DNA from: Candidatus Campbellbacteria bacterium
Lineage (GTDB): Bacteria > Patescibacteriota > Minisyncoccia > Phycocordibacterales > EsbW-18
Direction of reading: 5' to 3'
DNA length: 64,000 bases
Assembly: GCA_016699465.1 (NCBI GenBank)
Contig: CP064977.1
Span: forward strand, 409,743 to 473,742
Shown: positions 1 through 64,000 of the stretch, piece after piece
How positions within the stretch are numbered: position 1 is the stretch's first letter
How the letters are laid out: each line of letters opens with the position of its first letter
Notes under the pieces: generated by a model
Databases searched by the model: none
What the model saw: only the letters and a program-made list of their open reading frames with translations
What the model was told of the DNA's origin: nothing
Made by a program: the position numbers and the translations under genes

Positions 1-2366
1 CAGCCTGCTCGGTAAAGTTCGGACCTAATTTAACTTTGGTCTATGGTAGCAACGGCAGTGGTAAGAGCGGCGTCGGACGACTTTTGTGCAATGCTTGTTT
101 TTCTCGCGGAGAGCGAGAGATATTGCCGAACGTGCGTACTGCCTCCATACCGGGCCCGGAAGCAAAAGCAACATTCGTGATGGATGACGGGGCTGGTAAC
201 CAGAGCGAGATTGGATATACTCTCGGCGACAACAACGATGATCTCAAGTGCTTTTCTGTCTTTGATTCGGAAAGTGTTTTGATACACCTTGACCAGTCCA
301 ACCACGTTAATTTTACACCTGCTCAAATCAAGATTTTCGATAAGGTCGCTGTCACTATTTCAAAGCTTGAAGAAAAACTCACCAACGAGAGAAACGCAAG
401 GAAAAAAGACAATCCTTTTCAGGTGATGTTCCTCGACGACGCAACAACGTCGACGGCCACCTTCTGCAAAGGCATCACTGGTGCAACCAAAGAAGCCGAT
501 TTTCTTAAGCATGCCAATTTCGATGATCAAGTCGACGGATCAAAGATGGATGCGATCCAAAAACAGATCGATGAAAAGAAGAAGCTCGATATCACTAAAA
601 AGAAATCCCAGCTTGCCACCGATCGCCAAAATCTCGGAGCATTCAAAGCCCCACTGCAAAGAGTGACGGACCGGTTTACTGAGACGAAAATGAACGAAGC
701 GAACCAGCTCGTCAAAGATATCCTTGCAAAAAAGAAGATCATCGAGGGTCTCAGCGTCGAGAGTTTTAATGACGGTATTCTGAACACCGTCGGCAGTTCT
801 GAATGGAGAGAGTTGATCGGTGCGGCACGAACTCTGTATGAAGCCGAAAAAGCGGCCAGCGACGATAAAGAGCCAGCACACTGTATGTTGTGCCACCAAA
901 AGCTTACAAAAGATGCCGAGACGCTCTTCCAGAAGTATTGGAAATTTCTTGAGAGCAAAGCCGAGAGCGAGCTTTCCGAATTGACCCGTAAGCAGTCTGC
1001 TCTACTGCAGGATTTCCGATCTGCAAAAACGATGTACCCGAAGTTTCTTGCTACCGATGCCGGTGTAAAAGTTCTTAGTGAGGACGACCCGACTTATTTG
1101 GCAAAGCTAAAGGTTCAATTTACGACGTTGGAAGGTGTGTTGGATGATTGGACTTCGAAAATCGGAAAGCTAAAGGAAGTTAATCGAGACGACGTTCCGG
1201 CCGTTGACCTCGTCAAGATTGATACTCTCGTCACCGCTAAAACGACTGAGGAGTCCAAGCTCGTTGATCCAACCGGCGACATTGCCACGCTTACTGCTCA
1301 ATGGAATGCGCTTAAGCATAAAAAAGATGTCACGGCCGTTAAGGATGCAGGACTGGAATACATCGCATTTCTCGCATGGTCATCACAAGCAAATGGAGTC
1401 AGTTTCTCTGGCATGAAAATGGCGACCACAAAGAAACGAACTGAGTCTTTCCTTGTTGGAGTAGCACAAGATTATAAAGGGGTTTTCAATCAGGAGCTTG
1501 CGAAGCTTGGGTGCGATTTTAATTTGATTATGAATACCAGCGGTGAGCAAGGTACAACGGTAAAGGAGTACCGGCTCGATTTTGCTGAAGACTACAACCC
1601 CAGCCAGATACTCAGCGAGGGAGAGCAGAACGCATGCTCGATCGCAGACTTCTTAACCGAAGTACAGCTCGATAAAAACAATTGCGGTATCGTGTTCGAC
1701 GACCCGGTGACTTCATTGGATCATGAGCGTAAGGACAAGATCGCTCAACGATTGGCAGTTGTTGCCGGAGAGCGTCAGGTAGTAGTTCTTACGCATGACA
1801 TTGTTTTCATGAGCCAGCTTGCCAAGCATGCAGAAAGAAATCAGATCCCAGTAGTTGCACACTGGATGAAGCAGGTTAATGGCATACCGGGGTGCGTTGA
1901 AGACAACACCAGCCCGAAGCTCTCATCGTTAGCAAGTCTGAAGACTGACTCCCAGAATGCTGTAAAGGATTTTGCATCACTCGGTGCAAAAGAACAGGAG
2001 CAAGCTTTGGGTGCAGGGTTCGACTACTTGCGAAGTGCTTGTGAGGCATTGATTGAGGAAGTTCTCTTTGCCGGTACGATCCAACGCTATGACGACCAGA
2101 TCAGGGTTCAGAATCTGGAAGAGGTTATTTTTGACCAAGCTCCTGCTCTCAAGATCGTCGAGCTACACGGTCGACTCTCTGAGGTCTTATTGGCTCACAA
2201 CAGGAGTGATCTACAGAGGGAGAACCAGCCGTCACTCACTGATCTCACTGCAATGCGAAAAGAATTCGACGACCTCGAGAAAGAACTCCGAGAATCACGC
2301 AAAGCGGCCAAAGAAGCGAGAAGTGCTCGCAAAGAGGCAAAAGTAACAGCGAGAGCAGGATGGTAA
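1..2366 (+). CDS. SMC/Rad50-like ABC ATPase with coiled-coil CxxC zinc hook (AAA_13/RloC-like); 5' end runs off the window
   Basis: The frame is open to base 1 and the ORF-track start at 36 is TTG. Walker A GSNGSGKSG near the N-terminus. A long Lys/Glu-rich coiled coil with CMLCH (CxxC) sits mid-protein. ABC signature LSEGEQ, Walker B/D-loop IVFDDPVTSLD and H-loop VLTHD near the C-terminus, followed by a roughly 250-aa C-terminal extension. Confidence 0.6.
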   Translation, partial: ACSVKFGPNLTLVYGSNGSGKSGVGRLLCNACFSRGEREILPNVRTASIPGPEAKATFVMDDGAGNQSEIGYTLGDNNDDLKCFSVFDSESVLIHLDQSNHVNFTPAQIKIFDKVAVTISKLEEKLTNERNARKKDNPFQVMFLDDATTSTATFCKGITGATKEADFLKHANFDDQVDGSKMDAIQKQIDEKKKLDITKKKSQLATDRQNLGAFKAPLQRVTDRFTETKMNEANQLVKDILAKKKIIEGLSVESFNDGILNTVGSSEWRELIGAARTLYEAEKAASDDKEPAHCMLCHQKLTKDAETLFQKYWKFLESKAESELSELTRKQSALLQDFRSAKTMYPKFLATDAGVKVLSEDDPTYLAKLKVQFTTLEGVLDDWTSKIGKLKEVNRDDVPAVDLVKIDTLVTAKTTEESKLVDPTGDIATLTAQWNALKHKKDVTAVKDAGLEYIAFLAWSSQANGVSFSGMKMATTKKRTESFLVGVAQDYKGVFNQELAKLGCDFNLIMNTSGEQGTTVKEYRLDFAEDYNPSQILSEGEQNACSIADFLTEVQLDKNNCGIVFDDPVTSLDHERKDKIAQRLAVVAGERQVVVLTHDIVFMSQLAKHAERNQIPVVAHWMKQVNGIPGCVEDNTSPKLSSLASLKTDSQNAVKDFASLGAKEQEQALGAGFDYLRSACEALIEEVLFAGTIQRYDDQIRVQNLEEVIFDQAPALKIVELHGRLSEVLLAHNRSDLQRENQPSLTDLTAMRKEFDDLEKELRESRKAAKEARSARKEAKVTARAGW

Positions 2367-2375
2367 TAAAAATAT

Positions 2376-3134
2376 ATGTCTGAATACTACACAGCACAAC
2401 GAGTAAAAGGTTTATACGATCCGGCATCGCCGGACCCGTTCAAACTGTCACGATCAAAAATTGATCTCTCTTTGGAGTGCCCTCGGTGTTTCTACTACGA
2501 TCGCAGACTCGGTGTTGGCCGACCACCCGGCTTTCCATTTGCACTTAACTCTGCCGTCGACCACCTACTAAAAGCAGAATTTGATATCCATCGTGTAAAC
2601 GGTTCGAAGCACCCTCTTATAGAAAAGTACGGAATCGATGCACGCCCGATTCCTCATGAGCAATTGGAAAAGTGGCGACATAATTTCACCGGCATTCAGT
2701 ATCTACATCCGGAGACAAACTTTTTAGTATTTGGTGCAATCGATGATCTCTGGCAGAGTCCGGATGGTGATTATATTGTCGTTGACTACAAAGCAACATC
2801 TAAAGCTGAAGACATCACCGAGCTTAATAAAGAATGGCAGAATGGATATAAACGCCAGATGGAGGTGTACCAGTGGTTGCTTCGCAAGAATGGTTTGAAA
2901 GTTTCTAGTACTGGATATTTCGTCTACTGCAACGGCAAGTCTGATCGTGAGGCATTCGATGCAAAGCTCGACTTCGATATCACATTGATTCCTTACACCG
3001 GAGATGATTCATGGGTAGAACAGGCACTTCTGGATGCTCATAAATACTTGAATAATGACTCGCCACCGGCAAGCAAGCCGGAGTGCGATTACTGTTCTTA
3101 CTACGAGACGAGGAAATTAAAAGATAAAAGATAA
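2376..3134 (+). CDS. Cas4-like PD-(D/E)xK nuclease with putative 4-Cys Fe-S cluster
   Basis: PD-(D/E)xK core ...GAIDDLW...DGDYIVVDYKAT. N-terminal CPRC plus C-terminal CDYC cysteines, as in Cas4/AddB/RecB-family nucleases. Starts 10 nt after the ATPase stop. Confidence 0.6.
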   Translation: MSEYYTAQRVKGLYDPASPDPFKLSRSKIDLSLECPRCFYYDRRLGVGRPPGFPFALNSAVDHLLKAEFDIHRVNGSKHPLIEKYGIDARPIPHEQLEKWRHNFTGIQYLHPETNFLVFGAIDDLWQSPDGDYIVVDYKATSKAEDITELNKEWQNGYKRQMEVYQWLLRKNGLKVSSTGYFVYCNGKSDREAFDAKLDFDITLIPYTGDDSWVEQALLDAHKYLNNDSPPASKPECDYCSYYETRKLKDKR

Positions 3135-3147
3135 AATATAAAATTAT

Positions 3148-3300
3148 ATGGATGATAAAGACCCAGAGGAAATAATAGAGATTGCAGAGATTGCTCAAAA
3201 TCAAGGAGTCGACATGGACAGTGCTGAAAAAATTAAAGAGGTTATGGACGAGGAGGGTTTAGACGAAGATGAGGCGGCAGAAATTGCTGAAGAGTTATAA
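3148..3300 (+). CDS. small acidic hypothetical protein (about 50 aa)
   Basis: ATG...TAA ORF below the 60-aa track cutoff, translated by eye (MDDKDPEEIIEIAEIAQ...). Highly acidic with an EIAE-type repeat. Confidence 0.2.
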   Translation: MDDKDPEEIIEIAEIAQNQGVDMDSAEKIKEVMDEEGLDEDEAAEIAEEL

Positions 3301-3306
3301 AACACC

Positions 3307-4176
3307 ATGAAAACAAAAATACTTAATTTTTATAGAAATCACCAACGTGCTTTTTATGCTATCGGCATTTTAGTTCTTTTCTTTGTACTCAGTATTGCGA
3401 GCCAAGCAATATATGATGGACTCAAGGGCGAGACGGAAACCTTTTCGGATTCTGGTGATTCATATTGCAATGTTGTTGGTATAAATTTGCACGGTATGTT
3501 AGCGACCTACGTACCAGCACAAGGCAGTGCAGATGATCCGGAAGAATATCAGGCACAGTATGGCGATGCTGTAGGAAGCGAAGATATTGTTTCCACGATT
3601 CGAGGTGCCGATCAGGACGATACGATCAAGGCCATTATGATGGAAGTTGATTCGAGTGGTGGGTATCCGGTAGCCGGCGAGGAAGTGGCAAATGCGCTAA
3701 AAGAAAGCACGAAACCTACTGTAGTCGTGATCAGGCAAAGTGGTCTATCGGCCGCCTACTGGGCATCAACAGGAGCTACGCAAATCTTTGCTTCAAGGAA
3801 TTCTGATGTTGGAAGTATCGGTGTCACTTCATCCTATCTCGACAACGTTGGAAAGAATCAGAAAGACGGAAACGCTTATGTGCAGTTGAGCTCAGGAAAA
3901 TATAAAGACGCAGGAGATCCAGACAGGCCACTTACAGAAGAAGAAAAGCAGTTATTTCTAAGAGATATTAAAATTACTCATCAGAATTTTATAGAAGCCG
4001 TTGCGACTAACCGAAACATTCCGGTCGATCAGGTTAGGGCTATTGCTGATGGTTCCTCTGTTCTTGGAGAGCAAGCAAAATCTCTAAAATTAGTAGACCA
4101 GATTGGTGGATGGTTTGAAGCAGAAAAATACATAGAACAGCAGATCGGAGAGAAGCCAGAGGTCTGTTGGTACTAA
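3307..4176 (+). CDS. sppA: signal peptide peptidase SppA / S49 family protease
   Basis: N-terminal TM segment. S49/ClpP-like motifs (IKAIMMEVDSSGG, SGLSAAYWAS). Confidence 0.65.
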   Translation: MKTKILNFYRNHQRAFYAIGILVLFFVLSIASQAIYDGLKGETETFSDSGDSYCNVVGINLHGMLATYVPAQGSADDPEEYQAQYGDAVGSEDIVSTIRGADQDDTIKAIMMEVDSSGGYPVAGEEVANALKESTKPTVVVIRQSGLSAAYWASTGATQIFASRNSDVGSIGVTSSYLDNVGKNQKDGNAYVQLSSGKYKDAGDPDRPLTEEEKQLFLRDIKITHQNFIEAVATNRNIPVDQVRAIADGSSVLGEQAKSLKLVDQIGGWFEAEKYIEQQIGEKPEVCWY

Positions 4177-4185
4177 CAAATATTT

Positions 4186-5196
4186 ATGGCAACACTATTT
4201 TTTATTCTACTTTTAATATCACTTGTTTCTCTCGCTGTCGGTCTTGCGAAGCCGTCAGTATTTCTTAGGTTCATAAAAAAAGAGCTGAGCAGAAAACAAA
4301 TCGCTGGTATTTTTGGAAGTTTGGCAATTGTTTCTTTTATAGGAATTGGGTCTTTTGCACCTAGTCCTGCACTGCAAGATTCAGTCGCTACACAAAATAT
4401 TCCTGTAACAGTTTCTCAAAATGATACACAGGAAGTGCAAGATGCATCGGAAACGTCTGATGCTGTCGATAATAAAAAAGAAGTCGTTAGTGTCGACACA
4501 GGCACCGCCAAAGCAAGTGAGGTGCCTGTCCCTACGCAACAGAAGAGCGATCAGAGTCCATTGTATTCTGTAGTTTCTGTTGTTGATGGAGATACTGTTA
4601 AATTGAGCATAGACGGCACGACACAAACCATTAGACTTATCGGATTGGATACACCGGAGACCGTCGATCCAAGAAAACCAGTGCAATGTTTTGGTAAGGA
4701 AGCATCAAATAAGGCCAAAGAACTTCTCACTGGTAAGAGTGTCAGGTTAGAGGTAGATGCTTCGCAGGGTACCCTCGATAAGTATGGCCGCACACTTGGA
4801 TATATATTTCGAGATGATGGACTCTTTTATAACAAGTACATGATCGAGCAAGGTTTTGCACACGAGTATACCTATAACATCCCCTATAAATATCAATCGG
4901 AATTTAAGGCGGCTGAGAAGTCAGCACGAGAAAATCAGAGAGGTCTATGGTCACCTGAAACTTGTAATGGTGACACCGCGTCTGTTTCTGGATCATCGGA
5001 AACCCAGACTGATCCAGCTACAACATCCTCTGGAGGAAAATTTTATACATCATCTTATTACTCATCAAAATATTACTATCCAGAGCCATGTGATGGATGG
5101 AAAAGTTTGAGCAAAACTTACCTTAAATCTTTTGATTCATTGGAGGCTCTACTTGAAGCATATCCGTCACGGACAATGAGTCCTCAATGTGAATAA
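4186..5196 (+). CDS. membrane-anchored thermonuclease (SNase-like) family protein
   Basis: N-terminal TM segment. SNase-fold motifs GDTVKL, IRLIGLDTPET, DKYGRTLGYIF. Ser/Tyr-rich C-terminal tail. Confidence 0.65.
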   Translation: MATLFFILLLISLVSLAVGLAKPSVFLRFIKKELSRKQIAGIFGSLAIVSFIGIGSFAPSPALQDSVATQNIPVTVSQNDTQEVQDASETSDAVDNKKEVVSVDTGTAKASEVPVPTQQKSDQSPLYSVVSVVDGDTVKLSIDGTTQTIRLIGLDTPETVDPRKPVQCFGKEASNKAKELLTGKSVRLEVDASQGTLDKYGRTLGYIFRDDGLFYNKYMIEQGFAHEYTYNIPYKYQSEFKAAEKSARENQRGLWSPETCNGDTASVSGSSETQTDPATTSSGGKFYTSSYYSSKYYYPEPCDGWKSLSKTYLKSFDSLEALLEAYPSRTMSPQCE

Positions 5197-5334
5197 GCAT
5201 TTTGAAACGTGAATTTATGGTCAAATGAGCCAATCTGTGAATATCGAATAAAAGCTCGCCACAGGGGCAAACAAATGGCAAAAAAGGGGCTACAAACGGC
5301 TCCTTTTTGCTTTTCAAGGTACTTATTGGATTGG

Positions 5335-5601
5335 TCAGCCAAAAATATCGATAAACCCTTGAAGTATTGGCAGGTTTAGTAACAGGATCACTGCGACAAC
5401 ACCGGGACCTTTTTTCTTTATCTCTTGGGTTGCAGGGAGTATTATGATCTCAATTTTTCTTTTGATGATCACTTTCAGTGTCTTACTGCAATGTGGACAC
5501 CGCATGGAGAATCGACCCTCGGAGTTGAAAACGGCATCTTTGAAGATGATGTTGGTGCAGTGAGGACAGTTTCCTAGATTGGTTGGTTCCTCTGCGGCCA
5601 T
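5335..5601 (-). CDS. hypothetical zinc-ribbon protein
   Basis: CPHC...CPHC pair. Hydrophobic C-terminus. Confidence 0.3.
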   Translation of the reverse strand: MAAEEPTNLGNCPHCTNIIFKDAVFNSEGRFSMRCPHCSKTLKVIIKRKIEIIILPATQEIKKKGPGVVAVILLLNLPILQGFIDIFG

Positions 5602-5805
5602 AGTTTTGTTCCGGAGGTTCTGATGCTATCCCGATAAGCTATTGGTTCTTTACAGGCAACGGAGAGAACCTCGGCTTAGAAAGAGTGAATTTACATTCAC
5701 GGTTTCCTTATCGGGTTCGGCCGCAGAAATCCTCGATCATGATTATTTTGGTTAGTAAATGATCAATCGTCCGGGTTCGACTACATCCGAACGATCAATC
5801 TAATT

Positions 5806-6348
5806 TCAAGGTTCCTCCGTTGCCGTTCTTGCACGCCTCTTGTCGCCATTCATCGACATCTTGGCGACTAGCACGTCTCTCATCTCCGCTAAGTTATCCC
5901 CAGTTTTTTGATCACGTGCGTAATTCTTTTTAATAAATTCTTTTTCTTTATTCTTGTTAGTAGTTCCTGCTGACTGATCTGACCGGTCTGTATGACCGAT
6001 GTGCAAGTCTGACTGACCGATCTTGTTTGAGTTCGGTCTGTATGACCGGTCTAGTTTCAACAGGTAGTACACATTGTGGTAGCGTCGCCGGCTCTTTCGG
6101 ATGATCTCAAGCTTGATGAGTTGCCGGATACCTCTTTGCACGCTCGAAATGCTTGCACCGATCTTGTCGGCAATGGTCTGGTGGGACGGAAAACAAAAAC
6201 CCTCCTGGTTAGCGTGCTCTGCCAGGCAGTTATAAATAGCGATGCCGATTGGACCTATTGTGCTTCCGTATTCATCGAGAAGCACCTTGCTGATCCAATA
6301 CCAGTCACCTTTGCGAAGATCCCTGATTGTTATTTTTTCATCCGGCAT
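5806..6348 (-). CDS. helix-turn-helix protein, replication-initiator/DnaD-like (element-borne)
   Basis: Winged-HTH-like segment FCFPSHQTIADKIGASISSVQRGIRQL. Start taken at the internal Met (MPDEK). Palindromic repeats lie inside its 3' half. Confidence 0.4.
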   Translation of the reverse strand: MPDEKITIRDLRKGDWYWISKVLLDEYGSTIGPIGIAIYNCLAEHANQEGFCFPSHQTIADKIGASISSVQRGIRQLIKLEIIRKSRRRYHNVYYLLKLDRSYRPNSNKIGQSDLHIGHTDRSDQSAGTTNKNKEKEFIKKNYARDQKTGDNLAEMRDVLVAKMSMNGDKRRARTATEEP

Positions 6349-6552
6349 ACACGAGAAATAAAGGCGTGGCGAGGGTCGACCAAAACCCAGACCGCACCTT
6401 ATCGATCCTCTCAATGAGGTGGCAGACCATTGAGGGGAGAGTAAGAGGCGGTCTACCATTCTCTAGATTTGGGTAGAGCCCGATCGATGTTATCCATCGC
6501 TCGGCAGAAATCTCTTCGTATAATTGGATTTTCAAGTTCCCGGATGGTGAAG

Positions 6553-6831
6553 TTACTCAAGAGGCTCTCCCGTCGCCAAAGAAGTTCCTTCCTCGTTGGC
6601 GGCTTCCGAGTCATCCGTGTCCATATCCTCCGGATAAGTCTCTTGATCAGGATTTTCGTTGTCATGTTTTTTGATGTGATCCATGTGATCCAAAAGCATG
6701 AACGCCATACGCTTAAAGCCAGCGTGGACTTTCCAAACTTCTTGTCGGGACGGCTCTCGGCCGAGTACATCGGCGAGTGCGTTGCGAGTGAGCTCAACAA
6801 GAGCTTCCTCATCTTTATCTGGTTTGGACAT
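6553..6831 (-). CDS. hypothetical acidic protein
   Basis: ORF with an acidic C-terminus. No recognisable motif. Confidence 0.25.
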   Translation of the reverse strand: MSKPDKDEEALVELTRNALADVLGREPSRQEVWKVHAGFKRMAFMLLDHMDHIKKHDNENPDQETYPEDMDTDDSEAANEEGTSLATGEPLE

Positions 6832-6884
6832 GCGGTGGTTTGGTTCATAGAAGTGACCTCACACTTTTACTGACCCCACCTTGC

Positions 6885-7091
6885 CTAAGGCAAGAAAACT
6901 TCCTCTACTCTGACCCCGAGAGCCAAAGCGATCCGCTGGGCTGTTTCGAGATTCGGCCGCTTCCGGCCGGTCTCGTACCTGCTGATCGCAGTGTTGTGCT
7001 TAAAACCAAGAATTCGGGCTAGTTGATATTGCGTTAGCCCTTTCTTGATTCGAAGGTCACGGAGTTTTATATTCACTGGTGATTTGTTCAT
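6885..7091 (-). CDS. XRE-family HTH transcriptional regulator (Cro-like)
   Basis: LTQYQLARILGFKHNTAISRYETGRKRP HTH. Divergent from a CI-like repressor gene. Confidence 0.7.
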   Translation of the reverse strand: MNKSPVNIKLRDLRIKKGLTQYQLARILGFKHNTAISRYETGRKRPNLETAQRIALALGVRVEEVFLP

Positions 7092-7247
7092 AGGTTTAAC
7101 TTTTAGACCTCTATAGTCATATTAAGCAATTTTGCTTACGAGGTCAATATATTGGGGTGTGGATAAGCAAAGTTGCTTAATCTTTACTAATTTGCTATCA
7201 TGTAAGCAATAAGGTCGGCATTAATCGATTAAGCAAAATCAACAAAT
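7092..7247. promoter_or_regulatory. divergent promoter/operator region of a Cro/CI-like switch
   Basis: Two copies of the palindrome TAAGCAA-N2-TTGCTTA plus extra TAAGCAA half-sites, between divergently transcribed HTH genes. Confidence 0.45.
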
Positions 7248-7964
7248 ATGTCATTTGGTTCATATCTAAAACAACAAAGAGAATCGAATAACTGGAGTAT
7301 CAAAGAGATCGCAGAACGGCTCGGCTTTTCCTCAAGTTACGTGAGCCAGTTGGAGAATGGGACTCGTATGCCGTCTAATAAACAGTTGGCGGTTTTTGCT
7401 AAGGCTTACCAGCTTCCCGAAGAGGAAGTGAAGAAGCATTGGGCAGAGGGCAAGATGCAAAAGGTCAGCATGCAGACTGACTACAAATTCAATCTCAAGG
7501 ATGTCGGCGAGAAGCGCGTACATGAAGCCGCCAACAAACTCGAAGAAGGATTGGAGGAATTGAAAAAGAGTTTTTCCGGTGATGGTCATTTTAAATTGCC
7601 GGTGCTTGTAGCGATTCCTATTGATGATCTCGACGGTCATCTAAGTCGAACGAGCGACTTTGTTTTATTGCCAAAAGATAATGTGGTTTCAGGTCACCGA
7701 GTGTTTGGACTCCGTGTATCCGATCTCACACTCCCCGATGCGGCCATTCTTTCTGGAGACTTCATCATTCTCGATGCCGACATTGCCCCAAAGAATGGCG
7801 ACATCGTGATCATGAGCACACCGGATGGTCTGGTGATGACTTATTACCAAGAGCGGGGCGATCACCTTGAGCTTCGGCCAGAGAAGGAAGGCTTCAAAAA
7901 AACCTACCATCTCAAGGAGAGTAAGATGATAGGCCGATTGGTTTACCACATCAAAAAATATTAA
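7248..7964 (+). CDS. CI/LexA-like repressor (N-terminal XRE HTH plus C-terminal S24-peptidase-like domain)
   Basis: N-terminal HTH (IKEIAERLGFSSSYVSQLENG). C-terminal LexA/S24-like segment (GLRVSDLTLPDAAILSGDFIIL...NGDIVIM). Confidence 0.6.
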   Translation: MSFGSYLKQQRESNNWSIKEIAERLGFSSSYVSQLENGTRMPSNKQLAVFAKAYQLPEEEVKKHWAEGKMQKVSMQTDYKFNLKDVGEKRVHEAANKLEEGLEELKKSFSGDGHFKLPVLVAIPIDDLDGHLSRTSDFVLLPKDNVVSGHRVFGLRVSDLTLPDAAILSGDFIILDADIAPKNGDIVIMSTPDGLVMTYYQERGDHLELRPEKEGFKKTYHLKESKMIGRLVYHIKKY

Positions 7965-8060
7965 CGAACAGGGCTCTCCGCAAGGTGAGCCCTCAAGCTA
8001 TTTTAGGAGGGTGGTAATAAAGAAATTATAAAAAATTAGTAAAGAATTTATAAACTAACC

Positions 8061-9644
8061 ATGAACTACTTAATTTACGGCCGTGTCTCTACCTCTCGTC
8101 AGGCCGAACGAGAATTGAGTATTCCGGCTCAAGTGAAAGCGTGTCAGAAGTACGGCATGGATCACGGTTGGAATCTTGCACCTGATGGCATCTACGAGGA
8201 AAAGGGTGAATCAGCTCGAACGGTTGAGCGTCCTCAGCTTCAGAAAATGCTTCATCGGGCAAAGACTGATAACAAGGTCGATGCAATCTTAATGCACAAA
8301 CTTGATCGTATGTGTCGCAACGTTGCGGACTACGCCGCAATAAAGATGATGCTCAAAAAGCACGACGTCCGACTGATCTCGGTGGTCGAGCAATTTGATG
8401 AGTCTTTCTCCGGAGAGCTGGTCGAGAACATCATGTCATCGATCGCTCAATGGACGTCCCAGAACATCAGCTGGGAGGTCAGGAAGGGTCTTAAAGAGGC
8501 CGTAGAGCGTGGCAGGTTCCCCGGATACGCACCAATCGGCTATATGAACGATCGGAAGACCAAATCCCTGATCGTGGATACTGTTCGAGCACCATATGTG
8601 AAGCTGGGGTTTGAGCTTTATGCGACAGGCAAATTTTCTTACTACACACTCGGTGACGAATTGGCAAAACGAGGTCTCAAGAGCAAGGCTGGCAAACGTG
8701 TCTCAAAAAAAGGCGTTGAGCGGATGCTTCAAAATTCGATCTACTACGGTCTTATAAAAACACGATCAGCTACCAATCAGGCAAACTTCCCGTCACTCAT
8801 CACTAAGAAACTGTTTGATGACGTACAGGAGATCATCGCCCAGCACAATCACTATGCCGATCGGTCTCGCAAACACACCTTTCCGCTTACTGGCTTTATG
8901 CGATGTGGTTACTGCGGTTCTATGTTGAGTGGTCAGGTAAAAAAGGGTCATCTGTACTATAACTGCTCTCACCGGCGTGATGCCAAATGTCCGGAAAGAA
9001 AGTACACACGATCAGAGCTTATCGAAGAGCAGGTCGTGGCGTATCTCTCACGAGTCGAGTTGCCACCTAAGTTCAAGACGGTCTTGGATGCGTACTTCCA
9101 GCACTTCGCAAAAGAGCGTATGGATCAGGAGGAAAACGAACGCAAAAGCATTAAGCATGACCTGATCAGAGTGCAACAGCAGATCCGTAATATTGTCGTG
9201 GATCGCTCAAAACGCATCATTGACGCAGAGGTTTTTATAAAGATTCAGGACGAGCTTCTTAAGGAGAAAGAGATGTATCAAGATCGCTTGGCCGAGCTCG
9301 AGGGTAAGTCAGACAAATTCGTGCAGAAATTCAATGAGCTTCTCGACTTCACGGATCACGCCGATGAAGTGTACCAAAAGAGTGGCACTAGTCAGAAGCG
9401 AACGGTACTAAAGCTTTGCATTGAGGGGTTCACAGTCAGAAATCAAAAACTGACGCCGATATGGACGCCAGTCTTTGATGTTCTTATGGACTTACAATTG
9501 TCCAAGTTCGATCCCCCAAAAGTCGGCGGCAAGGGTTCTAAAACCGCCTCAAAAACCCTTGCCGTACCTAAGGTTCTAACTTGGACATCTGGCGGAGAGG
9601 GAGGGATTCGAACCCTCGGACCAGTTTCCCGGTCAGCATCTTAG
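8061..9644 (+). CDS. large serine recombinase (integrase)
   Basis: N-terminal resolvase domain (YGRVSTSRQ, catalytic Ser), recombinase domain and a Cys-rich zinc ribbon (CGYCGS...CSHRRDAKCP). The 3' end overlaps the tRNA-Ser 3' end. Confidence 0.8.
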   Translation: MNYLIYGRVSTSRQAERELSIPAQVKACQKYGMDHGWNLAPDGIYEEKGESARTVERPQLQKMLHRAKTDNKVDAILMHKLDRMCRNVADYAAIKMMLKKHDVRLISVVEQFDESFSGELVENIMSSIAQWTSQNISWEVRKGLKEAVERGRFPGYAPIGYMNDRKTKSLIVDTVRAPYVKLGFELYATGKFSYYTLGDELAKRGLKSKAGKRVSKKGVERMLQNSIYYGLIKTRSATNQANFPSLITKKLFDDVQEIIAQHNHYADRSRKHTFPLTGFMRCGYCGSMLSGQVKKGHLYYNCSHRRDAKCPERKYTRSELIEEQVVAYLSRVELPPKFKTVLDAYFQHFAKERMDQEENERKSIKHDLIRVQQQIRNIVVDRSKRIIDAEVFIKIQDELLKEKEMYQDRLAELEGKSDKFVQKFNELLDFTDHADEVYQKSGTSQKRTVLKLCIEGFTVRNQKLTPIWTPVFDVLMDLQLSKFDPPKVGGKGSKTASKTLAVPKVLTWTSGGEGGIRTLGPVSRSAS

Positions 9645-9679
9645 CAGGATGCTGCATTCGACCGCTCTGCCACCTCTCC
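9591..9679 (-). tRNA. tRNA-Ser(GCU), class II with long variable arm, CCA encoded
   Basis: Folded by hand: acceptor GGAGAGG/CCTCTCC, 3-bp D-stem, anticodon arm GCATC-CTGCTAA-GATGC (anticodon GCT), long variable arm, T-arm GAGGG-TTCGAAT-CCCTC, G73, CCA. Confidence 0.8.
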
Positions 9680-9787
9680 AGGTGTCTCGGAAAAGGCTCT
9701 GCCACCCTTCCAGTTCGCACAATGTACCACGTTTTTGACGCTATTTCTACAGACATTCACCTATTCATTCTATAGAATAGAGATGCT

Positions 9788-10588
9788 GTGAGTATAAAAA
9801 AGTTTCGAAAAACAGTATGGAGTTATTACCGCCAACACGGCCGTATATTGCCATGGAGAAAAACACGCGACCCCTACAAAATCCTTATGTCGGAAATCAT
9901 GCTCCAACAAACACAAGTAGACCGTGTTGTTTCAAAGTACACAGCGTTTACGAAACAATTCCCAAATTTCAAAACACTCGCAAATGCAAGAACGTCGGAT
10001 GTTATACAAGCATGGCAAGGTCTCGGATATAATCGCCGAGCACTCAATCTCCAGCGCTGCACGCAAGAAGTCGTACAAAAATACAAGGGCAAACTTCCAT
10101 CATCGTATACTGAGCTAGTTTCCCTTCCTGGAATTGGACCATACACCGCAGGTGCGATCATGGCATTTGCATACAACAAACCTATTGCATGTATTGAGAC
10201 AAATATTCGAGCAGTGTACATCCATCATTTTTTCTCTCCTACAAAAAAAGTATCTGACAAAGAATTACTACTGTTGATTGAACAAACACTTGATACACAA
10301 AATCCACGCGAATGGTACTGGGCGCTCATGGATTATGGTTCCTATCTCAAAAAAACACTTCCCAACCCTGCTCGACGCAGTACACACCACACAAAACAAA
10401 AAATGTTTAAAGGTTCTAATCGACAGTTGCGCGGAAATATACTGAAACTAGTATCTCAAAAAAGTATCTCTGAAAAAAAACTTTTCGCTGAAATACAAAG
10501 AAAGCCAATTGAAATACGGGGCGCTCTTACAGCACTTACAAAAGAAGGATTTATACAAAAGAAAGGGGCAAACATTTCTCTTATATAA
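9788..10588 (+). CDS. HhH-GPD base-excision glycosylase, MutY/Nth-like
   Basis: LPWRKTRDPYKILMSEIMLQQTQV and HhH GIGPYTAGAI motifs. Confidence 0.7.
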   Translation: MSIKKFRKTVWSYYRQHGRILPWRKTRDPYKILMSEIMLQQTQVDRVVSKYTAFTKQFPNFKTLANARTSDVIQAWQGLGYNRRALNLQRCTQEVVQKYKGKLPSSYTELVSLPGIGPYTAGAIMAFAYNKPIACIETNIRAVYIHHFFSPTKKVSDKELLLLIEQTLDTQNPREWYWALMDYGSYLKKTLPNPARRSTHHTKQKMFKGSNRQLRGNILKLVSQKSISEKKLFAEIQRKPIEIRGALTALTKEGFIQKKGANISLI

Positions 10589-10632
10589 GAAAAGGCCGTG
10601 TTCGGGGTCGAAACCCCGAACACGGCCTGCTG

Positions 10633-11478
10633 TCAGAACGTCCAGATTGTCGAGACGGTCGGCGTCGCCGGGATGGCGAATCGCCCACTTCGGCTGTCGC
10701 TCTCCGACCGGAGGAGCGATAGCTTCAGCTTCATCAGCCGCCCCTGATACGAAACACTCGGCTTGGCGTAGATTGAATATCGTTCCTTGTCGGAAGCGAT
10801 CACGCCACCCGACATCCCGAGGACCCACGGCCCCTTCTCGTACACGTACGACATCTCGCCGTACGCGTACAGACGATCGCCGTCGCCGTAGGCCGTATGG
10901 TAAACGCCGACATACTGCCACCCGAGCTCGGTTGACCATCCACCACGAAGTGTTCGACTGAACGAACCCAGCGGGCCGATGAAGGTCGAGGACTTTCCGC
11001 CTCGGTACGGCGGAGCGTAAAAAATCTCTACGCCCGCCTTCCCCGACCACTTACCCAGAGAAAACTTCCTCTGAATGATGGGATCGATGAAGTGGGCCAT
11101 GACGCCGGCATCGTGCGTCCCGAGGGCTTTGACACCCAAGAGGAACACGTCCCAGTTGTCGTCAGCGTACGTGAGCGACAACCCCGCGATGGGATCGTCG
11201 CTCGCCACGGAGCCGAAGGACTTGAACGCGGATCGCGAAGACCAACTGGTCTCCAGCGTCCACAGATCGTCCTTCTCGAGCACCGTGACTGGAGCGATGT
11301 TCACCCCGGTCACCAGGTTCGTGGTCATGGCGAGCTGGTCGCCGTTGACCTCCTGACCATGCGCCGCGATGGCACAGGCCAGAGGCCAGCCCACCAACAG
11401 CGCGAGGACGATCCACAGTAGAGGCTGTGCGGTCTTCTTGTTGACTCGAGCAACGAGGGCCGTGTTCAGACTCTTCAC
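10633..11478 (-). CDS. outer-membrane beta-barrel-like protein (high-GC island)
   Basis: Signal peptide, alternating beta-strand pattern, C-terminal ...WTF aromatic terminus. About 62% GC versus about 43% in the flanking genes. Confidence 0.4.
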   Translation of the reverse strand: MKSLNTALVARVNKKTAQPLLWIVLALLVGWPLACAIAAHGQEVNGDQLAMTTNLVTGVNIAPVTVLEKDDLWTLETSWSSRSAFKSFGSVASDDPIAGLSLTYADDNWDVFLLGVKALGTHDAGVMAHFIDPIIQRKFSLGKWSGKAGVEIFYAPPYRGGKSSTFIGPLGSFSRTLRGGWSTELGWQYVGVYHTAYGDGDRLYAYGEMSYVYEKGPWVLGMSGGVIASDKERYSIYAKPSVSYQGRLMKLKLSLLRSESDSRSGRFAIPATPTVSTIWTF

Positions 11479-11610
11479 TTTGCCACCTCCTAGGTTCCCG
11501 TTCGACGATGTGTCGAAACGTGTTTTCTGTATATTAGTATAGCAAAAATAACGTATTTGTCAACACCTAGAGATCTGTTTGTCAAAATACGCTTGTAATT
11601 CTTATACAAA

Positions 11611-12200
11611 TTACAAGTGGCTTGCTTCAAGAGCCCGATTAATCTCAATGAGCGCCCTACGATGTGTGGGAGCAAATAAAGAAATGTGCTCAGAGGAGAA
11701 GTGGTACGGTGGGGACAAATGTTGTGTATATGCAGAATCACCTTGGACGTAACCGAGTTCATGGAGAATGCGCAATACCAGAAGAACTTCAAATGAAGCT
11801 ATATTGTCTTGTGTGACCTCAGGACCAGCGAGTGCAGAGAGTCCATCCCACACCAAATCAAACAAAACACTTCCTTGTTCTTCATCGACGATAAGTCGAC
11901 GAACAAGGTGGAGTACCCGAATGGCAAGCATTCTTTTTGTCTATCTTCATGTTCAAAAAAAATTGATGAAACAGGCGTAACGTTAGTGATACGCCACCCA
12001 TCACGAGATCGGACAAGCGATACATCTGACACAGAAGAAAATTGCAAACCATATCGATGACGAGAACGTCCTTCGCGTGATGACTGACAACGCGCAAACA
12101 CCACGCCCATATCGGCGGTAAACAAACGATAGGTACGACTCGCCTCACCGACGTTATACGCGCCGAGAACAATTGCCTTTGTATGATGCTTGGAATACAT
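11611..12200 (-). pseudogene. recO: recO, disrupted by a frameshift near 11900-11935 (or sequencing error)
   Basis: N-terminal OB-fold region (KAIVLGAYNVGEASRTYRLFT...) in one frame. RecO C-terminal region (LVRRLIVDEEQ...FEVLLVLRILHELGY) in the overlapping frame. Confidence 0.45.
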
Positions 12201-12328
12201 AAAACTAAATTCGAAATACGAATATCGAAATTCGAACCAAATTCAAAATCCTAAGTCTTAAAGTTTTAAACATTTTGAACATTCGCATATTCTTGCTTGT
12301 TTCGAGTTTCGTGCTTCGATATTCGTGC

Positions 12329-15300
12329 TTAGTGTATATTGAAAATATAGGATTCCTCCCCAGTGTCTCCAATGGAAACAGAGAGATCTGTAAGATTTGT
12401 TGTCTTCATGAGTGCTTCTTTGTATTCCTCAATAAGTTTTTTTCCGTCTTCGTTTGTAACAACAGAAAGTGCCGGAGCATCTGACGCAGTCAATCCTACT
12501 GTTTTTCTAAAATCTTGAATAGCACGCATCAAATCACGGACACTTCCTTCTTTCTGCAATTCAGGCGTCACCACGGTATCAAGCTCAACATCCCAACCTG
12601 CGTCCTCTTTGAAAAAGACTTCTTTTACATTTACTTCATCGGAAATCAACGCAACAAGTTCTGGAAACTTTTGTAGCGTAAGATTTCCACCTCGAAGTGT
12701 CAGCGATGCGAGTGGCTGACGCACTTTTACTCCTGCTGTCATACGTGCCTCAAGAGCCCGCGACGCAACATCTCGTGTTTTCTGCATGTTTTTTACAATC
12801 TCTTTTTCCTTCTTTGATTCATGACCAAATATTCCAGTATCTGCTTTTGGCCACGTCTCCAAGTGCACGCTTTCTAACTCACCGCCAATGGAAGTATATA
12901 TTTCTTCAGCAAAGAACGGTGCAAATGGTGCCAGTATCTGAGCAAGTGTTTTCAGTACATGGTGTGTCGTTGCAAGTGCCTGTTCCCTATCCTCAACATT
13001 TTCTGACTTAAATCTCTCTCGTGAACGGCGAATGTACCACGTAGAAAGATCCTGAACAAAATCTCGAATTGCACGCGTAGGTTCAAAAACATGGTACGTC
13101 TCAAGACCTTGCGTTACATCAGCAACAAGCTCATTGAGTCGCGTCAAAATCCACACATCAAGAACACGTTTGGAGACTGGAGACTGGAGACTGGAGACTG
13201 GAGCTTCATCCTTGTACATCTCATAGAACTTCACCACATTGCGAGTAATCGTAAATACTTTTTTTGATACCTCATCAACTGTTTTTTCATCAAAGTTTTT
13301 TGAATCACCTGGTTGATTCACGGAATACATCCAAAAACGAATGACATCAACTCCGTATTTTGCTATTGCCTCCCATGGATTCACCACGTTACCAATCGAC
13401 TTACTCATCTTTTTACCTTTTGCATCCAAAATGTGTCCAAGGCAAATAACATTTTCAAATGCGCGCCCTTTCCCCATGAGAGCACCCACAGCATGCAGTG
13501 TGTAAAACCACCCGCGCGTCTGATCAATTGCTTCAGAAATGTACTGCGCAGGATATCCTTGCCCATCAATCCATTCTTTATTTTCAAAAGGATAGTGATC
13601 TTGTGCAAATGGCATAGCGCCTGAATCAAACCATACGTCCATCACTTCAGGAGTACGCTTCATGCGTGCAGTACATTTTGGACACGTCACCTCTACCTCA
13701 TCGATGTATGGCTTGTGTAAATCAATATCAAAGGTGTCATTGTGTGGAAGTGGTACAAAGCCAAATTCAAGCACGTGTGCAAGTTCAAGTGGTGTTGTTG
13801 CCATAATACGCTCAGCACGCGCATCATCTGCACCTTCCAAAATTGCTAGAACAGTAGAAAAACCGATTCCGTGAGTGACAACAATAATGTGTTCATCCTC
13901 ATGCCGACTATCAATGTCATACAAAAACTCTGCAAAACGTCGTCGAGCATCTGCATAACTTTCCCCATTAGGAAGCGCATCAGTATATCTATATCCATTC
14001 GCTTTTCTAAACGCAAACACTTCTTTGTGTTGTTTGCCATTAAAATCACCATACCCGAGCTCTCGCAATCGCTCATCAACAACAATGGCATCCGGAGATA
14101 TACCGAGCTCTTGTGCAAGAATATTTGCCGTCTCACGAGTTCGCACAAATGGCGACGTGTATAGTGTCGTCACTTTTTCTTTCTGAATTTTTTTACTTGC
14201 GTGCACAACCTGCTCTTTTCCTTTCTCCGTTATGTGATCTGGTCCATTTGGATCTGCACTCGCAGTGTCTAACACATTATTCTGCGCTTCTCCGTGCCGA
14301 ACAAACGTAAATGTATTTCCACGGGACTTTGTAATCTTTTTGAGATGTTCAATAGATGATACGACTTCCGTGTGATGACAGTGCTCACAATTCCAGACAG
14401 GTAATGGAGTTCCCCAGTACCTATCACGAGAAAACGCCCAATCTTTTACCTCACGAAGCCATTCACCAAAACGTCCTTCTTTAATATGTTCTGGTACCCA
14501 ATGAATTTTTTATTTTCCTTAACTAATTCATCACGCAACTCCGACATGCGAATGTACCACGAATCCCGCGCATAGTAGATAAGTGCCGTATGACAGCGCC
14601 AACAGTGTGGGTATGTGTGTTCAAATTTTTCTTTCTTAAATAAAAGATTTCGTCCTGCCAAATCTTTAATAACTTCAACGGCAGTTGATTCATCACGCAC
14701 AAAGAGTCCTTCATAGAGCCCTGTGCCTTGTACAAAATGCCCCGTCTCATCTACAAGATGCCACTTCGGCAATCCAACCTTGTTTCCCAATTCAAAATCT
14801 TCCTGTCCGTACATCACCGCAGTGTGCACAATACCTGTACCGTCTGTTGTCGTCACAAAATCCGCAGAGTACACCTTGTACGCATTCTGCATTTTTTCTT
14901 TTTCAGGGCCAGAAATAAGCGTGTTCAAAAATGGAAAAAGTGGTTCGTACGTAAGACCAATAAGTGCTTCACCTAAACATTCTTCAACAACTTCATACCC
15001 TTCACCCAACACAGAAAGTCGATCCCTTCCAAGCCACAAAAATTCACCACCATGAGAAACTTTTACATACGAAATTTTTTCTCCAATAGCAAGACCAACG
15101 TTTCCAAGAAGTGTCCACGGCGTTGTCGTCCATGCAAGTAAGTATGTATTTTCTTCTCCTACAAGTGCAAACTTCACATACACCGAAATATCTTTTACAT
15201 CTTCATATCCCTGCGCGAGCTCATGGCTTGAAAGTGCTGTCCCACAACGCGGACACCACGGGAGCACTTTGTAATCCTTATAGAGAAGTTCTCGCTTGTG

Positions 15301-15807
15301 CACATGCGCAACAATATTCCACAACGACTCCATGTAACTTGAGGTGTATGGAATGTAGGCATCATTCAAATCAACCCAGTACCCAATGCGCTGTGTAAAT
15401 TCTTGCCACTCATCAATGTACTTCCACACGCTCTCTTTACACTTTTGATTGAATCGATCAATACCATATTCTTCAATTTGTTTTTTTGAGGTCAGACCAA
15501 GCTGTTTTTCAACTTCAATCTCAACAGGAAGCCCGTGTGTATCCCAGCCCGCTTTTCGGCGCACATGAAAACCACACATCGTCTTGTAACGAGGAATAAC
15601 ATCTTTAAAGGCACGCGAGATAAGGTGGTGAATTCCTGGACGACCGTTTGCTGTTGGCGGACCTTCGTAAAATACAAATTCACCTTCAGGAGAATCCTTT
15701 GCGAGTGTTTTTTGAAAAATATCTTTCTCTTTCCACTCTCGTAAGATTGCCTCTTCGCCTTTTGCTACATCACTTTTCTCGTATTCTGTCTGTTCCATAC
15801 TACCCAT
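12329..15807 (-). CDS. ileS: isoleucyl-tRNA synthetase with an embedded histidine-phosphatase domain; -1 frameshift at a poly-A run near 14505-14512
   Basis: HIGH-region (PPTANGRPGIHH), CP1 editing motifs (TTTPWTL, TGIVHTA), DWAFSRDRYWGTPLPVW, DLHKPYIDEV, DVWFDSG, DQTRGWF, KMSKS. A PGAM/SixA-like domain (FVRHGEAQNN...LYTSPFVRTRETA...VVTHG) is inserted in frame. The two ORF-track pieces join by hand translation across a 6-A run. Confidence 0.8.
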
Positions 15808-15855
15808 ACTAGCAAAAAAAACGACCTTTTAAAACGTCCGCGCAGGTGACACCTG

Positions 15856-17535
15856 TTACATCTTTTCAGGAGTTGAAATGCCGAGTATGTGGAGGCCATT
15901 TTCAAGCACTGTGGAAAGCGTCTTTGTCAGAGCAACTTTGTAAGGTGCATGCGGATTGTTTGTGTCAACAATTTTCTCTTGCGCGTACCATGCGTTAAAT
16001 GCACCCGAAAGTTCAGTTACATATTGCGAAATATACTGCGGAGCATACCCACGGAGCGCGAGGAGTGTTTTTTCAGGGAATCGAGACACCATGCGTTCGA
16101 AATCAGAAAGTTCCGGGCGCTCTCCATCACACGATCCGACAATGTGCGCCTCAGCCGCCTTCTGTAAAATAGATTTTGCACGCACAAGCGTGTACTGAAT
16201 ATACGGACCTGAATCACCTTCAAACGACAATGATCGCTCTGGATCAAACGTGCTATTTTTTTCTGTTCCCTGTTTCAGTACCATGTACTTAATAGCACCG
16301 ACCGCAACCGCATTCGCGATTGCGTCTGTCGTACCAACTCCTCGCTCACTCACCTTTTCCTGCGCGCGATGTATCATATCTTGCAAGAGCGACTCACCAG
16401 TAATTACATTTCCTTTTCGTGATGACATCTTTCCTGTCGTCAACACCATCATGCCGTGATGTATGTGTTTGAATCGTCCTGTAAATTCTGGACGAAGCAG
16501 TTCAAGAGCTTTGAATACGACGTTAAAGTATTGTTCTTGCTCGACAGCGGTAATAGTAATACTTTCATCAAATGTACATCGGTCCATTTTAAGCACCGCA
16601 AGCCCGAGCTCCTTCCCTTCATACGTAAGCACTCCTTCTTTTGTAATAAAGACACGAGTATGGAGTCCGTGCACCTCTCCCGGAAACACAATTGCACCTT
16701 CACTTTTTTGAAAAATTCCTTTTTCTAAACCTTCTTCGACTAATGCTCTTCCCGCTTCAAGTGTTTGACTCTCAAAAAAGTATTCATCGAAGCGTGTCCC
16801 CAACAGTGCGTATATTTCCTCAAACGCCTTGAGCGATGCTTCTCGCCCTTTCTGGTACATATCCTCAACACTCGTGTCGTGTGTGTACACTTTTTTATTT
16901 ATTTCCACAATTTCTTTTTGTGCAGTCTCATCTGTCTCATACATCTCATGTCCATACGCGTATGCTTTTCCAATTTCAGGAATATCTGTCGGATCAACAT
17001 TTCGTTTCATCATGCCCCACAACGCTTTTGCAACATGTAACCCAACATCACCTTGGTAATTTGCGCGAATAACGCGCGCTCCCGCATTTTCAAAAATACG
17101 CGTAAGCGTTTCACCAATGGTGTTACTCATCAAGTGTCCAATATGAAATGGTTTGAATGGATTTGGTTGTGTGTACTCAACCATGATTGTTTTTCCAGAA
17201 AATGTTTCATTCGTTCCGTACGCAGTCCCTTGTTTTAAAATAGTTTCTAATTCGTGTACAAAAAAATCACGTGAAAGTGTGAAATTAATGAACCCCGGGC
17301 CCGCCACTTCAATTTTTTCAACTCCCTCTACCTGTGCGCTCAACAGATGTTGCACAATTTTTTCTGCTACCGCACGAGGATTTTCACCAACCTGTTTCGC
17401 AAGTGCAAGTGCCACAGTACACGCAAAATCACCATGCGCCATTTCAGCTGGACGTTCTAAAACAACCACGGCTGGAGGATATCCGAGCGCTTCACATGCA
17501 TCTGTAATTTTTTGTATCAACGCTTTTTCAAGCAC
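15856..17535 (-). CDS. argS: arginyl-tRNA synthetase
   Basis: HIGH motif FHIGHL, ANYQGDVGLH, class I ArgS architecture. Confidence 0.85.
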   Translation of the reverse strand: MLEKALIQKITDACEALGYPPAVVVLERPAEMAHGDFACTVALALAKQVGENPRAVAEKIVQHLLSAQVEGVEKIEVAGPGFINFTLSRDFFVHELETILKQGTAYGTNETFSGKTIMVEYTQPNPFKPFHIGHLMSNTIGETLTRIFENAGARVIRANYQGDVGLHVAKALWGMMKRNVDPTDIPEIGKAYAYGHEMYETDETAQKEIVEINKKVYTHDTSVEDMYQKGREASLKAFEEIYALLGTRFDEYFFESQTLEAGRALVEEGLEKGIFQKSEGAIVFPGEVHGLHTRVFITKEGVLTYEGKELGLAVLKMDRCTFDESITITAVEQEQYFNVVFKALELLRPEFTGRFKHIHHGMMVLTTGKMSSRKGNVITGESLLQDMIHRAQEKVSERGVGTTDAIANAVAVGAIKYMVLKQGTEKNSTFDPERSLSFEGDSGPYIQYTLVRAKSILQKAAEAHIVGSCDGERPELSDFERMVSRFPEKTLLALRGYAPQYISQYVTELSGAFNAWYAQEKIVDTNNPHAPYKVALTKTLSTVLENGLHILGISTPEKM

Positions 17536-17632
17536 ATGTGTATTGTATCATCTCGCCCGCAATTGACAGAAATACATTCTGGCGTATGCTCTCGGTTAGA
17601 CCATGTTCTCAAAAACAAATGGAGGAAACGCA

Positions 17633-17827
17633 ATGCTAACTCCTGGGATTATCGTTCCCGGAAGAGTGTGTCGTAAATGCGGTGCACAAATCAAGTGCTA
17701 CGCACCGTCCAGAGCAAAATGGTCATATGAGTGCACAAAATGTGCCCACGCACACACAGATCTCAACGTCGTTGGGTATCTGATATTACCGGCACACCAA
17801 CAACACCCTCAAAAAAAGCGCCTATGA
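17633..17827 (+). CDS. small zinc-ribbon protein (hypothetical)
   Basis: RBS GGAGG 7 nt upstream of an internal ATG. CRKC...CTKC. Followed by a hairpin plus T-tract terminator. Confidence 0.3.
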   Translation: MLTPGIIVPGRVCRKCGAQIKCYAPSRAKWSYECTKCAHAHTDLNVVGYLILPAHQQHPQKKRL

Positions 17828-17843
17828 ACGAGTAATCCGTACA

Positions 17844-17880
17844 CCGCCCGAGCAGAATATGCTCTGGGCGGTTTTGTCTT
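17844..17880. terminator. bidirectional rho-independent terminator
   Basis: ccgcccgagcagaatatgctctgggcgg followed by ttttg, between convergent genes. Confidence 0.5.
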
Positions 17881-17896
17881 CTAACAAACTTTTTGA

Positions 17897-19156
17897 TTAT
17901 ACAAACGACTCAGGTACGGGAAAGCGTTCTGCAAGATCTTGTATTTCCTTGTGTACTTTTTCTTTTACGTTTGTATCTGTGTGATGTTTCAAAACAGTAA
18001 TCATACGCTCTGCAACAAATCGACACTCTTCTTCTGAAAACGTGCGCGTTGTGATTGCGGGCGTGCCGAATCGAATCCCTGACGGATCAAGAGGTTTGCG
18101 CGTGTCATCAGCAATGACATTTTTATTTACAGTAATACCCACTTCATCGAGTGCGCGCTGCGCTTCGTCACCTGTTACACCAAGCGAACCAAACACATCC
18201 GCAAGAATAAGATGATTGGATGTCCCCCCACCTATCAACCGAATATTTTCTTTCAAAAACACATCTGCCATTGCCTGCGCATTTTGCACAACCTGTTGTG
18301 CATAGATAGAAAACTTTGGCGACAGTGCTTCGCCAAATGCAACCGCCTTTGCTGCGATCACGTTCATATGTGGGCCACCCTGTAACCCAGGAAAGACCAT
18401 TTTATCTATCTTTTTTGCAATCTCTTCATTATCTCGTATCAAAATCATCCCACCACGCGGACCACGTAATGTTTTATGTGTTGTTGTCGTCATCACATCA
18501 AAACCAAAATCAAATGGATTCTTCACCGCCTTCCCCGCAATGAGCCCCGCAATGTGTGCAACATCCATCACAGCAAGCGCACCAACTTCTCGAGCAATCG
18601 AAACAAATTTTTCATAATCCAACTCACGCGAATATGCCGAGTATCCAGCGAGCAACATTTTTGGTTTTTCTTTGAGTGCAGTTTCACGCAGTGCATCGTA
18701 ATCAATTTCACCCGTTTCAACATTCTTCATTCCGTATCGTACAAATTTAAAAATTTTTGTGATTGCTGTCACAGGATGTCCATGTGTTAAATGACCTCCG
18801 TGCGACAAATCCATTCCGAGAACAGTGTCACCTGGTTCAAGAAGCGCAAAGTACGTTGCAATGTTTGCTGGGGCGCCAGAAAGTGGTTGTACATTTACAA
18901 AACCTGCACCAAATAATTTTTTTGCACGCTCAATCGCCAACACTTCTATCTGATCAGTAAATTCTTGACCACCGTAGTACCGCTTACCCGGATATCCTTC
19001 CGAATACTTATTTGTCATTACTGATGAGAGTGCCTCACGAACCGCGCGAGAGACATAATTTTCAGACGGAATAAGCTCAAGCCCTTCCACTTGCCGTTGT
19101 TCTTCTCCTTGAAGAATTTGATATATTTCTTCGTCTTGTTTTTTAATATATGACAT
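17897..19156 (-). CDS. glyA: serine hydroxymethyltransferase
   Basis: GYPGKRYYGG, HLTHG, TTTTHKTLRGPRGG motifs. Confidence 0.9.
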   Translation of the reverse strand: MSYIKKQDEEIYQILQGEEQRQVEGLELIPSENYVSRAVREALSSVMTNKYSEGYPGKRYYGGQEFTDQIEVLAIERAKKLFGAGFVNVQPLSGAPANIATYFALLEPGDTVLGMDLSHGGHLTHGHPVTAITKIFKFVRYGMKNVETGEIDYDALRETALKEKPKMLLAGYSAYSRELDYEKFVSIAREVGALAVMDVAHIAGLIAGKAVKNPFDFGFDVMTTTTHKTLRGPRGGMILIRDNEEIAKKIDKMVFPGLQGGPHMNVIAAKAVAFGEALSPKFSIYAQQVVQNAQAMADVFLKENIRLIGGGTSNHLILADVFGSLGVTGDEAQRALDEVGITVNKNVIADDTRKPLDPSGIRFGTPAITTRTFSEEECRFVAERMITVLKHHTDTNVKEKVHKEIQDLAERFPVPESFV

Positions 19157-19161
19157 AGGAT

Positions 19162-19746
19162 TTAGAGTAAACGTTTAACATGTTTCCAAATTGCTTCTTC
19201 CACTTTTTCTCGCGAGTCATTTGCGTCCACCATAAACCAGCCACGTTTCTCAGCCAGAGCATGATGCACCGAACGAACTTTCTGCATCAATACATCATCG
19301 CTTTCGTGTTTGTGTCCTTCTTCCTTTCCATCAAGGAATCGTTCACCATCCATGAACACACAGAGATCTTCCGAGAGCAAGTGGCTGTTGAGTTCCTGAA
19401 GAAATGCTTCATCAACACCTGCTCCAACCCCCCAAGCTATTCCCGTTCCAATATAATCTTCAACTACAATCCATTCGCCACTTTCAATACGGTCACGTAA
19501 TACGCTGTCGTATTGTGTTCTATTAAGAATTTGCAAAATTTGAAACTCACGTGCAGATAAGTTGTGTGGATTTCCATTTCGAAGATACGCGTTAATCATT
19601 GGACCTGACGGTGGAAGTTCATACAATGGGTATTTAAGATAGTGTGCCTGCTTCCCTTCGCGCGTTAAATGCTCAACGAGCACACGCGCCTGTGTTGTTT
19701 TTCCAAGATTGTTGATGCCGTATAAGGCGATGAGTTTTCCACGCAT
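19162..19746 (-). CDS. tmk: thymidylate kinase
   Basis: P-loop GINNLGKTT. dTMP-kinase length and lid region. Confidence 0.6.
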   Translation of the reverse strand: MRGKLIALYGINNLGKTTQARVLVEHLTREGKQAHYLKYPLYELPPSGPMINAYLRNGNPHNLSAREFQILQILNRTQYDSVLRDRIESGEWIVVEDYIGTGIAWGVGAGVDEAFLQELNSHLLSEDLCVFMDGERFLDGKEEGHKHESDDVLMQKVRSVHHALAEKRGWFMVDANDSREKVEEAIWKHVKRLL

Positions 19747-19754
19747 AAATGTTT

Positions 19755-20261
19755 TTATTTTTTCGAGAAAAAATCGTCAAACTGATGTCCAACACTATTC
19801 TCTGGGTTATTTTTATTAAAAAACTTCTCACTCCTTTCTAAAATGCAGACTTTCTCAATACCCCCATCAATCATTACATTCCAACATGGCTCACAACACC
19901 ACCAATGCCCCCACAAATACAGAGTTGCTCCTGCGATATCATTACCTTTTGCCCGAGCATCTGCAAGAGCGCGTTGTTCACTGTGATTTTTTGGGTGACA
20001 CCCTTCACAGAGTTCATACCCTTGTCCTGTTGGAATGTTTTGTTTTACTCGCTCACATTCGTGACTTTTATGATACTCGCTTCCATTTGCTCCAAAACCT
20101 ATAATCGTATTATTTTTCACAAGAATACTCGCATTCGGCATAACCGCGTCAAGTGACTGCGAAAAAGCAAAAAGTTTGGCAATCTGCATATATGAATTTG
20201 ACAAAGAAACGTATTCGAATTCCCTGTTTTTTGGCATATATGGGTACGCTATTTTTTCCAT
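19755..20261 (-). CDS. dCMP/cytidine deaminase family protein
   Basis: HSEQRA...CEPC zinc-binding deaminase motifs. Confidence 0.7.
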   Translation of the reverse strand: MEKIAYPYMPKNREFEYVSLSNSYMQIAKLFAFSQSLDAVMPNASILVKNNTIIGFGANGSEYHKSHECERVKQNIPTGQGYELCEGCHPKNHSEQRALADARAKGNDIAGATLYLWGHWWCCEPCWNVMIDGGIEKVCILERSEKFFNKNNPENSVGHQFDDFFSKK

Positions 20262-20306
20262 ACTGTCATCGTAGCAAAAGAAGTGATTTCGAGATAGTAT
20301 GTCTGC

Positions 20307-21143
20307 ATGTCTCGTTTTGATGAAATCTATAAAGACACACTCTCCCAGATTATGACAAGGGGGGTTCCCGAATTAAATGCTAGAACTGGACACGAAACAC
20401 GAGCATTACCAGGGGTTAGCTTTGTGTTAGATGTAGAAAAAGATGGATTTCCACTCCTTACGCTCAGAAAGATACCTATAAAACTTTTTATTGCTGAACA
20501 AGTTTGGTTTATATCAGGTAGCAGAAAACCTGAAGATTTTCTTGGAACATTTACGCATATTTGGGATGATTTTACGAACCCAGGAAATGTTGTTACTGTT
20601 GCCTATGGATATCGTTGGAGAAAACACTTTGGCAGAGATCAGCTTAGTCTTCTTGTTGAACTCTTAGAAAAAGACCCCAGTTCTCGTCATGGAGTTATTG
20701 TTACGTGGGATCCTGCACAAGATGGTCTCGGCGGAACGCAAAAAGCAAATCTGCCCTGCCCGTATACGTTCACGGTAAATATCATCGGCGGTAGGTTAAA
20801 CCTACATAATATGGTTCGTTCAAATGATATGTTGCTTGGCTTTCCCCATGACGTGGCAGGGTTTGCACTACTTCAATGCATTCTTGCGCAACGACTCAAT
20901 GTGCGTGTCGGTGTGTACTCACACAGCATCTCTAACGCACACGTATATGATACTCACTATGACGGTGCGTACGAGATGCTTAAGCGACCAACAAATCATA
21001 AACAGATCTCATGTACTCTTCCTCAAAAAACATTTGAACGAGCCGAAAAAAAAGATGTAACACTTGTAGAGGAAATCGCCAACATGTTCTCCGAACAGTA
21101 CACACCACAACCTCCCATTACTGGATTACATATAGTATTATAA
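20307..21143 (+). CDS. thyA: thymidylate synthase (ThyA family)
   Basis: YGYRWRKHFG, PCP(Y) catalytic-Cys region, RSNDMLLGFPHDVAGFALL. Confidence 0.7.
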   Translation: MSRFDEIYKDTLSQIMTRGVPELNARTGHETRALPGVSFVLDVEKDGFPLLTLRKIPIKLFIAEQVWFISGSRKPEDFLGTFTHIWDDFTNPGNVVTVAYGYRWRKHFGRDQLSLLVELLEKDPSSRHGVIVTWDPAQDGLGGTQKANLPCPYTFTVNIIGGRLNLHNMVRSNDMLLGFPHDVAGFALLQCILAQRLNVRVGVYSHSISNAHVYDTHYDGAYEMLKRPTNHKQISCTLPQKTFERAEKKDVTLVEEIANMFSEQYTPQPPITGLHIVL

Positions 21144-21295
21144 CCATCTATGTCAGTACTTATCCAAAAGAAATTATTGAGAAAATAAAAAAAGGTGAGA
21201 TTGTTTTTAGTCCACACCTAGATACTTTCCAGTTACAAGCGCATTCGGTTGATCTACGACTCGGTTTTACGTTTCTTGTACCAAAATCCTCACGT

Positions 21296-21811
21296 ATGAC
21301 ACCAAAAGGACGCGAGGCACTACTCATTGATCCCTTGGCGGAAAAATACGACGCGCGATACTTTGATGTCATCGAACTTGAAAAGGGCCAGTACTTTGAA
21401 CTACTTCCTCAAGAACATGTGTTAGTATCGAGTTTCGAAAGTATTAAAGTTCCTGATGATTTAATGGCCGTTCTTTATCCACGCTCTTCAACAAATAGAA
21501 AAGGTATGTCGGTTGATTTGACGGGCATCATCGATGCGGGATACGAAGGACAACTTACTATTCCAGTACGAAACAATACCCGCTCGCAAGTAATTCGCCT
21601 GTATCCAGGAGAGCGTTTTTGTCAGGTTGTATTTGAATCACTCACTGAAAGAGTTACCCCGCGTAAAAGCCGATACCATCAACGTGACATTATTGAAGGT
21701 ACCGCGTCTGAAGAAATGCAAGAAGTTGATCTTATTAAAACGGGTGAGATTAAAAAACTTAAAGAAACGTTCCCTGTTATAAAGGGTTATGCCCATGATG
21801 AATCAGAGTAA
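21296..21811 (+). CDS. dcd: dCTP deaminase/dUTPase-family protein
   Basis: GIIDAGYEGQLT motif. Confidence 0.6.
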   Translation: MTPKGREALLIDPLAEKYDARYFDVIELEKGQYFELLPQEHVLVSSFESIKVPDDLMAVLYPRSSTNRKGMSVDLTGIIDAGYEGQLTIPVRNNTRSQVIRLYPGERFCQVVFESLTERVTPRKSRYHQRDIIEGTASEEMQEVDLIKTGEIKKLKETFPVIKGYAHDESE

Positions 21812-22280
21812 GATAAGCATCATTGCAGCCATAGGAAAAACAACCCATGCACTTGGCAAAGACGGTGCACTTTTGTGGCGTATTCCAGAAGACATGAGAC
21901 GTTTTAAGACACTCACCATTGGCCACACTGTCATCATGGGCCGAAAGACGTGGGAATCTATACCAGAAAAGTTCAGACCGCTTCCAGAGCGTACCAATAT
22001 CGTTATCACAAAAAACACTGCCTACAGTGCTTCCGGTGCACTCGTTGTACATACGTTCAATGAAGCGCTCGATGTCGCACAAAAAAACGAAAGGACGGAA
22101 ATATTTATTATCGGTGGAGCACGTGTATATGAAGAGGCGTTGTCTAAAAGTTCTCGGCTGTACCTGACACTTGTTGATTCTGATACACAAGGTGATGTAT
22201 TTTTTCCAGATTATTCTACGTTCACAAAAAAATCTTTGAGGAAAGACATCTTGAAAATACCCCGCCGTATTCATTTGTAA
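21789..22280 (+). CDS. folA: dihydrofolate reductase
   Basis: ISIIAAIGKT...GRKTWESIP...IFIIGGARVYEEAL. Confidence 0.8.
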   Translation: MPMMNQSKISIIAAIGKTTHALGKDGALLWRIPEDMRRFKTLTIGHTVIMGRKTWESIPEKFRPLPERTNIVITKNTAYSASGALVVHTFNEALDVAQKNERTEIFIIGGARVYEEALSKSSRLYLTLVDSDTQGDVFFPDYSTFTKKSLRKDILKIPRRIHL

Positions 22281-22290
22281 TATTGGAAAA

Positions 22291-22330
22291 ATAAAACACC
22301 ATCCATGTTGGAGGGTGTTTTATTAAAAGA
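22291..22330. terminator. hairpin plus T-tract between convergent folA and rplK
   Basis: caccatccatgttggagggtg followed by ttttatt. Confidence 0.45.
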
Positions 22331-22345
22331 ATGGGGTTTGAAAAA

Positions 22346-22768
22346 TTATTTTACGGTAATTCCCATACTTCGGGCACTTCCTTCGATGATTTTCATTGCT
22401 GCGTCGATGTCGTGTGCGTTGAGGTCTGCCATTTTGCGTTCTGCAATTTCGCGGACCTGTGCTTTCGTTACTGAACCAACTGGTTTGAGAGGGTTTCCTG
22501 AACCCTTCTCTACTCCCGCTGCCTTAATAAGCAAACTTGAAGCGGGTGGACTCTTGAGAACGAAGTCATAACTTCTGTCTTCAAAAACCGTAAGCACAAC
22601 TGATACCGTCTCACCTCGCATTGCCTGTGTCGCTGCGTTGAACTTAGTAACAAAGTCACCGATGTTCACTCCAGCTTGACCAAGTGCAGGTCCAAGTGGT
22701 GGCGCAGGTGTTGCCGCACCTCCGGCAATCTGTAATTTAAGTGTTTTAAGTATTTTTTTGGCCATATA
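22346..22768 (-). CDS. rplK: ribosomal protein L11
   Basis: [30 protein letters not shown]..., start at the internal Met. Confidence 0.85.
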
Positions 22769-22872
22769 ATTATGTGATTTCCAGACTCGGGAAGCTATGA
22801 ATCTAGAGATAAAACCGAAAGCGTAACGAGAGAATACTACAGTATTTTTGGGCTTTTTCAAGCCCTCCCTCA

Positions 22873-23430
22873 TTATATTTTTTTGACCTGTAAGAAGTCC
22901 AATTCAACCGGCGTTTCGCGTCCAAACATGGACACAAGGATTTTTACCTTTCCACGCTGACGATCAACTTCAGACACACGTCCTTCAAAATCTTTAAATG
23001 GACCATCAACAATAATGAGTCGATCATCCTGTTCAAAATCAATAAGGTGCATTGGCATATCTGCCTTCATGCGACCAAAGAGCTCATCAATTTCATCTTG
23101 TTTGAGTGGAACCGGTTGCACACCCGAACCAACGAAACCAGTCACGCGAGGTGTGTTACGAACCACGTACCATGAATCATCTGTCACAATCATATCCACA
23201 AGAATGTATCCTGGGTACACCTTCTCTTCTTCTTCAACACGCTTGCCACGTTTTACTTTTATTTTTTTCTCAGTAGGAACAAGCACGTTAAAAATTTTAT
23301 CCTCCATACCAAGAGATTCCACTCGCTGTTTGAGGTTGCGCACCACGGCATCCTCGTATCCAGCGTACGTGTGAATGGCATACCAGTTACGTCCTTGGTC
23401 GTGTTGCTTTTGAACTTTTTGTTGATTCAT
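22873..23430 (-). CDS. nusG: transcription termination/antitermination factor NusG
   Basis: NGN and KOW domains (WYAIHTYAG..., GRVSEVD). Confidence 0.85.
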
Positions 23431-23475
23431 AGTGTTATGTGAAAAGTTGGCAATGTGTTTCCCTTCAATCCCTAA

Positions 23476-23658
23476 TTAGATAAGAAACTTCTGGACCAAG
23501 AATGTAAAGAGTGCATCAAATGCACCGAGGTACGCTGCAGTGAAGACAGAAATCGCCACAACGACAATTGTAAACGCAATTGCTTGTGCGCGTGTTGGCC
23601 AACTCACATGTTTGAGTTCTGTTTGGGTGTCTTTAAGATATTGAATGAAACGTGACAT
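23476..23658 (-). CDS. secE: preprotein translocase subunit SecE
   Basis: Short, single C-terminal TM segment (LKHVSWPTRAQAIAFTIVVV...). In its conserved position next to nusG. Confidence 0.6.
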   Translation of the reverse strand: MSRFIQYLKDTQTELKHVSWPTRAQAIAFTIVVVAISVFTAAYLGAFDALFTFLVQKFLI

Positions 23659-24498
23659 AGGTGTGATGTGACATGTAACGCACAACATGTAACAATACTT
23701 TTTGCTACACAATACGTGCTACATGTTTCGTGTTTCTGGTAATTAAAAACCCCTCGCGGGGCCTTTGTGATTAGTATAGTACACCTCCAACTAGAGATAG
23801 TCAACTGGTATAGAAAAGCGCCCCGATCGAAGTCGGGGCGACAAGAAAAACGCCTAAGAGAAACCCACGGATCTTGGAGGAAGTGGAGTCCGTCCCCGCA
23901 ATGGAAACGCGCAAGGAAGCTTTCGCCTCTTGACCACCGGCCAAGACGATGCGGTCTCGCTGCCAATGAGCAGCTGATTCACGACTTGTTGCTTCTTTTT
24001 CTTCCTCTTCGCCATGATTCCTCCGATTCATCCAAGGTACATAGTGCTTCGTCTAACACACGAGCTATCTACACACAACCTACCCCCGAAGATACGTCGC
24101 GTCAAGATATAAAAAAGCACCCTAACCGAAGTTAGGGCGCATCACCGGACGAATCCAGATGGCTAACGCGAGCGGTCGAATGACCAATCCGGGACAGTGA
24201 CAAAGTTGCCACGTCCCATCCTCGGAGCCTCCTGTCCCGTCGTAGACGTCCCCTTCCTCGAGGACATCCCCCGCCGTAAGGCGGATTCCAAACACCGTTG
24301 CGTGGGGATTCGAAGGATGTCGGTACTCCTGCGCAACTCCTTCCACTCTAGACCTCCTCATTCTGTGGCCATATCGAGAACCACATGTTAACAACAATAC
24401 CCGAAAAGATACTACTCTTTTTTCAGGGAGATGACAAGTTATGAATCTATAAGGATCTCGATTCACCAAATATTCAAACTTTGAGTGCTGAAAAATTA

Positions 24499-25410
24499 TT
24501 ATTTCAAGTTTTGCAACTTTCGATTGGCAATCACCACAAGAAGCGGAGACGCAATGAAAATTGATGAGTACGTTCCCACAACCATACCAATGAGAAGTGT
24601 GAGCACAAAACTATGAATGACCGATCCTCCAAGGAAAAAGAGTACGAGCAACACAAGAATAACCGTGAGTGACGTGTTCAATGAACGTACATATGTTTCT
24701 TCCAAACTCTTCCCTACCGTTTCAGTAAATCCTTCCTTTGTGTGATGTTCCTTGTTGCGTCGTAGGTGTTCTCGAATACGATCAAACACCACAATCGTAT
24801 CATTCACGGAGAGACCGAGGATAGTCAACAGCGCTACAATAAACAATGTATCCGCTTCAAGCCCTGCCGTTTTTCCCAAGAGTGCAAACACACCTGTTGG
24901 AATGGTAATGTCGTGTAGGAGTGCCAAAATAGCGATTAATCCATAAACCCAAGATGAAATTGGTTCAGATACTTTTCGGAACGTGAAAGCAACATATAAA
25001 ATAATCATGAGCATCACGAGCGCGATTGCGATCCACGTTTTTCGACGAAGCTCTTGCCCAACAGTCGGACCAACAGAACTCAATCGTTCAATTTCTGGTT
25101 TGTAGCGTCCCTCTCCTGAAAGTGCTGTGAGTAGTGTTGTTCTATCGCCTTCTGAAAGTGTTTTTGTACGAATAAGCACACCTCCTTCTGCGGAATCACG
25201 AACAACAGCGCCTGCAAATCCTGCCTTTTCGAGCGTGGTGGTTAATTCAGGTCCTGTTGGGCGTGCATCTGCAAATCGTACAGAAACAATAGAACCACCA
25301 GTAAAATCAACGCTCGGATTGAGTCCCCACATGCCAATTGCGACGAGCGATGCAAGCACGAGAAGACCCGAGAGAGCGAAGAAGAAATTTTTATATTTGA
25401 GAATAAACAT
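24499..25410 (-). CDS. secF: protein translocase subunit SecF
   Basis: SecF topology and motifs. Adjacent to secD. Confidence 0.85.
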   Translation of the reverse strand: MFILKYKNFFFALSGLLVLASLVAIGMWGLNPSVDFTGGSIVSVRFADARPTGPELTTTLEKAGFAGAVVRDSAEGGVLIRTKTLSEGDRTTLLTALSGEGRYKPEIERLSSVGPTVGQELRRKTWIAIALVMLMIILYVAFTFRKVSEPISSWVYGLIAILALLHDITIPTGVFALLGKTAGLEADTLFIVALLTILGLSVNDTIVVFDRIREHLRRNKEHHTKEGFTETVGKSLEETYVRSLNTSLTVILVLLVLFFLGGSVIHSFVLTLLIGMVVGTYSSIFIASPLLVVIANRKLQNLK

Positions 25411-25434
25411 AGCGTACGTAGTAAGTAGTAATGA

Positions 25435-26754
25435 TTATGCGTTAGTTACCCCACTTCCAAACAAGAATTTTGTCGTTCGTGTTACCTCCTTTGGAGCAAG
25501 GGCAAGAAGTAGTGTTCGCGTAATACTAATCGCCGTGAACATACTTACAATAACTCCAAGAAGAAGTGTAAGGGCGAATCCCTTAATCAAACTTGTTGTT
25601 GTGTAAAACAAAATAATTGCACTGATAACGGTTGTCATGTTTCCGTCACGAATAGAAAGCCATGCGCGTGAGAATCCTTCAGCAATTGCGTCGTGAATAT
25701 TTTTTCCACTTCGAAGCTCCTCTTTCATACGTTCAAAAATAAGCACGTTTGCATCAACAGCAATACCAATAGTGAGAATGAAACCTGCGATACCAGCAGC
25801 GGTGAGTGTCACTGGAACAAGCTTGAAGAGCGCGAGCATGATGAGCGTGTACAATGCAAGTGCAACAACCGCAACAAGACCTGGAAGGCGGTACCAGAAA
25901 ATCATAAAAAGTGCGACGATAAGAAAACCCCAGAGACCAGCTTGCACGCCCGCACTCATAAGCTCTTTTCCAAGAGACGCACCAACAGAATCGGCACCAA
26001 CAAGCGTAATGGGAACAGGGAGAGCACCGAAATTAAGATTACGTGCCATTTCTTTTGCCTCATCAGCAGAAAGACCGGTAATAATTGCCTTTCCATCAGT
26101 AATTGTTGCTTGAATTGTTGGATCTCCTTTCATTTCTCCATCAAGGAAAATGGCGAGACGTTCACCAAGGTGCTTTGAGGTAATGTCGGCGAAAAGTTTT
26201 GTTCCCTCGTCGTTAAACGTAAGTGCAACAATTGGCTCTTGCACAATAGTTTGACGACTTTGATTAAATTGCAACTGAGCATTTTTAAGAAAACGTCCCG
26301 TGAGGCCCGTTGCAACATAGCCGGTCATAGTTGTTGTTGCGCTCGTTGTACCAACTTGCCCTTGAAATTCTTTTGCGAGACGAAACTCAAGCATTGGTGT
26401 CTTTCCGAGCTGCTTAATTGCGGCGTCAATATCAGTCACACCTGGAAGCTCCACAATAAGACGCTGTTCTTTTCCTGTTGCGATACGCGCTTCTTCAACT
26501 TGTACTACTGGCTCTGAAACACCGAAAACATTCACGCGGCGCTCAATCACATCACGCAGGGAATTCATCGCATTTCCAACATCGGCACTTGGTACACCAG
26601 AGACGTCGGCACTGTATGTGAGAAGTGTTCCTCCGGCGAGATCAAGACCTGCCTTAAATGCATACTTAGAACCAGGAGCTTGTGTGGAGTATACAAAAAA
26701 TCCCAAACCAACGCCTGCGAGTAAAATAAGGACTGCAATAATTCGTGTTTTCAT
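25435..26754 (-). CDS. secD: protein translocase subunit SecD
   Basis: SecD periplasmic domain plus C-terminal 6-TM bundle. Confidence 0.85.
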   Translation of the reverse strand: MKTRIIAVLILLAGVGLGFFVYSTQAPGSKYAFKAGLDLAGGTLLTYSADVSGVPSADVGNAMNSLRDVIERRVNVFGVSEPVVQVEEARIATGKEQRLIVELPGVTDIDAAIKQLGKTPMLEFRLAKEFQGQVGTTSATTTMTGYVATGLTGRFLKNAQLQFNQSRQTIVQEPIVALTFNDEGTKLFADITSKHLGERLAIFLDGEMKGDPTIQATITDGKAIITGLSADEAKEMARNLNFGALPVPITLVGADSVGASLGKELMSAGVQAGLWGFLIVALFMIFWYRLPGLVAVVALALYTLIMLALFKLVPVTLTAAGIAGFILTIGIAVDANVLIFERMKEELRSGKNIHDAIAEGFSRAWLSIRDGNMTTVISAIILFYTTTSLIKGFALTLLLGVIVSMFTAISITRTLLLALAPKEVTRTTKFLFGSGVTNA

Positions 26755-27117
26755 TCTATTGAGAGAGCAAAGATGCGAGGCATGTTTGCTTGTAGTATTT
26801 AATAAATAGTTTGTTACCCCTGTCTCGACATAACCCTAAAAATAACCATTCACGGTCATCTCATACAGGGTACCCAGACACATTGGTATATCACAAAAAC
26901 ACCCAAAACAAAAGGGCGTTCGCGCATCGCGCGAACACCCCAACTACACAGCGAAGAGATCTACTCACCACCGGGTCGAATGAGCCAATGGCACATGAGG
27001 AAACCTTCTCCTGCCACTCAAATTTTCTGAATGAGCTCCCTCACCATCCCAGAGAGTTCATTCACCCCTGTCGAAGAAAGCGGGGGGTGTGAGCGAGGTC
27101 TTCTGTGGTTTCCCTCG

Positions 27118-27225
27118 TCAAACAACGTCCACCGCCACACGGAGGATTGTCTCACGATCCTCCGCGTCAACCTCCAACGGCAACCTGATCACCCAAGCCG
27201 CCAGCTTCGTGTCGCCTAGACTCAT
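27118..27225 (-). CDS. candidate 35-aa small ORF with consensus SD in the secD leader
   Basis: AAGGAGG, 5 nt, ATG. MSLGDTKLAAWVIRLPLEVDAEDRETILRVAVDVV. GC-rich. Confidence 0.2.
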   Translation of the reverse strand: MSLGDTKLAAWVIRLPLEVDAEDRETILRVAVDVV

Positions 27226-27292
27226 TTTGCCTCCTTTCGTTGTCCTAAGGTTTTAACCAGATTCTGTGAATATATTATAAAAACACAATACC

Positions 27293-28129
27293 TCATTCCG
27301 ATATCTCTGGTGACTGATACTTAACACATAGCAATAAATTATGAAAAAGCATTGCAATAGCAATTGGGCCAACTCCTCCTGGAACAGGGGTCATCACTGA
27401 AGCTTTTTGTGCACATTCTGGATCTGCATCCCCCACCACCTTGCCCCCCGCCTCGCTCGTGCCCGCGTCGAGAATAACCACGCCATCTTTAATCATGTTG
27501 GGCTTGAGCACGTGTGGCGCGCCGGCACCCAAAACAAGGATATCTGCGTTGTGTGTGTACGCTTCGAGCGTGTCACCGCGTTCGACCACGGCGACACGCG
27601 CACCCCAATGAGACAGCCATGTTGCCATGGGACCACCCACAAGCAACCCGCGTCCAACAACAACCGCGTTTTTCTCCGCAACGTCAACTCCTGCATGCTC
27701 CAAGATTTCTTTGCACGCGCCAACCACAGGTGGAAGGAGTGACATATCGCCGTTTTCAAAACGGGTTCGTGCCTCCGCGCCAAGTCCATCGACATCGTGC
27801 GACGCCGGAATCGTGTCTTGTATCTTTTTGAAATCAATGTGCGCCGGCAAGGGCAACTGTACGATGATGCCGTTGCTCACAGCAACAGCCTCGCGCACGT
27901 GTGCAACCAACGCATCGGTTGTCGTTGATTCAGGAAGCTCGAGCACCCGCACATCAACACCAACCGATTCACCGGTTCGTTTTTTGATCTTGATGAACTG
28001 TTGCGTTGCGGCATCAGACGAGAGCACAAACACGCTCAAAAGCGGCCTCTCAACAAGCGTTGAGACCTTGTGTGCAAGCGATTCGGTTATCTCACGCGCA
28101 ATAGCGCGTCCATCAATGAGCATATGCAT
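27293..28129 (-). CDS. folD: bifunctional methylenetetrahydrofolate dehydrogenase/cyclohydrolase
   Basis: FolD catalytic and NADP-binding motifs (GGVGPIAIAML). Confidence 0.85.
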   Translation of the reverse strand: MHMLIDGRAIAREITESLAHKVSTLVERPLLSVFVLSSDAATQQFIKIKKRTGESVGVDVRVLELPESTTTDALVAHVREAVAVSNGIIVQLPLPAHIDFKKIQDTIPASHDVDGLGAEARTRFENGDMSLLPPVVGACKEILEHAGVDVAEKNAVVVGRGLLVGGPMATWLSHWGARVAVVERGDTLEAYTHNADILVLGAGAPHVLKPNMIKDGVVILDAGTSEAGGKVVGDADPECAQKASVMTPVPGGVGPIAIAMLFHNLLLCVKYQSPEISE

Positions 28130-28150
28130 ATTCTACCATTCATCACACAT

Positions 28151-28212
28151 ATAAAAATGAAACCCCCGTGCAGTGAGCACGGGGGGGCAAAGCTAGACAT
28201 CAGGCAGCGCGA
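28151..28212 (-). terminator. terminator module copy 1 (downstream of gene A)
   Basis: cccccgtgctcactgcacggggg hairpin plus tttcattttt on the minus strand. Near-identical to the module at 29044-29103. Confidence 0.55.
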
Positions 28213-28886
28213 GTGTGAGAGAACACGAGACGCCCGGCGTCCCAAGCGAGGCCGTGGTCGACCTTGCCGGCGCCGACGACCCAGCCGCCGCTGCCGGCGT
28301 GCCAGAGGACGTTCACGAGCCGCAAGACGCCCTTGGCGTCCCGAACCCGGAACAGGTTCGCCCTGCCGTCGACGTGGAGCTTGCCACGCCGACCCTGACC
28401 CTGACGCTTCATCAGCGCCCAGATCTGGCCGCACGTGGCCTCCTCGACACCTTCGCCGAGCGCGGTGTTGATGTCCGCGCAGTAGGCGGTGCGGGTGAGC
28501 TCGTTGCGCCGGAGCGCGAGCGGAGGCTGCGCCTCCTCGACGAGACCGCCGAAGCAGCTCGTGAAGAAGCCGTCGATGTACCCCACCTTCACGCCGTCCG
28601 TCTTGCCCACCTTGAAGTGAGCGGAGACGTCGAAGCTCGGGATGGCGGCGATCTTCACCGTGTCGAGGTAGCGGAAGAGCGGCGGAACGGCCGGCTTCTC
28701 AATCTCGACGATGCGATGCGTGCCGTCGAGCACGCACTCGACATTCTGCAGCTTGCCGTCGACGTAACCCTGCACGATCCGACCGACAACAACAGGATCG
28801 AGAGACCCCTCCCTGACCCGTCGGAACCAGTCGTGTTGCTGTCGGGCAAACTTGCCCAATGCCGTGTCGTCTGCGACGTGAGTCAT
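28200..28886 (-). CDS. hypothetical protein A (GC-rich island)
   Basis: RBS AAAGGAGAG then 5 nt then ATG (MTHVADD...). About 64% GC. No recognisable domain. Confidence 0.45.
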   Translation of the reverse strand: MTHVADDTALGKFARQQHDWFRRVREGSLDPVVVGRIVQGYVDGKLQNVECVLDGTHRIVEIEKPAVPPLFRYLDTVKIAAIPSFDVSAHFKVGKTDGVKVGYIDGFFTSCFGGLVEEAQPPLALRRNELTRTAYCADINTALGEGVEEATCGQIWALMKRQGQGRRGKLHVDGRANLFRVRDAKGVLRLVNVLWHAGSGGWVVGAGKVDHGLAWDAGRLVFSHTRAA

Positions 28887-28912
28887 GACGACTCTCCTTT
28901 CATGCCCGCAGG

Positions 28913-29036
28913 TCTCCATTGACCGCGGTTGTGAAAGCTCGTATTTAAGCCCTCAAAACCACGGCCAATTGATTGGTTTAGAAAGAACACACGCACCAGT
29001 AGTACGCGTAAAAGTGGGGGTTGTCAATGTTGGTGA
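28913..29036 (-). repeat. about 120-bp promoter/5'UTR module, copy 1 (upstream of gene A)
   Basis: Near-identical to 29785-29907. Contains minus-strand TTGACA (29022-29027) and internal CCATTGAC-type inverted half-sites. Confidence 0.7.
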
Positions 29037-29043
29037 GATTTTT

Positions 29044-29103
29044 ATAAAAATGAAACCCCCGTGCAGTGAGCATGGGGGCAAAGCGAGACATCAGACAGCG
29101 CGA
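29044..29103 (-). terminator. terminator module copy 2 (downstream of gene B)
   Basis: Same hairpin plus T-tract as 28151-28212. The homology starts about 11 nt inside the coding 3' end. Confidence 0.55.
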
Positions 29104-29741
29104 AAATCAGCGGCAACGGAGCTGTCCCAGCTAGGGTTGATCCATTGCCCCATCGAGCAAACAAGATTCGCTTCTTGGTGCCAATATCCGTAGCGAACAT
29201 ACAGAAAGTTGGCAATATGCGAACGGTGGAAGGTATCACCGAGGAAGAACACCCGGATTGCATTTCCATTGGTATCCTTCTTCCACGACTCCGGCCAGAG
29301 CTCGGAACGCTTGATCAAGTAGTCAAGCACCTTGGCACCGACATTACCACCCGACTCATCAACCACCTTTCGGTGGTGACCCCCGTCGGCATCGATGGTA
29401 AGAAGGCTAAGCGGCTTACCATCAAGATACAACATGTCGCCCTGACGCTTGAGTTTGACAACGCCCGACTTCGGCGGGCTCATCCGCTCGAGTCCGAGGT
29501 CGTCAGACGGAAGCATACAGGGAACCGAGAAATCGATGGTGTGCTCCAGAGGATTGATCTCGTGCGTGCCGCGAAGAACCCCGATGTGAAGATCAAAGTC
29601 CGCCGGCCTGGACTTCACCATCTGAAAAAAGTCCAGAAGGTCTTGAACCGACCGCTTCCCATCCAAGACAAGCGGCCAGATTCCGAAAACCCAAAGCTTC
29701 CACAACCTCTCAGCCAGAATTTGGACGGTATTGGCGCCCAT
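29091..29741 (-). CDS. hypothetical protein B (GC-rich island)
   Basis: RBS AAGGAGAAAAT then ATG (MGANTVQILAERL...). No confident family assignment. Confidence 0.45.
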   Translation of the reverse strand: MGANTVQILAERLWKLWVFGIWPLVLDGKRSVQDLLDFFQMVKSRPADFDLHIGVLRGTHEINPLEHTIDFSVPCMLPSDDLGLERMSPPKSGVVKLKRQGDMLYLDGKPLSLLTIDADGGHHRKVVDESGGNVGAKVLDYLIKRSELWPESWKKDTNGNAIRVFFLGDTFHRSHIANFLYVRYGYWHQEANLVCSMGQWINPSWDSSVAADFRAV

Positions 29742-29784
29742 ATTTTCTCCTTGCCCAGTATCAGTGGGCACAAGGGCCGCGAAT

Positions 29785-29907
29785 CTCCATTGACCGCGGT
29801 TGTGAAAGCTCGTATTTAAGCCCTCAAAACCACGGCCAATTGATTGGTTTAGAAAGAACACACGCACCAGTAGTACGCGTAAAAGTGGGGATTGTCAATG
29901 TTGTGTG
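29785..29907 (-). repeat. about 120-bp promoter/5'UTR module, copy 2 (upstream of gene B)
   Basis: Near-identical to copy 1. Minus-strand TTGACA at 29893-29898. Confidence 0.7.
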
Positions 29908-30525
29908 AATATAAGAAAACCCCGCCACGTCTTGCAAGACGGGCGGGGCCCAGTTCTTTGGAGTTGCCCCTTAGTTCGAGCGCGCGACATGAGGACGAAG
30001 ATGCCCCTCATTCGTTTGTAGTCTATCAACAGTCGTCACTGTTGACCGCTCAAATCAGAGTTTCGGTGGGGGATTATCGCAAACGATCTCACCCCCAGGC
30101 TCCTAACGAGGCCAGAACCCGCGGCAGTAAGGGAGATGTGTGCTCAACACACATCAATTGTCTTACACCAAAACGCGGAATACCCCGAGCCCATTAACGC
30201 ATGAACTAGGCGGAGTTAGTTTACCGCTCTCATAGCGGGAGTGTGAATTTGTGTCATAGCGCCCCCCACTCTGGCGCTTAAGGCTTCTTCATAGCCTTCC
30301 TTTCTGTTTTTTGTTGACATTGCGCCATACCCCCGAATGGAGCTGGCACTCATTTTCTGAAGAGTATTATACACACCTCAAATTATTTGTCAAGTATTTT
30401 ATGATTATGTAGAGAACCATACCAAAAAACAGCCCTGTTAGGCCATTTTATGTTTTTACCTTTTTATTTCCCACATACCGGCGTTTACATACTAGCTAAC
30501 TAGCTAATGAAGCTAAAAAGCTTCA

Positions 30526-31896
30526 TTAAATTCCCGCCCGTGACAAAATCGTCTTCACCGTCTTGAGTGCAATTTTGAGGTCCAGTGTAATGTTTCTGTT
30601 TTTGATGTAATACAAATCGTAGGACAACTTCACCCGCGTCTCCCCCACGTCTGTTCCATGATGTGGATGGTTCTCGTGGTAGATCTGTGCCCACCCTGAG
30701 AGCCCTGGCTTGATAAGATGGCGCACATTATAGAATGGTACTTCTTGTTCATAAAGCTTTACCATCGCAGGAAATTCTGGACGCGGACCAATAAGAGAAA
30801 TATCCCCACGCAACACATTCCACAATTGAGGTAACTCATCGATGCGAAGTGTGCGAAGTATTTTTCCTGTTTTTGTTACCACATACTTACTTGCAAGCAC
30901 CGCATTCCCTGAATCACTTCCTGTCATGGTGCGTACTTTAAAAATACGAATGGTATGATTATTTTTTCCCACACGATCTTGCGAAATAAACATCGAACCG
31001 CCGTCTTCAAAACGAATAGCAAAATACACAAATGGAAAAAGTATGAGCGACACAACGAGAAGCGGAAGAGCAATGAGTATATCCATGCCTCGCTTTAAAA
31101 ATTCATAGGTAAATTTTCGTGTCGCAGAAATATTTTCCAAAAACCAACTGTACTGCACCAATGAAAGCGGAACGCGATCAAAAATATCTTCGTACACTTT
31201 GTGCATGTCAACAAAACGCACGCCCGAAAACATGAGGTTATACAACTTAGGAAGAACCTGTACGACATTTTCGTGTTTGGTATCAACAACAATAGTAGTG
31301 ATATTCTCCGAATACATTCGTTCAATGATTTCTTTTTGAAAGTCCAGATCAGAAACATTCGACAAATCAATTGATGATGCAAAAAAGATTCCGTAGCGAG
31401 GATTGCTATTTACTTCACGTTTAAGCTCATCCATCTCATTACCACTACCGATAAGGATTGCCGCTTGTCGTTCAGGCGATTCAAAAAACAACACGCTATT
31501 GCGCCTCCAAATGACCACACACACAAACGAGACCACAAGAAAAATGAAGAGCGTTGTTTTTGGAGTAATACCAAAATACGGAATGAAGTAGAAGAAGAAA
31601 ATACCGAGGATACTATTCACCACCTGCGCATTCAAAATAATTGATGGAATACGTTTTTTAAGAAACGTCGTGTGCTTGTCATAGAGACCTGCAATAAAAA
31701 ATACCAGAAGCCACAACACAAAAAGTATGGTAAATGGCTGGAAGTGGGACACGAGGGCACCCATATCAGGAATTTCAAAACGTCTTAAAAAAAGCGTCAC
31801 CCACAAGGAAAAATAGAGAACGAGAACGTCCCCAAGAAAAAGAATGAGCGCTTCTGAGCGATTGACTATTTTCCCTACGGGCATGAGTACACACAC
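30526..31896 (-). CDS. polyprenyl-phosphate sugar phosphotransferase (WbaP/bacterial sugar transferase family)
   Basis: N-terminal multi-TM region. C-terminal sugar-transferase domain (RIDELPQLWNVLRGDISLIGPRPE). Confidence 0.8.
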   Translation of the reverse strand: MCVLMPVGKIVNRSEALILFLGDVLVLYFSLWVTLFLRRFEIPDMGALVSHFQPFTILFVLWLLVFFIAGLYDKHTTFLKKRIPSIILNAQVVNSILGIFFFYFIPYFGITPKTTLFIFLVVSFVCVVIWRRNSVLFFESPERQAAILIGSGNEMDELKREVNSNPRYGIFFASSIDLSNVSDLDFQKEIIERMYSENITTIVVDTKHENVVQVLPKLYNLMFSGVRFVDMHKVYEDIFDRVPLSLVQYSWFLENISATRKFTYEFLKRGMDILIALPLLVVSLILFPFVYFAIRFEDGGSMFISQDRVGKNNHTIRIFKVRTMTGSDSGNAVLASKYVVTKTGKILRTLRIDELPQLWNVLRGDISLIGPRPEFPAMVKLYEQEVPFYNVRHLIKPGLSGWAQIYHENHPHHGTDVGETRVKLSYDLYYIKNRNITLDLKIALKTVKTILSRAGI

Positions 31897-32017
31897 AGTA
31901 CATCAGAGAAGGCCACTTGTGAAGAGTGCTCCAAAGGGGCTACACCCTGCGCTTACTCTTGTTTCTTTATGTTTTTTGTCATTGCTATCGCAGTAACAGC
32001 TCAGGTATAGTGATGTC

Positions 32018-33157
32018 ATGAACACGCGCAAAAAAATACTCTTTGTCATAACCAAGTCCAACTGGGGTGGCGCACAGCGGTATGTGTATGATCTGACCAC
32101 GTCTCTCCCCTCACAAGAGTATGAGATCGCTGTTGCATGCGGAGGAACTGGTTTGCTAATAGATACACTCCACCAAAAAAATATTACTGTTTTTGAAATA
32201 AAAAGTTTTCAGCGCGATATTAGTTTTACAAAAGAGTTTTCCTCTTTTTTTGAATTACAAAAACTGTACAAAACATGGCAACCAGATATTGTGCATCTTA
32301 ATTCTTCAAAAGCCGGCGGGCTTGGGGCACTTGCGGCCCGCTGTGCTCATGTTCCAAAAATTATTTTTACCGCACATGGGTGGCCATTTTGGGAACCACG
32401 AAACATATTCCAAAAATCACTCATTGCATTCTTTTCATGGCTTACCGTTGTTTTTTCACACGTTACAATTTGTATTTCTAAAAATGATACCTGCACAGCA
32501 CAGCGAATGCCCTTATGTGCACACAAGATTCATTACATACCAAACGGTATCGAACCATACGAGACGCTCACTCGCCCTCTTGCACGAGAAAAACTATTTG
32601 ATCAACACACAATCAATGAGCATGAGCACGATATTTGGATGCTCACCAATGCGGAACTAACGGCAAACAAAAATCACATTCGAGCCATTAATGCCGTTCT
32701 GTCATACAACCAATCTGCATCACAGAAAATTTTCTACGTACTCATGGGTGATGGAGAATCGCGCAACACTCTGTCTACATACATCACTACAAATACTGCC
32801 GAGAACCAAATAGCACTACTCGGTTTTGTAGAACATGGCGCAACATACTACAACGCATTTGATATTTTTTTCCTCCCTTCCCTCAAAGAAGGTGTGCCCT
32901 ACGTACTTCTTGAAGCCGGAAATATTGGAATGTCGTGTATCGCGAGCAACGTTGGAGGTATTCCAGAAATAATCACGCATGAAAAAAGTGGAATTCTCGT
33001 ATCACCTGAAAACTGCGATGAGATGAAAAAAGCCTTTGAAAATCTATCGAAAAACGGAGACCTGAGAGTAGCTTTTGGTACCGCACTCAAAAAAACTATC
33101 ACCGAGCTCTACACAAAGAAACGAATGCTTGAAGAAACAGAACGTCTCTACAAATAG
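32018..33157 (+). CDS. glycosyltransferase family 4
   Basis: GT-B fold. EX7E-type motif (EGVPYVLLEAGNIGMSCIASNVGGIPEII). Confidence 0.8.
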   Translation: MNTRKKILFVITKSNWGGAQRYVYDLTTSLPSQEYEIAVACGGTGLLIDTLHQKNITVFEIKSFQRDISFTKEFSSFFELQKLYKTWQPDIVHLNSSKAGGLGALAARCAHVPKIIFTAHGWPFWEPRNIFQKSLIAFFSWLTVVFSHVTICISKNDTCTAQRMPLCAHKIHYIPNGIEPYETLTRPLAREKLFDQHTINEHEHDIWMLTNAELTANKNHIRAINAVLSYNQSASQKIFYVLMGDGESRNTLSTYITTNTAENQIALLGFVEHGATYYNAFDIFFLPSLKEGVPYVLLEAGNIGMSCIASNVGGIPEIITHEKSGILVSPENCDEMKKAFENLSKNGDLRVAFGTALKKTITELYTKKRMLEETERLYK

Positions 33158-33205
33158 ATAGTGTTCCCTATCGACAAACGTCTGCAAAATGTCTAGTATA
33201 GAGTC

Positions 33206-33460
33206 ATGAGTACTGACGTTATTTTTGATGAAGGACCAATGACTTCGGTTGTTCTCCAGAACCACCAAAGTCCTCTTGTATCTCTTCTCATACAAAGTGG
33301 TCTTGTAAAATCTGAAGCCGGTGCACGTCTCACACTTTTTACTCTCGGCGGTGTGTGTATGACACTCGCACTTGTTATTTTTTTTAAAACAGCAACCGAA
33401 CCCGGCATTACTCCGGCCCGCGACATTCCTCCGCTTACTCGAACCATCAATGCACACTAA
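33206..33460 (+). CDS. small membrane protein (hypothetical)
   Basis: One hydrophobic TM segment. Confidence 0.3.
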   Translation: MSTDVIFDEGPMTSVVLQNHQSPLVSLLIQSGLVKSEAGARLTLFTLGGVCMTLALVIFFKTATEPGITPARDIPPLTRTINAH

Positions 33461-33487
33461 ATTCATACACCACTAAAAACAATCATT

Positions 33488-34090
33488 ATGTATTTTCAAA
33501 CACACCACACACACCAAGGTCGCGGGCAACGAGCTGGATTCACACTTATTGAAGTGTTGGTCTCCATAAGCATCATCGCTCTCCTTTCGAGTGTGGTTAT
33601 GGCAGCGACAAACACCGCACGAAAAAATGCCCGTGACTCAAAACGCATTTCATCTATTCGAGAAATACAAACTGCACTCGAACTTTATTTTACAGATCAT
33701 CAATCATACCCTGATGCGGACACATCAGAAACTTCTGGATTATCATCAGGTACCGGAGGTGTCTGGGACACGCCTCAAGATGGCGACTTTCTCCAAGTAC
33801 TTGTTGACGGTAAATACTTGCAAGGAACCGTGCTCGATCCGCTAAACGAGACAGACAGCCAATATAATTTGCGATATTACAAGTTTCCTGCTGGCGCACT
33901 TGGTTGTCCTGAAAATCGTGGATCATTTTATGTGTTGGGAATTGCAGACATGGAAACCAGCAACGGACGACACCAACTTTCTCCTGGGTGGAGTTGCCCA
34001 GCAAAAGACGGAGGCGAACTACTTGATTTCGGAGACCCCACAGCTCCAGATACAGGATTTGAGTTTGTTGTTGGAAAATACGAAAGCTAG
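33488..34090 (+). CDS. type IV pilin / pseudopilin-like protein with prepilin N-terminal domain
   Basis: GFTLIEVLVSISIIALL class III signal and methylation motif. Confidence 0.6.
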   Translation: MYFQTHHTHQGRGQRAGFTLIEVLVSISIIALLSSVVMAATNTARKNARDSKRISSIREIQTALELYFTDHQSYPDADTSETSGLSSGTGGVWDTPQDGDFLQVLVDGKYLQGTVLDPLNETDSQYNLRYYKFPAGALGCPENRGSFYVLGIADMETSNGRHQLSPGWSCPAKDGGELLDFGDPTAPDTGFEFVVGKYES

Positions 34091-34248
34091 GTTTACAGTA
34101 ATAGAAATTGGGAGTTAGAAGTTGGAAGTTAGTGATTGGTAAATACACAAGGATTTATTTCATACTTTAAATACGAGAATGGTTTTGTTGACTAACTAGC
34201 GCCAAAAAGGTATTGTTGCGATAGATTCGAACCTACAAGGAGAGCGCC

Positions 34249-34515
34249 ATGCCTGAAAAAGCTGAAGTATGTTACTGCAGTTGCCATCGCAACCCCCCAG
34301 GTGAGGTCCATGTTGGGCCTTGTTGTAAAGGGTGTCCGGTGTGCGGAGAGCACATCAGGTTCTCGTGGTTTGAGGAACACCTGAAGAAACACGAGCAGGA
34401 ACGGTGGAGGCTGGAGGAGTTCATACGAACCCATGAGAAAAATCCGCTCAGGTCAGACAGCGGCGGTCTCAAAGACAGTATCTGGGAAAGCATTCAACGA
34501 GACATGCTTCCATAG
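34249..34515 (+). CDS. Cys-rich small protein (hypothetical zinc-binding)
   Basis: CYCSCH...CCKGCPVCGEH. Followed by a strong terminator. Confidence 0.4.
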   Translation: MPEKAEVCYCSCHRNPPGEVHVGPCCKGCPVCGEHIRFSWFEEHLKKHEQERWRLEEFIRTHEKNPLRSDSGGLKDSIWESIQRDMLP

Positions 34516-34527
34516 CAAACGATCCTC

Positions 34528-34568
34528 GCCCCGCCATCACACGATGGCGGGGCTTCTGTTTTTTCCAC
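34528..34568 (+). terminator. rho-independent terminator
   Basis: gccccgccatcacacgatggcggggc followed by ttctgtttttt. Confidence 0.6.
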
Positions 34569-34594
34569 ACACCTGGTCCGCCCACATCCGCGTC

Positions 34595-35716
34595 TTACTG
34601 CATCACTATTTCATCACCAAACACATCTCGATGAGCAGCACGACGATAGCAGCGCATACCAGAAAGAATTCCAAGAGATAAAAATTCTATGACGAGGTGA
34701 CTTCCACCATACGACACAAACGGGAGCACTGTTCCCGTCACAGGGAGTAACCCCACATTCATACCAATATGAATAATTGCGGGCGCAACAAACGTAAGTG
34801 CCACGCCGACAGCAAACAATGTTTCAAAATTTGTTGCACCCAAAAATCCTTCTCGAATAATTCTCCACACCACAATACCAAAACAAAGAAGCAAAAGTAT
34901 CACGCCAACAAATCCCCACTCTTCTGCAAAGGCGCCAAAAATAAAGTCTGTTTCGTACTCAGGTAAAAACTGAAGACGCGATTGAGTTCCAAACCCAACA
35001 CCTTTTCCTAAGAATTCTCCCGACCCAACGGTAATCGTTGACTGATAGGCGTTATACCCAGCACCTTGGATATCAGTGAGCGGATTAAGAAATGTGAGAA
35101 TACGCGCTTTTTGATAGCCCTGAAATACAAAACTCCACAATCCCCCAAACGCAAGTGCGCCTATCATAAATACAAGGGCCAAATGTTTTTTTGAAATACC
35201 AGACACAAGCACCATGCCAAACCACAAAAAGAAAGCAACAATTGCACCTCCGAAGTCTGGTTGAATAAAGAGTAGTAAGAAAAAAATGAGTGCGTAGAAT
35301 CCCGAGACAAGAATGTGTCGTATGTGTGCAATCTCAACGTGTCGACGGGAAAAATATTTTGCCAATACAATCACCAGTATGAGTTTTGCCGGATCAGATG
35401 GTTGTAGAAAAAAAGCTCCGAAGTTAAAACGAGAAACTGCGCCCATAGTTACCGTTCCAAGAAAAAACAAAAGTGCCAGCGACGCAACAGACACCAGGAG
35501 TAACGTCACCACCACCGACGTGTTACGTAAGAATCTCCAATCAACAAGTCCTGCCGCAAAAAAAACAGCAAGAGATACACAGAGCCACACAAGCTGTTGC
35601 TCAAAAAACGTATTGGGTTCAATGAATGAATTCATGGTTACCAACCCAAATGCACACAACACAAGTGTTGCAGAAAGTAATACCCAATCAATTTGACGTA
35701 ATGCGGTAAAAGACAT
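34595..35716 (-). CDS. SEDS-family peptidoglycan polymerase FtsW/RodA
   Basis: 10-TM SEDS topology and motifs. Confidence 0.8.
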   Translation of the reverse strand: MSFTALRQIDWVLLSATLVLCAFGLVTMNSFIEPNTFFEQQLVWLCVSLAVFFAAGLVDWRFLRNTSVVVTLLLVSVASLALLFFLGTVTMGAVSRFNFGAFFLQPSDPAKLILVIVLAKYFSRRHVEIAHIRHILVSGFYALIFFLLLFIQPDFGGAIVAFFLWFGMVLVSGISKKHLALVFMIGALAFGGLWSFVFQGYQKARILTFLNPLTDIQGAGYNAYQSTITVGSGEFLGKGVGFGTQSRLQFLPEYETDFIFGAFAEEWGFVGVILLLLCFGIVVWRIIREGFLGATNFETLFAVGVALTFVAPAIIHIGMNVGLLPVTGTVLPFVSYGGSHLVIEFLSLGILSGMRCYRRAAHRDVFGDEIVMQ

Positions 35717-35764
35717 ACTTTCTAATCGCCACTTGTTTCAACACAACAATACATACCACGCTAA

Positions 35765-36526
35765 CTAGTACTTCGACGAAAAAAGAGGGATCACATCAAT
35801 GCGCGCGACCGCACTCGGAAATGGCTGTGGCCACGTAAAGACAATTTCTGCATCCGATGTACCTGAAAGTTTTTCAATTACCGTTCGTGATGCATGCATT
35901 GCGTTATCTTTGTCGTCGTACACAATTGCAACCACGGGAAGTTTCAAAAAAGTATCCAATGTTTTGTTTCGAATATGAGCAACCAGTCGAGGTGCCGTGT
36001 CTTCATTACTCATTTGTCTATCAATCACCTCAACATCTGGACGAATAAATGATGAGTGCACCCAATCAGGACTTGTGAGAAACTCAAAATCAGTGATTGT
36101 CGGAATACGTTCTTGTGTTTGTATACCTGTTTCAAAAATAGGAACAATGGTGTGTGGTGGTAAATACGCAGTCCCCTTTCGCTCATTCACGAGTACGTTG
36201 CGATTATCACGAAGACGAAACACATACGGCACAGCAACAGCTTCTAGTGCATCATTTGGATTTTCAACAAGTGCAACAGCCGTGTACGTTCCCGGTGCAA
36301 CTTGAAATTCTTGCTGCCAATACGGAATTGGTTTTCCCGCTTGAAAACTGCACACACGTGTACATGAACCACCACAATCAACTCCATTTTCATTTCCATT
36401 TTGGATACCATCATCGCAACGAGCTGGTTTGTACATAATAAAAAAAGTCGGAATACCAATGAGAAGTACCAAAAAAAGTATTGTTCCAAATAAATATTTC
36501 GCTTGTTTTTTTGAAGCCCAGGACAT
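35765..36526 (-). CDS. membrane-anchored hypothetical protein
   Basis: N-terminal TM segment. Cys-rich extracellular segment (CDDGIQNGNENGVDCGGSC). Confidence 0.45.
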   Translation of the reverse strand: MSWASKKQAKYLFGTILFLVLLIGIPTFFIMYKPARCDDGIQNGNENGVDCGGSCTRVCSFQAGKPIPYWQQEFQVAPGTYTAVALVENPNDALEAVAVPYVFRLRDNRNVLVNERKGTAYLPPHTIVPIFETGIQTQERIPTITDFEFLTSPDWVHSSFIRPDVEVIDRQMSNEDTAPRLVAHIRNKTLDTFLKLPVVAIVYDDKDNAMHASRTVIEKLSGTSDAEIVFTWPQPFPSAVARIDVIPLFSSKY

Positions 36527-36838
36527 GTGGATAATATTTAGAATATAGAATATGAAAGACAGCGTAAGAACATATACAGAATATCAGAAAAAACCTTTTT
36601 CAGAAACAAAAACACCGCCTTGTGAGCGATGTTTTTGATTGAATGCTTTGTTCTGGCGGCTACCTACTCTTGCCCTTACGGACTACCATCGGCACTAATG
36701 AGCTTAACTTCCGAGTTCGGAATGAGATCGGGTGTATCCCCATCGTTAAGCCACCAGAACAAAATTTTCAATCAGAATGAACTCTGACAACTGCATAAGT
36801 ATACACAAACACTGAAGAGTGGCCCTTTTTTGAAAAAT

Positions 36839-36915
36839 TGGAGTTCCTAGCAGGACTTGAACCTGCAACCTCCACCTATGCAAGGTGGTGCTCTACCTAT
36901 TTGAGCTATAGGAAC
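36839..36915 (-). tRNA. tRNA-Cys(GCA)
   Basis: Hand fold: acceptor GTTCCTA/TAGGAAC, anticodon arm CCACC-TTGCATA-GGTGG, T-arm GCAGG-TTCAAGT-CCTGC, CCA encoded. Confidence 0.75.
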
Positions 36916-36940
36916 CCATTTTTATTTAAAAAAGGGTGAT

Positions 36941-37012
36941 TGGGAGGGTGGGGTTCGAACCCACAACACTCGAGTTTTGAGCTCGATGCTCTACCGTTGA
37001 GCTACCTCCCCA
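36941..37012 (-). tRNA. class I tRNA with anticodon CAA (Leu codon UUG) but Phe/Met-like body; G1.A72 mismatch
   Basis: Hand fold: GGGGAGG-TA-GCTC-AACGGTA-GAGC-A-TCGAG-CTCAAAA-CTCGA-GTGTT-GTGGG-TTCGAAC-CCCAC-CCTCCCA-A. No CCA encoded. Confidence 0.5.
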
Positions 37013-37107
37013 ATCGAAGATTGGTCGACCTGTCTCAGATTTCTCTGAGAAGAGATTATGATGTGGATCTCCCACATCATATCTCGTCAGGCCGTTAAAG
37101 AACACGA

Positions 37108-37261
37108 AGTGGTGGACCTGGAGGGATTCTAACCCCCAACCTCTTGGTTTAACAAGCGCTCTGACAAGGCTCATCCGTTAGGGATTTGAACCCCTGAAAC
37201 CAACGGCTGTGTTGATTTCCCCATCCGTGGGTTATAGGACAACCCATTTTGAGCTACAGGT
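37108..37261 (-). ncRNA. 154-nt tRNA-like element of unknown identity, downstream of the 23S 3' end
   Basis: Perfect 7-bp terminal helix GGACCUG...CAGGUCC followed by A-CCA. Internal anticodon-arm-like GGGTT-GTCCTAT-AACCC and two T-loop-like motifs. Does not fold as a canonical single tRNA or as a 5S rRNA. Confidence 0.25.
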
Positions 37262-37714
37262 CCAAAATATTTCCACTCTTCAATGTTTGTGTAGTATTCC
37301 CCGACGTATACATCGGAGCAAAAAGAAATCAGCGCGCTATGAATCGATTTTCAGATTACCTAACAGGAGATGTCGACGAATTAGTACATCTCGGCTCCAC
37401 ACATTACTGTGCGTCCACCTAATGCCTATCAACGTGATCATCTCTCACGGGTCTTAATGATTTCTAATCTTGAAGTTGGCTTCCCTCTTAGATGCTTTCA
37501 GAGGTTATCCATTCCCGACATAGCTACGCAGCGGTGCACCTGGCGGTACAGCTGCCACACCAGAGGTCAGTTCATTCCGGTCCTCTCGTACTAGGAACGA
37601 ATCTTCTCAAAAATCAGCGCCTGCAGCAGATAGGAGACCAACCTGTCTCACGCATGTTTCCAACGATTGCTCGTTGCATTGGACTATACCTTATACCTCG
37701 CTTTGCGAGTAAAC

Positions 37715-38375
37715 CCAAAGTTCAAATTTCAAAGCTCAAAATTTTGGATTTTGTGCTTTGTGCTTTGGATTTTCTTCTGCATCGCAGAAGGCATGTTGAC
37801 ATGTAGTCTCTACGGGTAATTGTGAATTCTATTGAGGGGCCGACGCAGGGTCAGCCCGGAACTTTCTGATCGAGTCAGATGATCCAGCTCGTCAGCATGT
37901 AGCTGGCGAAAAAGACCAAGACGCTGAGCGCGATCTTGATGTCGCGATCGACGTTCCTCATTTCTTCCTTGGTAGGGTGAACGAAGAAGTCTCGACGACT
38001 GCACGCAGGAAGAAATCCCGGCATGAAAGAACCTCCTTTCTGGACAGAAATGTCCTCAATAGAACTCACAATCATTCCCTCGGAATTACCCATAAAGGGT
38101 TTTCCCGATATAAGTCAACTTACTTCATACACATTACTATGTATGACCGCCGTGATATGATTGGTTCCTTTTAGTTTTCATCTTAAAAGACGAAAAGATT
38201 TTTTGGGCAACCGATTTCATTTTAAAATCGGAAGTTTTATTAGACAACATTACTTCGAAGGGATTCAGACTGTTTTGAAACCAATCACAAAATCCAAAGT
38301 TCAAAATCCAAAAAAATTCTAAGGTTTAAATCTTAAAAAACTTTTTTGAGCTTTGTGCTTTGAGCTTTTGATTTC
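37715..38375. repeat. IVS-like insertion in 23S, bounded by palindromic AT-rich repeat copies
   Basis: Copies of AAAGTTCAAAATCCAAAAAA...TTTTGAGCTTTGTGCTTTGAG at both ends (37715-37775, 38290-38375). A GC-rich interior has short ORFs with weak similarity (SRRDFFVH) to the four-helix-bundle protein. Confidence 0.55.
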
Positions 38376-38411
38376 AGTTCCAGAACGGTCTGAACCCAGC
38401 TCGCGTACCTT

Positions 38412-38444
<33 letters not shown>

Positions 38445-39044
38445 TCTCCAGCCCCGGGATAAGGTGAGCCGACATCGAGGTGCCGAACACCACCGTCGCT
38501 ATGGACGCTCGGGTGGTACCAGCCTGTTATCCCCAGAGTAGCTTTTATCCGTTGAGCTCCCCCCGCATCTAAAGCGAAAGGTCGGATCACTATGCTCTAC
38601 TTTCGTACCTGCTCGACATGTCCGTCTTGCAGTTAAGCCCTCTTTTGCCATTACACTATCGGCACGGTTTCCATTCGCGCCTAGAGGACCTTTATAGACC
38701 CCTCCGTTACTTTTTAGGAGGGATTCGCCCCAAACAAACTACCTGCCAGATACTGTTCCCTACCGTTTTTGCCGTCAGGGTTAGAACGTACAATTCAAAA
38801 GAGTGGTATTTCATATTTCGAGTCCAGCAGAGCCAAAACCCTGCCTTCAACCTCTCCCACCTATGCTACGCATTTAACTCGTACGCCCAATATCAAGCTG
38901 TAGTAAAGCTTCTGGGGTCTTTTCGTCTAGCTGCAGGTAGAGGGCATCTTCACCCCCATTGTATTTTCACCGAGCGAGTCCTCGAGACAGTTCCCCAGTC
39001 GTTACACCATTCGTGCGCGTCAGAACTTACCTGACAAGGAATTG

Positions 39045-39083
<39 letters not shown>

Positions 39084-40849
39084 CAGGGCTTATACAGTTC
39101 AGCATATACCTTGCGGCACACACCCCCCGTACTTGACCTTCTGGCATTGGTCAGGTGTCACCCCCTATACATCCTCTTGCGAGTTCGCAGGGAGCTGTGT
39201 TTTTGATAAACAGTCGCCAGGGAGACTTTCGCTGCGGCCCACGTACTGCTACGTGGGCAGACCTTATTGCTAACTTACGGTCGCTTTTTTGCCGAGTTCC
39301 TTGAGGACCTCTCACTCGTTCGCCTTACTCTACTCGAGCTGAACACCGGAGTCGGTTTGCGGTACGGTCTGTGTGTATTTATTCTTAGAAGATTTTCTTG
39401 GAAGCGCGCTCTATACCATTCCCCAACCCGAAAGTTGAGTTCTCGAAAACACTCGGGATAGTGCCTGCCGGATTTACCTAACAAGCGCCCTCGTGTCCCC
39501 GACACAAATCCAATAATGTGCGATATATACAGCACTCCGTCTCTCCATCGAAATACACCCAGGTCATGGAATATTAACCATGTGTCCATCATGTTCGGAT
39601 TTCTCCATCCACTTAGGCCCGACTAACCCTTCGCTGATTACCATCGCGAAGGAAACCTTGTTCTTTCGGCGTGCGGGTATTTCACCCGCATTGCGGTTAC
39701 TTGTACCAACATTCGCTCTTCGGAACGCTCCACCGTGGCTCACGCCTTCGGCTTCATCGCAGATCCAAATGCTCTCCTACCACTGCACATGCACGAATGC
39801 ACATACAATCCTCAGTTTCGGTACAATGCTTAGCCCCGATTGTCTGTGGCGCGAAGTCTCTAAATGAGTGAGCTGTTACGCTTTCTTTAAAAGATGGCTG
39901 CTTCTAAGCCAACTTCCTCAGTGTTTAAGAAACTTCACCTCCTCGACTGTGCACTTAGCATTGATTTTGGGACCTTAACTTGAGATCAAGGGCTGTTTCC
40001 CTTTTGACCAGTGGAGCTTAGCCCCCACGGTCTAACTGCCTAACACTTTACTCTTGGTATTCGGAGTTTGATTGGTCCAGCGAGATTTCTCCCTATCCAG
40101 ACCATCCAGTGCTCTACCCCCAAGAGGTACGTTAGACGCCAGCCCAAAAGCTGTTTCGGAGAGAACCAGCTATTACTAGGTTCGATAAGCTTTTCACTCC
40201 AACCCACAAGTCATCCGAAGATTTTGCACCATCAACCGGTTCGGGCCTCCCTCCATCTTTCGACAGAGTTCACCCTGCTCATGGGTAGCTCACCTAGCTT
40301 CGGGTCTTATGCAGACGACTAAAAGTAGAAGTTGGAGGCCAGACTCGAAGATACCGAAGTACCTTTTCGCCTGACTTCTAACTTCTACTATGTTCGCGCT
40401 ATTCACACTCGGTTTCCCTACAGATTCATCCGACAAAGGACTTATCTTACGCCGTGTGCATAAACTCGTTGGCTCATTCTTCAATAGGCACGCCATGACG
40501 GTCTTGCGACCGCGCTGACTCCTTGTAGGCATATGGTTTCAGATCTATTTCACTCCCCTCTCCGGGGTTCTTTTCACCTTTCCCTCGCGGTACTAGTTCA
40601 CTATCGGTCTCAATGTGTATGTAGCCTTGCCGGTTAGTTCCGGCGGATTCCCTCAGGCTATTCGTGTCCTGAGGTACTCAGGAACGGTAACTAGAAAGAT
40701 GTGTTCTTTTCGCATACAGGACTATTACCCTCTAGGGTCGCGCTTTCCAGCGCATTCTGCTAAGAACACATTTTGTAACTTTCTCCTTATCCGAAGACAG
40801 GCGTTACCGCCCTACAACCCCGCACGCATCACGCTGTACGCGATGCGTA

Positions 40850-40940
40850 AATCCAAAATCCAAAGTTCAAAATCCAAAAAAATTCTAAGATTTTAATTCT
40901 TAAAAACTTTTTTGAGCTTTGTACTTTAAGCTTTGTGCTT
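40850..40940. repeat. short hairpin-only copy of the same palindromic repeat in the 23S 5' domain
   Basis: aatccaaagttcaaaatccaaaaaaattctaag...ctttttttgagctttgtactttaagctttgtgctt. Confidence 0.5.
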
Positions 40941-41912
40941 ACCCATCACATCCAATGTGATGCGCACGGTTTGGGCTTCTCCCGTTTCGCTCGCCGCTAC
41001 TAAGGGAATGACAATTGTTTTCTTTTCCACTGGGTACTGAGATGTTTCACTTCCCCAGGTATGCTCCTCATATTGCTATGAGATTATCGAGGGTTACTCG
41101 ATAGGGTTTCCCCATTCGGAAATCTCCGGATCAAAGGTTGCTTAACACCTCCCCGAAGCTTATCGCAGTTACACCACGTCCTTCATCGCCACATTGAACC
41201 AAGGCATCCACCATACGCCCTTTAAATCTCCCGTTAGGAAATCTAAAAACCGTCTCGCATACAACCGCCTACAAAGTGGTTGCATGCTACTTTCATATTT
41301 CTACTTGATTGTTTCATTGGAGCTAGATTAACCAATGAAACTACCTGCTCTTGTCTTACTCAAAAGACAAGAATTTTTGATTCTTTTTGCCCCGACTTTT
41401 TATAGTCGGGATACTACCTATGCAGTTGTCAAAGTTCATCTACCTTGTATGAGAACAAAAAAACCGCTTTTTCAAGCGGAGATTTCTGAGGCACACCGAT
41501 TGTGCGCATTTAGATGCTCCGCGTCGATATGCAGTTAGCTGGTGTATTCATACTAGGTGTTGCCTATTATAGCCATGCAGAGCACCGTGTCAAGGATTTA
41601 GGTCCCAAAAATGCCTCTTTAGTGCAATCAAAAAATGAGACAAAAAACCCTTACAGAATAAAGGTTTTTAAGACCGTCTATAAAAGTCCTGAAAAGTCCC
41701 TGGGGAGAACCTGTGGGTAAGATTTCATTCGCCTCACTTTCTTGGAAACACGCATCGTTTTCTGCTGAAAACGCGCTCCCTCTCGAGCTCAGCTCTCCGA
41801 GAGTTTTCCAAAAAAGAAGGCTTCACCCCTAAGGTTTGGATACAAAAAAATAATGGAAAAGAGCCCGACGGACAAAGCTTTTAGACTCTTTTCCACGGGC
41901 TCTTGCACCCAC

Positions 41913-42173
41913 CTACAGTTTGAGTAGCTTGCGCTCCGCCGGAGACAGTTTGGCGATTGCCACCTGTCTCAGACGAGCAGCCTCTTCTTCATCCTTGAAG
42001 AGCTTTACCGGCTCCTGCTGATTCTCACCGACGAGAAAGCCAATGTCCCCCTTGTCGTTGAAGAGAATGAGCACGAGAGCTGTCTTGCGGCCGTCTTCAT
42101 CGACACTGTAAATCTCCATCATTGGGACGATATGCCATCCCGACAAGTCCTTCCCAACCAGGTCCTTGAGCAT
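41913..42173 (-). CDS. hypothetical protein
   Basis: ORF only. Confidence 0.3.
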   Translation of the reverse strand: MLKDLVGKDLSGWHIVPMMEIYSVDEDGRKTALVLILFNDKGDIGFLVGENQQEPVKLFKDEEEAARLRQVAIAKLSPAERKLLKL

Positions 42174-42307
42174 GTCTTTCTCCTCATTCGGATAGGTACT
42201 GTGTAAAAAACGTGTTCTGCAAAAATACTATTCTTTGTAGATATATAAGCCAACAAAAAGAAAACAGGCCCTTTTGAGGTCTGTTTTCTTTTTGTTCGAA
42301 GTGGTTA

Positions 42308-42604
42308 TTACCAGCTTCGGTCGTTGTTGTTGAATTTTCGTGGTGCTCGCTCCGTCATAGGACGTGCAATGTTCACCGTGAGAGGACGTCCTTCGTATTC
42401 TTTTTCGTGGAACATTTCAATCGCTTTTTGAGCCTCGTCGGCATTACTCATTTCGACGAATCCAAAGCCCTTTGAACGGCCAGTCATCTTGTCCTTAATA
42501 ATAGTTACCGAAACAACCGTGCCGGCTTGTCCAAAGTACTGACCAAGTGCTTGATCACTTGTATCGTAACTCAAGTTGCCAACGTACAATTTTGCTCCTT
42601 CCAT
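42308..42604 (-). CDS. RRM-domain RNA-binding protein
   Basis: RNP-2 LYVGNL and RNP-1 KGFGFVEM. Confidence 0.8.
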   Translation of the reverse strand: MEGAKLYVGNLSYDTSDQALGQYFGQAGTVVSVTIIKDKMTGRSKGFGFVEMSNADEAQKAIEMFHEKEYEGRPLTVNIARPMTERAPRKFNNNDRSW

Positions 42605-42755
42605 ATATACTTTTTCTTTGCTAACTTCCTACACCAAAAGGTATAGGACTTAATAAACTACGCGTCCAGTGTATCAGAATATAGATGAAAAGAAAATAAA
42701 ATGAAAAAATGTGCATCGTTGTACAAACGAAAAACTGCCCAGAGTGCGGGCAGTT

Positions 42756-42874
42756 TTACATACGCGAGTGTCGAATACGCGCGGGCGTTCCGACAACGAT
42801 TGCGTACACGAAAAACAATGTCACGAGCGCGAAGAGCTTGAGAAGCACACCAAACTCTTGCAGGTATTCTTTCA
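42756..42874 (-). CDS. candidate 39-aa hydrophobic peptide
   Basis: AAGGAG RBS. MKEYLQEFGVLLKLFALVTLFFVYAIVVGTPARIRHSRM. Flanked by two hairpin terminators. Confidence 0.25.
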
Positions 42875-43181
42875 TCGATGGACTCCTTTTTTAAAAAAAG
42901 AGAATACATTGGTGGGTGTTGCTGAAGCAACACCCACCAACGCCGTCACCTCCGTGTATGGTGTATACTACTCGATAGGATCACCTCCTTTGAAAGGATT
43001 TTATGATGTTCGAGAACAAGTCCTAAAGGGGACAATACAAAAATATATTATGCTAGTCAAGCATGAGGAAAGCCCCGAATCCAGAACGGATTCGGGGCCT
43101 TGAAACATAACGTACCTCTTTTTTTTGGTACTCACCTGTTTGGGAGTGCCCATTGCGTACCTACAACAGACACTCCCCACT

Positions 43182-43379
43182 TCAACTGCCGGTATCGATA
43201 GCCCAACGGAGGTTGACGTTGGTCAAATGTTTCTCGACGCTCGGACCGAGCGTCGAGACCGCCCTGTCACCGATGAACACGCTGGTGACGTCCTTCACCT
43301 GAGTCGCCGGATCCGCACGCGCGGCACCGGCGAAGGCGACGCAGCAAAGCATCACGATCAGAGCCAGCTTCCTCACGTT
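43182..43379 (-). CDS. small secreted GC-rich protein (hypothetical)
   Basis: AGGAGG RBS then GTG. Signal peptide KLALIVMLCCVAFAGAARA. Confidence 0.25.
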   Translation of the reverse strand, partial: NVRKLALIVMLCCVAFAGAARADPATQVKDVTSVFIGDRAVSTLGPSVEKHLTNVNLRWAIDTGS

Positions 43380-43854
43380 TTCCCGACCTCCTTTCTGTGT
43401 CGTTGTATACACATCGTGGACCAACGCTGGTCCACGAAGAGAAGTGTGTTATGGGTATTAGAAAGACCAACTAACACTACTATAATGATGGATGAAAAAA
43501 GTCAAATGCACCAAGTAGAGATACAATACTATTTCACCAACAACCCTTGTAACACTCTCTGGCAAGGAAAGGGCGGTTCCACTCCGTGGAACCGCCCTTG
43601 GTAGTGCGTCTCGTCCGCCGTGAAGTGCGGTGGCGTGTGTGTGGAACGAGCCAAGAGTTTCTTGTTCCTCATCTCTCTCCTTGGCGGACCCCTTGTCCGC
43701 TGAGTTGACCTTCGCACGATTACGAAAGGTCAAGAGACACATTAGAAAACTGGGGGCATGTACACCTACATTCGATACCACCAAAACAATCTTTTGTGTC
43801 AATAATAAAAAGAAAACCGTCACTAAGCGGTTTTCTTTTTAAACTCTAGGCAAT

Positions 43855-45999
43855 CTATTTACTTCGCTGTTCAATGATTGTTTTTGCAACGTTCTCTGGA
43901 ACCACTTCGTAGTGATCAAATTCCATCGTTGAGTTTCCTCGTCCTTCTGTCATCGAACGGAGCTGTGTGGTGTATCCAAACATTTCTGAAAGTGGCACAA
44001 ATGCACGCACCACCTTGAGTTGACCGCGGTCTTCCATTCCTTCAATTTGTCCGCGCTTTGATGAAAGATTTCCGGTGATGTCACCCATGAACTGTTCAGG
44101 AATAACCACTTCAATTTTCATAATCGGCTCAAGGAGCACTGGGCGAGCTTTTCGTGTTGCCTCTTGCAATGCTTGTGACGCTGCAATCTTGAACGCAATT
44201 TCAGATGAGTCCACGTCGTGGTACGAACCATCGTAGAGTTCAACAGACACATTCACCATGCGGTACCCCGCGAGAATACCACGATCCATCGCTTCACGAA
44301 GTCCTTTCTGCACAGCAGGAATAAATTCTTGTGGAATAACACCTCCCTTGATACTGTTGATAAATTCGAGTCCTTCGTCTCTCTTTGTGTTCTTTGGCAA
44401 ATCTTCATCTTTGATAGATGTATCCATCTGCTTCACCTTGATCTTCACGTGACCATACTGTCCCTTACCACCAGTTTGTTTGATGTACTTGTTTTCAACA
44501 TCTGCTTCACCGAGAATTGTTTCGCGGTATGCCACTTGTGGCTTACCAACGTTTGCATCAACTGAAAATTCACGACGCATACGTTCAACGAGCACTTCAA
44601 GGTGCAATTCACCCATGCCGGCGATAATGGTTTCGAGTGTTTCAGGATCTGACGTCACGCGGAATGTTGGGTCTTCGTCTGAAAGTCGCTTGAGTGCCAT
44701 ACCAAGTTTTTCTTGGTCTGCCTTTGTCTTTGGTTCAATACGAAGAGAAATAACTGGTTCAGGAATTTTAATTCGTTCAAGAATAATTGGGTGTGCCTCA
44801 TCACACAGTGTGTCAGATGTTTTTGTATCCTTGAGACCTACCGCTGCTGCAATTTCTCCCGCAAACACCTTCTTTACTTCTTCTCGATCGTTGGCGTGCA
44901 AACGCACAATACGTCCCACACGCTCTTTCGTTTCCTTTGTTGCATTGTACACATACGAGCCGGCTTCAAGAGAACCTGAGTACACACGGAAGAATGTAAG
45001 CTGACCAATAAATGGATCCGCCTGCACTTTGAATGCGAGCGCTGCAAATGGTTCCTCATCGGATGCGTGACGAATAATTTCTTCGTTGGTATTTGGGTCA
45101 ATTCCCTTTGCTGGAGGAATATCAAGTGGTGATGGAAGGTAATCAATAACTGCATCGAGCACGAGTTGCACACCTTTGTTCTTGAGCGCAGAACCTGTGA
45201 ACACAGGAATAATAAGGTTTGCGATAACCGCCTTGCGCAAAATTGCTTTAAGCTCCGCGTATGACGGCTCCTTCCCTTCCAAGTACATATTCATTGCCGC
45301 TTCGTCTTGCTCAACAATTTTTTCAATAAGTGTGTGGCGGTGCTTTTCAGCTTCTGCTTTCAAATGCTCAGGAACATCGTCTTGTCGAATGACACTACCC
45401 TTGTCTCCTTCAAAGTAAAATGCACGCATGGTGAGCAAATCAACAACACCTTCATGTTTGTCTTCTTCACCAATTGGAATTTGCATGCGAACTGCGTTCG
45501 GTGTGAGTCGATCGAGGATAGATGCGTATGAACGCTCAAATGATGCACCAGTACGATCGAGTTTGTTGATGAAACACATACGAGGCACTTTTCCTTCTTC
45601 TGCGTAGCGCCAGTTTGTTTCTGATTGTGGTTCAACTCCTGACACACCATCGAATACCACAACAGCACCGTCGAGCACACGGAGTGATCGTTTCACTTCA
45701 ATTGTAAAGTCGATGTGTCCTGGGGTATCAATGAGATTGAATCGGTGTTTGAGTTCTGTATTTTTTGCGTCGTATGAAGGTGTCCAAAAACACGTCGTTG
45801 CAGCAGCAGTAATCGTAATACCACGCTCACGTTCCTGCTCCATCCAGTCCATGACGGTGTCTCCTTCGTGCACTTCACCAATTTTGTGAGACACTCCTGT
45901 ATAAAAAAGCACGCGTTCGGAAACAGTTGTCTTTCCCGCGTCAATGTGTGCCACGATACCGAAGTTGCGTACTTTCTCTAGTGGATAGTCTCGTTCCAT
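43855..45999 (-). CDS. fusA: elongation factor G
   Basis: G-domain [21 protein letters not shown]. Full EF-G length. Confidence 0.9.
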
Positions 46000-46152
46000 A
46001 TAATTAGATACTTGATATTAGATACTGGAAATAAGGATAAAAAACGATATAAAAACGCCCCCACGGGCAAAACCACTATAGCATAAAAGTGTGCTTTAAC
46101 AACACACACAAAAAGGTCGCGCAGAGGTATCTGCGCGACCGAAAAAAGAACG

Positions 46153-46953
46153 TCACTCGTTCATCTGCGCTGCCTGTCGGCAGCGCAGAAGCGCCCGACC
46201 GGCGATTCTCTTGCAGAGAGCTCGCTTATCCTCGTCTGAAAGATCTCGTGGCGTCCGGTTCCCCTTCTTCGCCTCACTGAGAGACGCCAGGAGAACACGC
46301 TCCTTCGTGTTCCCGAAGAGCGTATCAAGAATGTCCTCCATGGCGGGGAGAAGAAGTTGTGCCTCCCGCTTCCGAGAAAGCGTGTCCTTGCGTACACCCG
46401 GAAGCAAGGGAGCCATGATGAGATCCGCCGCTCCCCACACCGACATTGCAAACAGGAGCGGAAGCGGATCCACATACGACTTCGGCCACATCTTCTCCGC
46501 CATGCCCTCGCGGACAGGCAATGAGATCTGGGAAGCCACTTCCCTCCAGATATGCCAGAGTCTGGACAAAGAACGCTGAATCCGCTCCGGATAGGGCGGA
46601 CGCTTCAGACACCCAGCACCAGTGGAAAGGAATGCGAGCACCTTGTAGTAGGTGGAGAACGCATCCTCTGGCGACACGTGGACAGCCACGGATACGTCTC
46701 CCAGAAAGCGCTCCGTCGCGAAAACCTGCATCGCATTGTCCGCAACGTCGCCTTCACCTTCCTCATGAGGAACATCTAGAAGAAATGTCACTTGCTCACA
46801 GAACAGGCGAACCTCATCTGGCGTCCTCATGCTCCCCGGGAGCACCTTACGAAGAGCGTACAGCAGCCCGATTGCCTCGGCTTCCGAAGCAGTGTTCTTC
46901 CACCGCTCCTGAAACTGCCCCCACGACGTGATTACCGCTAACTGTCTCGGCAT
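46153..46953 (-). CDS. hypothetical protein (GC-rich, inserted in the str operon)
   Basis: Strong RBS GAGAAAGGAG. About 60% GC. No recognisable domain. Confidence 0.45.
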   Translation of the reverse strand: MPRQLAVITSWGQFQERWKNTASEAEAIGLLYALRKVLPGSMRTPDEVRLFCEQVTFLLDVPHEEGEGDVADNAMQVFATERFLGDVSVAVHVSPEDAFSTYYKVLAFLSTGAGCLKRPPYPERIQRSLSRLWHIWREVASQISLPVREGMAEKMWPKSYVDPLPLLFAMSVWGAADLIMAPLLPGVRKDTLSRKREAQLLLPAMEDILDTLFGNTKERVLLASLSEAKKGNRTPRDLSDEDKRALCKRIAGRALLRCRQAAQMNE

Positions 46954-47098
46954 GGATCACTCCTTTCTCGTTGGTCGCCCGCTCAATTAGGGCAACAGAT
47001 GATCCGTTGCCAATTCTCCGCAAAAGTAAACGGAAGTCAAGAAAACAGAAAGGCCGTGCGGGTACGCCCGCACGGCCAGAACTAAAAGAACCTATTCC

Positions 47099-47616
47099 TT
47101 ACGGAACGTACCCACCAATGACACCCTTCCAACGAAATTCGTTGATTTCGCCCCCATTTCCCTCCCTGCTCTGAAAGATGTCCACGGTCACACGATCACC
47201 CGCACGGGTAAGCGCACACACATCAACCGCTCCCTCGTTCATAGGCAATGAGTTTCTGATGGCCGTAAACTCCAGAGGGCTTCCCGACAGCATCAAAGGT
47301 CTACTGAATTGAATCTTCCCTTTTTCCGGACGTACGATAAGCTTGCATCCAGTAATCTTCATAACAACGACCGACGTTCCATCTGCACCTGCTGCGCCTG
47401 CAATTGCCCCAAGTGTCGGCATGCCAACAAACGAACCAATGATGGCACCACCAATCGCATCACCACCGGCGCCAGATGGTGTTACTTTTTCTTCGGCAAG
47501 CACCCGCACCTCCTGAACAATTGCGGTAACCGAAGCGTATTGTGTGACCTCCCCGCAATCGGAGTACTGGCCAACAACGGTCATGAGAACAAGCAGTGAA
47601 CCGCGCACATTCATGT
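47099..47616 (-). CDS. SlyB-like glycine-zipper outer-membrane lipoprotein family protein
   Basis: Signal peptide. Glycine zipper GAGGDAIGGAIIGSFVGMPTLGAIAGAAGADG. RBS AGGGGGAAA. GC-rich. Confidence 0.5.
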
Positions 47617-47773
47617 GTGTTTCCCCCTGTGAGTTGTTTGTGTTGGGTTGGGTGAACGATTTTTTCTTAATGCACACTACTCTTTTGAAAACAATCAGTC
47701 AACGTACCCAAGGAAAAAACACGCCTTGGGACGTGTCTTTTGCTTGTTTTTGACGGCTTAATTAAAATTCCAC

Positions 47774-48268
47774 TTATTTCTTCTTTGGTCTCGCAAGTGC
47801 GAAGTGAGCAAATGCTTTGTTGGCCTCCGCCATCTTGTGCACGTTGTCACGCTTTGCCATAGCACCTCCCTCTCCTTTACTTGCGGCAAGCAATTCTCCT
47901 GCGAGTCGTGTTGCAAAATCTGCACCCTTCTTTGCGCGAGCACCTTCAAGGAGCCATCGGAGTGCGAGTGCGAGCTGTCGTTCTGGACGAACTGGATGTG
48001 GCACCTGATAGTTGGCACCTCCCACACGTCGTGAGCGAACTTCCATTGTTGGTGCAACACTCTGAATGGTCTGTTCCAAAAATGCAGCAGGATCTTCGAC
48101 GTTGTTCTTTGTCTTTAAAATATCGAGGGCATCGTACACCAATTTTTGTGCAACGCTCTTTTTACCGTGCTTAATCACATGCGCAATAAGCTTACTTACC
48201 GTAACTGAGTGGTAGACTCGGTCTGGAAGCATTGGGTGTTTTTCTCGTTCTTTAAGTTTACGACGCAT
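47774..48268 (-). CDS. rpsG: ribosomal protein S7
   Basis: S7 family motifs (KHGKKSVAQKLVYDAL...). Confidence 0.85.
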   Translation of the reverse strand: MRRKLKEREKHPMLPDRVYHSVTVSKLIAHVIKHGKKSVAQKLVYDALDILKTKNNVEDPAAFLEQTIQSVAPTMEVRSRRVGGANYQVPHPVRPERQLALALRWLLEGARAKKGADFATRLAGELLAASKGEGGAMAKRDNVHKMAEANKAFAHFALARPKKK

Positions 48269-48277
48269 AATGATGAG

Positions 48278-48368
48278 TTAAAATTCAAAGTTCAAAATTT
48301 AAAATCTAAAAAATGTTTGATGTTTATAATTTAAAGTTCTTTGAGCTTTGTGCTTTAGATTTTGTGCT
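48278..48368. repeat. palindromic AT-rich repeat (IVS-stem family) in the rpsL-rpsG intergenic region
   Basis: aaattcaaagttcaaaatttaaaatctaaaaaa...ctttgagctttgtgctttagattttgtgctt. Confidence 0.5.
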
Positions 48369-48784
48369 TACTTCGCTGCCTTTGGACGCTTCGCCCCGTA
48401 ATGACTTCGTCCCTTTCTTCGTTTGTCTACTCCTTCAGCATCAAATGTTCCACGAACGATTGTGTAACGAACTCCAATGTCTTTTACACGACCGCCGCGC
48501 AAAAGTACCACTGAGTGTTCCTGCAACTTGTGTCCCATTCCTGGAATGTACGCCGTAACTTCTTGACCGTTCGTCAATCGTACACGAGCAATTTTTCGGA
48601 TAGCTGAGTTTGGCTTCTTTGGAGTTGTTGTCTTCACCTGCGTACACACACCACGCTTAAATGGAGATGGGTATCGTGAAGGTCGGTTTTCGAGTGTGTT
48701 AAAACCACGACCAAGGGCGGTCGTCTTTGTTTTGCGAGCTGACTTCTTTCGATTTTTTCGAATAAGCTGGTTGATTGTCGACAT
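48368..48784 (-). CDS. rpsL: ribosomal protein S12
   Basis: Highly conserved S12 sequence (PKKPNSA(I)RK, GGRVKDLPGVRY-like). Confidence 0.9.
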
Positions 48785-49079
48785 GATTGATTTTTTTAGC
48801 GAACGAAGTGAGTTTTAAAAATCGTCACCCAGCACTTAGTGCTGAGAACCGTTTTTCTTCATCCGCTATGGGCTTCTACCCGACTTACCAACACGCGTAG
48901 GTATCTGATAACTAAGTGCTGGGTCTAAGAGTTGTACGTCGCCCTGCGACAACAACTCTAAGAAAAATCCGCAAACGCGGCTTTCAAGAGAATACTATAG
49001 AAAAGCCTCTCGTGCAAGTTCCCAATTTGTCCCTGCGTAGCAGGGTCGAATCGCAATCCCCATCGAGCCCTTACCTGAC

Positions 49080-49727
49080 TTAAAAGGAAATACCAGTAAT
49101 GAGGGTAAAAAGGACGCTTACAAGAGGGGCAATAAACTTCCACCCAACAAGAACAACAATAAAGACAAAGATAAAACCATATCTATCCATACTTTGCAGA
49201 CGTGCGGCATACCGTAAAGGAAGCGCCGCCATCAAGACCTTCGAGCCATCGAGTGGTGGAACAGGAATAAGGTTAAATACCATAAGGGCAATATTTGTCA
49301 CTACAATAAGAACGGCAATAGAAAGAACCCCTTCAGGAAGCACGCCTCCTGCGAAGCGAATAAGGAAACCGAAAATAAGTGCCAAAAGAAGATTGGTACC
49401 GGGACCAGCAAGCGCAACGTACGCCTCGCTCCACTTCCCCGGGCGTAAATTGTATGGATTGTACGGCACTGGTTTTGCCCATCCAAAAATAAATCCCCCT
49501 GACAACCATGTAATGGCCGGAACAATAATGGAACCTATCATGTCCAAGTGAGAAATTGGGTTGAGTGTCAGACGTCCAGCAAGTCGAGCCGTTGGATCAC
49601 CCAGCGCGTTTGCAGCATAGCCGTGCGCAACCTCGTGTAAGACGACGGAAAGCATAACAATGGCAATGACAATGGCGGTTGTTGCGATATCGGGCATGAT
49701 GAGGAAAGCACAAAGCTCAAAGTACAA
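49080..49727 (-). CDS. site-2 protease family (M50) zinc metalloprotease
   Basis: HEVAHG and NLIPVPPLDG motifs. Multi-TM. Confidence 0.7.
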   Translation of the reverse strand: MYFELCAFLIMPDIATTAIVIAIVMLSVVLHEVAHGYAANALGDPTARLAGRLTLNPISHLDMIGSIIVPAITWLSGGFIFGWAKPVPYNPYNLRPGKWSEAYVALAGPGTNLLLALIFGFLIRFAGGVLPEGVLSIAVLIVVTNIALMVFNLIPVPPLDGSKVLMAALPLRYAARLQSMDRYGFIFVFIVVLVGWKFIAPLVSVLFTLITGISF

Positions 49728-49738
49728 AATCCAAAAAA

Positions 49739-50128
49739 TTATTTAGAAGATTTTATTTTGGCTTCAGTGTTCCACATGATAGTACTAAATATTCGGGCAA
49801 GTTCCAATGACTCACCGTACAAACGTTTACGAACACGTTCGATTTCTTCGGTGTGTACCGAAATAAGACTAAGCCAATAAGCACTTTCTCGCGCTTCTTT
49901 ACGGCAAATTCGTATGCGATGCACAAAATCCCTGCGACTTAAACACTCATTTGCCTCAATATAATTAGCCCCCACTGATCCCGACGACCTAATGAGTTGT
50001 TTACAATCCTCAATAGTGGCCTGGGTTTTCTGAAGAATGGACGTAAAATGTCGGACATTCATTGCAAATGTCCTGCTCCGTTCTTCTAAATCAAATATTT
50101 TCCTTTCTTGTTGATCTTCATTTGTCAT
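49739..50128 (-). CDS. four-helix-bundle protein (23S rRNA intervening-sequence protein / Avd-like family)
   Basis: QLIRSSGSVGANYIEA motif typical of the family. Flanked by inverted copies of the IVS-stem repeat (49704-49745 and 50128-50165). Confidence 0.65.
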   Translation of the reverse strand: MTNEDQQERKIFDLEERSRTFAMNVRHFTSILQKTQATIEDCKQLIRSSGSVGANYIEANECLSRRDFVHRIRICRKEARESAYWLSLISVHTEEIERVRKRLYGESLELARIFSTIMWNTEAKIKSSK

Positions 50129-50211
50129 TTTTTGAGCTTTGTGCTTTTGATTTTGAGCTTTGACTAGCATATTTTACTGTGCTAGTATCAAGTTTCGATA
50201 AAGTTATATAT

Positions 50212-50466
50212 ATGACCAAAGAATGCGTTATAACAGGAGCAACAACACTCACCGCTGGTCGCTACAGTAATAGAACGCGCGCGACGCAGTTTAACCCTGG
50301 CGTAAAACGAGGTAAGAAGCGCCGAAAGGCCAACTTACAGAAGCGCAAGCTTTTTATTCCTGAACTCGGAAAAAGCGTTCATGTTGTTGTCTCAAACCGC
50401 GGCATGAAAACAATTCGTAAGAATGGCGCATATTCAGCCCTCAAGAAAGTCGGCGCTCTCAAATAG
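50212..50466 (+). CDS. rpmB: ribosomal protein L28
   Basis: C(V)ITG...R..RATQFNP...VVVSNRGMKTIRKNG pattern. Terminator hairpin 50477-50510. Confidence 0.65.
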   Translation: MTKECVITGATTLTAGRYSNRTRATQFNPGVKRGKKRRKANLQKRKLFIPELGKSVHVVVSNRGMKTIRKNGAYSALKKVGALK

Positions 50467-50476
50467 ATTCAATACT

Positions 50477-50510
50477 AAAAACCCTCGGCACAATGCCGAG
50501 GGTTTTTAGT
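50477..50510 (+). terminator. rho-independent terminator after rpmB
   Basis: aaaaaccctcggcacaatgccgagggttttt. Confidence 0.6.
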
Positions 50511-50608
50511 TACTACATATCCCCACCCTCCAGCAGAGCACGCTATTTTCTACTTCTTTAGTGTTTGATTTTTCTCCTCCCACATTCCAGATACCACATA
50601 CTATGCAG

Positions 50609-53308
50609 CTATCTTCCTTTCATCAATTCAGCCAAAAGTTGTTTCAGGAGTTCAATAAGTTGTGTTTGGAGTTGAATGAGAAACACATTAGTATTAGTGG
50701 CTATTCGTGCTCGCCCAGATGCACCACCTCCAGTAATCGCTTCCTCAACAGCCACTTCGTTCGGAGTTATATCAACCACAAAAATATCTTCGACTTCATT
50801 CGTATCGCCAGCAACAAGATCTGTTGCAAACGACGTAAATGAAATGACATTTCCATCATCAGAAATAAAAGGATTCGCCGAATACTCTGAAACTTCATTC
50901 CCTGCATCATTTACATTAATAAGCGTTGTTGTGTTTTGTGTACGATCACGAAGGAACACATCCGTCCGCTCACTATCAGTGTCATCTGGAGTGAGCACCC
51001 CCCTTGAATCAAACACCACGTACCGTCCATCTGTTGATATTGAAAAACATGAAGCCACCTCTTCCTCACAAGGTTGAGCCAACGATTCTTCTCCTGCAGT
51101 AGAAACGCTCACTCGTTCAATCGTATCAAGTGTTCTATCATACACAAAAAGATCTCCTTGAGCATTTGTATCACCCGCAACAAGATTTGTTGCGTTGGAT
51201 ACAAAGACGGCATACCGACCCGTTGATGAAATAATCCCTTCGTATGAATCCTCATCTGCTTCTAACCCCGCCTCATCTACACTCACTCGTTCAATAGTAT
51301 TGAGTGTGCGATCGTAGACAAATACATCCATGGAACTGTTTGTATCCCCTTCAATGAGATTTGTTGCACTCGAAGAAAACAGCACGTATCGACCATCGTC
51401 AGATATATCAGATGCTCCAGCATTCGAATCCCCTTCGACACCACCACTTGTTTTATCAATAAGCTCAAGAGTCTCAGCATCTCTATCGTACAAAAAAACA
51501 TGATTGTATCCCCGGGTTGTTTCCGCCGTCAAAAGCCCACTTGTTTGAAATAAAACATACTGTCCGTTCCCAGAAATGGTGCCCCCTACTACATGTTCAC
51601 TATTTTCTGCACCTTCGCTACTCAAACTCACTCGTTCGATAACATCTGCGTTACGATCGTACACAAACATATCATCCTTACTATTTGTATCACCGACAAC
51701 AAAGTTACTTGCCCCAGAATAAAAAGCAACATATCGACCATCTGAAGAAATGGATGGATTTTTTGAAGCTCCATTGCCTTCGGCACCCTCATCATCCACA
51801 CTCACACGCTCAATAGTGTCGAGCGTGCGGTCATACACAAACACGTCTGTTACGCCATTTGTATCGTCGGCAACAAGATTTGTTGCATCTGACTCAAACG
51901 CAACATATCGGCCATCTGAAGAAACGACAGACATTATCGAACGAGCGTCCCCTTCACTCCCCGAAGGCGTGTCCGACGCACGACTGATAAGCTCAATTGT
52001 TTCAAGCGTACGATCGTACACAAATCTATCAGCAAATCCATTAGTATCCCCAGTGACAAGATTTGTTGCTGAAGAATTAAACGCAACATATCGCCCATCA
52101 TCTGAAATAGTTGGATACTCAGACGCACCAGTACCCTCAACTGACGCGGCACTCACACTAACACGTTCCGTGACTCCAGATAATTGATCGTGCACAAAGA
52201 TATCCGCAACAGCATTTGTATCACCCGCCACCAAATTACTTGCTTCAGAATCAAACACCACATACCGTCCATCATCTGAAATAGAGGCATTACTTGAATG
52301 ACTATCCCCCTCCACACTCTCACTATCAACACTCATCCGCTCAACCGTATCAAGCGTGCGGTCATACACGAACACATCAGTCGCTCCATTTGTATCACCA
52401 GCGACAAGATTTGTTGCCTCCGAGTCAAACGCAACATATCGCCCATCACCAGAAATAGCAGGGTCTCGTGATGAGCCATCACTTTCCAGACCATCACTAT
52501 CCACACTCACACGCTCGATGATATCGAAGGTTCTGTCATAGACAAAAATATCATCCGCAACACCTGTATCCCCACCAACAAGATTTGTTGCCCCTGAATC
52601 AAATGCGACATAGCGACCGTCTGAAGAAATGGATGGTTCGTTTGATGCAAAATTTCCTTCAACACCCTCACTATCCACACTCACGCGCTCAATAGTATCG
52701 AGCGTGCGGTCATACACAAACACGTCTGTTACGCCATTTGTATCGTCGGCAACAAGATTTGCCCCACCAGAATTGAATGCAACGTATTGCCCGTCATCTG
52801 AAATAGAAGCATCCCGAGAAGAACCATCACTTTCATTTCCAAGAGCATCAATACTTACCCGCTCAATCGTATCAAGTGCTCTGTCATACACAAAAATATC
52901 TTGTACCAAATTTGTATCACCAGCAACGAGATTTGTTGCATCCGATTGAAATGCCACATATCTACCATCTGAAGAAATAAACGGCTTGTCAGATGCGTCA
53001 TCACCTTGAGTACCGTCAGTAGCAACACTCACTCGTTCAATAGCATTGAGCATGCGGTCATACACGAACACATCAGTCGCTCCATTTGTATCGCCAGCGA
53101 CAAGATTTGTTGCATCTGACTCAAATGCAACATATCGGCCATCAGATGAAATCGAGAAATGCGCTCTGTTTACAGAAGATGCATTACCTTCCGCCCCCAA
53201 AACGGTGAATGTTGATGTCGGCACACTCACATGCTCAACGGTTCGTGCGTATACACACAGCGGTACTACAAACGATATAAGTACTGTTGTAATTATTTTT
53301 TGTATCAT
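50609..53308 (-). CDS. large secreted protein with about 16 tandem PD40/TolB-like beta-propeller repeats
   Basis: Signal peptide. Repeating unit about 55 aa: ISSDGRYVAFDS.ATNLV.GDTNG..DVFVYDRTLDTIERVSV. The repeats are also near-identical at the nucleotide level. Confidence 0.55.
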   Translation of the reverse strand: MIQKIITTVLISFVVPLCVYARTVEHVSVPTSTFTVLGAEGNASSVNRAHFSISSDGRYVAFESDATNLVAGDTNGATDVFVYDRMLNAIERVSVATDGTQGDDASDKPFISSDGRYVAFQSDATNLVAGDTNLVQDIFVYDRALDTIERVSIDALGNESDGSSRDASISDDGQYVAFNSGGANLVADDTNGVTDVFVYDRTLDTIERVSVDSEGVEGNFASNEPSISSDGRYVAFDSGATNLVGGDTGVADDIFVYDRTFDIIERVSVDSDGLESDGSSRDPAISGDGRYVAFDSEATNLVAGDTNGATDVFVYDRTLDTVERMSVDSESVEGDSHSSNASISDDGRYVVFDSEASNLVAGDTNAVADIFVHDQLSGVTERVSVSAASVEGTGASEYPTISDDGRYVAFNSSATNLVTGDTNGFADRFVYDRTLETIELISRASDTPSGSEGDARSIMSVVSSDGRYVAFESDATNLVADDTNGVTDVFVYDRTLDTIERVSVDDEGAEGNGASKNPSISSDGRYVAFYSGASNFVVGDTNSKDDMFVYDRNADVIERVSLSSEGAENSEHVVGGTISGNGQYVLFQTSGLLTAETTRGYNHVFLYDRDAETLELIDKTSGGVEGDSNAGASDISDDGRYVLFSSSATNLIEGDTNSSMDVFVYDRTLNTIERVSVDEAGLEADEDSYEGIISSTGRYAVFVSNATNLVAGDTNAQGDLFVYDRTLDTIERVSVSTAGEESLAQPCEEEVASCFSISTDGRYVVFDSRGVLTPDDTDSERTDVFLRDRTQNTTTLINVNDAGNEVSEYSANPFISDDGNVISFTSFATDLVAGDTNEVEDIFVVDITPNEVAVEEAITGGGASGRARIATNTNVFLIQLQTQLIELLKQLLAELMKGR

Positions 53309-53503
53309 ATGAATGTTTTTGCCATGCCACCTATTTTGAAGCGACAGTAAATAAATAAAAAACATAACACCTACATGTATCATACCTATCGCTTCAGTAT
53401 ATCAGGTTTTTATTTTTTCATGGTTTTACTCACCCACATACAAAAACACTCGGCACAGAGCTGGGTGTTTTTATTTACTACACACCTCACCCCTAACAGG
53501 CCG

Positions 53504-54370
53504 CTACTTTCTATTTTTAATAGTTGTGCCATCACTCTCAAACATAATCGTACCAAGATCGTACGTGGCGAACGTTTGGATACTTGAGGAAGCGAACAAA
53601 TCCATCACCTCTTTGTGTGGATGATTGTACTGATTGTTCTTTCCTGCTGAAATAATGGCATACATTGGTGAGACCACCCGGACAAATTCTGGCGCACTCG
53701 AAGTACGCGAACCATGGTGTCCTGCTTTCAAAATGTTGCTTTTGAGCGTTGCTCCATCAAGTGACACAACATATTTTTCAACACCCTGAGGCGCATCCCC
53801 TGTCAACATCACCGTAGTACTTCCGTACACAACCTGCAACACAACAGATGCATTATTATCATTTTTTACACCGTTCATGTCGCGATCCGGATACAAAATG
53901 CGCACATATGCACCATCTTGAAAATTAACAGTTTGCCCACGACGCGCTTCAATATACGTTCCACCCTTTTGTACTTCTTGCTCAACAAGTTGTGTGTAGT
54001 ATCCGTACGTTCCACTGTCCGACTTCACACCAGGATCCATAACGTACGATACATCATACCGTCGCAACACTTCAGGCAGTCCCCCGATGTGATCTTTATC
54101 TGGGTGTGTATTGAGGACCACATCTATACTTCTATCAAAAAACGGCATCACGTCTGAAAGTTTTTGTATGACACGTTTGTCAGGACCTCCATCAACGAGC
54201 ATTTGTTTTCCTGATGGACTAACAATCAATATAGAGTCTCCCTGTCCCACATCTAAAAATGCAACAGTTAAAACACTCTCGCGTTCAAATTGACGCGCAA
54301 CATACCAAATACTTCCCGCTATAAACACGAGAAGTCCAAGTGCAAACATATACAGTTTCCATGAACGCAT
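53504..54370 (-). CDS. MBL-fold metallo-hydrolase (ComEC C-terminal-domain-like)
   Basis: N-terminal TM segment. VAFLDVGQGDSILIV...HPDKDHIGG. Confidence 0.65.
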   Translation of the reverse strand: MRSWKLYMFALGLLVFIAGSIWYVARQFERESVLTVAFLDVGQGDSILIVSPSGKQMLVDGGPDKRVIQKLSDVMPFFDRSIDVVLNTHPDKDHIGGLPEVLRRYDVSYVMDPGVKSDSGTYGYYTQLVEQEVQKGGTYIEARRGQTVNFQDGAYVRILYPDRDMNGVKNDNNASVVLQVVYGSTTVMLTGDAPQGVEKYVVSLDGATLKSNILKAGHHGSRTSSAPEFVRVVSPMYAIISAGKNNQYNHPHKEVMDLFASSSIQTFATYDLGTIMFESDGTTIKNRK

Positions 54371-54428
54371 GTAGGTAGTATATACGCGTCTTGATGAATT
54401 TTAGTTAAAACAGCGTTACACTGTTTTT

Positions 54429-54710
54429 ATGAACAATTTTTTTGGAATAAAAACTGAACTTCTCAATCTCATAACTGGACTTCTTCTTGTCGTAAGTGGA
54501 GTTTTAAATCTCTTTCAAACAAATTTCGAAATGGGAATAAACTGGATTGTCTTCGGTGCAATGTATCTCATCATGGACGACTACATGCAAAATAAAAACA
54601 CAGAAACATTTTTAGAAAAAATGACGGATGCTGGTCGTATTATTTTCAGTTGGGTTGGATTATTGTGCTCCCTCTTTTTAATTGCATACTACATTACACT
54701 TTTTTGGTAA
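54429..54710 (+). CDS. small membrane protein (hypothetical)
   Basis: Two predicted TM helices. Confidence 0.3.
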   Translation: MNNFFGIKTELLNLITGLLLVVSGVLNLFQTNFEMGINWIVFGAMYLIMDDYMQNKNTETFLEKMTDAGRIIFSWVGLLCSLFLIAYYITLFW

Positions 54711-54781
54711 AAGAAAAACGCGGCTTCCATCTTCCCCGAAGGGTTGATGTCAGCCGCGCTGGGCGTCTCGTTGCATTCGTC

Positions 54782-55617
54782 TCAGAGCTGGGCAAACTTC
54801 TCCGTCAGATCGTTGACGAACTGGTGGAACTCGGGCTTCTTCTGGATGTCGGCTTCCCACGCAATCCCCATGTCCACCAAGTTGAACGTCTCCTTGATGT
54901 AGGCACCGGGAACGATGTCGCCGGTCGTTGGATTGCGATCACGACCCATCAGCCAAATCGTGTCCGCGATCTTCGCTGCTGCCGTGATGTCGTGCGACAC
55001 GACGATGGTGGTGTTGAGCTCATTCATGGAGGAAACCTCCATGATGAGATCACAGACACGGTTCTTCACGAGAGGGTCGAGTCCCGAGAACGGCTCGTCC
55101 ATCAGAAGAAAGTGTTCTGAACACATCAACTGTTGAGCGATGGCAACACGCTGGCGCTGGCCGCCAGAAAGCTGCTTGGGGTACTTCCCCGAGTGCTCGG
55201 TGAGACCGAACTTCTCGAGCAGACCTTTGGCTTTCACCAGGGACTGCTGGTCGTTAAGGCCAGCTTGTTTCCCCGCCACAACAAGGTTGCCGAGCACTGT
55301 CCGGTGCATCAGAACACGGTAGTCCTGAGACACCACACCAACTTGTCCCGCCGAAACGGGAATGCCGGTTCCGTTGAGAACGACCTGTCCTACAGTTGGA
55401 TGGAGAAGGCCCGCCATGATGCGGAAGAGTGTCGTCTTGCCGACGCCCGAGGGGCCGAGAAGTGCGACAACCTGCCCGCGAACGAAACCTTCCTGCTTGA
55501 TGTTGTAGACAGCCGTCGTCACGTCGCGGAGAATCGGAACATCCATCCCTTCTGGGGTGAAGCCGACACCGTCGATGTGAAGAAGGATCTCGCCGAACGT
55601 GTAGGTGGGAATCATGG
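54782..55617 (-). CDS. ABC transporter ATP-binding protein (GC-rich block)
   Basis: Walker A GPSGVGKTT, signature LSGGQRQRVAIA, Walker B LLMDEPFSGLD. RBS GGAGAAGAGG. Start immediately follows the permease stop. Confidence 0.8.
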
Positions 55618-56408
55618 CTACCTCTTCTCCAGTCCCAATTGGGACCACGGGCAGACCGCGCGTTTGAACATCACCTGCACCTGATCGAACAACAATCCGA
55701 TACAGAGGATGGAAAACTGGATTGCGTAGATCTCAGGCAACTTGAGGAACTTGCTCTGTGTAAGCAGCAATGCCCCGACGCCACCCTCCGATCGCACCAG
55801 TCCTTCCACTACCGTCAACATCATCCACGCGATTGCCGCGTTCTGCCGTATGGCCTCGAGCACCAAGTCGGCCTTGCCGAGCACGATGACTTCGAAGACT
55901 GTTCGCCACGGTCCCATGCGGAGTGTCCGCGCATGGTCGAGCTCGTCTTTCGTCACTGAATCGACGATTGACAGAATGCTCGGAACCATGAAAACAGACA
56001 AACCAAACACGAGAACCGTGAGCTTGAGCAGGTGTCCACCCCCCGTGAGAAGGGTGAAGATGAAGTTGAGTCCGACGAGCCCGAGGAAGCGCATCTTGGA
56101 GACGAGCTGTCCAGCAGGCTTGAAGAATTGCAGGACACGAAGGTAGCCGAGCCCGAGTGAGAATGTGGTTGCGATGAGAATCGCTTCCACACAGGTCACG
56201 AAGCTGGCCTTCATCGCCTGACCCAAACCGTAGCTGATCCATAGGTGCCCAAAGGCACCGATGACCTCCATCGGCTTGGGAATGACCTTCATGGGCCAGG
56301 CGATCCAGATTCCGAGAGCCACCAGTACCTGGAACGCTACCATGATGGCAGCGTCCTTCCTGGGCACTGTGGCGTGCGGCGTGAACAGCCGCGCGAGTGC
56401 GGTTTTCA
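55618..56408 (-). CDS. ABC transporter permease (NitT/TauT-like)
   Basis: 6-TM permease with an EAA-like loop. RBS AAAGGAGAG. Confidence 0.7.
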
Positions 56409-56659
56409 TCTGTCGTACTCTCCTTTCTGATTGCTGTGTGCTGAGCGCGGAATGCGCTAATTCTGTTTCTGTAATGCAACGAGTTATCAAGGAACACGCG
56501 AGAACGCGTGCAGAATCTGTCTGAGATTAGGCACCTTCTCAAAGCTCTCGCACAATACAAGAGCTCTGAAAGATGCCCGTGCACCGGAGGGTTTGAACCC
56601 ATACGATGCACGAGCGACGGTATTACAATGGAACGGTGTTACTTACCCGATGACGGGGC

Positions 56660-58483
56660 TCAGTTCGTCGAACCGAGCACAATCTCCACACGACGGTTCT
56701 GTGCCTTGCCTTCGGACGTCGTGTTGGACGCCTTGGGCTCGGTCTCGCCGAACGCACGGATGCGAATTCGGCCGTTCGGGAAGTTGGCAGGAGCTTCGTG
56801 CTCCAACCACTCCTTGACGGCGAATGCACGCTGCTCGGAGAGCAGCATGTTACTCTCGTCGTCTCCATCGGAGTCGGTGTGTCCGTGAACCTCCACGGCT
56901 AGCGCTTCGGCGATGACGAGATCCTTCAGCAACTGCTGAAGCTTCGCGAGTGCATCTGGCGTGAACTGGGCCGAGCCACTCACGAAGTTGATCTGCCATG
57001 CTTTGCGCGACACCTCGTCACGAATGCGGGTGGATGACGTGAATGTCGGCGCATCGGCCGTCGTTGTGACACCCACCCGATCCCGAAGCTCTTCGATGAA
57101 CCGGGTGTTGATCACCTGATCCACAGGAGTGTACATCGGGAAATCCTTCGGGTACTGCTGCGAAAGCAGCGAACCGAAGTTCTCATACACCAGCTTGGCG
57201 GTCTTCGCCGAACCAGGGGTCAGGCCGAACAAGCGCAGGTTGTCGGCGAGGTTGTTGGCGTAACTTCCGCCAAGTTCGACCTCGATTCCCTTCTTGTCGC
57301 GCTCGCGCACGACGGTGTAGTACTTCTTCCAGTAGGCCGCCGTCTCCTCGCGGTAGACGTCGGCGCTCACCTTTGCAGCGAAGTCCAGAGCGGCGGGACT
57401 GAACTTGATGTTGTCTCCACCTTCCAGCGCCGCACGCAGGAAGTTCACGACGAGCTCAGGGTGAGCCGTGTCGAACTTCTTGATGCCGATGATTGCGTTG
57501 GGCATCTGGCTGCTGTACTCCTTGGTAGAAGCCAGCGAAACCAAGCCACCCTTCTTCTGTGCAACCATCACATCGCCCGGCGTCCACGTTGCAACACCGT
57601 TGACGCAGACGTGCTTAGCGTCACCCGTACGCCGACCGTTCTTCACGACCGGACGGTCTTCGCAGTAGCCGGTGATGTACTTCTCCGCGGCATCCATGTA
57701 ACTGGCGGCCCGGACCCAGTTGACTGCGTCCGGATCGTACGTCGTTTCGTCGCGATTGTTGATGACGCCGTTGTCCCCCTGGAACTTCAAGCAGACGTTC
57801 CAGTCACCGTCAGTGATGACACCAGCGAAAAGCGCGCCACGCATGGCTTGCGGATTGTGCTTCCATTCCGGCAGACCCATGCACTTGTCCTCGCCGCGGC
57901 TGTAGCCGAGCGAGCCCACATATTCCACCGTGTACTCCGAGCCGAGCCGGCCGAGCGTATTGTTGACCGTCGTAACGAACGCGGGAGCACCGTCCCACAT
58001 GATGGACACATGAGTTGCGCCACCGCTACATTCCGAGCCGCCCGACGAAGACATCTCCGTCGCACAGGTGACGAGGTCGGCTTGCATCTGGCTCACGTCG
58101 TCCTGGCGGTACCAGTAGACGTTGCTTCCGTACTTCGCCATGAGCGAACCGTCCATGGGGACGTTCCCGCCCATCGCGTACCAAAGACCCATCTGCGAAC
58201 TCCACGCCCATCCGGCGATCCGCATCTGCGGGCCGGACATACGGGCGGGGGTGTTGCTCGGCGCCGACGAGGGGACGAATCCCTGCGTCGCCGACGAACT
58301 GGCGGTGCTCAGCGTCGGAAGATCGACCTGCTTGGGCAGGATCGACTTCATGATATTGCTGCCGGGGATGAGCCCGAAGTAATCGAGCCCCAGGTAGCCG
58401 ACGAAGAACGCGGCGATGATGATGCCGAGCTTGGGAAGCGGGCCCAGACGGGCCCAGAAACTGCGCTGATCGTTTCCGTTCAT
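56660..58483 (-). CDS. membrane-anchored periplasmic substrate-binding-like domain fused to a C-terminal OmpA-like peptidoglycan-binding domain
   Basis: N-terminal TM segment. Central SBP-like region. C-terminal OmpA_C motif (...AFGETEP...NRRVEIVL). Confidence 0.5.
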   Translation of the reverse strand: MNGNDQRSFWARLGPLPKLGIIIAAFFVGYLGLDYFGLIPGSNIMKSILPKQVDLPTLSTASSSATQGFVPSSAPSNTPARMSGPQMRIAGWAWSSQMGLWYAMGGNVPMDGSLMAKYGSNVYWYRQDDVSQMQADLVTCATEMSSSGGSECSGGATHVSIMWDGAPAFVTTVNNTLGRLGSEYTVEYVGSLGYSRGEDKCMGLPEWKHNPQAMRGALFAGVITDGDWNVCLKFQGDNGVINNRDETTYDPDAVNWVRAASYMDAAEKYITGYCEDRPVVKNGRRTGDAKHVCVNGVATWTPGDVMVAQKKGGLVSLASTKEYSSQMPNAIIGIKKFDTAHPELVVNFLRAALEGGDNIKFSPAALDFAAKVSADVYREETAAYWKKYYTVVRERDKKGIEVELGGSYANNLADNLRLFGLTPGSAKTAKLVYENFGSLLSQQYPKDFPMYTPVDQVINTRFIEELRDRVGVTTTADAPTFTSSTRIRDEVSRKAWQINFVSGSAQFTPDALAKLQQLLKDLVIAEALAVEVHGHTDSDGDDESNMLLSEQRAFAVKEWLEHEAPANFPNGRIRIRAFGETEPKASNTTSEGKAQNRRVEIVLGSTN

Positions 58484-58552
58484 TGTATCCTCTTTTCTGG
58501 TCTCTGTTTCTGTTGGTTCACTGCCACCCGATCAACGCGATCAAGGTGCTGT

Positions 58553-59650
58553 TCAGCGCGCCACGAGAAGTGGCTCGCGTTGCTGCGGGGTCGTGATGAC
58601 CTGCGCGAGACCGGAGACACCACCTTCGGTGAGAAGGCGCTGTTCGGACGCCGCGCGATCCAGCAAGTTCGTTGCCCTCGCGTCGAACTCGTCCATCTTG
58701 GAGAGTTCGGCGAACATCTTGTCCTCGGCCATGTCGCCCTCCAGCTCGTACGACCCCGTGAATTCCGGAGTCATCCGCATGAAGACCTCGACTTCGGCCT
58801 CGGACTGGGCGATCTGCTCACCCATGTACTCCATGGAGAGAGCGAAGAACTCCGCCTGGCTGTTCCCACCACCGAGCGTGCTCGACACGATGTTCACGGC
58901 CTCTCGGGTTTCCTCCGAGGCCTTGAACTCGGCCGTCATGATCTCGACGGTGAGTTGGATCATCCTGATGTAGAACTTGTACGCCTGGACGAACTTCTCC
59001 AGGACGACCTGCCGCTTCTTGAGAAGCTCGAGTTGGAACTCGAACTTCTTGAGCGACTTGGACCGCATCTCGTACTCGAAGGAAGCCTCGCGAAACTGCG
59101 CTGACTTCTCTTCACTGCTCCAACGGCCCGTCTTATCGTCGTAGTGACGAGACTTGAGGGCCTCCGCTGTTCTGCGAGCGGTCTCGATCTGCTCCTTGGT
59201 CACTGCGATCGCTCGCTCACGCTCTTTGACGATTGCGACGAGACGGCTGAGTGCACTGACCAAATTGTTGAGCTGGGTACCGAGGTACTCGTGCGCGTAC
59301 AACTTGGCGTGTTCCGCCGGGTTCATACGAAGAATCCAGAGGCTCATCTTCTTGGCAAGACGCCGGTAGATGTGCCATCCGAGAGTCCTTGTCCCCGGTT
59401 GGATTGCGACCCACACCGCACCACCGAGAAGCGCCGCCTTGATAGCGATCGCCGTCATGTAGCTGAACGATGTGCTGATGAGGCCGAGCGTCGAGACGAT
59501 GCTCGGCAGGACCAGAGGGCCGATGCCGAAGGTGACCGCCGCGACGATTGCCGCGAGGGTGAGTGCACCGACGACCTTCTCCTTCTTGGCCACGAAGTCC
59601 TTCATGGACGACGAGCCCGAGGAGAGTTGTGGAACTGAGGGCAGGTTCAT
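58553..59650 (-). CDS. membrane-associated coiled-coil protein, possibly TelA-like
   Basis: Two N-terminal hydrophobic segments then a long alpha-helical/coiled-coil region. RBS AAAGGA. Confidence 0.35.
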   Translation of the reverse strand: MNLPSVPQLSSGSSSMKDFVAKKEKVVGALTLAAIVAAVTFGIGPLVLPSIVSTLGLISTSFSYMTAIAIKAALLGGAVWVAIQPGTRTLGWHIYRRLAKKMSLWILRMNPAEHAKLYAHEYLGTQLNNLVSALSRLVAIVKERERAIAVTKEQIETARRTAEALKSRHYDDKTGRWSSEEKSAQFREASFEYEMRSKSLKKFEFQLELLKKRQVVLEKFVQAYKFYIRMIQLTVEIMTAEFKASEETREAVNIVSSTLGGGNSQAEFFALSMEYMGEQIAQSEAEVEVFMRMTPEFTGSYELEGDMAEDKMFAELSKMDEFDARATNLLDRAASEQRLLTEGGVSGLAQVITTPQQREPLLVAR

Positions 59651-59685
59651 GAATATCCTTTCTTGCAGTGCTTTCGTTGACCTAG

Positions 59686-60431
59686 TTACTGGTTGACTTC
59701 CGACAGAAGCCGCGAGAACTCCGACATCAGCGGTTCGTGAGCGCTCTCGAATCTGGCCCGGACTTCCGAGACCATGTTCGAGAGCTCGTTGACGCTCTGC
59801 TCGGCAAGGGCTCGCGCCCGCTTCGCCTCTTCGAGCTGACGCTCGAGATCGGCGACGTGCGACGTAGCGTCTTGCAACGCCTGCCGTCGACTGACCGTCG
59901 CCTGTTGCGACTCTTCGGCGATCTGCTCTTCGAATACGACACGCGCATTCTCGAGCACCGCCAGCCGTTCACGCACGGATGCGATGACCTGCTGACGACT
60001 GATCTTCTGGACACGCTCCAGAGACTTGAGCGTCATCGACACAGCCTGTCGTCTGTCGGCGACATCGTCGTCGATAACGTCGAGCTGTGTGAGAAACTCC
60101 TCGAGTCCTGCGGTCGTCACCTTCTCCGCGATGTCCTTTCGGAGTTTCGCGGAGAACGTCGGATCTGGCTCCTTGGGAGCGACCGACGATGATGTCTTCT
60201 GCTGAAAGCGCGCCGGTGCGATTCCGAGCGGCAAGAGCGGCTCGGAACGTACTGGCGGAGGAGGACTGGACGACGCATGACTTGCGAAAGTCGGCACGCG
60301 TCCAGACGGAGACGCCGCTCGAGGGGTCGGTGTAGGCACCGTCGAAGACGGCGTCTCCGATTCCCTCTTACGGCGCTCCAACTCCTCCGGGGTTGGAGCC
60401 AGGATGAGATCTCTGAGTTTCACGCTCATTA
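59686..60431 (-). CDS. coiled-coil protein with Pro/Ser-rich N-terminal region (hypothetical)
   Basis: RBS AAAGGAGTA then ATG (MSVKLRDL...). C-terminal heptad-like coiled coil. Confidence 0.4.
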
Positions 60432-61059
60432 CTCCTTTCTGATTCTGTTGCTGTTTCTGTATGCTGGTGAACGGTGACTTCTGACGTGCTTCTTCAGAGT
60501 CGATCGGTTGGTCGCTTCGGCCGCGCATTGAATGCACGCCAACCACGACGTTTTCCTCGAACATCCGAGAGAATCACGGCACTTCCGCTTTCTGGAAACG
60601 ACTTCTCCTTCCACACCGGTGGCGTGAGAGAAAAAGTAACGCTTCCTTGAAGTTCGGGAGTGTCTTCCTCTGCCTGTGCAACTGCGTACGGGCCATGTGG
60701 TCCTTCGAGGTACACCCGTTGGACGATACACACCCATCGCTTCTTCTGCGGTGGCGGAATAGTAATCACCTCCTTTCCATTGTAATGACAAAGAACAGTG
60801 AATAAGAAAAAGCTCGCAACACGATGTTACGGGCCTTTTCACTGGTCGCAAGTATAGCAAATTTAAAACATTCGTCAAGTAGACACACATGCTATTTTGT
60901 GTTGATTTAAAATACGAAAAAGCCCCGAACAAATCGGCCTGTGGGGCTCGTTCGTTTGGGGCCTGTGTATCTCGCGTAGGGTGATGCTTCAGCCGACTCG
61001 CTTCGCGTTGCGAAAGCGAATCTCGTCGATGCGTGCCGCCAACTTGACGGGTGTAGTAA

Positions 61060-61419
61060 CTAAGTTGTCTGGAGTTGGTGCGGAAGATGAGGTGAGCTCC
61101 TCGGCGTCATGGTAATGACGAGAGCGCAGAGAAACACCAGAATCGGACAAACCACTCGTCCCCCGAAGTCGGCCGCGTTCTCCATCCAACACTTCGGTCG
61201 ATTGGAGACTGCGTGGATGAAGACATTGAAGTCTCCATCCGCTCGAGTGCTGTACTTCCCTGAAGCACGCGCGATCACCTCTTGACGAAGCGTCTCCACA
61301 TATTGCGCATGCTCGAGTTGATGCGTGTGAAAAGCACCATGCCACCACGTGAGCCCCAGGTTTAGGAGCCCTACGAAACACAGTACCGCGGGTGCAACCA
61401 ATCTTGTGAGTCGGTTCAT
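61060..61419 (-). CDS. secreted hypothetical protein
   Basis: RBS AAGGAGAAG. Signal peptide LVAPAVLCFVGLLNLGL. Confidence 0.4.
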   Translation of the reverse strand: MNRLTRLVAPAVLCFVGLLNLGLTWWHGAFHTHQLEHAQYVETLRQEVIARASGKYSTRADGDFNVFIHAVSNRPKCWMENAADFGGRVVCPILVFLCALVITMTPRSSPHLPHQLQTT

Positions 61420-61432
61420 TGACTTCTCCTTA

Positions 61433-61600
61433 TGACTTCGTGAGAGGGACAGCACCGAGGAACTTCTGGAGCTCGATCTCTGCTTCGGCGATCTTCTCCT
61501 CCACGATGACAAGAGTCTTGTCGAACCCCTCCAACTCCGCCTGAACAACTTCTTGGTTCGGCCCTTCTTCGAGAACCGGCCCATCCACTTTCTTGTTCAT
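61433..61600 (-). CDS. small acidic coiled-coil protein (56 aa)
   Basis: RBS AAGGAGGAG, 3 nt, ATG. MNKKVDGPVLEEGPNQEVVQAELEGFDKTLVIVEEKIAEAEIELQKF... Confidence 0.4.
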
Positions 61601-61644
61601 TAACTCCTCCTTGGTCACTAGTTGATAAGGAACAATCCAAAAGA

Positions 61645-61672
61645 AATATAGCATATATAAAGTATTTGTCAA
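61645..61672 (-). promoter_or_regulatory. sigma70-like promoter TTGACA-N16-TATATT
   Basis: Minus-strand consensus -35 and a 5/6 -10, upstream of the 61600 gene. Shares ATTATAATGTTGACAAA with the 62337-62365 promoter. Confidence 0.45.
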
Positions 61673-61739
61673 CATTATAATATTTTGAAATCTTATATAA
61701 AAAGCCGAGATTCCCTATTGGAAACCTCGGCAACACACC

Positions 61740-62273
61740 TCACTTGTCTCGTATCTCTTCAAGCATTTTGCGCATTTCATCTGGAATGACGTTTCGTAGT
61801 CCAGGAACCGCAAATGGATTGTCGAGGGTCAGTGCTGTCATCCAGTAGAGAGAGAGCGCAAAGGTGGTACCACCAACATGTTCGATACCACTCCACACAC
61901 TATCAAACGGAAGGAAGATTGTTGCCCCAATAATCAGGCCCGTGAACGCGCCCAGCAGAACACGAACAAACGGCGGAATCTTTTTCTTTAACTCACGATT
62001 GAGTCGCTCAACATCATTGTCGGCAACACATTCATGAATTCGCCCGTCTTCTTCGATAACTCGAATAAGAATGAATCCTGCAACAATTGCGTAGAATGTT
62101 CCAAGCAATGGAATGAGCGAGTTCGTTGTCTCATCACTATCGTTCTTCGACTGATAGTATCCGTGGTTATGTAGCCACAACCACACACTCAAGACAATGA
62201 GAGTAACCAGAAGAGGTTGCGCGAGAATCTTGAAGTGTCTCCACTTCAACCTACCTGTTCCGTTATGTAACAT
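61740..62273 (-). CDS. integral membrane protein (hypothetical)
   Basis: 4-5 TM helices. Confidence 0.4.
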   Translation of the reverse strand: MLHNGTGRLKWRHFKILAQPLLVTLIVLSVWLWLHNHGYYQSKNDSDETTNSLIPLLGTFYAIVAGFILIRVIEEDGRIHECVADNDVERLNRELKKKIPPFVRVLLGAFTGLIIGATIFLPFDSVWSGIEHVGGTTFALSLYWMTALTLDNPFAVPGLRNVIPDEMRKMLEEIRDK

Positions 62274-62336
62274 GCTCCCTCACTTTCTTTGATTGATTGT
62301 TAGAGTTCGGGTGTTTCCATTTCTTTTCTGGTCTAA

Positions 62337-62365
62337 GTTATATATAAAAATATAGCGTTTGTCAA
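62337..62365 (-). promoter_or_regulatory. sigma70-like promoter TTGACA-N17-TATAAC
   Basis: Minus-strand. Conserved ATTATAATGTTGACAAA context. Confidence 0.45.
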
Positions 62366-62456
62366 CATTATAATCTATCCGTTTTTCTTTTGTATATAAA
62401 AACTGCCGGCAAGGGAAACCCTCGCCGGCAGAACTGCTACACCCGATTCTTCATCC

Positions 62457-63029
62457 CTACCTACCCTTGGAAATCTCCACGATGGTTGACGCCGGCCTTT
62501 GGTCGGCTCGTACCCACCCGTTCGCCGTTTTCTTGACGGCGAACGGGAAGGTGGTCACCTTCTGTTCAGTGTAAACAGGGGCAAGGCTACCATCGAAATC
62601 CACACACAAGACGAACGTTCCGTCTGTGTTTTTCGAGCTGAAGAGTCCGTTGGGTTCCGGCTGCTCGATGATGCCGCTCTGCCGATTGTCCTCGTAGGCC
62701 GGCTTGAGCGGGTTCGTCAGTTGGGTATCCACCGGAATGGCGAGCCCAACCGACGGACATTCGAAGAGTAGCTCACCCGTGATCGCAGTGACCACGGTGT
62801 AGGTGCTCCGGTTGCCCGAGACGGTCGCCTTGTAGATCTGGATGAGCACGTCTCGCGGCATCGAGTAATCGAAGAAGGGGATGGGTTGAACCTTAGCGTA
62901 GTGCGCCTGCTGGTCATCCACCACCTTGCGATCCATCCGCTCCTGACCGCCTCCACAGCTTTCGTTGCCGGCGAGAAGGACGAAGAAAAACGGACAGGCG
63001 AGTACAGCGAACAGTCTCTTGATGTTCAT
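62457..63029 (-). CDS. secreted/lipoprotein-like hypothetical protein
   Basis: Signal peptide with a Cys following (LLAGNESC). Confidence 0.4.
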   Translation of the reverse strand: MNIKRLFAVLACPFFFVLLAGNESCGGGQERMDRKVVDDQQAHYAKVQPIPFFDYSMPRDVLIQIYKATVSGNRSTYTVVTAITGELLFECPSVGLAIPVDTQLTNPLKPAYEDNRQSGIIEQPEPNGLFSSKNTDGTFVLCVDFDGSLAPVYTEQKVTTFPFAVKKTANGWVRADQRPASTIVEISKGR

Positions 63030-63050
63030 GTTCTCTCCTTGTGTACGGTT

Positions 63051-63434
63051 CTATGAGACGTTCTGTGCGAGGAACACCGTGATGGAACGCGGAACTTCAC
63101 TTTCCGGAATAAGGTCGGCCTCCGAACGCATCTTGTCGACGAGTGCCTTCTGCTGAGCGCGCTTCGCCGCCATGATCTTGACGCTCATGGAGTCGTCAAT
63201 GCTGGCGGAGAGCGCAATGCACTCCGACTCGAGCTTGAGCCACTCGTTGTGTAGCTCCTGCAGAAGCGAGACCTTAGCCTCGATGTACTGCTGGCTGTGC
63301 TGGACGACCTCCCGCTGAATGTTCATGAGTGGAAGATTCCAGATGCTCAGGTAGGCGCCGAGAACGGCGACGACTGTCGCTGCGAGGAACATCCATACGA
63401 TGAACTTGAGCACGTCCTTCATGGTGTCGAACAT
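63051..63434 (-). CDS. membrane-anchored hypothetical protein
   Basis: RBS GGAGAAGGAAAG. N-terminal TM segment. Helical C-terminal region. Confidence 0.4.
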   Translation of the reverse strand: MFDTMKDVLKFIVWMFLAATVVAVLGAYLSIWNLPLMNIQREVVQHSQQYIEAKVSLLQELHNEWLKLESECIALSASIDDSMSVKIMAAKRAQQKALVDKMRSEADLIPESEVPRSITVFLAQNVS

Positions 63435-63517
63435 GGCTTTCCTTCTCCTTTCTCCCGGAACGGGAGAACTTATGGGTTGGAATGAAATCGGGTTTACAAA
63501 CAACAAAACTGACGACT

Positions 63518-63545
63518 ATTATAGCAAGTATAAAACATTTGTCAA
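63518..63545 (-). promoter_or_regulatory. consensus sigma70 promoter TTGACA-N16-TATAAT
   Basis: Perfect -35 and -10 hexamers on the minus strand, upstream of the 63434 gene. Confidence 0.5.
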
Positions 63546-63617
63546 CCCACCTACGTGTTGTAACTATAACAAAACCACCCCACACATTTCTGTGCGGGGT
63601 GGTTTCAAATAGAGTGT

Positions 63618-64000
63618 TTAGTTAATGTCGGCGTAGAAAGCGAAGCGCGCGTTACCTTTTGAGTCGCGAACCACATGATCTGCATCACGTCCTTGCGCCC
63701 ATGAAGGTGTGTACACAACACTAATCGGTGAATAGAAGTGCAATACATCCTTGGAAAGTGGGCGAAGAACCGGATCGGCAACATACACCGCCTCAGCAAT
63801 TGCCACTGCACTATCCCACGAAGGATTGCTATCCTCAAAATCAAGTGTCGAGTTAATGCTGTACTGAGCATCGTTCTGAGAGAAACCTGAGAACTGACCG
63901 GGTTGCAACACCACTTCCTTATATGTATTAGGGAAGTATTTTGATTCAACGCGGTTACGAATCACCCACGCAACAAGTGTTTGTTCAGAGGGAACCTTTG
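63618..64000 (-). CDS. hypothetical protein, 5' end beyond the window
   Basis: The ORF runs to the window edge. Confidence 0.3.
   Translation of the reverse strand, partial: KVPSEQTLVAWVIRNRVESKYFPNTYKEVVLQPGQFSGFSQNDAQYSINSTLDFEDSNPSWDSAVAIAEAVYVADPVLRPLSKDVLHFYSPISVVYTPSWAQGRDADHVVRDSKGNARFAFYADIN

Follow-up and report, generated by a model that had tools for sequence, protein, structure and literature searches.

A probable tandem pair of DGR target genes with near-identical flanks and a covarying leader hairpin in a Candidatus Campbellbacteria genome

Two neighboring minus-strand genes in a genome of Candidatus Campbellbacteria (GCA_016699465.1, CP064977.1:409743-473742), here called gene A and gene B, belong to a large family of variable proteins of diversity-generating retroelements (DGRs). 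The block that they form is best read as a tandem pair of DGR target genes from a large family specific to the ultra-small bacteria of the Candidate Phyla Radiation (CPR), an interpretation to which we assign a probability of about 0.75. The window, that is, the whole stretch of DNA that was analyzed, is 64,000 nucleotides long, and all positions are counted from its first letter. Each gene would constitute a self-contained expression unit of four parts: a sigma70-type promoter; a 5' leader of ~105-120 nt bearing a family-specific RNA hairpin of 21-23 bp, designated R1; an ORF of ~220 codons in which a helical N-terminal module that can be exchanged is followed by a body and, at the C-terminus, by a variable region (VR); and a terminator made of a GC-hairpin and a T-tract. 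The repeated upstream and downstream flanks are called the P and T modules.

28150..28212, minus strand: T module closing gene A; final 11 nt of its ORF, spacer, hairpin 28185-28163, TTTCATTTTT
28200..28886, minus strand: gene A (IPJ70_02420), 228 aa, A-type DGR variable-protein family; GC 66%, GC3 0.85
28218..28316, minus strand: VR of gene A; many NNC codons, 9% adenine
28752..28886, minus strand: N-terminal module of A; motif LGKFARQQxDWFRRVREGSLDP, found also on proteins with other bodies
28914..29032, minus strand: P module 5' of gene A; -35 at 29027-29022, -10-like TACTAC at 29004-28999
28915..28971, minus strand: R1 hairpin in the 5' UTR of gene A; covariance model 55.3 bits, E 2.8e-12
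29043..29103, minus strand: T module closing gene B; final 11 nt of its ORF, spacer, hairpin 29078-29056 (one stem mismatch), T-tract
29091..29741, minus strand: gene B (IPJ70_02425), 216 aa, B-type DGR variable-protein family; homologues in CPR genomes
29094..29220, minus strand: decayed VR of gene B; aligns to VRs of members that have a cognate TR
29785..29903, minus strand: P module 5' of gene B; -35 TTGACA at 29898-29893, 17-nt spacer, weak -10 TACTAC at 29875-29870
29786..29842, minus strand: R1 hairpin in the 5' UTR of gene B; covariance model 55.3 bits, E 2.8e-12

No prokaryotic system other than DGRs is known to direct hypermutation at particular proteins, and these elements show a striking enrichment in CPR bacteria. 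The locus is of interest because a very large family of CPR targets, with no Pfam model and with no C-type lectin fold recognized so far, is seen to carry its own covarying 5' hairpin. R1 thus offers a concrete handle on regulation and, in addition, a tag in both sequence and structure for targets that lie far from any reverse transcriptase (RT) and that RT-centred surveys miss by design. The locus is also an example of stand-alone targets, one with the mutagenesis signature and one decayed, and it points to a chromosomal slot at which target cassettes replace or join one another. The "modular cassette" appearance to which an earlier note on this DNA had drawn attention can be explained without new mobile-element machinery.

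A large family of DGR variable proteins

Proteins of the family are ~200 aa long and have no Pfam model; they form 2705 clusters at 50% identity, at least 1500 at E <= 1e-10. In many related loci, the target gene is followed by a template repeat (TR) that differs from its 3' end almost only at adenines and then by Avd and a DGR RT. In one of these (L007), an R1 hairpin leads, and behind it come in turn the target gene, a TR with 11/11 mismatches at A, Avd, and the RT; in another (L004), VR and TR match at 81% over 127 nt, with all 24 of 24 mismatches at TR adenines, and bAvd and the start of an RT come next. Of the 10 loci for which VR/TR pairs were analyzed, 8 have 90% or more of their mismatches at TR adenines, the exceptions being L020 (8/12) and L021 (15/19). 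Half of the B-type metagenome loci (12/24) have TR, Avd, and RT directly downstream, and the contig of the family member P0009 has an RVT_1 gene 760 nt downstream. Both A and B are homologous to VR-bearing proteins of this kind, with an adenine-mutated cognate TR, an identity that the earlier note, which saw only two unrelated genes, had missed.

Searches of Pfam, PHROGs, PADLOC, and NCBIfam with A and B returned no matches, as did searches against PDB sequence profiles, and the predicted structure of A (pLDDT 43) is unusable. Homologues of B, none with a Pfam hit, come from CPR genomes and from unbinned metagenome or SRA contigs; every named one is CPR. The viral contigs of IMG/VR contain no relative of either protein, so that a phage-borne origin is unsupported.

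That the two proteins do not look alike is confirmed by BLASTP, which finds no significant similarity between A and B (best E 0.23). The description of the genes as unrelated holds to that extent, but the two have a common architecture, with interchangeable N-terminal modules and a C-terminal variable region. Profile comparison of A with B by hhalign yields a probability of 40% over the N-terminal part only, any homology of the bodies being putative, a point against the favored explanation, and comparison of the A5 and A6 profiles reaches 91% for residues 1-37 only. The exchangeability of the modules is apparent in the proteins P0033 and P0006, mosaics in which an A-type N-terminus is joined to a B-type body, and proteins with the N-terminal motif align to the B family across the C-terminal domain with a probability of 98.4%. 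Modularity of target proteins has been noted before, with intragenic recombination suggested as its origin, in the surveys PMC8144416 and PMC5758913.

The two variable regions differ in state. Among four A-type orthologues, codon positions 1/2/3 of the VR vary in 17/21/8 of 37 codons, as against 44/36/62 of 125 codons in the body of the same proteins; gene A thus exhibits the codon signature of DGR action, in which positions 1 and 2 are variable and a third-position C, as templated by AAC, is conserved. Gene A may be taken as a target that was probably diversified recently, by an RT and TR that would lie elsewhere in the genome or have since been lost. Gene B does not exhibit the signature: its VR holds ATG, GGG, and CAA, non-NNC codons that are impossible from an AAC/AAT template, and in comparison with the strain-level orthologue P0018 this VR is no more divergent than the remainder of the protein. 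Gene B is probably a fossil target.

The closest known systems are the cellular DGRs of CPR bacteria, treated as "clade 2" in Roux et al. 2021 (PMC8144416) and, in Wu et al. 2018 (PMC5758913), as a "CPR set" with the unclassified VR classes UVR1-6. They agree with the present case in host group, in the accessory gene Avd, in RT type (60-70% identity to the L007 RT), and in having short targets without a recognisable domain and with a C-terminal VR. They are usually single-target systems, whereas the targets of the window stand in tandem, and the two target-type genes of the window differ further in being without RT, Avd, or TR within 64 kb.

Remote or orphan targets and the downstream module

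Within the 64-kb window, no TR-like match to the 3' end of either gene was found, the conserved 5' motif of DGR RNA is absent, and tblastn with the L007 RT and Avd gave best E values of 0.53 and 0.094. Near-identical contigs that extend past the window ends by ~3 kb (L038) and ~7.5 kb (L039) contain no DGR parts, and none of the best 120 of 8000 CPR-type RTs in a search with the L007 RT comes from the 811-kb contig of this genome. Look-ups with the exact protein sequences of A and B gave no match. As RT, Avd, and TR are lacking from the window, A and B would be remote or orphan targets. There is precedent in the DGR of Treponema denticola, credited with seven remote targets in Wu et al. 2018 (PMC5758913); the same survey found targets at >100 kb confined to DGRs of Lineage 4 and those next to them in the RT tree, with none in the CPR set. 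The likeness to the T. denticola system lies in a VR kept far from RT and TR, gene A having the VR codon signature and no local TR; the present case is unlike it in that B appears to be a dead target and that the cognate TR is not seen in the 64-kb window. An upstream non-coding unit of 445 nt was considered as a tmRNA or RNase P RNA, for which neither ARAGORN nor Rfam (E <= 10) gave support, and as a TR-less DGR RNA, but it has no similarity to TR-flanking regions.

The same hairpin and T-tract follow both genes, as had been noted earlier, and the repeated segment (~62 nt) does begin before the ORFs end. Its homology starts at CGCGCTGYCTGA, 11 nt before the two stop codons; 28150-28185 and 29043-29078 are identical at 35/36 positions and, beyond a 2-nt indel, 28188-28212 and 29079-29103 at 23/25. 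In gene A, the hairpin at 28185-28163 has 9 pairs, 8 of them GC, with TTTCATTTTT behind it, and the terminator scan calls this arrangement terminator-like; the copy of gene B repeats it with a single mismatch in the stem. As to function, the module is an intrinsic (Rho-independent) terminator. The joined T-P unit (29081-28913) recurs in a related contig, L009, with 94.7% identity over 170 nt, where it follows a Bac_transf gene. It was also considered whether the T module took its opening codons from the Bac_transf 3' end, which reads "RAGA*" in L009; the similarity is too short to decide.

A more specialized role for this hairpin has to be weighed, that of a DGR target-recognition hairpin or cruciform placed after the VR and kept identical so that a remote RT and TR can home to both genes. 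DGR targets need a GC-rich hairpin of 7-10 bp located 4-34 bp downstream of the VR, and in the BPP-1 hairpin a 4-nt GRNA loop is critical (Guo et al. 2011, PMC3240598). The stem and position of T fit, with 9 bp, 8 of them GC, beginning 17 nt past the stop codon that ends the VR of A, and canonical loci of the family likewise have a GC-rich hairpin and then TTTC(A/G)TTTT after the VR. T is thus similar to the BPP-1 target hairpin (PMC3240598) in being a GC-rich stem, 8-10 bp in the two together, soon after a VR or stop codon. The loop does not fit, being the 5-nt UCACU rather than a 4-nt GRNA, and the same hairpin with its flanks terminates the non-target gene Bac_transf in L009. Moreover, a single TR cannot serve both genes, as their VR sequences are unrelated; the VR of B is decayed and its T hairpin carries the stem mismatch; and the canonical T-tract is that of a plain intrinsic terminator. 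A homing function for T is thus unlikely, and the presence of the T-tract argues for an ordinary intrinsic terminator.

The promoter and the leader hairpin

Upstream of the two genes, 28906-29032 and 29777-29903 are 97% identical over 127 nt, and the core of this repeat (28914-29032 and 29785-29903) is identical at 118/119 positions, which bears out the earlier report of a near-identical module of ~120 bp 5' of both genes. The minus-strand TTGACA that had been reported for each copy is likewise present, at 29027-29022 and 29898-29893. The consensus promoter scan called no promoter at the P modules because the hexamer 17 nt downstream of TTGACA is merely TACTAC; the position agrees with that of consensus promoters in the orthologous leaders of two related contigs, L035 and L002. 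The upstream module is a promoter with a 5' leader, the leader of gene B beginning near GTTCTTTC; transcription is predicted to start close to 28992 for gene A and 29863 for gene B. The poor -10 hexamer in both P promoters counts against the favored explanation.

The inverted half-sites of CCATTGAC type described earlier for this leader are real inverted sequences, but they are the two arms of one hairpin of ~22 bp. This hairpin, R1, covaries and sits exclusively before genes of the family. Across 13 lineages, 17 of its 21 pairs show compensatory changes, and 92% of cells in the alignment pair, as compared with 72% in shuffles and 32-44% in controls slid along the sequence; the covariation score is 0.64 versus 0.26 in shuffles and was reached by 0/500 of them. 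The arms are wholly different in sequence between lineages, with pairing preserved. One G.U pair is invariant (13/13 sequences) and a second, U.G, is frequent; sense-strand scores exceed antisense scores by 20-40 bits, the model giving 55.3 bits against 21 bits in the leader of gene B. Minimum free energy folds have z-scores of -4.1 for the hairpin of gene B and -4.2 for that of gene A. Matches to R1 number exactly one per locus, each directly 5' of a family gene, with 0 elsewhere in 320 kb, and R1 is kept ahead of the targets within complete DGRs. An exact 23-mer of the P hairpin occurs at 3 loci in GTDB genomes, a collection without the genome of the window, and at 0 in the metagenome collection; one of these 3 loci is a chance match within a Flavobacteriaceae ORF.

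R1 is apparently a conserved, so far undescribed, hallmark of the gene family. The passages of Roux et al. 2021 (PMC8144416) and Wu et al. 2018 (PMC5758913) found by term search, and the abstracts listed, make no mention of a conserved 5' leader hairpin for DGR targets. Its placement on the sense strand and its conserved G.U pairs point to an RNA rather than a DNA function, and R1 may affect variable-protein expression as an RNA, by way of translation or stability. A toggle may also exist between the long hairpin and a form in which the 3' arm is paired with a downstream repeat of the 5' arm, and a conserved 5' YUCUUU stretch may mask the Shine-Dalgarno sequence. In the leader of gene A, the 3' arm of R1 can pair instead with GACCTGCGG just downstream (p ~0.02), a modest signal that ranges from p 0.007 to 0.8 among individual leaders and is best in those of Campbellbacteria type.

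The earlier proposal of a shared regulatory leader thus stands in so far as a promoter and a structured leader, covarying beyond this genome, are common to both genes; its further suggestion of a ligand-binding riboswitch is unsupported. Joint control of the two genes by a riboswitch, or by some other RNA that senses a ligand, could account for the conservation of the structured leader, for the option of the 3' arm to pair with a segment further downstream, and for the hairpins that overlap the Shine-Dalgarno sequence in B-type leaders. However, the structure is a single, near-perfect long hairpin with a small internal loop and few conserved unpaired nucleotides, with neither a multi-helix junction nor a pseudoknot, and the only genes associated with it encode DGR variable proteins, none being metabolic. 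With Rfam 15, no hit at E <= 1 in 27000-31500 touches either the P or the T modules, and none in the whole window reaches a gathering score. Ligand sensing is accordingly quite improbable.

Also hard to sustain is the view that the inverted repeat works as DNA, as the operator of a dimeric repressor, and not as an RNA element, even though it lies directly downstream of the promoter, its arms in L002 form a perfect 17-bp palindrome, and the -35 region CATTGAC is similar to the outer arm sequence. The invariant G.U and frequent U.G pairs would be mispaired in DNA, and likewise on the opposite strand, the model scores are strongly asymmetric between strands, and with arms that differ completely between lineages while pairing is kept, each lineage would need its own co-evolving repressor. 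These features make an operator highly improbable.

History of the locus

The history of the locus can be traced, on the basis of only four related contigs, by the occupancy of the site between Bac_transf and folD. The order in L035 is Bac_transf-P-A'-folD, with an A-type gene alone at the same site; that in L009 is Bac_transf-T-P-B, the contig ending inside the B-type gene; and L001 has a B-type cassette in a rearranged version of the locus. The flanks of A and B are much more alike than their ORFs. Copies of P are 99% identical within the genome and 76-91% identical between genomes when orthologous copies are compared; A and B are each closer to orthologues in other genomes (74-82% identity) than to each other. 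With the same Bac_transf/folD site occupied by A alone or by B in related strains, the near-identical flanks are most likely the product of a recent event at a recombination hot spot, either duplication or gene conversion. The T-P junction unit may have been duplicated or gene-converted while a second cassette was stacked at this hot spot, and the copying would have overwritten the native leader and last codons of A; the C-terminus of A reads FSHTRAA versus FSRNS in its orthologues, the departure falling exactly where the T homology begins.

A more ambitious, and tentative, extension is that R1 represents a new class of cis-acting RNA dedicated to CPR DGR targets and that the P and T flanks are portable homology arms for the swapping and stacking of cassettes. 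If so, R1 could bind the variable protein itself, Avd or the RT, or a factor that couples expression to diversification, and swapping mediated by P and T at a fixed slot would add a second, recombinational layer of diversification above adenine mutagenesis.

Of the cassette-shuffling system proposed in the earlier note, one element survives, in that the site behaves as a slot for different ORFs (in L035, L009, and the window), but dedicated machinery is lacking. The stronger form of this idea, in which P-ORF-T units are mobile cassettes whose hairpins are recognized by a dedicated recombinase or transposase (attC or IS200/IS605-like), the flanks being its recombination sites, draws on hairpins at both ends and a motif-ORF-motif-ORF pattern, on the many genomic contexts in which family genes occur, on the T-P junction that a circular P-ORF-T integrating at T would leave, and on a weak Y1_Tnp-like gene that adjoins the A-type gene in L002. 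Against it, no integrase, transposase, or other recombinase is present among the ten largest ORFs on the flanks (~10 kb), which encode SHMT, ThyA, SecF, SecD, FolD, Bac_transf, a glycosyltransferase, a pilin-like protein, FtsW, and one protein without a Pfam hit, nine of the ten being housekeeping. R1 always lies within the transcribed leader, on the sense strand and with conserved G.U pairs, and is retained before the targets in complete DGRs. In L001, the cassette moved together with host DNA (a non-coding gene 3' end and a 5' fragment of folD), which indicates general or illegitimate recombination, and relatives of the family are absent from IMG/VR. A dedicated mobile cassette is thus very doubtful.

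Structured repeats alternate with unrelated-looking ORFs in integron attC cassettes as well (cf. the DUF1874 motif, Weinberg et al. 2017, PMC5737381). An integron array would have IntI, attI, and promoterless cassettes that end in attC, but no IntI is present among the flanking ORFs examined; each unit of the window has, unlike integron cassettes, its own promoter with a -35/-10 region, and its hairpin is transcribed ahead of the ORF, with covariation of RNA type. Nor does the locus qualify as an IS200/IS605 or REP/RAYT element, for which a Y1 HUH transposase and subterminal DNA hairpins at both ends would be expected: the ten largest ORFs nearby include no Y1_Tnp, and the G.U conservation of the hairpin is of RNA type. 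The vsp/vlp genes of Mycoplasma encode surface lipoproteins that are switched by site-specific inversion or slippage. They resemble the window in having near-identical promoters and leaders, kept alike by recombination, before divergent tandem coding sequences; they differ in that the window proteins are without signal peptides and that variation is retroelement-driven.

A simple recent tandem duplication followed by divergence, with A and B as ordinary paralogues, is hardly credible despite the tandem layout, the repeated flanks, and the common architecture and family, given flanks that are 99% identical around ORFs without detectable DNA or BLASTP similarity, orthologues elsewhere (74-82%) that are closer than A is to B, and the lone A-type gene at the site in L035. 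The earlier note had set such paralogues, combined with a module unique to this locus, against its own reading; the module is found beyond the locus, and each module has exactly 2 copies in the 64-kb window, where the chance expectation is 0.

The base composition of the block had been described as ~62% GC, as compared with ~45% in folD, figures that are overstated. The block (28150-29910) measures 57.5% and folD 53.3%, with 66.2% in gene A, 54.1% in gene B, and 46.9% in the window, and the strong outlier is gene A only, its GC3 of 0.85 comparing with 0.31-0.52 in neighboring genes. The use of GC as a sign of horizontal acquisition also loses some of its force: high GC is not by itself evidence of recent foreign origin, since it is a property of the gene family, which is GC-rich in all hosts examined.

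Two genes between repeated flanks

The repeated block on the minus strand of the window is real, and it is accounted for by known biology: its two genes are targets of diversity-generating retroelements (DGRs). Its components are as follows.

29785-29903 (-): promoter/leader module P, upstream of gene B
29091-29741 (-): gene B, 216 aa
29043-29103 (-): downstream module T, after gene B
28914-29032 (-): P, upstream of gene A
28200-28886 (-): gene A, 228 aa
28150-28212 (-): T, after gene A

On the minus strand the order is thus P-B-T-P-A-T, and both repeat pairs lie where the earlier note had placed them. The P copies are identical at 118 of 119 positions (97% over 127 nt with the edges included), and those of T at 35/36 and 23/25 positions, with a 2-nt indel in a C-run. 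As had been described, the T homology starts 11 nt inside each ORF, at CGCGCTGYCTGA. The two proteins are without significant BLASTP similarity. P and T each occur exactly twice in the window, where none would be expected by chance. The claim of a GC-rich block was overstated, as the block has 57.5% GC and the flanking folD 53.3%; gene A alone is a strong outlier (66.2% GC, GC3 0.85).

The A and B families as DGR variable proteins

Neither protein has a match in Pfam, PHROGs, PADLOC, NCBIfam or PDB sequence profiles. Database homologues place the window in a Candidatus Campbellbacteria (CPR) genome of 811 kb and form two families of hypothetical proteins of about 200 aa, in which all taxon-labelled members are from CPR bacteria and the majority are unlabelled metagenome sequences. 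Exhaustive profile searching gives 2705 clusters at 50% identity for E <= 1e-3 and 1542 for E <= 1e-10; IMG/VR holds no member. The proteins are mosaic. The body of A recurs in close homologues bearing other N-termini, and the N-terminal 45 residues of A (LGKFARQQxDWFRRVREGSLDP) are also found on proteins with very different bodies. By hhalign, these bodies show homology to the B family in its C-terminal half (probability 98.4%); in P0033 and P0006, an N-terminus of A type is fused to a body of B type.

Genomic context reveals what these families are. In the related locus L004, the gene's final 127 nt are repeated 500 nt downstream at 81% identity, with 24 of 24 differences at adenines of the downstream copy; next come bAvd and the beginning of a reverse transcriptase (RT). 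Another Campbellbacteria locus, L007, has the order leader hairpin, target, template repeat (TR), accessory gene Avd on the opposite strand, and RT, with all 11 mismatches between variable region (VR) and TR at A. The target-TR-Avd-RT layout is present in 12 of 24 B-type metagenome loci, and an RT remnant alone is left in two more. Among ten VR/TR pairs, at least 90% of mismatches fall at TR adenines in eight, the exceptions being L020 (8/12) and L021 (15/19). These contexts identify the A and B families as DGR variable proteins of the CPR type known from surveys.

A conserved motif, GGTAGTAGG(T/C)(T/G)AATC, lies about 60-80 nt after the target terminator in L004, L015, L018, L020, L021, L025, L031 and L033; in canonical loci it falls between the terminator hairpin of the target, about 40-50 nt away, and the TR. 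The DGR RNA may begin at this point, and a similar motif also occurs within the target's own leader in L004. The window does not contain the motif.

The 64 kb contain no RT, Avd or TR-like copy of the 3' end of A or B, and no copy of the motif conserved at the 5' end of TR transcripts in this family. Near-identical contigs extending about 3 kb and 7.5 kb past the window ends likewise contain no RT, Avd or TR, and of the ten largest flanking ORFs examined, nine are housekeeping genes and one has no Pfam hit. Gene A keeps the DGR hallmark. In a comparison of four A-type orthologues, the 37 codons immediately preceding the conserved RLVFS end vary at 17, 21 and 8 sites at codon positions 1, 2 and 3, against 44, 36 and 62 of 125 codons in the body, the usual position-3 excess; the variable codons of the VR are NNC. 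Gene B lacks this hallmark, with ATG, GGG and CAA at the "variable" positions of its VR-equivalent, which diverges from the strain-level orthologue P0018 no more than the remaining protein does. We infer from these patterns that gene A is a remote or recently orphaned DGR target and gene B a fossil one.

Of the DGR RT, about 77 C-terminal residues are all that is left after a B-type target in L017 (1169-1396) and in L019 (6665-6892); these appear to be DGRs caught decaying, consistent with orphan targets arising through RT loss.

All family members lie 4-20 GC points above their CPR host context (e.g. L003 10001-10627, L005 10001-10621 and window 28200-28886). The sense strand of gene A has 16% A overall and 9% in the VR, and the decayed gene B is intermediate (GC3 0.65). 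This could reflect avoidance of adenine, amelioration once DGR activity had been lost, or a donor rich in GC.

The predicted model of B reaches pLDDT 78.7, and more than 90 in the three-stranded meander at the C-terminus where the VR lies; it has neither a credible neighbour in the PDB nor a match to the C-type lectin fold. The model of A was unusable. The VR scaffold of the family may be divergent or different.

The leader hairpin and the downstream module

Module P has three parts.

Part 1: the -35 element TTGACA
Part 2: a 17-nt spacer, then a weak TACTAC in the place of the TATAAT or TATACT of orthologous leaders
Part 3: a leader from near GTTCTTTC, with a hairpin some 22 bp long (z about -4.2)

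Family genes of many further CPR lineages have the same arrangement in front of them, built on very different stem sequences. In an alignment of 13 leaders, the consensus helix has 21 pairs, of which 17 exhibit compensatory double changes and one is an invariant G.U; 92.3% of cells are paired, versus 72% in column shuffles and 32-44% with partners slid, and the covariation score of 0.64 (versus 0.26) was matched in none of 500 shuffles. R1, a covariance model derived from these leaders, gives exactly one strong match per locus, on the sense strand and directly upstream of a family gene (two in the window, none in 320 kb of other sequence), and recovers the hairpin in loci outside the training set (L007, L009, L022, L025, L029, L034, L035). 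Because the G.U pair is conserved and antisense scores are 20-40 bits lower, the hairpin is argued to act as RNA, not as a DNA operator or a site of recombination. An attenuator-terminator is ruled out by the lack of a U-tract. Two features hint at translational control: the 3' arm shows complementarity to sequence lying directly after it (p 0.007-0.08 in Campbellbacteria-type leaders, weaker elsewhere), and in MFE folds the Shine-Dalgarno sequence is paired with a YUCUUU stretch conserved at the 5' side. The riboswitch-like leader proposed earlier is not a riboswitch in any demonstrated sense. P matches no Rfam family, and the portions of the DGR literature searched, covering RT-associated motifs and DGR architectures, contain no target-leader motif; a covarying leader hairpin specific to this target family is apparently undescribed.

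Module T, a 9-bp GC-rich hairpin followed by TTTCATTTTT, was called as an intrinsic terminator. DGR targets need a GC-rich hairpin after the VR (PMC3240598), and the stem and position of T agree with such a homing element for gene A. That role is nonetheless improbable, and T is read as a terminator, because its loop is 5 nt and not GRNA, a single TR could not serve both A and B, and in L009 the identical hairpin trails a Bac_transf gene. The T-P join of L009 is the same as that of the window (94.7% identity over 170 nt).

History of the locus and its surroundings

Gene order was compared across four loci (A' and B', A- and B-type genes of relatives; nc, a non-coding unit).

Window: Bac_transf-nc-P-B-T-P-A-T-folD
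L035: Bac_transf-P-A'-terminator-folD-epimerase-...-SecD
L009: Bac_transf-T-P-B
L001: Bac_transf-nc-folD-[75 nt of nc 3' end]-P-B'-T-[folD 5' fragment]

A, B or both thus occupy one intergenic slot, where rearrangements take pieces of host DNA along. The two P copies of this genome are 99% identical around ORFs without shared sequence, whereas orthologous P modules of other genomes are 76-91% identical to them, which points to recent intragenomic copying of the flanks and not to conservation. T would have been grafted onto A, as its C-terminus, FSHTRAA, departs from the FSRNS of orthologues exactly where the T homology starts. In the simplest account, a second cassette would have been stacked by homologous or illegitimate recombination, with the T-P junction duplicated or gene-converted in the process. 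A circular P-ORF-T intermediate integrating at T would leave an identical product, and nothing else speaks for it. The ten largest flanking ORFs include no recombinase, and the locus is not read as a dedicated cassette-shuffling system of the kind suggested earlier; what is unusual is the layout of tandem RT-less targets with homogenised flanks in a variable slot.

In L001, a remnant of the P promoter region (2916-2970) precedes folD, which lies between the nc unit and the cassette, and on the two sides of the cassette lie a 75-nt copy of the nc 3' end (3802-3876), duplicated ahead of P, and a 93-nt folD 5' fragment (4781-4873); these are footprints of duplicative rearrangement.

The nc unit itself (29915-30393, -; about 445 nt) separates Bac_transf from the first P. 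Its promoter is a perfect TTGACA-16-TATAAT (30393-30366), and its terminator a hairpin with T-tract (29948-29915). It is 93% identical to L001 2414-2916, above the conservation of flanking genes, with an RNAfold z-score of -4.7 and compensatory changes in two helices, and is missing from the syntenic site of L035 and L009. A conserved ORF is ruled out by a 2-nt indel; there is no Rfam match even at E <= 10 and no ARAGORN tmRNA call. It is a candidate new structured RNA.

Elsewhere in the window, which has no 16S gene, an Rfam tRNA call at 37113-37263 (-; 41.6 bits), unreported by ARAGORN, spans 151 nt and may contain an intron or large insertion; it and two further tRNAs lie between 23S (38306-41234) and 5S (36651-36758). 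In L002, a CPR contig, an A-type gene adjoins what looks like a REP/RAYT unit: a frameshifted Y1_Tnp/RAYT-like gene (1960-2690) with GGAGGTTCAACCTCCCA hairpins on either side. At its left end (36-3134), together with L039 1-8283, the window contains the tail of a defence-like island comprising two N6_N4 DNA methylases, two unknown genes, an AAA_13 ATPase (883 aa) and a PDDEXK_1 nuclease.

Follow-up and report, generated by a model that had tools for sequence, protein, structure and literature searches.

In E. coli and Salmonella, rpsL, rpsG, fusA and tufA form one operon. Other described systems also bear on the locus reported here: mRNA leaders that occlude a ribosome-binding site (RBS), as in the fold-back inhibition of the IS10 and IS50 transposases and in 5´-terminal stabilising stem-loops, and free-standing mobile ORFs between conserved genes, such as the seg and mob homing endonuclease genes of T4-like phages. 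Insertions into the conserved translation gene cluster (the ribosomal super-operon) are described by Brandis, Cao & Hughes (2019; PMC6735719) as accumulating between transcription units, at terminator/promoter junctions. For Patescibacteria, Gios et al. (2025; PMC12455944) report that most of the detected transfers are between Patescibacteria.

We analysed a 64-kb stretch of DNA (the window) from the 811-kb genome of a Candidatus Campbellbacteria bacterium, in which two genes, as the initial annotation had claimed, separate rpsG from fusA. The tandem order on the minus strand is rpsL, rpsG, ORF171, ORF266, fusA, with Pfam confirming S12, S7 and EF-G (Table 1). The contiguity of the classical str operon is lost here, the rpsG-fusA gap being 1.77 kb with the two genes inside. 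ORF171 had been placed at 47099-47616; the gene is present, but its ATG is at 47614, 2 nt from the proposed start. Position 47677 is an upstream GTG that opens the longest ORF; the extension from this GTG overlaps the predicted promoter, and the sister-species ortholog begins at the equivalent ATG. Both genes had also been described as about 60% GC with strong RBSs. This description suits ORF266 (GC 0.581, GC3 0.66), which has AAGGAG 7 nt 5´ of its ATG, but not ORF171 (GC only 0.525, GC3 0.50), which has a weaker GGGGGA. For comparison, GC is 0.46-0.485 and GC3 about 0.39-0.40 in rpsL, rpsG and fusA.

Table 1. Features of the rpsL-fusA region, numbered from the first nucleotide of the window.
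Feature	Position	Strand	Description
rpsL (ribosomal protein S12)	48368..48784	-	Pfam Ribosom_S12_S23, E=1.7e-32
rpsG (ribosomal protein S7)	47774..48268	-	Pfam Ribosomal_S7, E=4.6e-53
Terminator-like hairpin and U-run after rpsG	47714..47737	-	GACACG-TCCCAAGG-CGTGT then TTTTTT; predicted function
Promoter-like site, ORF171	47674..47702	-	TTGACT-N17-TAGTGT; weak -10; predicted
ORF171 (171 aa)	47099..47614	-	N-terminal hydrophobic signal/anchor, glycine zipper, beta-rich C-terminal part
Intrinsic terminator, ORF171	47042..47077	-	11-bp stem with 10 GC pairs, then T-run; predicted
ORF266 unit (promoter, leader, ORF266 to just past stop)	46147..47047	-	901 bp; 94% identical copy in another genus
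Promoter-like site, ORF266	47013..47040	-	TTGACT-N16-GAGAAT; predicted
Structured 5´ leader of FAM266	46949..47006	-	Covariation-supported; single copy in window
ORF266 (266 aa)	46153..46953	-	Member of unannotated FAM266; predicted all-alpha
Intrinsic terminator, ORF266	46105..46140	-	11-bp stem then TTTTT; predicted
Promoter-like site, fusA	46075..46102	-	TTGTTA-N16-TATAGT, TG extension; predicted
fusA leader hairpin, conserved	46048..46069	-	GCCCGNNGGGGC then TTTTTATA
fusA (EF-G)	43855..45999	-	Five EF-G Pfam domains

ORF171 and ORF266 are genuine genes, both under purifying selection, with a dN/dS of 0.20 for ORF171 against its homolog in a sister organism (L004) and of 0.36 and 0.27 for ORF266 against the homologs in L002 and L003, respectively. 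An independently assembled Logan contig (L001) is 100% identical to the window over 45821-51848 and covers both junctions, so that the locus cannot be a chimera made in assembly. At the site (43-49 kb examined), we found neither an integrase, a transposase or a tRNA nor a prophage context.

A scan of species-representative genomes for S7 gave 80 loci, 77 of which also hold EF-G. The rpsG-fusA gap was shorter than 320 nt in 68 of the 77, and close relatives have gaps of 47 nt (L006), 132 nt (L007) and 210 nt (L008), in agreement with the earlier view of the two genes as additions to an otherwise contiguous pair. Insertion at this site had been called unusual; against this, the gap measures 388-3308 nt in 9 of the 77 loci, and most of these contain unrelated genes. 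The cargo includes a membrane orphan in the closest species representative (L005), TerC in two relatives (L037 and L043), a YtxH-like protein (L036), a 23S_rRNA_IVP protein (L057) and several orphans in two others (L010 and L060), and no ORF171 or FAM266 homolog was found in the str loci of the 80 relatives. The rpsG-fusA gap would then be a tolerated landing site, filled with different genes by different relatives. As stated previously, no tuf follows fusA: the GHVDHGKT motif of tuf is absent from the whole 64-kb window. Nor does tuf lie 3´ of fusA in L006 or L008; in more distant relatives it is found 150-3500 nt downstream of fusA. The whole str cluster is porous in this group.

The synteny comparison with relatives that had been proposed as a check found the insert absent from L005-L008, where the junction is intact or filled differently, and shared with one sister species, for ORF266 probably so. 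In this sister organism (L004), whose S7 and S12 are 98% and 100% identical to those of the window, rpsL, rpsG and ORF171 follow one another, and a contig from the same sample (L003) bears an ORF266 homolog. The two contigs probably are contiguous, because L003 starts with the terminator on which L004 ends; it is this terminator repeat, shared at contig ends, from which we infer the link. The sister species has ORF171 at the junction and, probably, ORF266 there too. Between the window and the sister, dS is 0.74 for ORF171, 0.75 for a neighbouring M50 peptidase and 1.0 for ORF266. These comparisons indicate an insertion older than the split from the sister and younger than the split from L005-L008. 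ORF171 and ORF266 would accordingly have entered the junction in an ancestor shared by this Campbellbacteria species and the one sister species.

Transcription signals between rpsG and fusA were predicted from consensus matches or from folding of the sequence. The hairpin that follows rpsG is modest: its MFE fold has a 12-bp stem, in which A-U pairs extend a GC core of 5-6 bp. Clear GC-rich terminators occupy the same position in L005, L007 and L008. On the fusA side, TGCTATAGT and the -35 element of the promoter are conserved in the same three relatives, whatever lies upstream, and the fusA leader hairpin forms invariant columns in an alignment of these relatives with the window. Since relatives that lack this insert share the promoter and leader hairpin of fusA and also have terminators after rpsG, the rpsG-fusA junction appears to have been a terminator/promoter gap already. 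A terminator after rpsG and a separate, conserved promoter and leader for fusA would mean that the str operon was already split in this clade. Compared with the operon of E. coli and Salmonella, a boundary thus appears inside the classical str operon in this CPR clade, and tuf is not adjacent. The position of the insert, between the rpsG terminator and the fusA promoter (both predicted), resembles the junctions described in PMC6735719.

For ORF171, the position equivalent to the promoter-like site of the window reads TTGACG-N17-TATTTT in the sister locus (L004). The promoter-like site of ORF266 is kept with the gene in a copy in foreign context (L086/L002) and in L003. In L004 and L003, one identical hairpin, of the type of the ORF266 terminator, lies 3´ of both the ORF171 and the ORF266 homologs. 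At first the two terminator types had the appearance of having been shuffled. This was rejected, as the ORF171 terminator of the window and that of L004 show compensatory changes when aligned and are orthologous. When the terminator hairpins and the TTTTGCGGAGAAT promoter motif were searched for as repeats within the window, they were unique or at chance level. With a promoter-like site and a strong predicted terminator for each of them, ORF171 and ORF266 probably are not wired into the ribosomal operon. To judge from these predicted signals, the two genes probably are insulated rather than plugged into the str operon, although some read-through from rpsL and rpsG may reach them.

In ultra-small bacteria of this group, the textbook str operon is therefore predicted to be split at rpsG|fusA, a boundary at which accessory genes have landed repeatedly. 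The split matters for annotation, for the use of ribosomal genes as synteny markers and for how streamlined genomes still acquire genes. That accessory genes land at a boundary of translation clusters, or are acquired in Patescibacteria, is already known (PMC12455944, PMC6735719).

ORF171 had been called a SlyB-like outer-membrane lipoprotein. As in SlyB/PCP-type lipoproteins (Pfam Gly-zipper_Omp, Rick_17kDa_Anti), GxxxGxxxG follows an N-terminal hydrophobic region: the zipper itself is present (G56xxxG60xxxG64, G69xxxG73), and residues 53-76 form a hydrophobic window with a KD score of 1.6. The rest of the assignment did not stand. The glycine-zipper and SlyB profile HMMs of Pfam and NCBIfam gave no match at E<=1, at which only NfeD, BBS7 and GroES fragments were listed, far under cut-offs, and a regex search for a lipobox ([LVI][ASTVI][GAS]C) at the end of the signal peptide found none. 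A conserved Cys is present, in the context VGQYSD-C in the window and VGQFTD-C in the ortholog; the Y-S-D or F-T-D that precedes it is not a lipobox. Since ORF171 has neither a Pfam match nor a lipobox, it is not demonstrably SlyB-like. Its beta-rich C-terminal part of 90 aa, seen in a low-confidence model, is likewise not a SlyB feature; the AF2 model, from a shallow alignment, has a pLDDT of 32, which makes it unusable, and draws this part as beta strands. An outer membrane is not known from CPR bacteria. The protein is rich in Gly, Ala and Val and did not match Pfam, NCBIfam, PHROG, PADLOC or PDB sequences. Among 5.8e9 proteins, a word-indexed search returned only ORF171 itself and one 76% ortholog, and scans of IMG/VR and JGI metagenomes gave no relatives. 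We suggest that ORF171 is best described as a lineage-specific glycine-zipper protein, restricted to this lineage and probably exported or membrane-anchored.

For ORF266, a word-indexed search returned only two homologs. An exhaustive profile search of 1.84 billion (1.84e9) representatives found 26 related clusters of 245-303 aa, here termed FAM266, which share the motifs I-x-T-W-E-E-F-x-x-R-W, T-E-x-E-A-I-G-L-L-Y-A-G, P-P-Y-P-R-F-I and W-G-x-A. No member matched Pfam, NCBIfam, PADLOC or PDB sequences, ORF266 had no match in PHROGs, and none was found in scans of IMG/VR and JGI contigs. Only W, G, F and P residues are invariant in the family, which argues against an enzyme. The AF2 model of ORF266, built on a shallow alignment that predates the 26-sequence one, is all helices with a pLDDT of 51, and ORF266 most likely is a non-enzymatic cytoplasmic helical protein. 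FAM266 is rare, and all members seen to date come from Patescibacteria-type contexts. In L092-L094 the gene sits within the spc ribosomal operon, between rplE and rpsN, with a PemK-like gene beside it (present only in L092-L093); in L097 it sits between glyA and folD, and several others have ordinary neighbourhoods. A strong terminator hairpin was found 3´ of each member.

We also noted a conserved structured leader, with two helices, upstream of every sampled FAM266 member. In its outer helix, the 5´ end pairs with the region from the Shine-Dalgarno (SD) sequence to the start codon, enclosing a 7-bp GC-rich hairpin, 3´ of which lies an A-rich linker carrying GGAG. RNAalifold predicted 14 pairs, 8 of them with compensatory changes. 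A covariance model built on eight sequences, with L098 and L100 held out, found the held-out leaders at the expected place with E about 1e-4 to 7e-4 (288 kb), and no further copies, either in the window or among the 30 loci scanned. In the alignment made with this model, 93.4% of cells were paired and 9/14 pairs covaried, which 0/500 shuffles matched; slid controls were 29-52% paired. The MFE z-scores ranged from -0.7 to -4.7 and were <= -2.1 in 8/10 leaders. In five of the leaders for which a promoter-like site was read by eye (among them those of the window, L092, L095 and L096), the 5´ arm starts close to the predicted transcript start. A search of Rfam with the ORF266 leader gave nothing at the gathering score, and only chance-level matches at E<=10. 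As in leaders of the IS10/IS50 type, a 5´ segment pairs with the SD and start region; what sets the FAM266 leader apart is its A-rich linker, together with the GC hairpin of 7 bp nested in it. The leader may keep translation low or conditional, and/or insulate the gene from outside transcription. A candidate cis-regulatory RNA that is supported by covariation and lies outside Rfam is a modestly new finding.

ORF266 is demonstrably horizontally mobile. The ORF266 unit aligned by blastn over exactly 901 bp, at 94.3-94.6% identity, with sequences from another genus (L002, L085-L087 and L089), with unrelated sequence on either side. The foreign copy occupies the opposite strand of the ftsA-ftsZ interval, beside a GC-rich 235-aa orphan (L086) with no homolog in the window; its host has about 0.53 GC and an FtsA only 60% identical to that of the window's genome (P0034). 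The dS of ORF266 is 0.09 between the window and the foreign copy, compared with about 1.0 against the sister copy, which indicates a recent inter-genus transfer, its direction being most simply out of a window-like lineage. The inserted genes had been termed foreign-looking; this was right for ORF266, which has a near-identical copy elsewhere, a GC3 of 0.66 vs 0.39 and a patchy distribution, and is only plausible for ORF171. The clear recent inter-genus transfer of an unannotated protein family is, again, modestly new. It resembles the islets and single transferred genes of Patescibacteria described in PMC12455944 in that small CPR genomes hold compositionally atypical, patchy genes and in that two Patescibacteria genera share a 94% identical unit. 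It differs from the islets in having no integrase, transposase, tRNA or prophage, and in consisting of a single 0.9-kb gene with promoter, leader and terminator.

Within the foreign lineage, ORF266 is present in some strains and absent from others (L088 and L090). In L090 the empty junction lies at a 9-bp repeat (TTTGCGGAG), in L088 at a GCGG microhomology, and both keep the -35 region. Since the junctions differ and the -35 region is kept, secondary deletions fit better than ancestral empty sites. The 9-bp repeat flanks the gene only in L086, not in the window, and for the same reasons fits slippage deletion equally well. A transposon or insertion sequence was considered and rejected: in the window, the ORF266 unit has no transposase domain or other recombinase gene, lacks terminal inverted repeats and is not flanked by a duplicated target. 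ORF266 would travel as a compact unit consisting of a sigma-70-like promoter, a leader that occludes the SD and start codon, the ORF and a strong terminator. It has moved recently between genera and includes no recombinase gene; the route would probably be DNA uptake followed by recombination at hairpins or short repeats. Like the seg and mob genes, ORF266 is one gene that is predicted to have a promoter of its own, shows presence/absence polymorphism and sits between highly conserved genes. In contrast to them, ORF266 has no nuclease motif or catalytic invariants, and near-identical copies at two unrelated sites are not predicted by site-specific homing.

Collectively, these data make it probable that ORF171 and ORF266 are accessory genes, each its own predicted transcription unit, in an rpsG-fusA terminator/promoter gap that existed before they arrived. 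The initial annotation had offered another reading, in which envelope genes recruited into the str operon are expressed by read-through from the rpsL promoter, so that their output is tied to that of ribosomes and EF-G. All five genes are in tandem on the same strand, and the modest rpsG hairpin, given its 5-6 bp GC core, might permit partial read-through. We nevertheless consider such coupling very unlikely, since the rpsG terminator is predicted to separate the units, each inserted gene has a promoter-like site and an 11-bp GC-rich terminator, and the promoter and leader of fusA are conserved in relatives without the insert. Moreover, the same ORF266 unit occurs, with its orientation reversed, in the ftsA-ftsZ interval of another genus, its leader is predicted to occlude the RBS, and ORF171 is not demonstrably an envelope lipoprotein. 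Analysis of the locus thus revealed no new link between envelope biogenesis and translation. In a third reading, both genes are old and vertically inherited and owe their GC excess to amino-acid composition or selection rather than to foreign origin. The insert does occupy one and the same site in the sister species, ORF171 and a flanking housekeeping gene have equal dS, the GC excess persists in most hosts and ORF171 is Gly/Ala/Val-rich; but L005-L008 have no such insert, a genus with 60% identity in FtsA has 94% identity in ORF266, and GC3 is raised (0.66 vs 0.39), not just overall GC, so that we regard purely vertical descent as highly improbable.

The FAM266 unit might also be a selfish element or addiction-type module, for example one that provides antitoxin or immunity to the gene upstream, which varies, or a homing-like gene. 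Candidate upstream partners would be ORF171, the 235-aa ORF and PemK, and the homing target would be junctions of essential, conserved genes. Recurrence between conserved pairs (rpsG|fusA, ftsA|ftsZ, rplE|rpsN and glyA|folD), a different gene directly upstream in three contexts, once a PemK-like toxin, the presence or absence of ORF266 among strains and the predicted tight occlusion of its translation would all suit a module of this kind. Several observations nonetheless make it unlikely. FAM266 has no invariant residues of catalytic type and no Pfam, PADLOC or PHROG match, type II toxin-antitoxin domains were not matched in the ORF171/ORF266 pair (Pfam, PADLOC), and a conserved target sequence was not seen. 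In L090, ORF266 was gained or lost alone, with the upstream flank seemingly intact; other FAM266 members have no such partner; and most neighbours in tiny CPR genomes are essential anyway. Beyond accessory genes in a pre-existing gap, it is possible, if on the unlikely side, that FAM266 units are unrecognised compact, recombinase-less mobile genes of CPR bacteria that spread between genera and prefer terminator/promoter gaps between essential conserved genes (rpsG|fusA, ftsA|ftsZ, rplE|rpsN). Their leader would then be a regulatory RNA of a new family, perhaps one that serves the FAM266 protein itself as an operator or that insulates against read-through from strong operons nearby.

The composition of ORF266 sits less easily with insertion into a pre-existing gap. 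Its GC is high despite long residence, which a simple arrival of recent foreign DNA does not explain. High GC had been taken as a sign of recent arrival, yet the insert predates the species split (dS about 0.75-1.0) and the GC was kept. Most of the sampled FAM266 genes are GC-richer than the flanks in their hosts, as in L095 (0.54 vs 0.33-0.43), which suggests that high GC is a persisting trait of the family and not simply a mark of recent arrival.

The GC-rich insert between rpsG and fusA, which holds ORF171 and ORF266, is a single case of a genome-wide mosaic. Five other islands in the window have a GC content of 0.53-0.66 and a GC3 of up to 0.85, against about 0.44 GC for the backbone, and mostly encode orphans without a Pfam match, along with an ABC ATPase and an OmpA-domain protein. 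The ORF171 unit is flanked by an exact 10-bp direct repeat, TGGGTACGTT (minus strand), one copy of which overlaps the ORF171 -35 region and the other its last codons. Chance alone would give about 1.6 repeats of this kind in the 1.85-kb region, so the repeat is probably a coincidence.

In the foreign lineage, a contig that carries a copy of ORF266 between ftsA and ftsZ (L086) has a second GC-rich orphan at this junction, encoding 235 aa with a GC3 of 0.77. A contig without the ORF266 copy (L088) departs from L086 directly after a hairpin upstream of this orphan, suggesting another presence/absence polymorphism with a hairpin at its boundary. At the rplE/rpsN junction of the spc ribosomal operon, a PemK-like toxin gene followed by a member of the ORF266 family (FAM266) is inserted in L092, and also in L093 and L094. 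No obvious antitoxin was seen upstream of the toxin gene, and each of the two genes has a promoter-like site and a terminator of its own.

The 99 nt between rpsL and rpsG are AT-rich and form an imperfect palindrome. This spacer has copies with ~75% identity within the 5´ part of the 23S rRNA match and at its 3´ edge, and a half-copy adjoins a 23S_rRNA_IVP-family gene. The palindrome may belong to a family of IVS/RNase III-type processing hairpins, reused in an mRNA spacer.

We also noted that the ~850 nt 3´ of fusA, the classical position of tuf, have a GC content of about 0.53. No convincing ORF was seen in this stretch, and a Pfam search with its 159-aa ORF gave no match. The stretch may be a non-coding element or the remains of a decayed insert. 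Elsewhere in the window, a 924-aa protein consists of many ~58-aa repeats (motif DGRYVAF-S-ATNLV-GDTN-DVFVYDR), and GC skew is strongly negative over its gene.

Downstream of the 23S gene, adjoining tRNA-Leu, tRNA-Cys and 5S, a 151-nt span with an Rfam tRNA match and no ARAGORN call may be an intron-containing tRNA. Finally, the end of a 527-aa ORF (N-terminus YGRVSTSRQ), serine-recombinase-like by eye only, overlaps tRNA-Ser, which hints at an integrated element upstream.

Coordinates of the features (window positions unless a contig is named)
Feature	Position
GC-rich island	10633-11478
GC-rich island	28200-28919
GC-rich island	29091-29867
GC-rich island	54782-60564
GC-rich island	62457-63506
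10-bp repeat, copies	47701-47710, 47105-47114
235-aa orphan	L086 6062-6769
Related site in L088	L088 3990-4048
PemK-like gene and FAM266 member	L092 5230-6704
rpsL-rpsG spacer palindrome	48269-48367
Further palindrome site	38288-38370
Further palindrome site	40849-40938
Further palindrome site	50128-50158
23S_rRNA_IVP-family gene	49739-50170
Stretch 3´ of fusA	43000-43850
924-aa repeat protein	50609-53383
Rfam tRNA match	37113-37263
527-aa ORF	8061-9679
tRNA-Ser	9590-9679

Follow-up and report, generated by a model that had tools for sequence, protein, structure and literature searches.

A gene for a four-helix-bundle (4HB) protein and the two arms of tandem heptads that bracket it probably form a discrete cassette of the IVS type, an 'ORF in a hairpin' that would be co-transcribed with its host operon and whose RNA stem would be cut by RNase III. 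The cassette lies in the window, i.e., the whole 64,000-nucleotide stretch of a Candidatus Campbellbacteria genome that we analyzed, and sits between the L28 gene on one side and an M50 peptidase gene on the other, not inside a 23S rRNA helix. On the best reading it nevertheless represents the kind of cassette seen in the S23p-encoding IVS of 23S rRNA, placed here in the 5' leader of M50-rpsL-rpsG-fusA (Table 1). The sequences and coordinates given for the bracketed gene in a preliminary description of this DNA were correct.

Table 1. The 4HB cassette, other heptad copies and neighboring host features in the 64-kb window.
Feature	Position	Strand	Remarks
4HB protein gene, 129 aa	49739..50128	minus	PF05635/TIGR02436; fills cassette loop
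5' arm, sense strand, CAAAGCTCAAAATCAAAAGCACAAAGCTCAAA	50131..50164	minus	NNNCAAA-type heptads; 17-nt core 50131-50147
3' arm, sense strand, TTTTTTGGATTTTGTACTTTGAGCTTTGTGCTTT	49705..49738	minus	TTTGNNN heptads; 17-nt core 49705-49721
Promoter-like site TCGAAA, 16 nt, TAAAAT	50171..50198	minus	consensus match only
M50 peptidase gene	49080..49697	minus	host context; immediately downstream of 4HB cassette
rpsL	48368-48784	minus	next after M50 gene
ORF-less heptad hairpin filling rpsL-rpsG spacer	48276..48367	minus	degenerate
rpsG	47774-48268	minus	downstream of rpsL
fusA	43855-45999	minus	downstream of rpsG
Heptad insertion, 23S domain I, 133 nt	40826..40958	minus	arrays 40851-40878, 40911-40938
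Heptad hairpin, 5' edge of ~720-nt domain V insertion	38285..38365	minus	after model position 2632
Heptad hairpin near 3' edge of ~720-nt domain V insertion	37713..37770	minus	z -3.6

The arms are built of tandem heptads of the forms (NNNCAAA)n and (TTTGNNN)n. The bracketing sequences had been described as reverse complements, and a repeat search covering 49600-50300 showed this to be exact for a 17-nt core, with AAAGCACAAAGCTCAAA at 49705-49721 perfectly complementary to 50131-50147, but not for the full arms, which over 35 nt (49705-49739 and 50127-50161) are 74% complementary. The 5' arm ends 2 nt from the 4HB start codon (ATG at 50128; a longer reading frame extends up to 50170), while the 3' arm follows the stop codon without a gap and stops 7 nt short of the M50 peptidase ATG; the cassette measures ~460 nt in all. 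Only the arm at 49708-49735 is a strict heptad array; the other fails because one of its units is TTTTGAT. When the sense RNA was folded, the 17-bp stem enclosed the 4HB ORF in both MFE and centroid structures, so that the complementary borders form a long terminal stem like that of an IVS. The start predicted for the promoter-like site falls where the 5' arm has its outer edge. No Rfam family matched anywhere in 47700-50500 at E values up to 1.

Heptad sequences recur elsewhere in the window. With as many as 2 mismatches allowed, GCACAAAGCTCAAA has 9 matches vs 0.75 expected, a count reached in 0 of 100 shuffles, and there are 11 arrays of at least 3 heptads vs 0.16 in shuffles. Away from the 4HB gene, C-type and G-type arrays are paired into heptad arms at just four places (37713-37770, 38285-38365, 40851-40938, and 48276-48367), all without an ORF, the first three within the 23S rRNA. 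The five heptad loci in 64 kb thus show the terminal inverted repeats and several intergenic copies that are typical of MITE-like elements. Copies share exact 14-17-mers; indeed, the hairpin at 38285-38365 and the 4HB element have the left-arm end (GCACAAAGCTCAAAAAA) and the right-arm start (AATTTTTTGGATTTTG-ACTTTG) in common. The preliminary claim that the cassette and the 23S insertions belong to the same stem family is therefore borne out by shared sequence, beyond mere AT-richness.

Within the 23S rRNA, the insertion in domain I substitutes for the 5-nt loop of a hairpin at about position 283 of the Rfam LSU model and folds at -41.4 kcal/mol (z -8.4). The ~720-nt insertion in domain V, which holds two heptad hairpins, splits the gene between model positions 2632 (window 38370) and 2656 (window 37616), where the rRNA resumes; the full-length 23S call by Rfam was misleading in this respect. 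A search of this insertion for a decayed 4HB gene found none (the best E value, 0.18, fell elsewhere in the window), and Rfam searches of the 23S hairpins returned LSU only, plus a sub-threshold chance match to MIR9563 (30 bits, gathering score 90). The copy between rpsG and rpsL had been called an empty hairpin. It is indeed a heptad copy without an ORF, but a degenerate one that makes a poor hairpin as sense RNA (-10.5 kcal/mol, z +0.28; in a comparison of strands, -9.3 kcal/mol as sense vs -16.1 as antisense).

The heptad-arm design, with arms that abut the start and stop codons and with cassettes set in sense within host operons, is shared by homologues of many phyla and is not confined to this CPR (Campbellbacteria) genome. 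Of 80 homologous loci from ~15 phyla, 65 have strict heptad arms, with a modal arm length of 4 heptads (28 nt), and where both arms are strict they have the same core base in 37 of 38 loci. Inverted repeats with a score of 30 or more flanked the gene at 60 of 81 loci vs 3 of 81 with shuffled flanks, and lag-7 autocorrelation was 0.46 in the flanks and 0.25 in the ORF interior. Median gaps to the two neighboring genes are 58 and 85 nt, and among loci with consensus arms the spacing from AACAA to the ATG is fixed at 11 nt in 29 of 54. When the 80 loci were compared by blastn with the window's 23S rRNA, none was located in 23S; hence 'orphan', the term first applied to the cassette, is the wrong word, a non-rRNA location being usual for the family. 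Rfam searches at permissive thresholds with the arms of 18 other loci gave no match. Grouped by heptad core type, 4HB similarity was 64.6% vs 62.7%, which is statistically detectable; since this difference is tiny, core-specific recognition of heptads by the protein is unsupported.

These features suggest how such a cassette might operate. It would have no promoter of its own and would be transcribed within the host transcript. Its RNA arms would pair to give a 17-28 bp stem that would hide the 4HB start codon, 2 nt away, and be separated from the M50 start codon by just 7 nt. Cutting of IVS stems by RNase III is experimentally established in Coxiella, Leptospira and Salmonella, and by analogy RNase III probably cuts this stem as well; against this, 17 bp is among the shorter stem lengths for a substrate of the enzyme. 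The cut would free the 4HB mRNA while the host RNA would still work, either as fragmented 23S rRNA or as a downstream mRNA translated separately. More speculatively, a pentameric 4HB protein could bind heptad stems, both in cis and in trans. At least 90% of CPR genomes retain RNase III itself (PMC12641178).

A rival account, which we consider unlikely but the strongest of the alternatives, is that the cassette is a foldback or MITE-like element at the DNA level, with the arrays serving as terminal inverted repeats that work as DNA and the RNA stem a by-product. The arrays might then act as a hairpin or cruciform, or bind a recombinase supplied in trans. Arms of short tandem units are reminiscent of foldback transposons. 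Across 60 loci, arm mismatches showed no G:U bias on the sense strand (94 vs 105) and were mostly transversions (302), located in the variable triplets. The arm duplex at the window's 4HB gene likewise carries no strand signal, its 17-bp core being all Watson-Crick and its energies -26.0 (sense) vs -27.6 kcal/mol (antisense), and the rpsL-rpsG copy is more stable as antisense. ORF-less derivatives, moreover, retain the start-codon context, as would internal deletions of an autonomous element. The lack of family-wide G:U bias, of a strand signal in the window arms and of sense stability in the rpsL-rpsG copy also count against an explanation at the RNA level, whose cleavage and transcription we infer here. 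However, 61 of 67 4HB genes are co-oriented with both neighbors, where 25% would be expected by chance, indicating dependence on host transcription. Furthermore, the 23S copies, to which G-U bias is confined, contain 7-9 G-U pairs and have roughly double the stability in the sense RNA (40826-40958, -38.0 kcal/mol with 9 G-U pairs, antisense -19.3; 38285-38365, -26.1 kcal/mol with 7 G-U pairs, antisense -17.9). We identified neither a transposase nor a target-site duplication nor a recombinase, and the cassette itself encodes no recombinase, RT, or endonuclease.

Comparison with related genomes shows that the cassette is exchanged independently of its surroundings. The closest host relative, L170, has a cassette at the same site, and there the flanks are 92-95% identical to those of the window (67/73 and 54/57) whereas the cassette is 52% identical (263/504). 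In the more distant L002 the pattern is reversed, with flanks 63-75% identical (65/87 and 36/57) and a cassette 89% identical (406/457). The proteins tell the same story: L170 host proteins are 94-99% identical to those of the window and its 4HB protein 59%, and in L170 and L168 together L28 is 98-99% identical, the 4HB protein 59-62%, and the heptad core different. In both comparisons (window vs L170 and L002) the break points between cassette and flank coincide with the arms, which would also suit the DNA-level element considered above; the promoter-like stretch, outside the exchanged unit, is kept in both L170 and L002. No target-site duplication was visible at the break points (alignment A2), and the empty sites of L090 and L091 were too diverged for precise alignment. 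The 4HB gene is missing in L090, L091, and L092, the last of which keeps an ORF-less remnant, and in L101 the same site holds a 4HB gene of another subfamily (~30% identity) with a heptad inverted repeat of its own. The rpsL-rpsG spacer is also variable, with heptad hairpins whose cores differ between relatives and a length of only 6-30 nt in many others. Variable presence among syntenic relatives and cassette-vs-flank incongruence lend support to the earlier proposal of a small mobile cassette that can land in mRNA intergenic regions as well as in rRNA, and these comparisons show that the cassette has been gained, lost, and exchanged as a unit between closely related genomes.

Substitution patterns indicate that both the 4HB protein and the arms are under purifying selection. 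For the protein, dN/dS was 0.10 vs L002 and 0.09 vs L003. For the arms, 38 of 42 positions of the 5' arm and all 41 aligned positions of the 3' region (49698-49738, with one indel) were identical in L002, alongside synonymous divergence (pS) of 0.39-0.63. Strong selection of this kind would be natural if 4HB were an ordinary resident, an immobile, vertically inherited gene heading the M50-rpsL operon, whose arms formed an mRNA-stabilizing or autoregulatory stem. The synteny L28 | 4HB-M50-S12-S7 in at least 8 lineages (4HB identity from 88% to 52%) and the grouping of window, L002, and L003 in one clade for the 4HB protein favor the same idea. Given such synteny, vertical inheritance together with homologous replacement, and not transposition, could account for most of the history of the gene at this site. 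Residency is nonetheless improbable, as it is largely contradicted already by the L170/L168 incongruence, and the different subfamily in L101, the losses from L090 and L091, and the remnant in L092 tell against it too. The same arms, moreover, occur in unrelated contexts, rRNA included, and the same design in unrelated operons of several phyla.

The protein is a clear member of its family, also known as 23S_rRNA_IVP or S23p, scoring 43.6 bits against the PF05635 profile of Pfam (cut-off 33.8, E 3.8e-11) and 57.8 bits against TIGR02436 (cut-off 24, E 1.1e-15). A relative in the PDB is 2RLD (3e-20), an entry with five chains, and by this sequence relationship the window's protein may be a homopentameric four-helix bundle. 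The RxxxSxxxNxxE motif, as defined in PMC3936711, is present as R47-S51-N55-E58 within QLIRSSGSVGANYIEAN; among 49 homologues S51, N55, and E58 never vary and R47 hardly does. Searches of PADLOC, PHROGs, and a phage collection gave no match, and a plasmid search yielded distant cyanobacterial homologues only (33-40%). To our knowledge, the fold has no catalytic activity. Since Avd and the PF05635 proteins are homologues (PMC10053308; bioRxiv 10.1101/2023.10.23.563531), the gene could be imagined as the Avd of an orphan or remnant diversity-generating retroelement (DGR), with its RT and template repeat elsewhere or lost. The preliminary description had noted both the family relationship and the lack of a reverse transcriptase in the window, and our searches agree: a scan of 14 ORFs from the 30.5-60.6 kb region (a 192-aa neighbor and 13 ORFs of 250 aa or more) and of the ORF at 10633-11478 revealed no RT domain (RVT), and the sole YxDD-containing ORF had no Pfam match. 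With no RT nearby and no PADLOC match, with L28 and the M50 peptidase adjoining 4HB in every relative, and with an operon-embedded, arm-bracketed layout unlike that of a DGR, we rejected this identity as very improbable. The arms are A/T-rich and a T-run opens the 3' arm, but coincidental AT-rich intrinsic terminators or low-complexity flanks, the case named beforehand as able to overturn the cassette, can be dismissed, since a scan for a G+C-rich stem plus T-run found no terminator-like site at the arms, the copies share long exact k-mers far more often than expected and lie partly within 23S rRNA, where a terminator would kill the cell, the arms are conserved although synonymous sites have diverged, and the 7-nt periodicity is family-wide.

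The IVS-type cassette resembles the IVS elements of 23S rRNA in Leptospira, Coxiella burnetii, and CPR bacteria in having a PF05635 protein, with the ORF in a loop shut by terminal inverted repeats, and probably also in being passively transcribed within a host RNA. The IVS of C. burnetii has a 28-bp terminal stem, equal to 4 heptads, and tandem heptamers (GACAGAT, differing in copy number between strains) directly ahead of the S23p ATG; RNase III cuts the element in vitro, and the S23p ORF is decaying and probably unexpressed (PMC4990558), unlike the window's ORF with its purifying selection. In CPR rRNA genes, both 23S_rRNA_IVP ORFs and short ORF-less insertions have been described (PMC11270868), and ORF-less versions are also present in the rRNA of this window. 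Unlike those IVS elements, however, the present cassette occupies an mRNA leader, with a promoter-like site on one side and the M50-rpsL operon on the other, and free-standing 4HB copies are apparently the majority, with 0 of 80 sampled loci in 23S.

Correia repeat-enclosed elements (CREE) of Neisseria and other bacterial MITEs are similar in being small, intergenic, and co-transcribed, with inverted repeats and variable presence. CREE have TA target duplications and IHF or promoter motifs, whereas for the 4HB cassette a target duplication was not identified. CREE carry no ORF and their inverted repeats are not tandem heptads. RNase III can bind the CREE RNA hairpin and cleave or protect it (PMC2649163). 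Avd of DGRs is a pentameric four-helix-bundle barrel homologous to the 4HB protein, although the latter has no RT found near its gene, no template or variable repeats beside it (repeats searched for within 49600-50300), and stands among housekeeping operons. All five protomers of Avd bind an RNA stem-loop through flipped-out bases (bioRxiv 10.1101/2023.10.23.563531), which may be a precedent for a 4HB pentamer reading a stem with periodic irregularities. The window's gene is otherwise a regular member of the free-standing TIGR02436 genes, 2RLD being an example. Unlike the view taken here, reports on such genes see a functional partner of the neighbors or leave the gene uncharacterized, as with the 4HB-type gene noted as wedged between cmr3 and cmr2 (PMC3936711). 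In Rfam and in the literature searched we found no description of a heptad cassette outside rRNA, of its inverted arms, or of its exchange.

Genes for a 'four helix bundle protein' are annotated by the thousands, without context, and for thirty years the 23S IVS with its S23p ORF has remained a curiosity of no known function or origin. A single architecture now unites rRNA IVS elements, free-standing 4HB genes, and the ORF-less hairpins of rRNA and r-protein operons. We tentatively extend this to a broader possibility, to which we give less credence than to the cassette itself: all PF05635/TIGR02436 4HB genes may be mobile, intercistronic, heptad-armed cassettes whose protein reads the stems and acts in trans on ORF-less copies. 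Cassettes of this sort would ride in sense inside host transcripts on arms of ~4 x 7 nt, with perhaps one protomer per heptad, as for Avd and its stem-loop, and the classical 23S rRNA IVS would be a special case that happened to be found first. Action in trans on the copies in rRNA and r-protein operons could control their processing, stability, or spread. The cassette is a possible source for many short, uncharacterized insertions in CPR rRNA, and it cautions against taking 4HB genes as partners of their neighbors, e.g., cas genes. A vague family thus becomes a defined element with testable parts, namely the stem, the heptads, and the pentamer.

The window is from a Candidatus Campbellbacteria genome (CPR/Patescibacteria), and its four-helix-bundle (4HB) gene encodes a 129-aa protein that exceeds the curated thresholds of both PF05635 (23S_rRNA_IVP) and TIGR02436 in profile searches. 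At NCBI, an entry named 'four helix bundle protein' matches it at 100% identity; 2RLD is the sole solved structure related to it by sequence. The preliminary description had placed this gene between reverse-complementary arms, and both arms were indeed found, pairing perfectly over 17 nt (49705-49721 with 50131-50147) and being 74% complementary over 35 nt. When the sense RNA was folded, the MFE structure and the centroid alike had the 17-bp stem enclosing the entire ORF; this stem ends 2 nt ahead of the 4HB ATG and 7 nt ahead of the ATG of the M50 peptidase gene. Each arm is a tandem run of heptads, of the form (NNNCAAA)n in the 5' arm and (TTTGNNN)n in the 3' arm. Counting arrays of at least three strict heptads, we found 11 in the window vs. 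0.16 in shuffled sequences, confined to five loci (see table) and occurring as C-type/G-type pairs away from the 4HB gene. The 14-mer GCACAAAGCTCAAA occurs nine times at ≤2 mismatches vs. 0.75 expected, and heptad locus 4 has the left arm's inner end and the right arm's first ~22 nt in common with the 4HB element. The likeness is therefore sequence-specific, and the proposal that one stem family serves the 4HB element and the 23S insertions holds. The "empty" hairpin described between rpsG and rpsL stood only in part, being present as a heptad pair and degenerate as a hairpin (z +0.28).

Positions of the features discussed (window coordinates unless another locus is named)
Feature	Position	Strand	Remark
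4HB ORF	49739-50128	minus	carries QLIRSSGSVGANYIEAN
M50 peptidase gene, rpsL, rpsG, fusA	downstream of 4HB gene	minus	same strand as 4HB
L28 gene	50212-50466	plus	divergent neighbor, other side of 4HB gene from M50
Repeat-protein gene	50609-53383	minus	adjoins L28 gene
Promoter-like site	50198-50171		consensus match only
Heptad locus 1	around 4HB gene		only the 49708-49735 arm passes the strict three-heptad criterion
Heptad locus 2	48276-48367		rpsL-rpsG spacer
Heptad locus 3	40851-40938		in 23S domain I insertion
Heptad locus 4	38285-38365		one edge of larger 23S insertion
Heptad locus 5	37713-37770		other edge of larger 23S insertion
133-nt insertion	40826-40958		in 23S domain I, where it replaces a loop of 5 nt
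Larger 23S insertion	37617-38369	minus	about 720-750 nt
72-aa ORF in larger insertion	37875-38093		no match in Pfam
tRNA-like sequence	37113-37263	minus	41.6 bits in Rfam
rRNA locus	36651-41234		
ORF-less hairpins beside 4HB cassettes, other phyla	L064:3766-5194; L070:1309-1420 and 7655-7747; L054:3831-3971; L044:307-531		

At the larger 23S insertion, homology to the Rfam model breaks off at window 38370 (model position 2632) and restarts at window 37616 (model position 2656), with one hairpin per edge. The whole-window Rfam match (38306-41234, 'full length') masks this insertion, and the true 3' part of the 23S lies at ~37373-37650. Searches of the insertion returned no 4HB remnant and no Rfam intron match; both of its flanks resemble one 23S segment (CGTGAGACAG-like). 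The hairpins of locus 3 (-38.0 sense vs. -19.3 kcal/mol antisense, 9 G-U pairs) and locus 4 (-26.1 vs. -17.9, 7 G-U pairs) are RNA-shaped, since they are far more stable in sense than in antisense, and that of locus 5 is strand-neutral (-19.2 vs. -19.4). In the rRNA locus, the 23S is followed by the tRNA-like sequence, tRNA-Leu(CAA), tRNA-Cys(GCA), and 5S; the 16S gene is not adjacent, and protein-coding sequence lies upstream of the 23S. The tRNA-like sequence, which received no tRNA call from ARAGORN, has an 86-nt insertion in its D-loop region that itself holds a T-arm-like GGGGTTCAAATCCC. At the other end of the region, the L28 gene is adjoined by the gene of a 924-aa protein consisting nearly entirely of PD40 / 'DGRYVAF...TNLV..DTN...DVFVYDR' repeats.

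A protein-based scan with one genome per species yielded 80 4HB loci from Patescibacteria, Planctomycetota, Bacteroidota, Desulfobacterota, Chloroflexota, Armatimonadota, and others. None of the 80 lies inside a 23S gene, so the copy described as an "orphan" is outside rRNA as claimed, and this is the norm for the family. At least one strict heptad arm was present in 65/80 loci, and 37 of the 38 loci having two strict arms had the same core base in both. A flanking inverted repeat scoring ≥30 was found in 60/81 loci vs. 3/81 with shuffled flanks (the 80 scanned loci minus two unusable ones, plus the relatives L002-L004), and lag-7 autocorrelation was 0.46 in flanks vs. 0.25 within the ORF. The modal arm is four heptads, i.e., 28 nt; the consensus reads aanAAATtCGAAacaCgAAatnCgAAAttCgAAACAA for the 5' arm, with 6 nt between it and the ATG, and TTGTTTcGgATTTcGanaTTcgaATTTnGgATTT for the 3' arm. 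In 61/67 loci both neighbors point the same way as the gene, at median gaps (58 and 85 nt) that essentially equal arm length. Judged from these loci, the heptad-arm architecture is shared across phyla. In other phyla, ORF-less heptad hairpins of the same core often lie beside the cassette (the 4HB ORF with both arms), sometimes several in tandem. No Rfam family covers the arms in the window or at 18 other 4HB loci, and our literature search did not find a heptad-arm cassette outside rRNA described. The family-wide design agrees with reports of the Coxiella IVS, which combines a 28-bp terminal stem with tandem heptamers ahead of the S23p start codon and which RNase III cuts in vitro (PMC4990558), of CPR rRNA insertions, some with 23S_rRNA_IVP ORFs and many short and ORF-less (PMC11270868), and of 23S_rRNA_IVP genes sitting between cas genes (PMC3936711).

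A synteny scan seeded with S12 showed that the L28 | M50-S12-S7 arrangement is common in relatives, with a 4HB gene between L28 and M50 in a minority only. The comparison that we consider decisive on mobility, at the level of sequence, is that of the window with two relatives. Against L170, the flanks are nearly identical (left 67/73, right 54/57) and the cassette is not (263/504, 52%), whereas against L002 the flanks differ (65/87 and 36/57) and the cassette is conserved (406/457, 89%). Host proteins of L170 are 94-99% identical to those of the window vs. 59% for 4HB, its arms are of CGAA type, and the exchange break points fall just inside the outermost 5'-arm heptads and at the M50 ATG. L168 resembles L170 (L28 99% identical to the window, 4HB only 62%), and in L101 this site holds a member of another 4HB subfamily (about 30% identity) within a heptad inverted repeat of its own. 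No 4HB gene occurs here in the close relatives L090 and L091, and in L092 all that is left is a remnant without the ORF. Because of this flank/cassette incongruence, these absences, and the differing occupants, the cassette is, on the alignments, a unit gained, lost, and replaced, be it through transposition or through gene transfer followed by homologous replacement; together with the 23S copies, this supports the earlier reading of a mobile hairpin cassette in rRNA and intergenic sites. The rpsL-rpsG spacer, 6-30 nt in many relatives, is occupied in others by heptad hairpins with differing cores. Those of L097:4900-5045, L145:1830-2035, and L160:4885-5040 still have the canonical start context, 'CGAAACAA..ATGAAA', plus a few codons, share TTTAAAAC at their right ends directly before the rpsG ATG, and look as if derived from 4HB cassettes by internal deletion. 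The 4HB 5' arm of L168:1680-1786 (GCACCAATGGCCAAGCACCAA) is almost the same as the left arm that the ORF-less spacer hairpin has in L170:5565-5715 (GCACCAATAACCAAGCACCAA); among near-identical strains, arms are thus common to copies with and without the ORF. Among protein search matches, 4HB proteins of very different phyla all show ~50-62% identity to the query and many sit on contigs <2.5 kb, a pattern that fits horizontal spread or assembly breaks at repeated elements. Comparison of the window with L002 or L003 gave a dN/dS of ~0.1 for the ORF and arm identities of 38/42 and 41/41 despite 39-63% synonymous-site divergence, indicating that protein and arms are both constrained.

The cassette is discrete, lies in sense orientation within host transcription units, abuts start and stop codons with its arms, and has RNA-shaped copies in rRNA. 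A foldback or MITE-like element acting at the DNA level is an unlikely alternative that keeps some weight because the arms have no G:U bias family-wide, which counts against a purely RNA-level account, and because arm mismatches are mostly transversions, in variable triplets. The window's 4HB arms have no strand signal, with a perfect Watson-Crick 17-bp core (duplex -26.0 sense vs. -27.6 kcal/mol antisense). A DGR remnant was rejected, no reverse transcriptase being found in the 14 nearby ORFs tested (the preliminary description had noted none in the window); AT-rich terminators, the refutation suggested in that description, were ruled out at the arms by a terminator scan, and a defense-system or phage protein by PADLOC, PHROGs, and phage-collection searches. 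As to processing of the cassette as RNA, cleavage of the terminal stem by RNase III is established for homologous IVS elements (Coxiella, in vitro: PMC4990558), and RNase III is kept in ≥90% of CPR genomes (PMC12641178). In the reading with most support, the cassette would be co-transcribed from the promoter-like site, the paired arms would mask the 4HB and M50 initiation regions, and an RNase III cut would free two mRNAs, one for 4HB and one, with a short leader, for M50-rpsL. In relatives, the M50 ATG lies 7-8 nt past a TATAAT box (L090:60-150, L091:3720-3835, L101:3200-3320), suggesting that M50 mRNA may be leaderless there; the L101 cassette is upstream of this box, which the window lacks. 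More speculatively, a pentameric 4HB protein might bind heptad stems, with the Avd pentamer as precedent, in which every one of the five protomers touches an RNA stem-loop via flipped-out bases (bioRxiv 10.1101/2023.10.23.563531); since protein similarity hardly follows heptad core type, such binding finds no specific support.

We class the window element as an element of IVS type that resides in mRNA. It links the classical 23S IVS with the widespread uncharacterized 4HB genes and with the short insertions of CPR rRNA as a single element whose parts are testable.

Follow-up and report, generated by a model that had tools for sequence, protein, structure and literature searches.

A horizontally acquired operon of Candidatus Campbellbacteria combining a putative wall-tethered ABC importer with a PspA-like partner

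Does a GC-rich run of envelope-protein genes in a Candidatus Campbellbacteria bacterium constitute one co-regulated system, and what might such a system do? The DNA analysed, 64,000 nt of contig CP064977.1 ('the window'), holds a block in which GC content reaches 55-61% over 55-61 kb, against 42-46% nearby. With wN denoting an N-aa protein, the genes for an ABC ATPase, a permease, a periplasmic binding protein fused to an OmpA-like domain (PBP-OmpA), w365, w247, w190 and w127 have GC3 values of 0.70-0.81, against 0.31-0.46 for flanking host genes; w177 and w91 are host-like in this respect (0.47-0.48). A preliminary description had portrayed the block as GC-rich, restricted to the minus strand and comprising nine genes regulated together. 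Its composition and strand were correctly read, every block gene being on the minus strand, but the genes number 11, the conserved 91-aa gene at 60494-60769, with its own promoter at 60878, having been overlooked.

A core operon and separate upstream units

The block is not one system but a core operon with separate units upstream of it. The operon runs from 60878 to 54782 in the order 91-aa protein, X protein, two-TM PspA/Vipp1-like protein, PBP-OmpA, permease and ABC ATPase. Its features, and those of the upstream units, are as follows.

54782-55615, minus strand: ABC ATPase, 277 aa (PF00005, 3e-28)
55618-56409, minus strand: predicted ABC importer permease, 263 aa, about six TM segments by hydropathy, EAA-like loop DHARTLRMGPW
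56420-56472, minus strand: C/A-rich permease leader, ACAGAAACAG ... CAGAAAGGAG
56529-56611, minus strand: intercistronic structured RNA, hairpins of 11 and 24 bp side by side, immediately following the binding-protein gene
56660-58483, minus strand: binding protein, 607 aa (PF00691, 7e-17, and AF2/Foldseek fold matches)
58490-58513, minus strand: equivalent C/A-rich leader of the binding-protein gene
58553-59650, minus strand: predicted membrane-anchored PspA/Vipp1-like protein (ESCRT-III superfamily), 365 aa, from family profile matches
59686-60429, minus strand: the 'X' partner, 247 aa, with a conserved short N-terminal peptide, a Pro/Ser-rich linker and a helical domain of ~160 aa
60432-60460, minus strand: equivalent C/A-rich leader of the X gene
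60494-60769, minus strand: 91-aa protein, GTG start, first gene of the operon, GC3 0.48
60851-60878, minus strand: promoter of the six-gene operon, TTGACG-16-TATACT with extended -10 TG, score 10/12
61060-61600, minus strand: accessory unit 1, with genes at 61430-61600 (acidic helical protein, 56 aa) and 61060-61419 (two-TM protein, 119 aa)
61740-62273, minus strand: accessory unit 2, a 177-aa protein with three to four TM segments, promoter ~62337-62365, terminator 61704-61731
62457-63434, minus strand: accessory unit 3, with genes at 63051-63434 (TM and coiled-coil protein, 127 aa) and 62457-63029 (exported protein, 190 aa)

The core promoter is probably of the host's sigma-70 type. On the minus strand between 60851 and 54782, weak intragenic matches aside, there is no further promoter-like site, and because internal promoters and terminators are absent, co-transcription of the six genes is inferred, five of them only being conserved across phyla. 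The idea of a single co-regulated nine-gene system fails here: one promoter is common to six genes, and the other five belong to three separate promoter-terminator units. Unit 1 has its own promoter at 61645-61672 and, downstream, a hairpin followed by a T-run at ~60925-60965; the promoter of unit 3, at 63518-63545, scores 12/12 and its terminator is at 62403-62431. The three near-consensus promoters described earlier are real, those at 61672, 62365 and 63545 each being among the six matches in the window that score at least 11/12, and so is the identical extended context at two of them, ATTATAATGTTGACAAA occurring exactly twice (61665-81 and 62358-74). As a sign of co-regulation that context does not hold up: TTGACAAAT...TGcTATAaT is also present at 11563, 30393 and 41593, the last upstream of 23S rRNA, so it is the host's general strong-promoter form and therefore no evidence for a common regulon.

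What the upstream units encode differs from locus to locus, their five genes being absent or variable in orthologous CPR loci. The 119-aa protein, previously taken to be secreted, has two hydrophobic segments, which make it a membrane protein, and a homologue in locus L087 only (8e-14); no fetched locus has one for the 56-aa protein. A weak, sub-threshold Bestrophin-like Pfam match was obtained with the 177-aa protein, whose homologue among the first-fetched loci is in L004 only (plus the copies L005 and L006). Neither unit 3 protein has a homologue in other CPR loci. The 190-aa protein matches phrog_24725 and shares 39% identity (3e-28) with hypothetical proteins from phages of Vibrio, Rhizobium, Synechococcus and Clostridium; it had been called a lipoprotein, and while its N-terminus is signal-like, a canonical lipobox is absent. 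These five genes are separate small envelope-protein units accumulated at one variable site. The core operon, by its foreign composition, was horizontally acquired, and its GC-rich composition persists although its residence in the host is ancient.

The proteins of the core operon

The ATPase carries Walker A (GPSGVGKTT), signature (LSGGQRQR) and Walker B (LLMDEPFSGLD) motifs, its GC3 is 0.72, its start at 55615 agrees with the gene call in L001, and its best NCBIfam matches are importer ATPases (PhnT2, CysA, ProV, TauB, NrtD). For the permease the BPD_transp_1 match, at 2e-4, is below the Pfam threshold, and an NCBIfam SaoP-type permease matches at 4e-5. Both had been named as such from the outset, and as a pair they probably make up a NitT/TauT-like ABC importer of type I: like TauABC, SsuABC, NrtABCD/CmpABCD and ThiY-type systems they combine a small permease of ~6 TM segments and an EAA-like loop with an importer-type ATPase.

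The binding protein begins with a membrane anchor (~13-40) and a Ser/Thr/Pro linker, continues with a NitT/TauT-type periplasmic binding domain (~85-480) and ends in an OmpA-like peptidoglycan-binding domain (~490-605). No sequence-level Pfam match was found for the binding domain; an AF2 model of the protein (pLDDT 88.8) retrieved NrtA (2g29), TauA (6ssy, TMt 0.78), CmpA, SsuA and ThiY with Foldseek, together with OmpA-like domains, and thereby bore out what had been a guess at a NitT/TauT binding protein. The predicted two-lobe fold is intact, with many invariant cleft-type residues. The fusion to OmpA_C had been rightly recognized (PF00691, 7e-17): the domain's 98 residues retain the GHTD and LSxxRA/NRRVE motifs, many PDB matches lie at 1e-22 to 1e-19, and in length and motifs it resembles the anchors of Pal, YiaD, YfiB, MotB, TssL and ZorB. 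Unlike those, it is appended not to a porin, lipoprotein or stator but to a transporter binding protein, and unlike the binding proteins of NitT/TauT importers the present one has both a TM anchor and a fused peptidoglycan-binding domain.

For the 365-aa protein the earlier label, 'TelA-like', finds no support in Pfam or NCBIfam, and PF05816 matched neither it nor the 247-aa protein even at E 0.1-1. It is, as judged from family profiles, in which coiled coils can inflate scores, a membrane-anchored relative of PspA/Vipp1, PspA being known for membrane repair; on its own it gives no Pfam PspA match. N-terminal TM segments at ~24-59 and 65-84 are followed by an alpha0-like helix and by helices at 111-169, 180-256, 264-298 and 308-353, a layout that, with its helical hairpin, alpha4 and alpha5, is like that of PspA/IM30/Vipp1 (7o3w, 6zvr, 8qbw); the 'DP/NP' start of helix alpha1 is kept and the profile register is correct. 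Yet those proteins are peripheral, whereas this one has an N-terminal two-TM anchor, and sequence identity is ~8-16%, under Pfam detection.

X is a predicted coiled-coil protein whose homologue in acidobacterial PspA-AAA+-ABC operons is encoded ahead of PspA: hhalign pairs it with their conserved 234-aa first gene at 94.6% probability (E 7e-8). Its family has at least 169 members, mostly from Longimicrobium and annotated throughout as 'hypothetical', and in the 53 viral loci with a member this is upstream of the w365 gene. The 91-aa protein, which matched nothing in Pfam, NCBIfam, PHROG or PDB, has homologues at the equivalent position in L003, L004 and L087, and only in CPR copies; with L004 its ribosome-binding site and GTG start are conserved.

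Conservation of gene order and of RNA elements

Is the core order peculiar to this bacterium? The preliminary description had suggested looking in high-GC diderm genomes, and there a conserved order was found rather than matches scattered over unrelated loci of different donors. Binding-protein homologues number about 2,900, with a relative in 540 GTDB species. The PBP-OmpA, permease and ATPase genes stand side by side as a triad in 77-78 of 86 searched sources and in essentially all 80 GTDB loci, the permease being adjacent to and colinear with other cassette genes in 78/86 loci and in 80 of 85 fetched later (81 viral, 4 other). Of the 32 loci flanked by 6 kb or more on both sides, 29 have an ESCRT-III-like or partner gene; the triad is the invariant core and the ESCRT-III-like partner varies. 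The exact five-gene order of the window, X to ATPase, recurs in L003, L004 and L087 and in cultured Longimicrobium terrae (L088, a 4-kb CPR contig, covers three of the five genes only), and persists in CPR, Gemmatimonadota and phage genomes that span 22-70% GC.

A relative has been described computationally: an operon of PspA, PBPB+OmpA, permease, ABC ATPase, TM-Snf7 and double AAA+, exemplified by OGG56892.1 of Candidatus Handelsmanbacteria ('The phage shock protein (PSP) envelope stress response', mSystems 2024, PMC11237479). The window operon is a variant of it. Common to both are a signal- or TM-anchored PBPB+OmpA protein, permease and ABC ATPase beside an ESCRT-III-superfamily protein, with a helical 'X' gene upstream, and in acidobacterial versions (L002, L022, L024 and others) the binding protein is 50-54% identical to that of the window. 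The window variant has neither a double AAA+ ATPase nor a 'SIG+TM+Snf7' protein, its PspA-like protein has two TM segments of its own, its first gene is the CPR-specific one for 91 aa, and a structured RNA lies between two of its cistrons; phage contigs carry the window variant and not the published form. An ESCRT-III-type gene and one for a solute-binding protein, here ProX-like, also share a locus in archaea with ESCRT-type systems (Makarova et al. 2024, PMC11188069). The parallel is an analogy only: those loci belong to other lineages, use a different binding-protein family, contain Vps4 and have no OmpA domain.

The leader motif reported earlier proved exact: ACAGAAACAG occurs precisely three times in the 64 kb, in minus-strand leaders (56463-72, 58504-13 and 60451-60), each copy upstream of a CAGAAAGGAG-like ribosome-binding site. 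The 10-mer itself is not conserved in orthologous loci, where corresponding leaders have C/A-rich repeats of their own: ACGCAAT in L003, ACGCACT upstream of the permease gene in L065, and A/C-rich leaders without that exact motif in L004. The double hairpin is conserved in five CPR loci. Its 250-nt spacer has a folding z of -4.67; pairing extends to 91.9% of cells (35-55% in slid controls), and compensatory double changes affect 17 of 35 pairs, against 1-5 in controls, with none of 500 shuffles reaching the observed value. No Rfam match was found. Hairpins also follow the binding-protein genes of other importer operons, the REP elements of malE-malF and hisJ-hisQ being examples, and by analogy the double hairpin probably raises the ratio of binding protein to permease. 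In each case a stable stem-loop comes directly after the binding-protein gene and before those for membrane components; REPs are a dispersed repeat, and the window element is a lineage-specific, covarying pair of hairpins.

What the operon may do

The probable explanation is an acquired operon for a wall-tethered ABC importer with PspA-like membrane-maintenance partners. As a whole, the earlier sequence observations survive for GC, strand, domains, motifs and promoters and fall for gene count, TelA, the 'secreted' 119-aa protein and the lipobox; of the interpretation, an envelope transport/stress module of foreign composition is supported and a single nine-gene regulon is not.

Could the complex be a wall-anchored mechanotransducer or sensor rather than a nutrient importer? 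A doubly tethered binding protein would then report membrane-wall distance or a wall-derived ligand, and the ABC ATPase, in place of AAA+, would power assembly or disassembly of the PspA-like polymer. AAA+ does accompany soluble-type PspA in 18 of 22 loci, the other four lying near contig ends, and is in no bacterial w365-type locus, the viral L123 having an AAA-type match 5 kb upstream; the triad is invariant where the ESCRT-III-like partner varies; and the binding protein, tethered at each end as a freely cycling importer part seldom is, resembles peptidoglycan-anchored stators, its OmpA domain being MotB/ZorB-like. Against these stand the type-I importer signature and EAA-like loop of the permease, the kinship of the ATPase to importer ATPases and the intact two-lobe fold with its many invariant cleft-type residues, which leave the sensor doubtful though by no means negligible. 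Phages supply another candidate. A relative is found in 84 IMG/VR stretches; of the 80 contigs kept, 26 are at least 200 kb and 47 at least 100 kb, every one of the 72 viral loci in which the four detectable genes are all present follows the order of the window variant, neighbouring genes in the viral loci include phage DNA polymerase, primase, helicases, baseplate/virion proteins and endolysin, and the cassette is in the 462-kb 'uncultured phage' LR756500.1. Given also the phage homologues of the 190-aa gene, the module might serve large phages in host takeover or protection, for instance by preserving and supplying the membrane of the host through a long infection or by excluding other phages, with the CPR copy a domesticated gene set that may now act in defence or exclusion. 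This is unlikely: the window contains no integrase, nor any phage structural or replication genes nearby, three CPR genomes have it at one shared chromosomal site with flanking genes equally diverged, the nearest versions of the transporter genes are acidobacterial and chromosomal, and PADLOC returned only generic ATPase and OmpA-domain matches.

That the genes are functionally unrelated passengers of common GC-rich origin accords with the unconserved, separately transcribed five upstream; for the core it is contradicted by the five-gene order across CPR, Gemmatimonadota and phages, and it is very improbable. Tellurite toxic-anion resistance, or a generic stress island, is scarcely credible, the sole TelA-like signal being a weak PHROG 'tellurite resistance' coiled-coil match (5e-4) to the 247-aa and not the 365-aa protein, while PF05816 is silent on both and the family-level evidence for PspA/Vipp1 and X contradicts it.

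For the wall-tethered importer the following working can be envisaged. Transcription would start at the host-type sigma-70 promoter, with C/A-rich leaders before three genes. CPR bacteria, the host's group, are thought to lack an outer membrane; with its N-terminus in the cytoplasmic membrane and its OmpA-like domain on peptidoglycan, the binding protein would pin the complex to the wall, capture a small solute and pass it to permease and ATPase. The nearest folds bind nitrate, bicarbonate, taurine/sulfonates or thiamine precursors, a clue to substrate at the level of fold class only. X and the PspA-like protein would be two partners at the cytoplasmic face, the latter, held by its own anchor in that membrane, polymerising with X or under its control and so stabilising or reshaping the membrane at the transporter site. 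As the AAA+ of the related soluble-PspA operons is absent here, remodelling of the PspA type may work differently or not at all; overall, the operon would couple solute import at a wall-anchored complex to ESCRT-III-like membrane maintenance.

Composition and transcription units of the block

At the heart of the GC-rich block (about 54.7-63.6 kb) lie five core genes, hereafter the cassette, which by sequence comparison are a new variant of an operon type so far known computationally. The features that matter here, with all genes on the minus strand, are:

54782-55615, minus strand, ABC ATPase
55618-56409, minus strand, permease
56529-56611, minus strand, two adjacent hairpins in the intercistronic spacer
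56660-58483, minus strand, 607-aa binding protein
58553-59650, minus strand, 365-aa protein (w365)
59686-60429, minus strand, 247-aa Pro/Ser-rich protein (X)
60494-60769, minus strand, 91-aa protein
60878, promoter
about 60925-60965, terminator, read from the sequence
61060-61419, minus strand, 119-aa protein with two transmembrane (TM) segments
61704-61731, strong terminator, hairpin and T-run
62403-62431, strong terminator, hairpin and T-run
62457-63029, minus strand, 190-aa exported protein
63570-63607, strong terminator, hairpin and T-run

The block as such is real: GC at 55-61 kb is 55-61% against a window background of 42-47%. GC3 is 0.70-0.81 for the genes of the ATPase, permease, binding protein and the 365-aa, 247-aa, 190-aa and 127-aa proteins, 0.60-0.68 for those of the 119-aa and 56-aa proteins and only 0.47-0.48 for those of the 177-aa and 91-aa proteins, with host flanks at 0.31-0.46 and the block's AT-rich spacers at 32-42% GC. 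The preliminary description had nine genes, but ORF reading and gene calls on an identical 14-kb contig (L001, the window copy among the fetched loci) give eleven on the minus strand, the 91-aa gene having been overlooked. Its leader motifs and 17-mer are precisely where it placed them, and ACAGAAACAG has three exact copies in the window, each inside one of three leaders of the operon.

That the nine genes are a single regulon was considered and rejected as unsupported. Promoter matches of at least 11/12 number six in the 64 kb, three of them within 61.6-63.6 kb, and the promoter at 60878 is a 10/12 match with an extended -10. The form TTGACAAAT...TGcTATAaT is common to the block promoters and to sites 11563, 30393 and 41593 (the last upstream of 23S rRNA), and since it recurs there the block promoters are the host's ordinary strong promoters with no block-specific signal. 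The terminators split the block into four transcription units.

The five genes upstream of the operon have the appearance of small envelope genes, each captured on its own where the chromosome is variable, and stand outside the transporter system. Only two of them recur in other loci of the candidate phyla radiation (CPR, Patescibacteria), to which this Candidatus Campbellbacteria chromosome belongs: the two-TM protein of 119 aa in L087 and the membrane protein of 177 aa in L004. The former (window 61060-61419; L087 1880-2239) has a conserved W-H-x-x-F-H-T-H-Q motif and a conserved Cys-Trp-Met, which may be a metal-binding site. The 190-aa exported protein has 39% identity (3e-28) to hypothetical phage proteins (phrog_24725), from Vibrio phages of about 126 kb and from phages of Rhizobium, Synechococcus and Clostridium. 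An intact prophage was ruled out, the window being without integrase or structural genes.

Elsewhere the window contains 23S (38306-41234) and 5S (36651-36758) rRNA genes with, in between, tRNA-Leu, tRNA-Cys and a 151-nt tRNA-model match (37113-37263) that ARAGORN does not call and which is possibly an intron-containing tRNA; there is no 16S gene upstream of the 23S within the window. At 50609-53383 is a 924-aa protein of many near-identical PD40/TolB-like repeats (SSDGRYVAF.S.ATNLV.GDTN...D.FVYDR).

The proposed importer and its PspA-like neighbour

The ATPase has a clear PF00005 match (3e-28). For the permease the PF00528 (BPD_transp_1) match, 2e-4 and 21.6 bits, is under the 26.4-bit cut-off, and it is accompanied by an EAA-like loop, DHARTLRMGPW, read from the sequence and by precomputed BPD_transp_1 matches for the orthologues of Longimicrobium terrae and of L089, a 100-kb contig. 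The binding protein has the signal/TM anchor, PBPB and OmpA architecture, with a single N-terminal hydrophobic anchor followed by a Ser/Thr/Pro linker. Its OmpA-like domain is a clear PF00691 match (7e-17, 62 bits against a cut-off of 27.2) that retains the GHTD and LSxxRA peptidoglycan-binding motifs; these, and the peptidoglycan-site Asp and Arg (D537 and R552), are invariant across 119 sequences. Zorya-type defence (ZorAB) was discarded: the PADLOC ZorB matches span residues 526-602, the OmpA domain only, and there is no ZorA match.

For the binding domain neither Pfam nor PDB gives a match at sequence level, and only a fold search classifies it. A model built with AlphaFold2 on 119 homologues (pLDDT 88.8) matches in Foldseek NrtA (2g29, 2e-10) and TauA (6ssy, 2e-9, TMt 0.78), as well as 2i49, 3uif and 4nmy; CmpA, SsuA and ThiY-type binding proteins are among the matches, with OmpA-like domains in addition. 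As the predicted structure resembles these proteins, the earlier guess of a NitT/TauT-type domain is correct at the level of fold.

The label 'TelA-like' for w365 fared less well. No PF05816 match was found for the 365-aa or 247-aa proteins or their orthologues at E up to 1, and without a profile match the TelA, or toxic anion resistance, reading was rejected. Single-sequence searches with w365 gave nothing useful from Pfam, NCBIfam, PHROG or PADLOC, a word-indexed homologue search returned w365 alone, tblastn against GenBank phages gave no match, and pairwise BLASTP of the window proteins against the PspA, X and TM-Snf7 proteins of acidobacteria (TM-Snf7 is a helical protein of 330 aa with a TM anchor) was uninformative. 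An exhaustive HMMER search of representatives yielded a w365 family of 137 clusters, each of 320-380 aa. PF04012 (PspA_IM30) is matched by 16 of 130 family members (best 2e-6), the window's own w365 having no Pfam match. Against PDB the best four matches of the family profile are Vipp1 (1.4e-3 to 6e-3), with alignments that start at the conserved Asp/Asn-Pro opening helix alpha1. Alignment depth was decisive in hhalign: with a shallow alignment of 5 sequences the probability of w365 matching PspA was only 24%, and with a deep one the w365 family matches the PspA family of acidobacterial operons at 95.3% (E 2e-8, 184 columns). The AF2 model (pLDDT 80.9) has two TM segments and then the expected series of long helices, an alpha0 helix preceding the alpha1-alpha2/3 hairpin and alpha4 and alpha5 following it, which is the PspA/IM30/Vipp1 layout. 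We conclude, at the level of family profiles, that w365 is a predicted membrane-anchored PspA/Vipp1-like protein. Within the ESCRT-III superfamily, PspA and Vipp1 make up the bacterial branch.

Protein X has a homologue in the 234-aa protein encoded by the conserved first gene of acidobacterial operons (hhalign 94.6%, E 7e-8); its family counts no fewer than 169 proteins, most of them from Longimicrobium and every one annotated as hypothetical. Behind the promoter at 60878 the 91-aa gene comes first in the operon; gene, GTG start and ribosome-binding site alike are kept in other CPR loci, not outside CPR. Profile searches against PDB with X and the 91-aa protein gave generic coiled coils or nothing.

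Relatives in bacteria and in large phages

An association of PspA, AAA+, ABC and PBPB-OmpA proteins is known from comparative genomics only (mSystems 2024, PMC11237479). Like that operon the window has the PBPB-OmpA binding protein with adjoining ABC permease and ATPase, and a PspA homologue adjoins here too, at the family-profile level only. However, both the SIG+TM+Snf7 protein and the two-domain (inactive plus active) classical AAA+ ATPase of the published operon are absent from the window.

Homologues of the binding protein number about 2,900, with a relative in 540 GTDB species. The genes for binding protein, permease and ATPase lie side by side in 77-78 of 86 searched sources, and the others are mostly short contigs. 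Locus HMMs built from acidobacterial (L002) and window genes were run over all fetched loci, and partner genes were counted in 32 loci that extend at least 6 kb to either side. To the transporter, 11 of these add the 330-aa TM-Snf7 protein (the 'SIG+TM+Snf7' of the literature), nine add X, PspA, a double AAA+ ATPase and TM-Snf7, three X and TM-Snf7, two AAA+ and TM-Snf7, one PspA and AAA+, and three nothing. The window's pair, X-like with TM-PspA-like, is in 3/32, all CPR; it is also in L041, in L065 (Longimicrobium), in CPR loci L087 and L088 and in cultured L. terrae, whose operon encodes proteins of 230 aa and 348 aa, a 608-aa OmpA protein, permease and ATPase. The AAA+ HMM has no match in the 64-kb window, in CPR loci L003, L004 and L087, or in the 10 kb to each side of the L. 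terrae operon, nor does the TM-Snf7 HMM in the window or CPR loci, and hhalign gives the TM-Snf7 and w365 families a probability of only 16%.

A distant w365-family member, that of L089, lies on a contig of 100 kb, crowded with small ORFs, that has the same cassette. Scanning IMG/VR gave 84 binding-protein relatives, of which 80 contigs were kept (47 of at least 100 kb, 26 of at least 200 kb), and the cassette is also in a GenBank 462-kb 'uncultured phage', LR756500.1 (L170 10666-15589). A w365-family gene is in 78 of the 81 viral loci (median E 3e-75), 77 of the 78 having an N-terminal hydrophobic anchor, and an X-family gene is detectable in 53. Wherever w365, binding protein, permease and ATPase are all present the window's order and strand are kept (72 of 72 viral loci). 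From the viral loci as a whole TM-Snf7, soluble PspA and AAA+ are essentially missing. The viral loci have GC of 0.22-0.64, many are on contigs of 200-578 kb, and their neighbours include phage-type DNA polymerase, primase, helicases, virion/baseplate protein, endolysin and RNA ligase; they are real phage genomes. The cassette is in none of the PLSDB plasmids. TnpB/OrfB_IS605-type genes are a few kb from it in two phage loci (L170 7297-8262; L111 16975-18198), and one viral locus (L169 1836-9320) has three binding-protein paralogues, one in the cassette and two downstream of the ATPase gene. No paper that connects this cassette with large phages turned up in a literature search; the new points are a conserved intercistronic RNA and the occurrence of the cassette in the genomes of many large phages.

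Residence, RNA and function

In neighbour-joining trees the five CPR copies are one clade, their transporter genes being closest to acidobacterial ones and their partner genes of phage and Longimicrobium type. The site is the same in the window, L004 and L087, with superoxide dismutase and a SleB-like hydrolase on one side and a 90-aa membrane protein and a Lactamase_B protein on the other; in L003 it is different. Between genomes, flanking host proteins are 56-66% identical and transporter proteins 61-72%, and since the flanks are as diverged as the transporter the cassette was already in the common ancestor of these CPR lineages. Its GC3 is 0.56-0.81 (window 54782-60429; L003 7998-13677) in CPR genomes of 41-47% GC (44-47% for the window, 41% for L003), which, with flanks equally diverged, implies long residence without amelioration.

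Two more GC-rich patches (up to 61% GC) in the window may be further foreign islands: that at 27000-30000 has a FolD-like gene (27293-28129) and two ORFs without Pfam match, and that at 46000-48000 ORFs without Pfam match. About 4 kb downstream of the L003 cassette (17983-21794) is a large serine recombinase, and behind it another GC-rich stretch of 54-58% against 41% for the genome. A ComEC-like protein is split in at least two CPR genomes: its competence and metallo-beta-lactamase halves are separate same-strand genes about 10.7 kb apart (Lactamase_B at window 53504-54370 and DUF4131 plus Competence at L001 505-1983; L004 2898-4406 and 14079-14960), with the superoxide dismutase gene, the SleB-like hydrolase gene and the entire island between them; the L087 contig begins too late to show the first half.

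Exact ACAGAAACAG as a conserved operator was ruled out by its being missing from orthologous loci: L003 leaders have ACGCAAT repeats, L004 leaders are A/C-rich without that motif, and L065 has ACGCACT repeats upstream of the permease gene. Given such differences the conserved feature is a C/A-rich leader, not a sequence motif; these leaders are probably unstructured and may enhance translation. Between binding-protein and permease genes is a spacer of 170-250 nt in CPR copies, as against 4-25 nt in acidobacterial operons, and in all five CPR copies it holds two adjacent covarying hairpins (equivalents at L003 about 11840-11935 and L004 about 11860-11945, and aligned in L087 and L088). Compensatory changes are seen in 17 of 35 pairs versus 1-5 in slid controls, paired cells are 91.9% versus 35-55%, none of 500 shuffles attains the observed value, and the spacer fold has z = -4.67. 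Rfam has no family for this RNA nor for any other part of the block, the window's hairpins have no following U-run, and the hairpins found in the equivalent place in L041 and L065 are unrelated to it. By analogy with the mal and his operons, the element may act as a 3' stabiliser, as a processing site or as a partial attenuator, and in this way raise output of binding protein relative to the membrane components.

What might the assembly do? The component identities are held with much higher confidence than any overall picture. The best supported, and one we consider reasonably probable, is a NitT/TauT-like importer beside a membrane-anchored PspA-like protein and X: the binding protein would bridge membrane and wall, and the PspA-like protein with its X partner would maintain or remodel the membrane locally, beside the importer. 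Would the ABC module instead control the PspA-like polymer or supply it with energy? This main rival is favoured by a strict complementarity, AAA+ going with soluble PspA and the anchored variant being without it; the ordinary importer features tell against it. Compatible with importer and control unit alike is a phage-centred origin, in which the cassette is a module for takeover or protection of the host envelope, domesticated later. We entertain as improbable a bolder reading, a mobile, self-contained 'wall-anchored membrane-remodelling machine' that very large phages would share with a few lineages of bacteria, CPR among them, and in which the peptidoglycan-pinned ABC transporter would replace the AAA+/Vps4-type ATPase as energy or control unit for an anchored ESCRT-III-like polymer, with phages holding or reshaping the envelope of the host they infect and the copy in Campbellbacteria long domesticated.

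How PspA/Vipp1 assembly is controlled without an AAA+ ATPase has been explicitly stated to be an open question (mSystems 2024, PMC11237479), and the variant, with an anchored PspA-like protein always beside a peptidoglycan-tethered ABC importer, is a compact and widespread test case that has a cultured carrier, L. terrae. Dozens of phage genomes, 100-580 kb in size, have the cassette in colinear order, which suggests a 'phage-shock-type' envelope module belonging to the large phages themselves. To CPR biology it offers an ancient operon of foreign origin that has stayed at one site of the chromosome, with host promoters, a structured RNA of its own and an un-ameliorated GC-rich composition.
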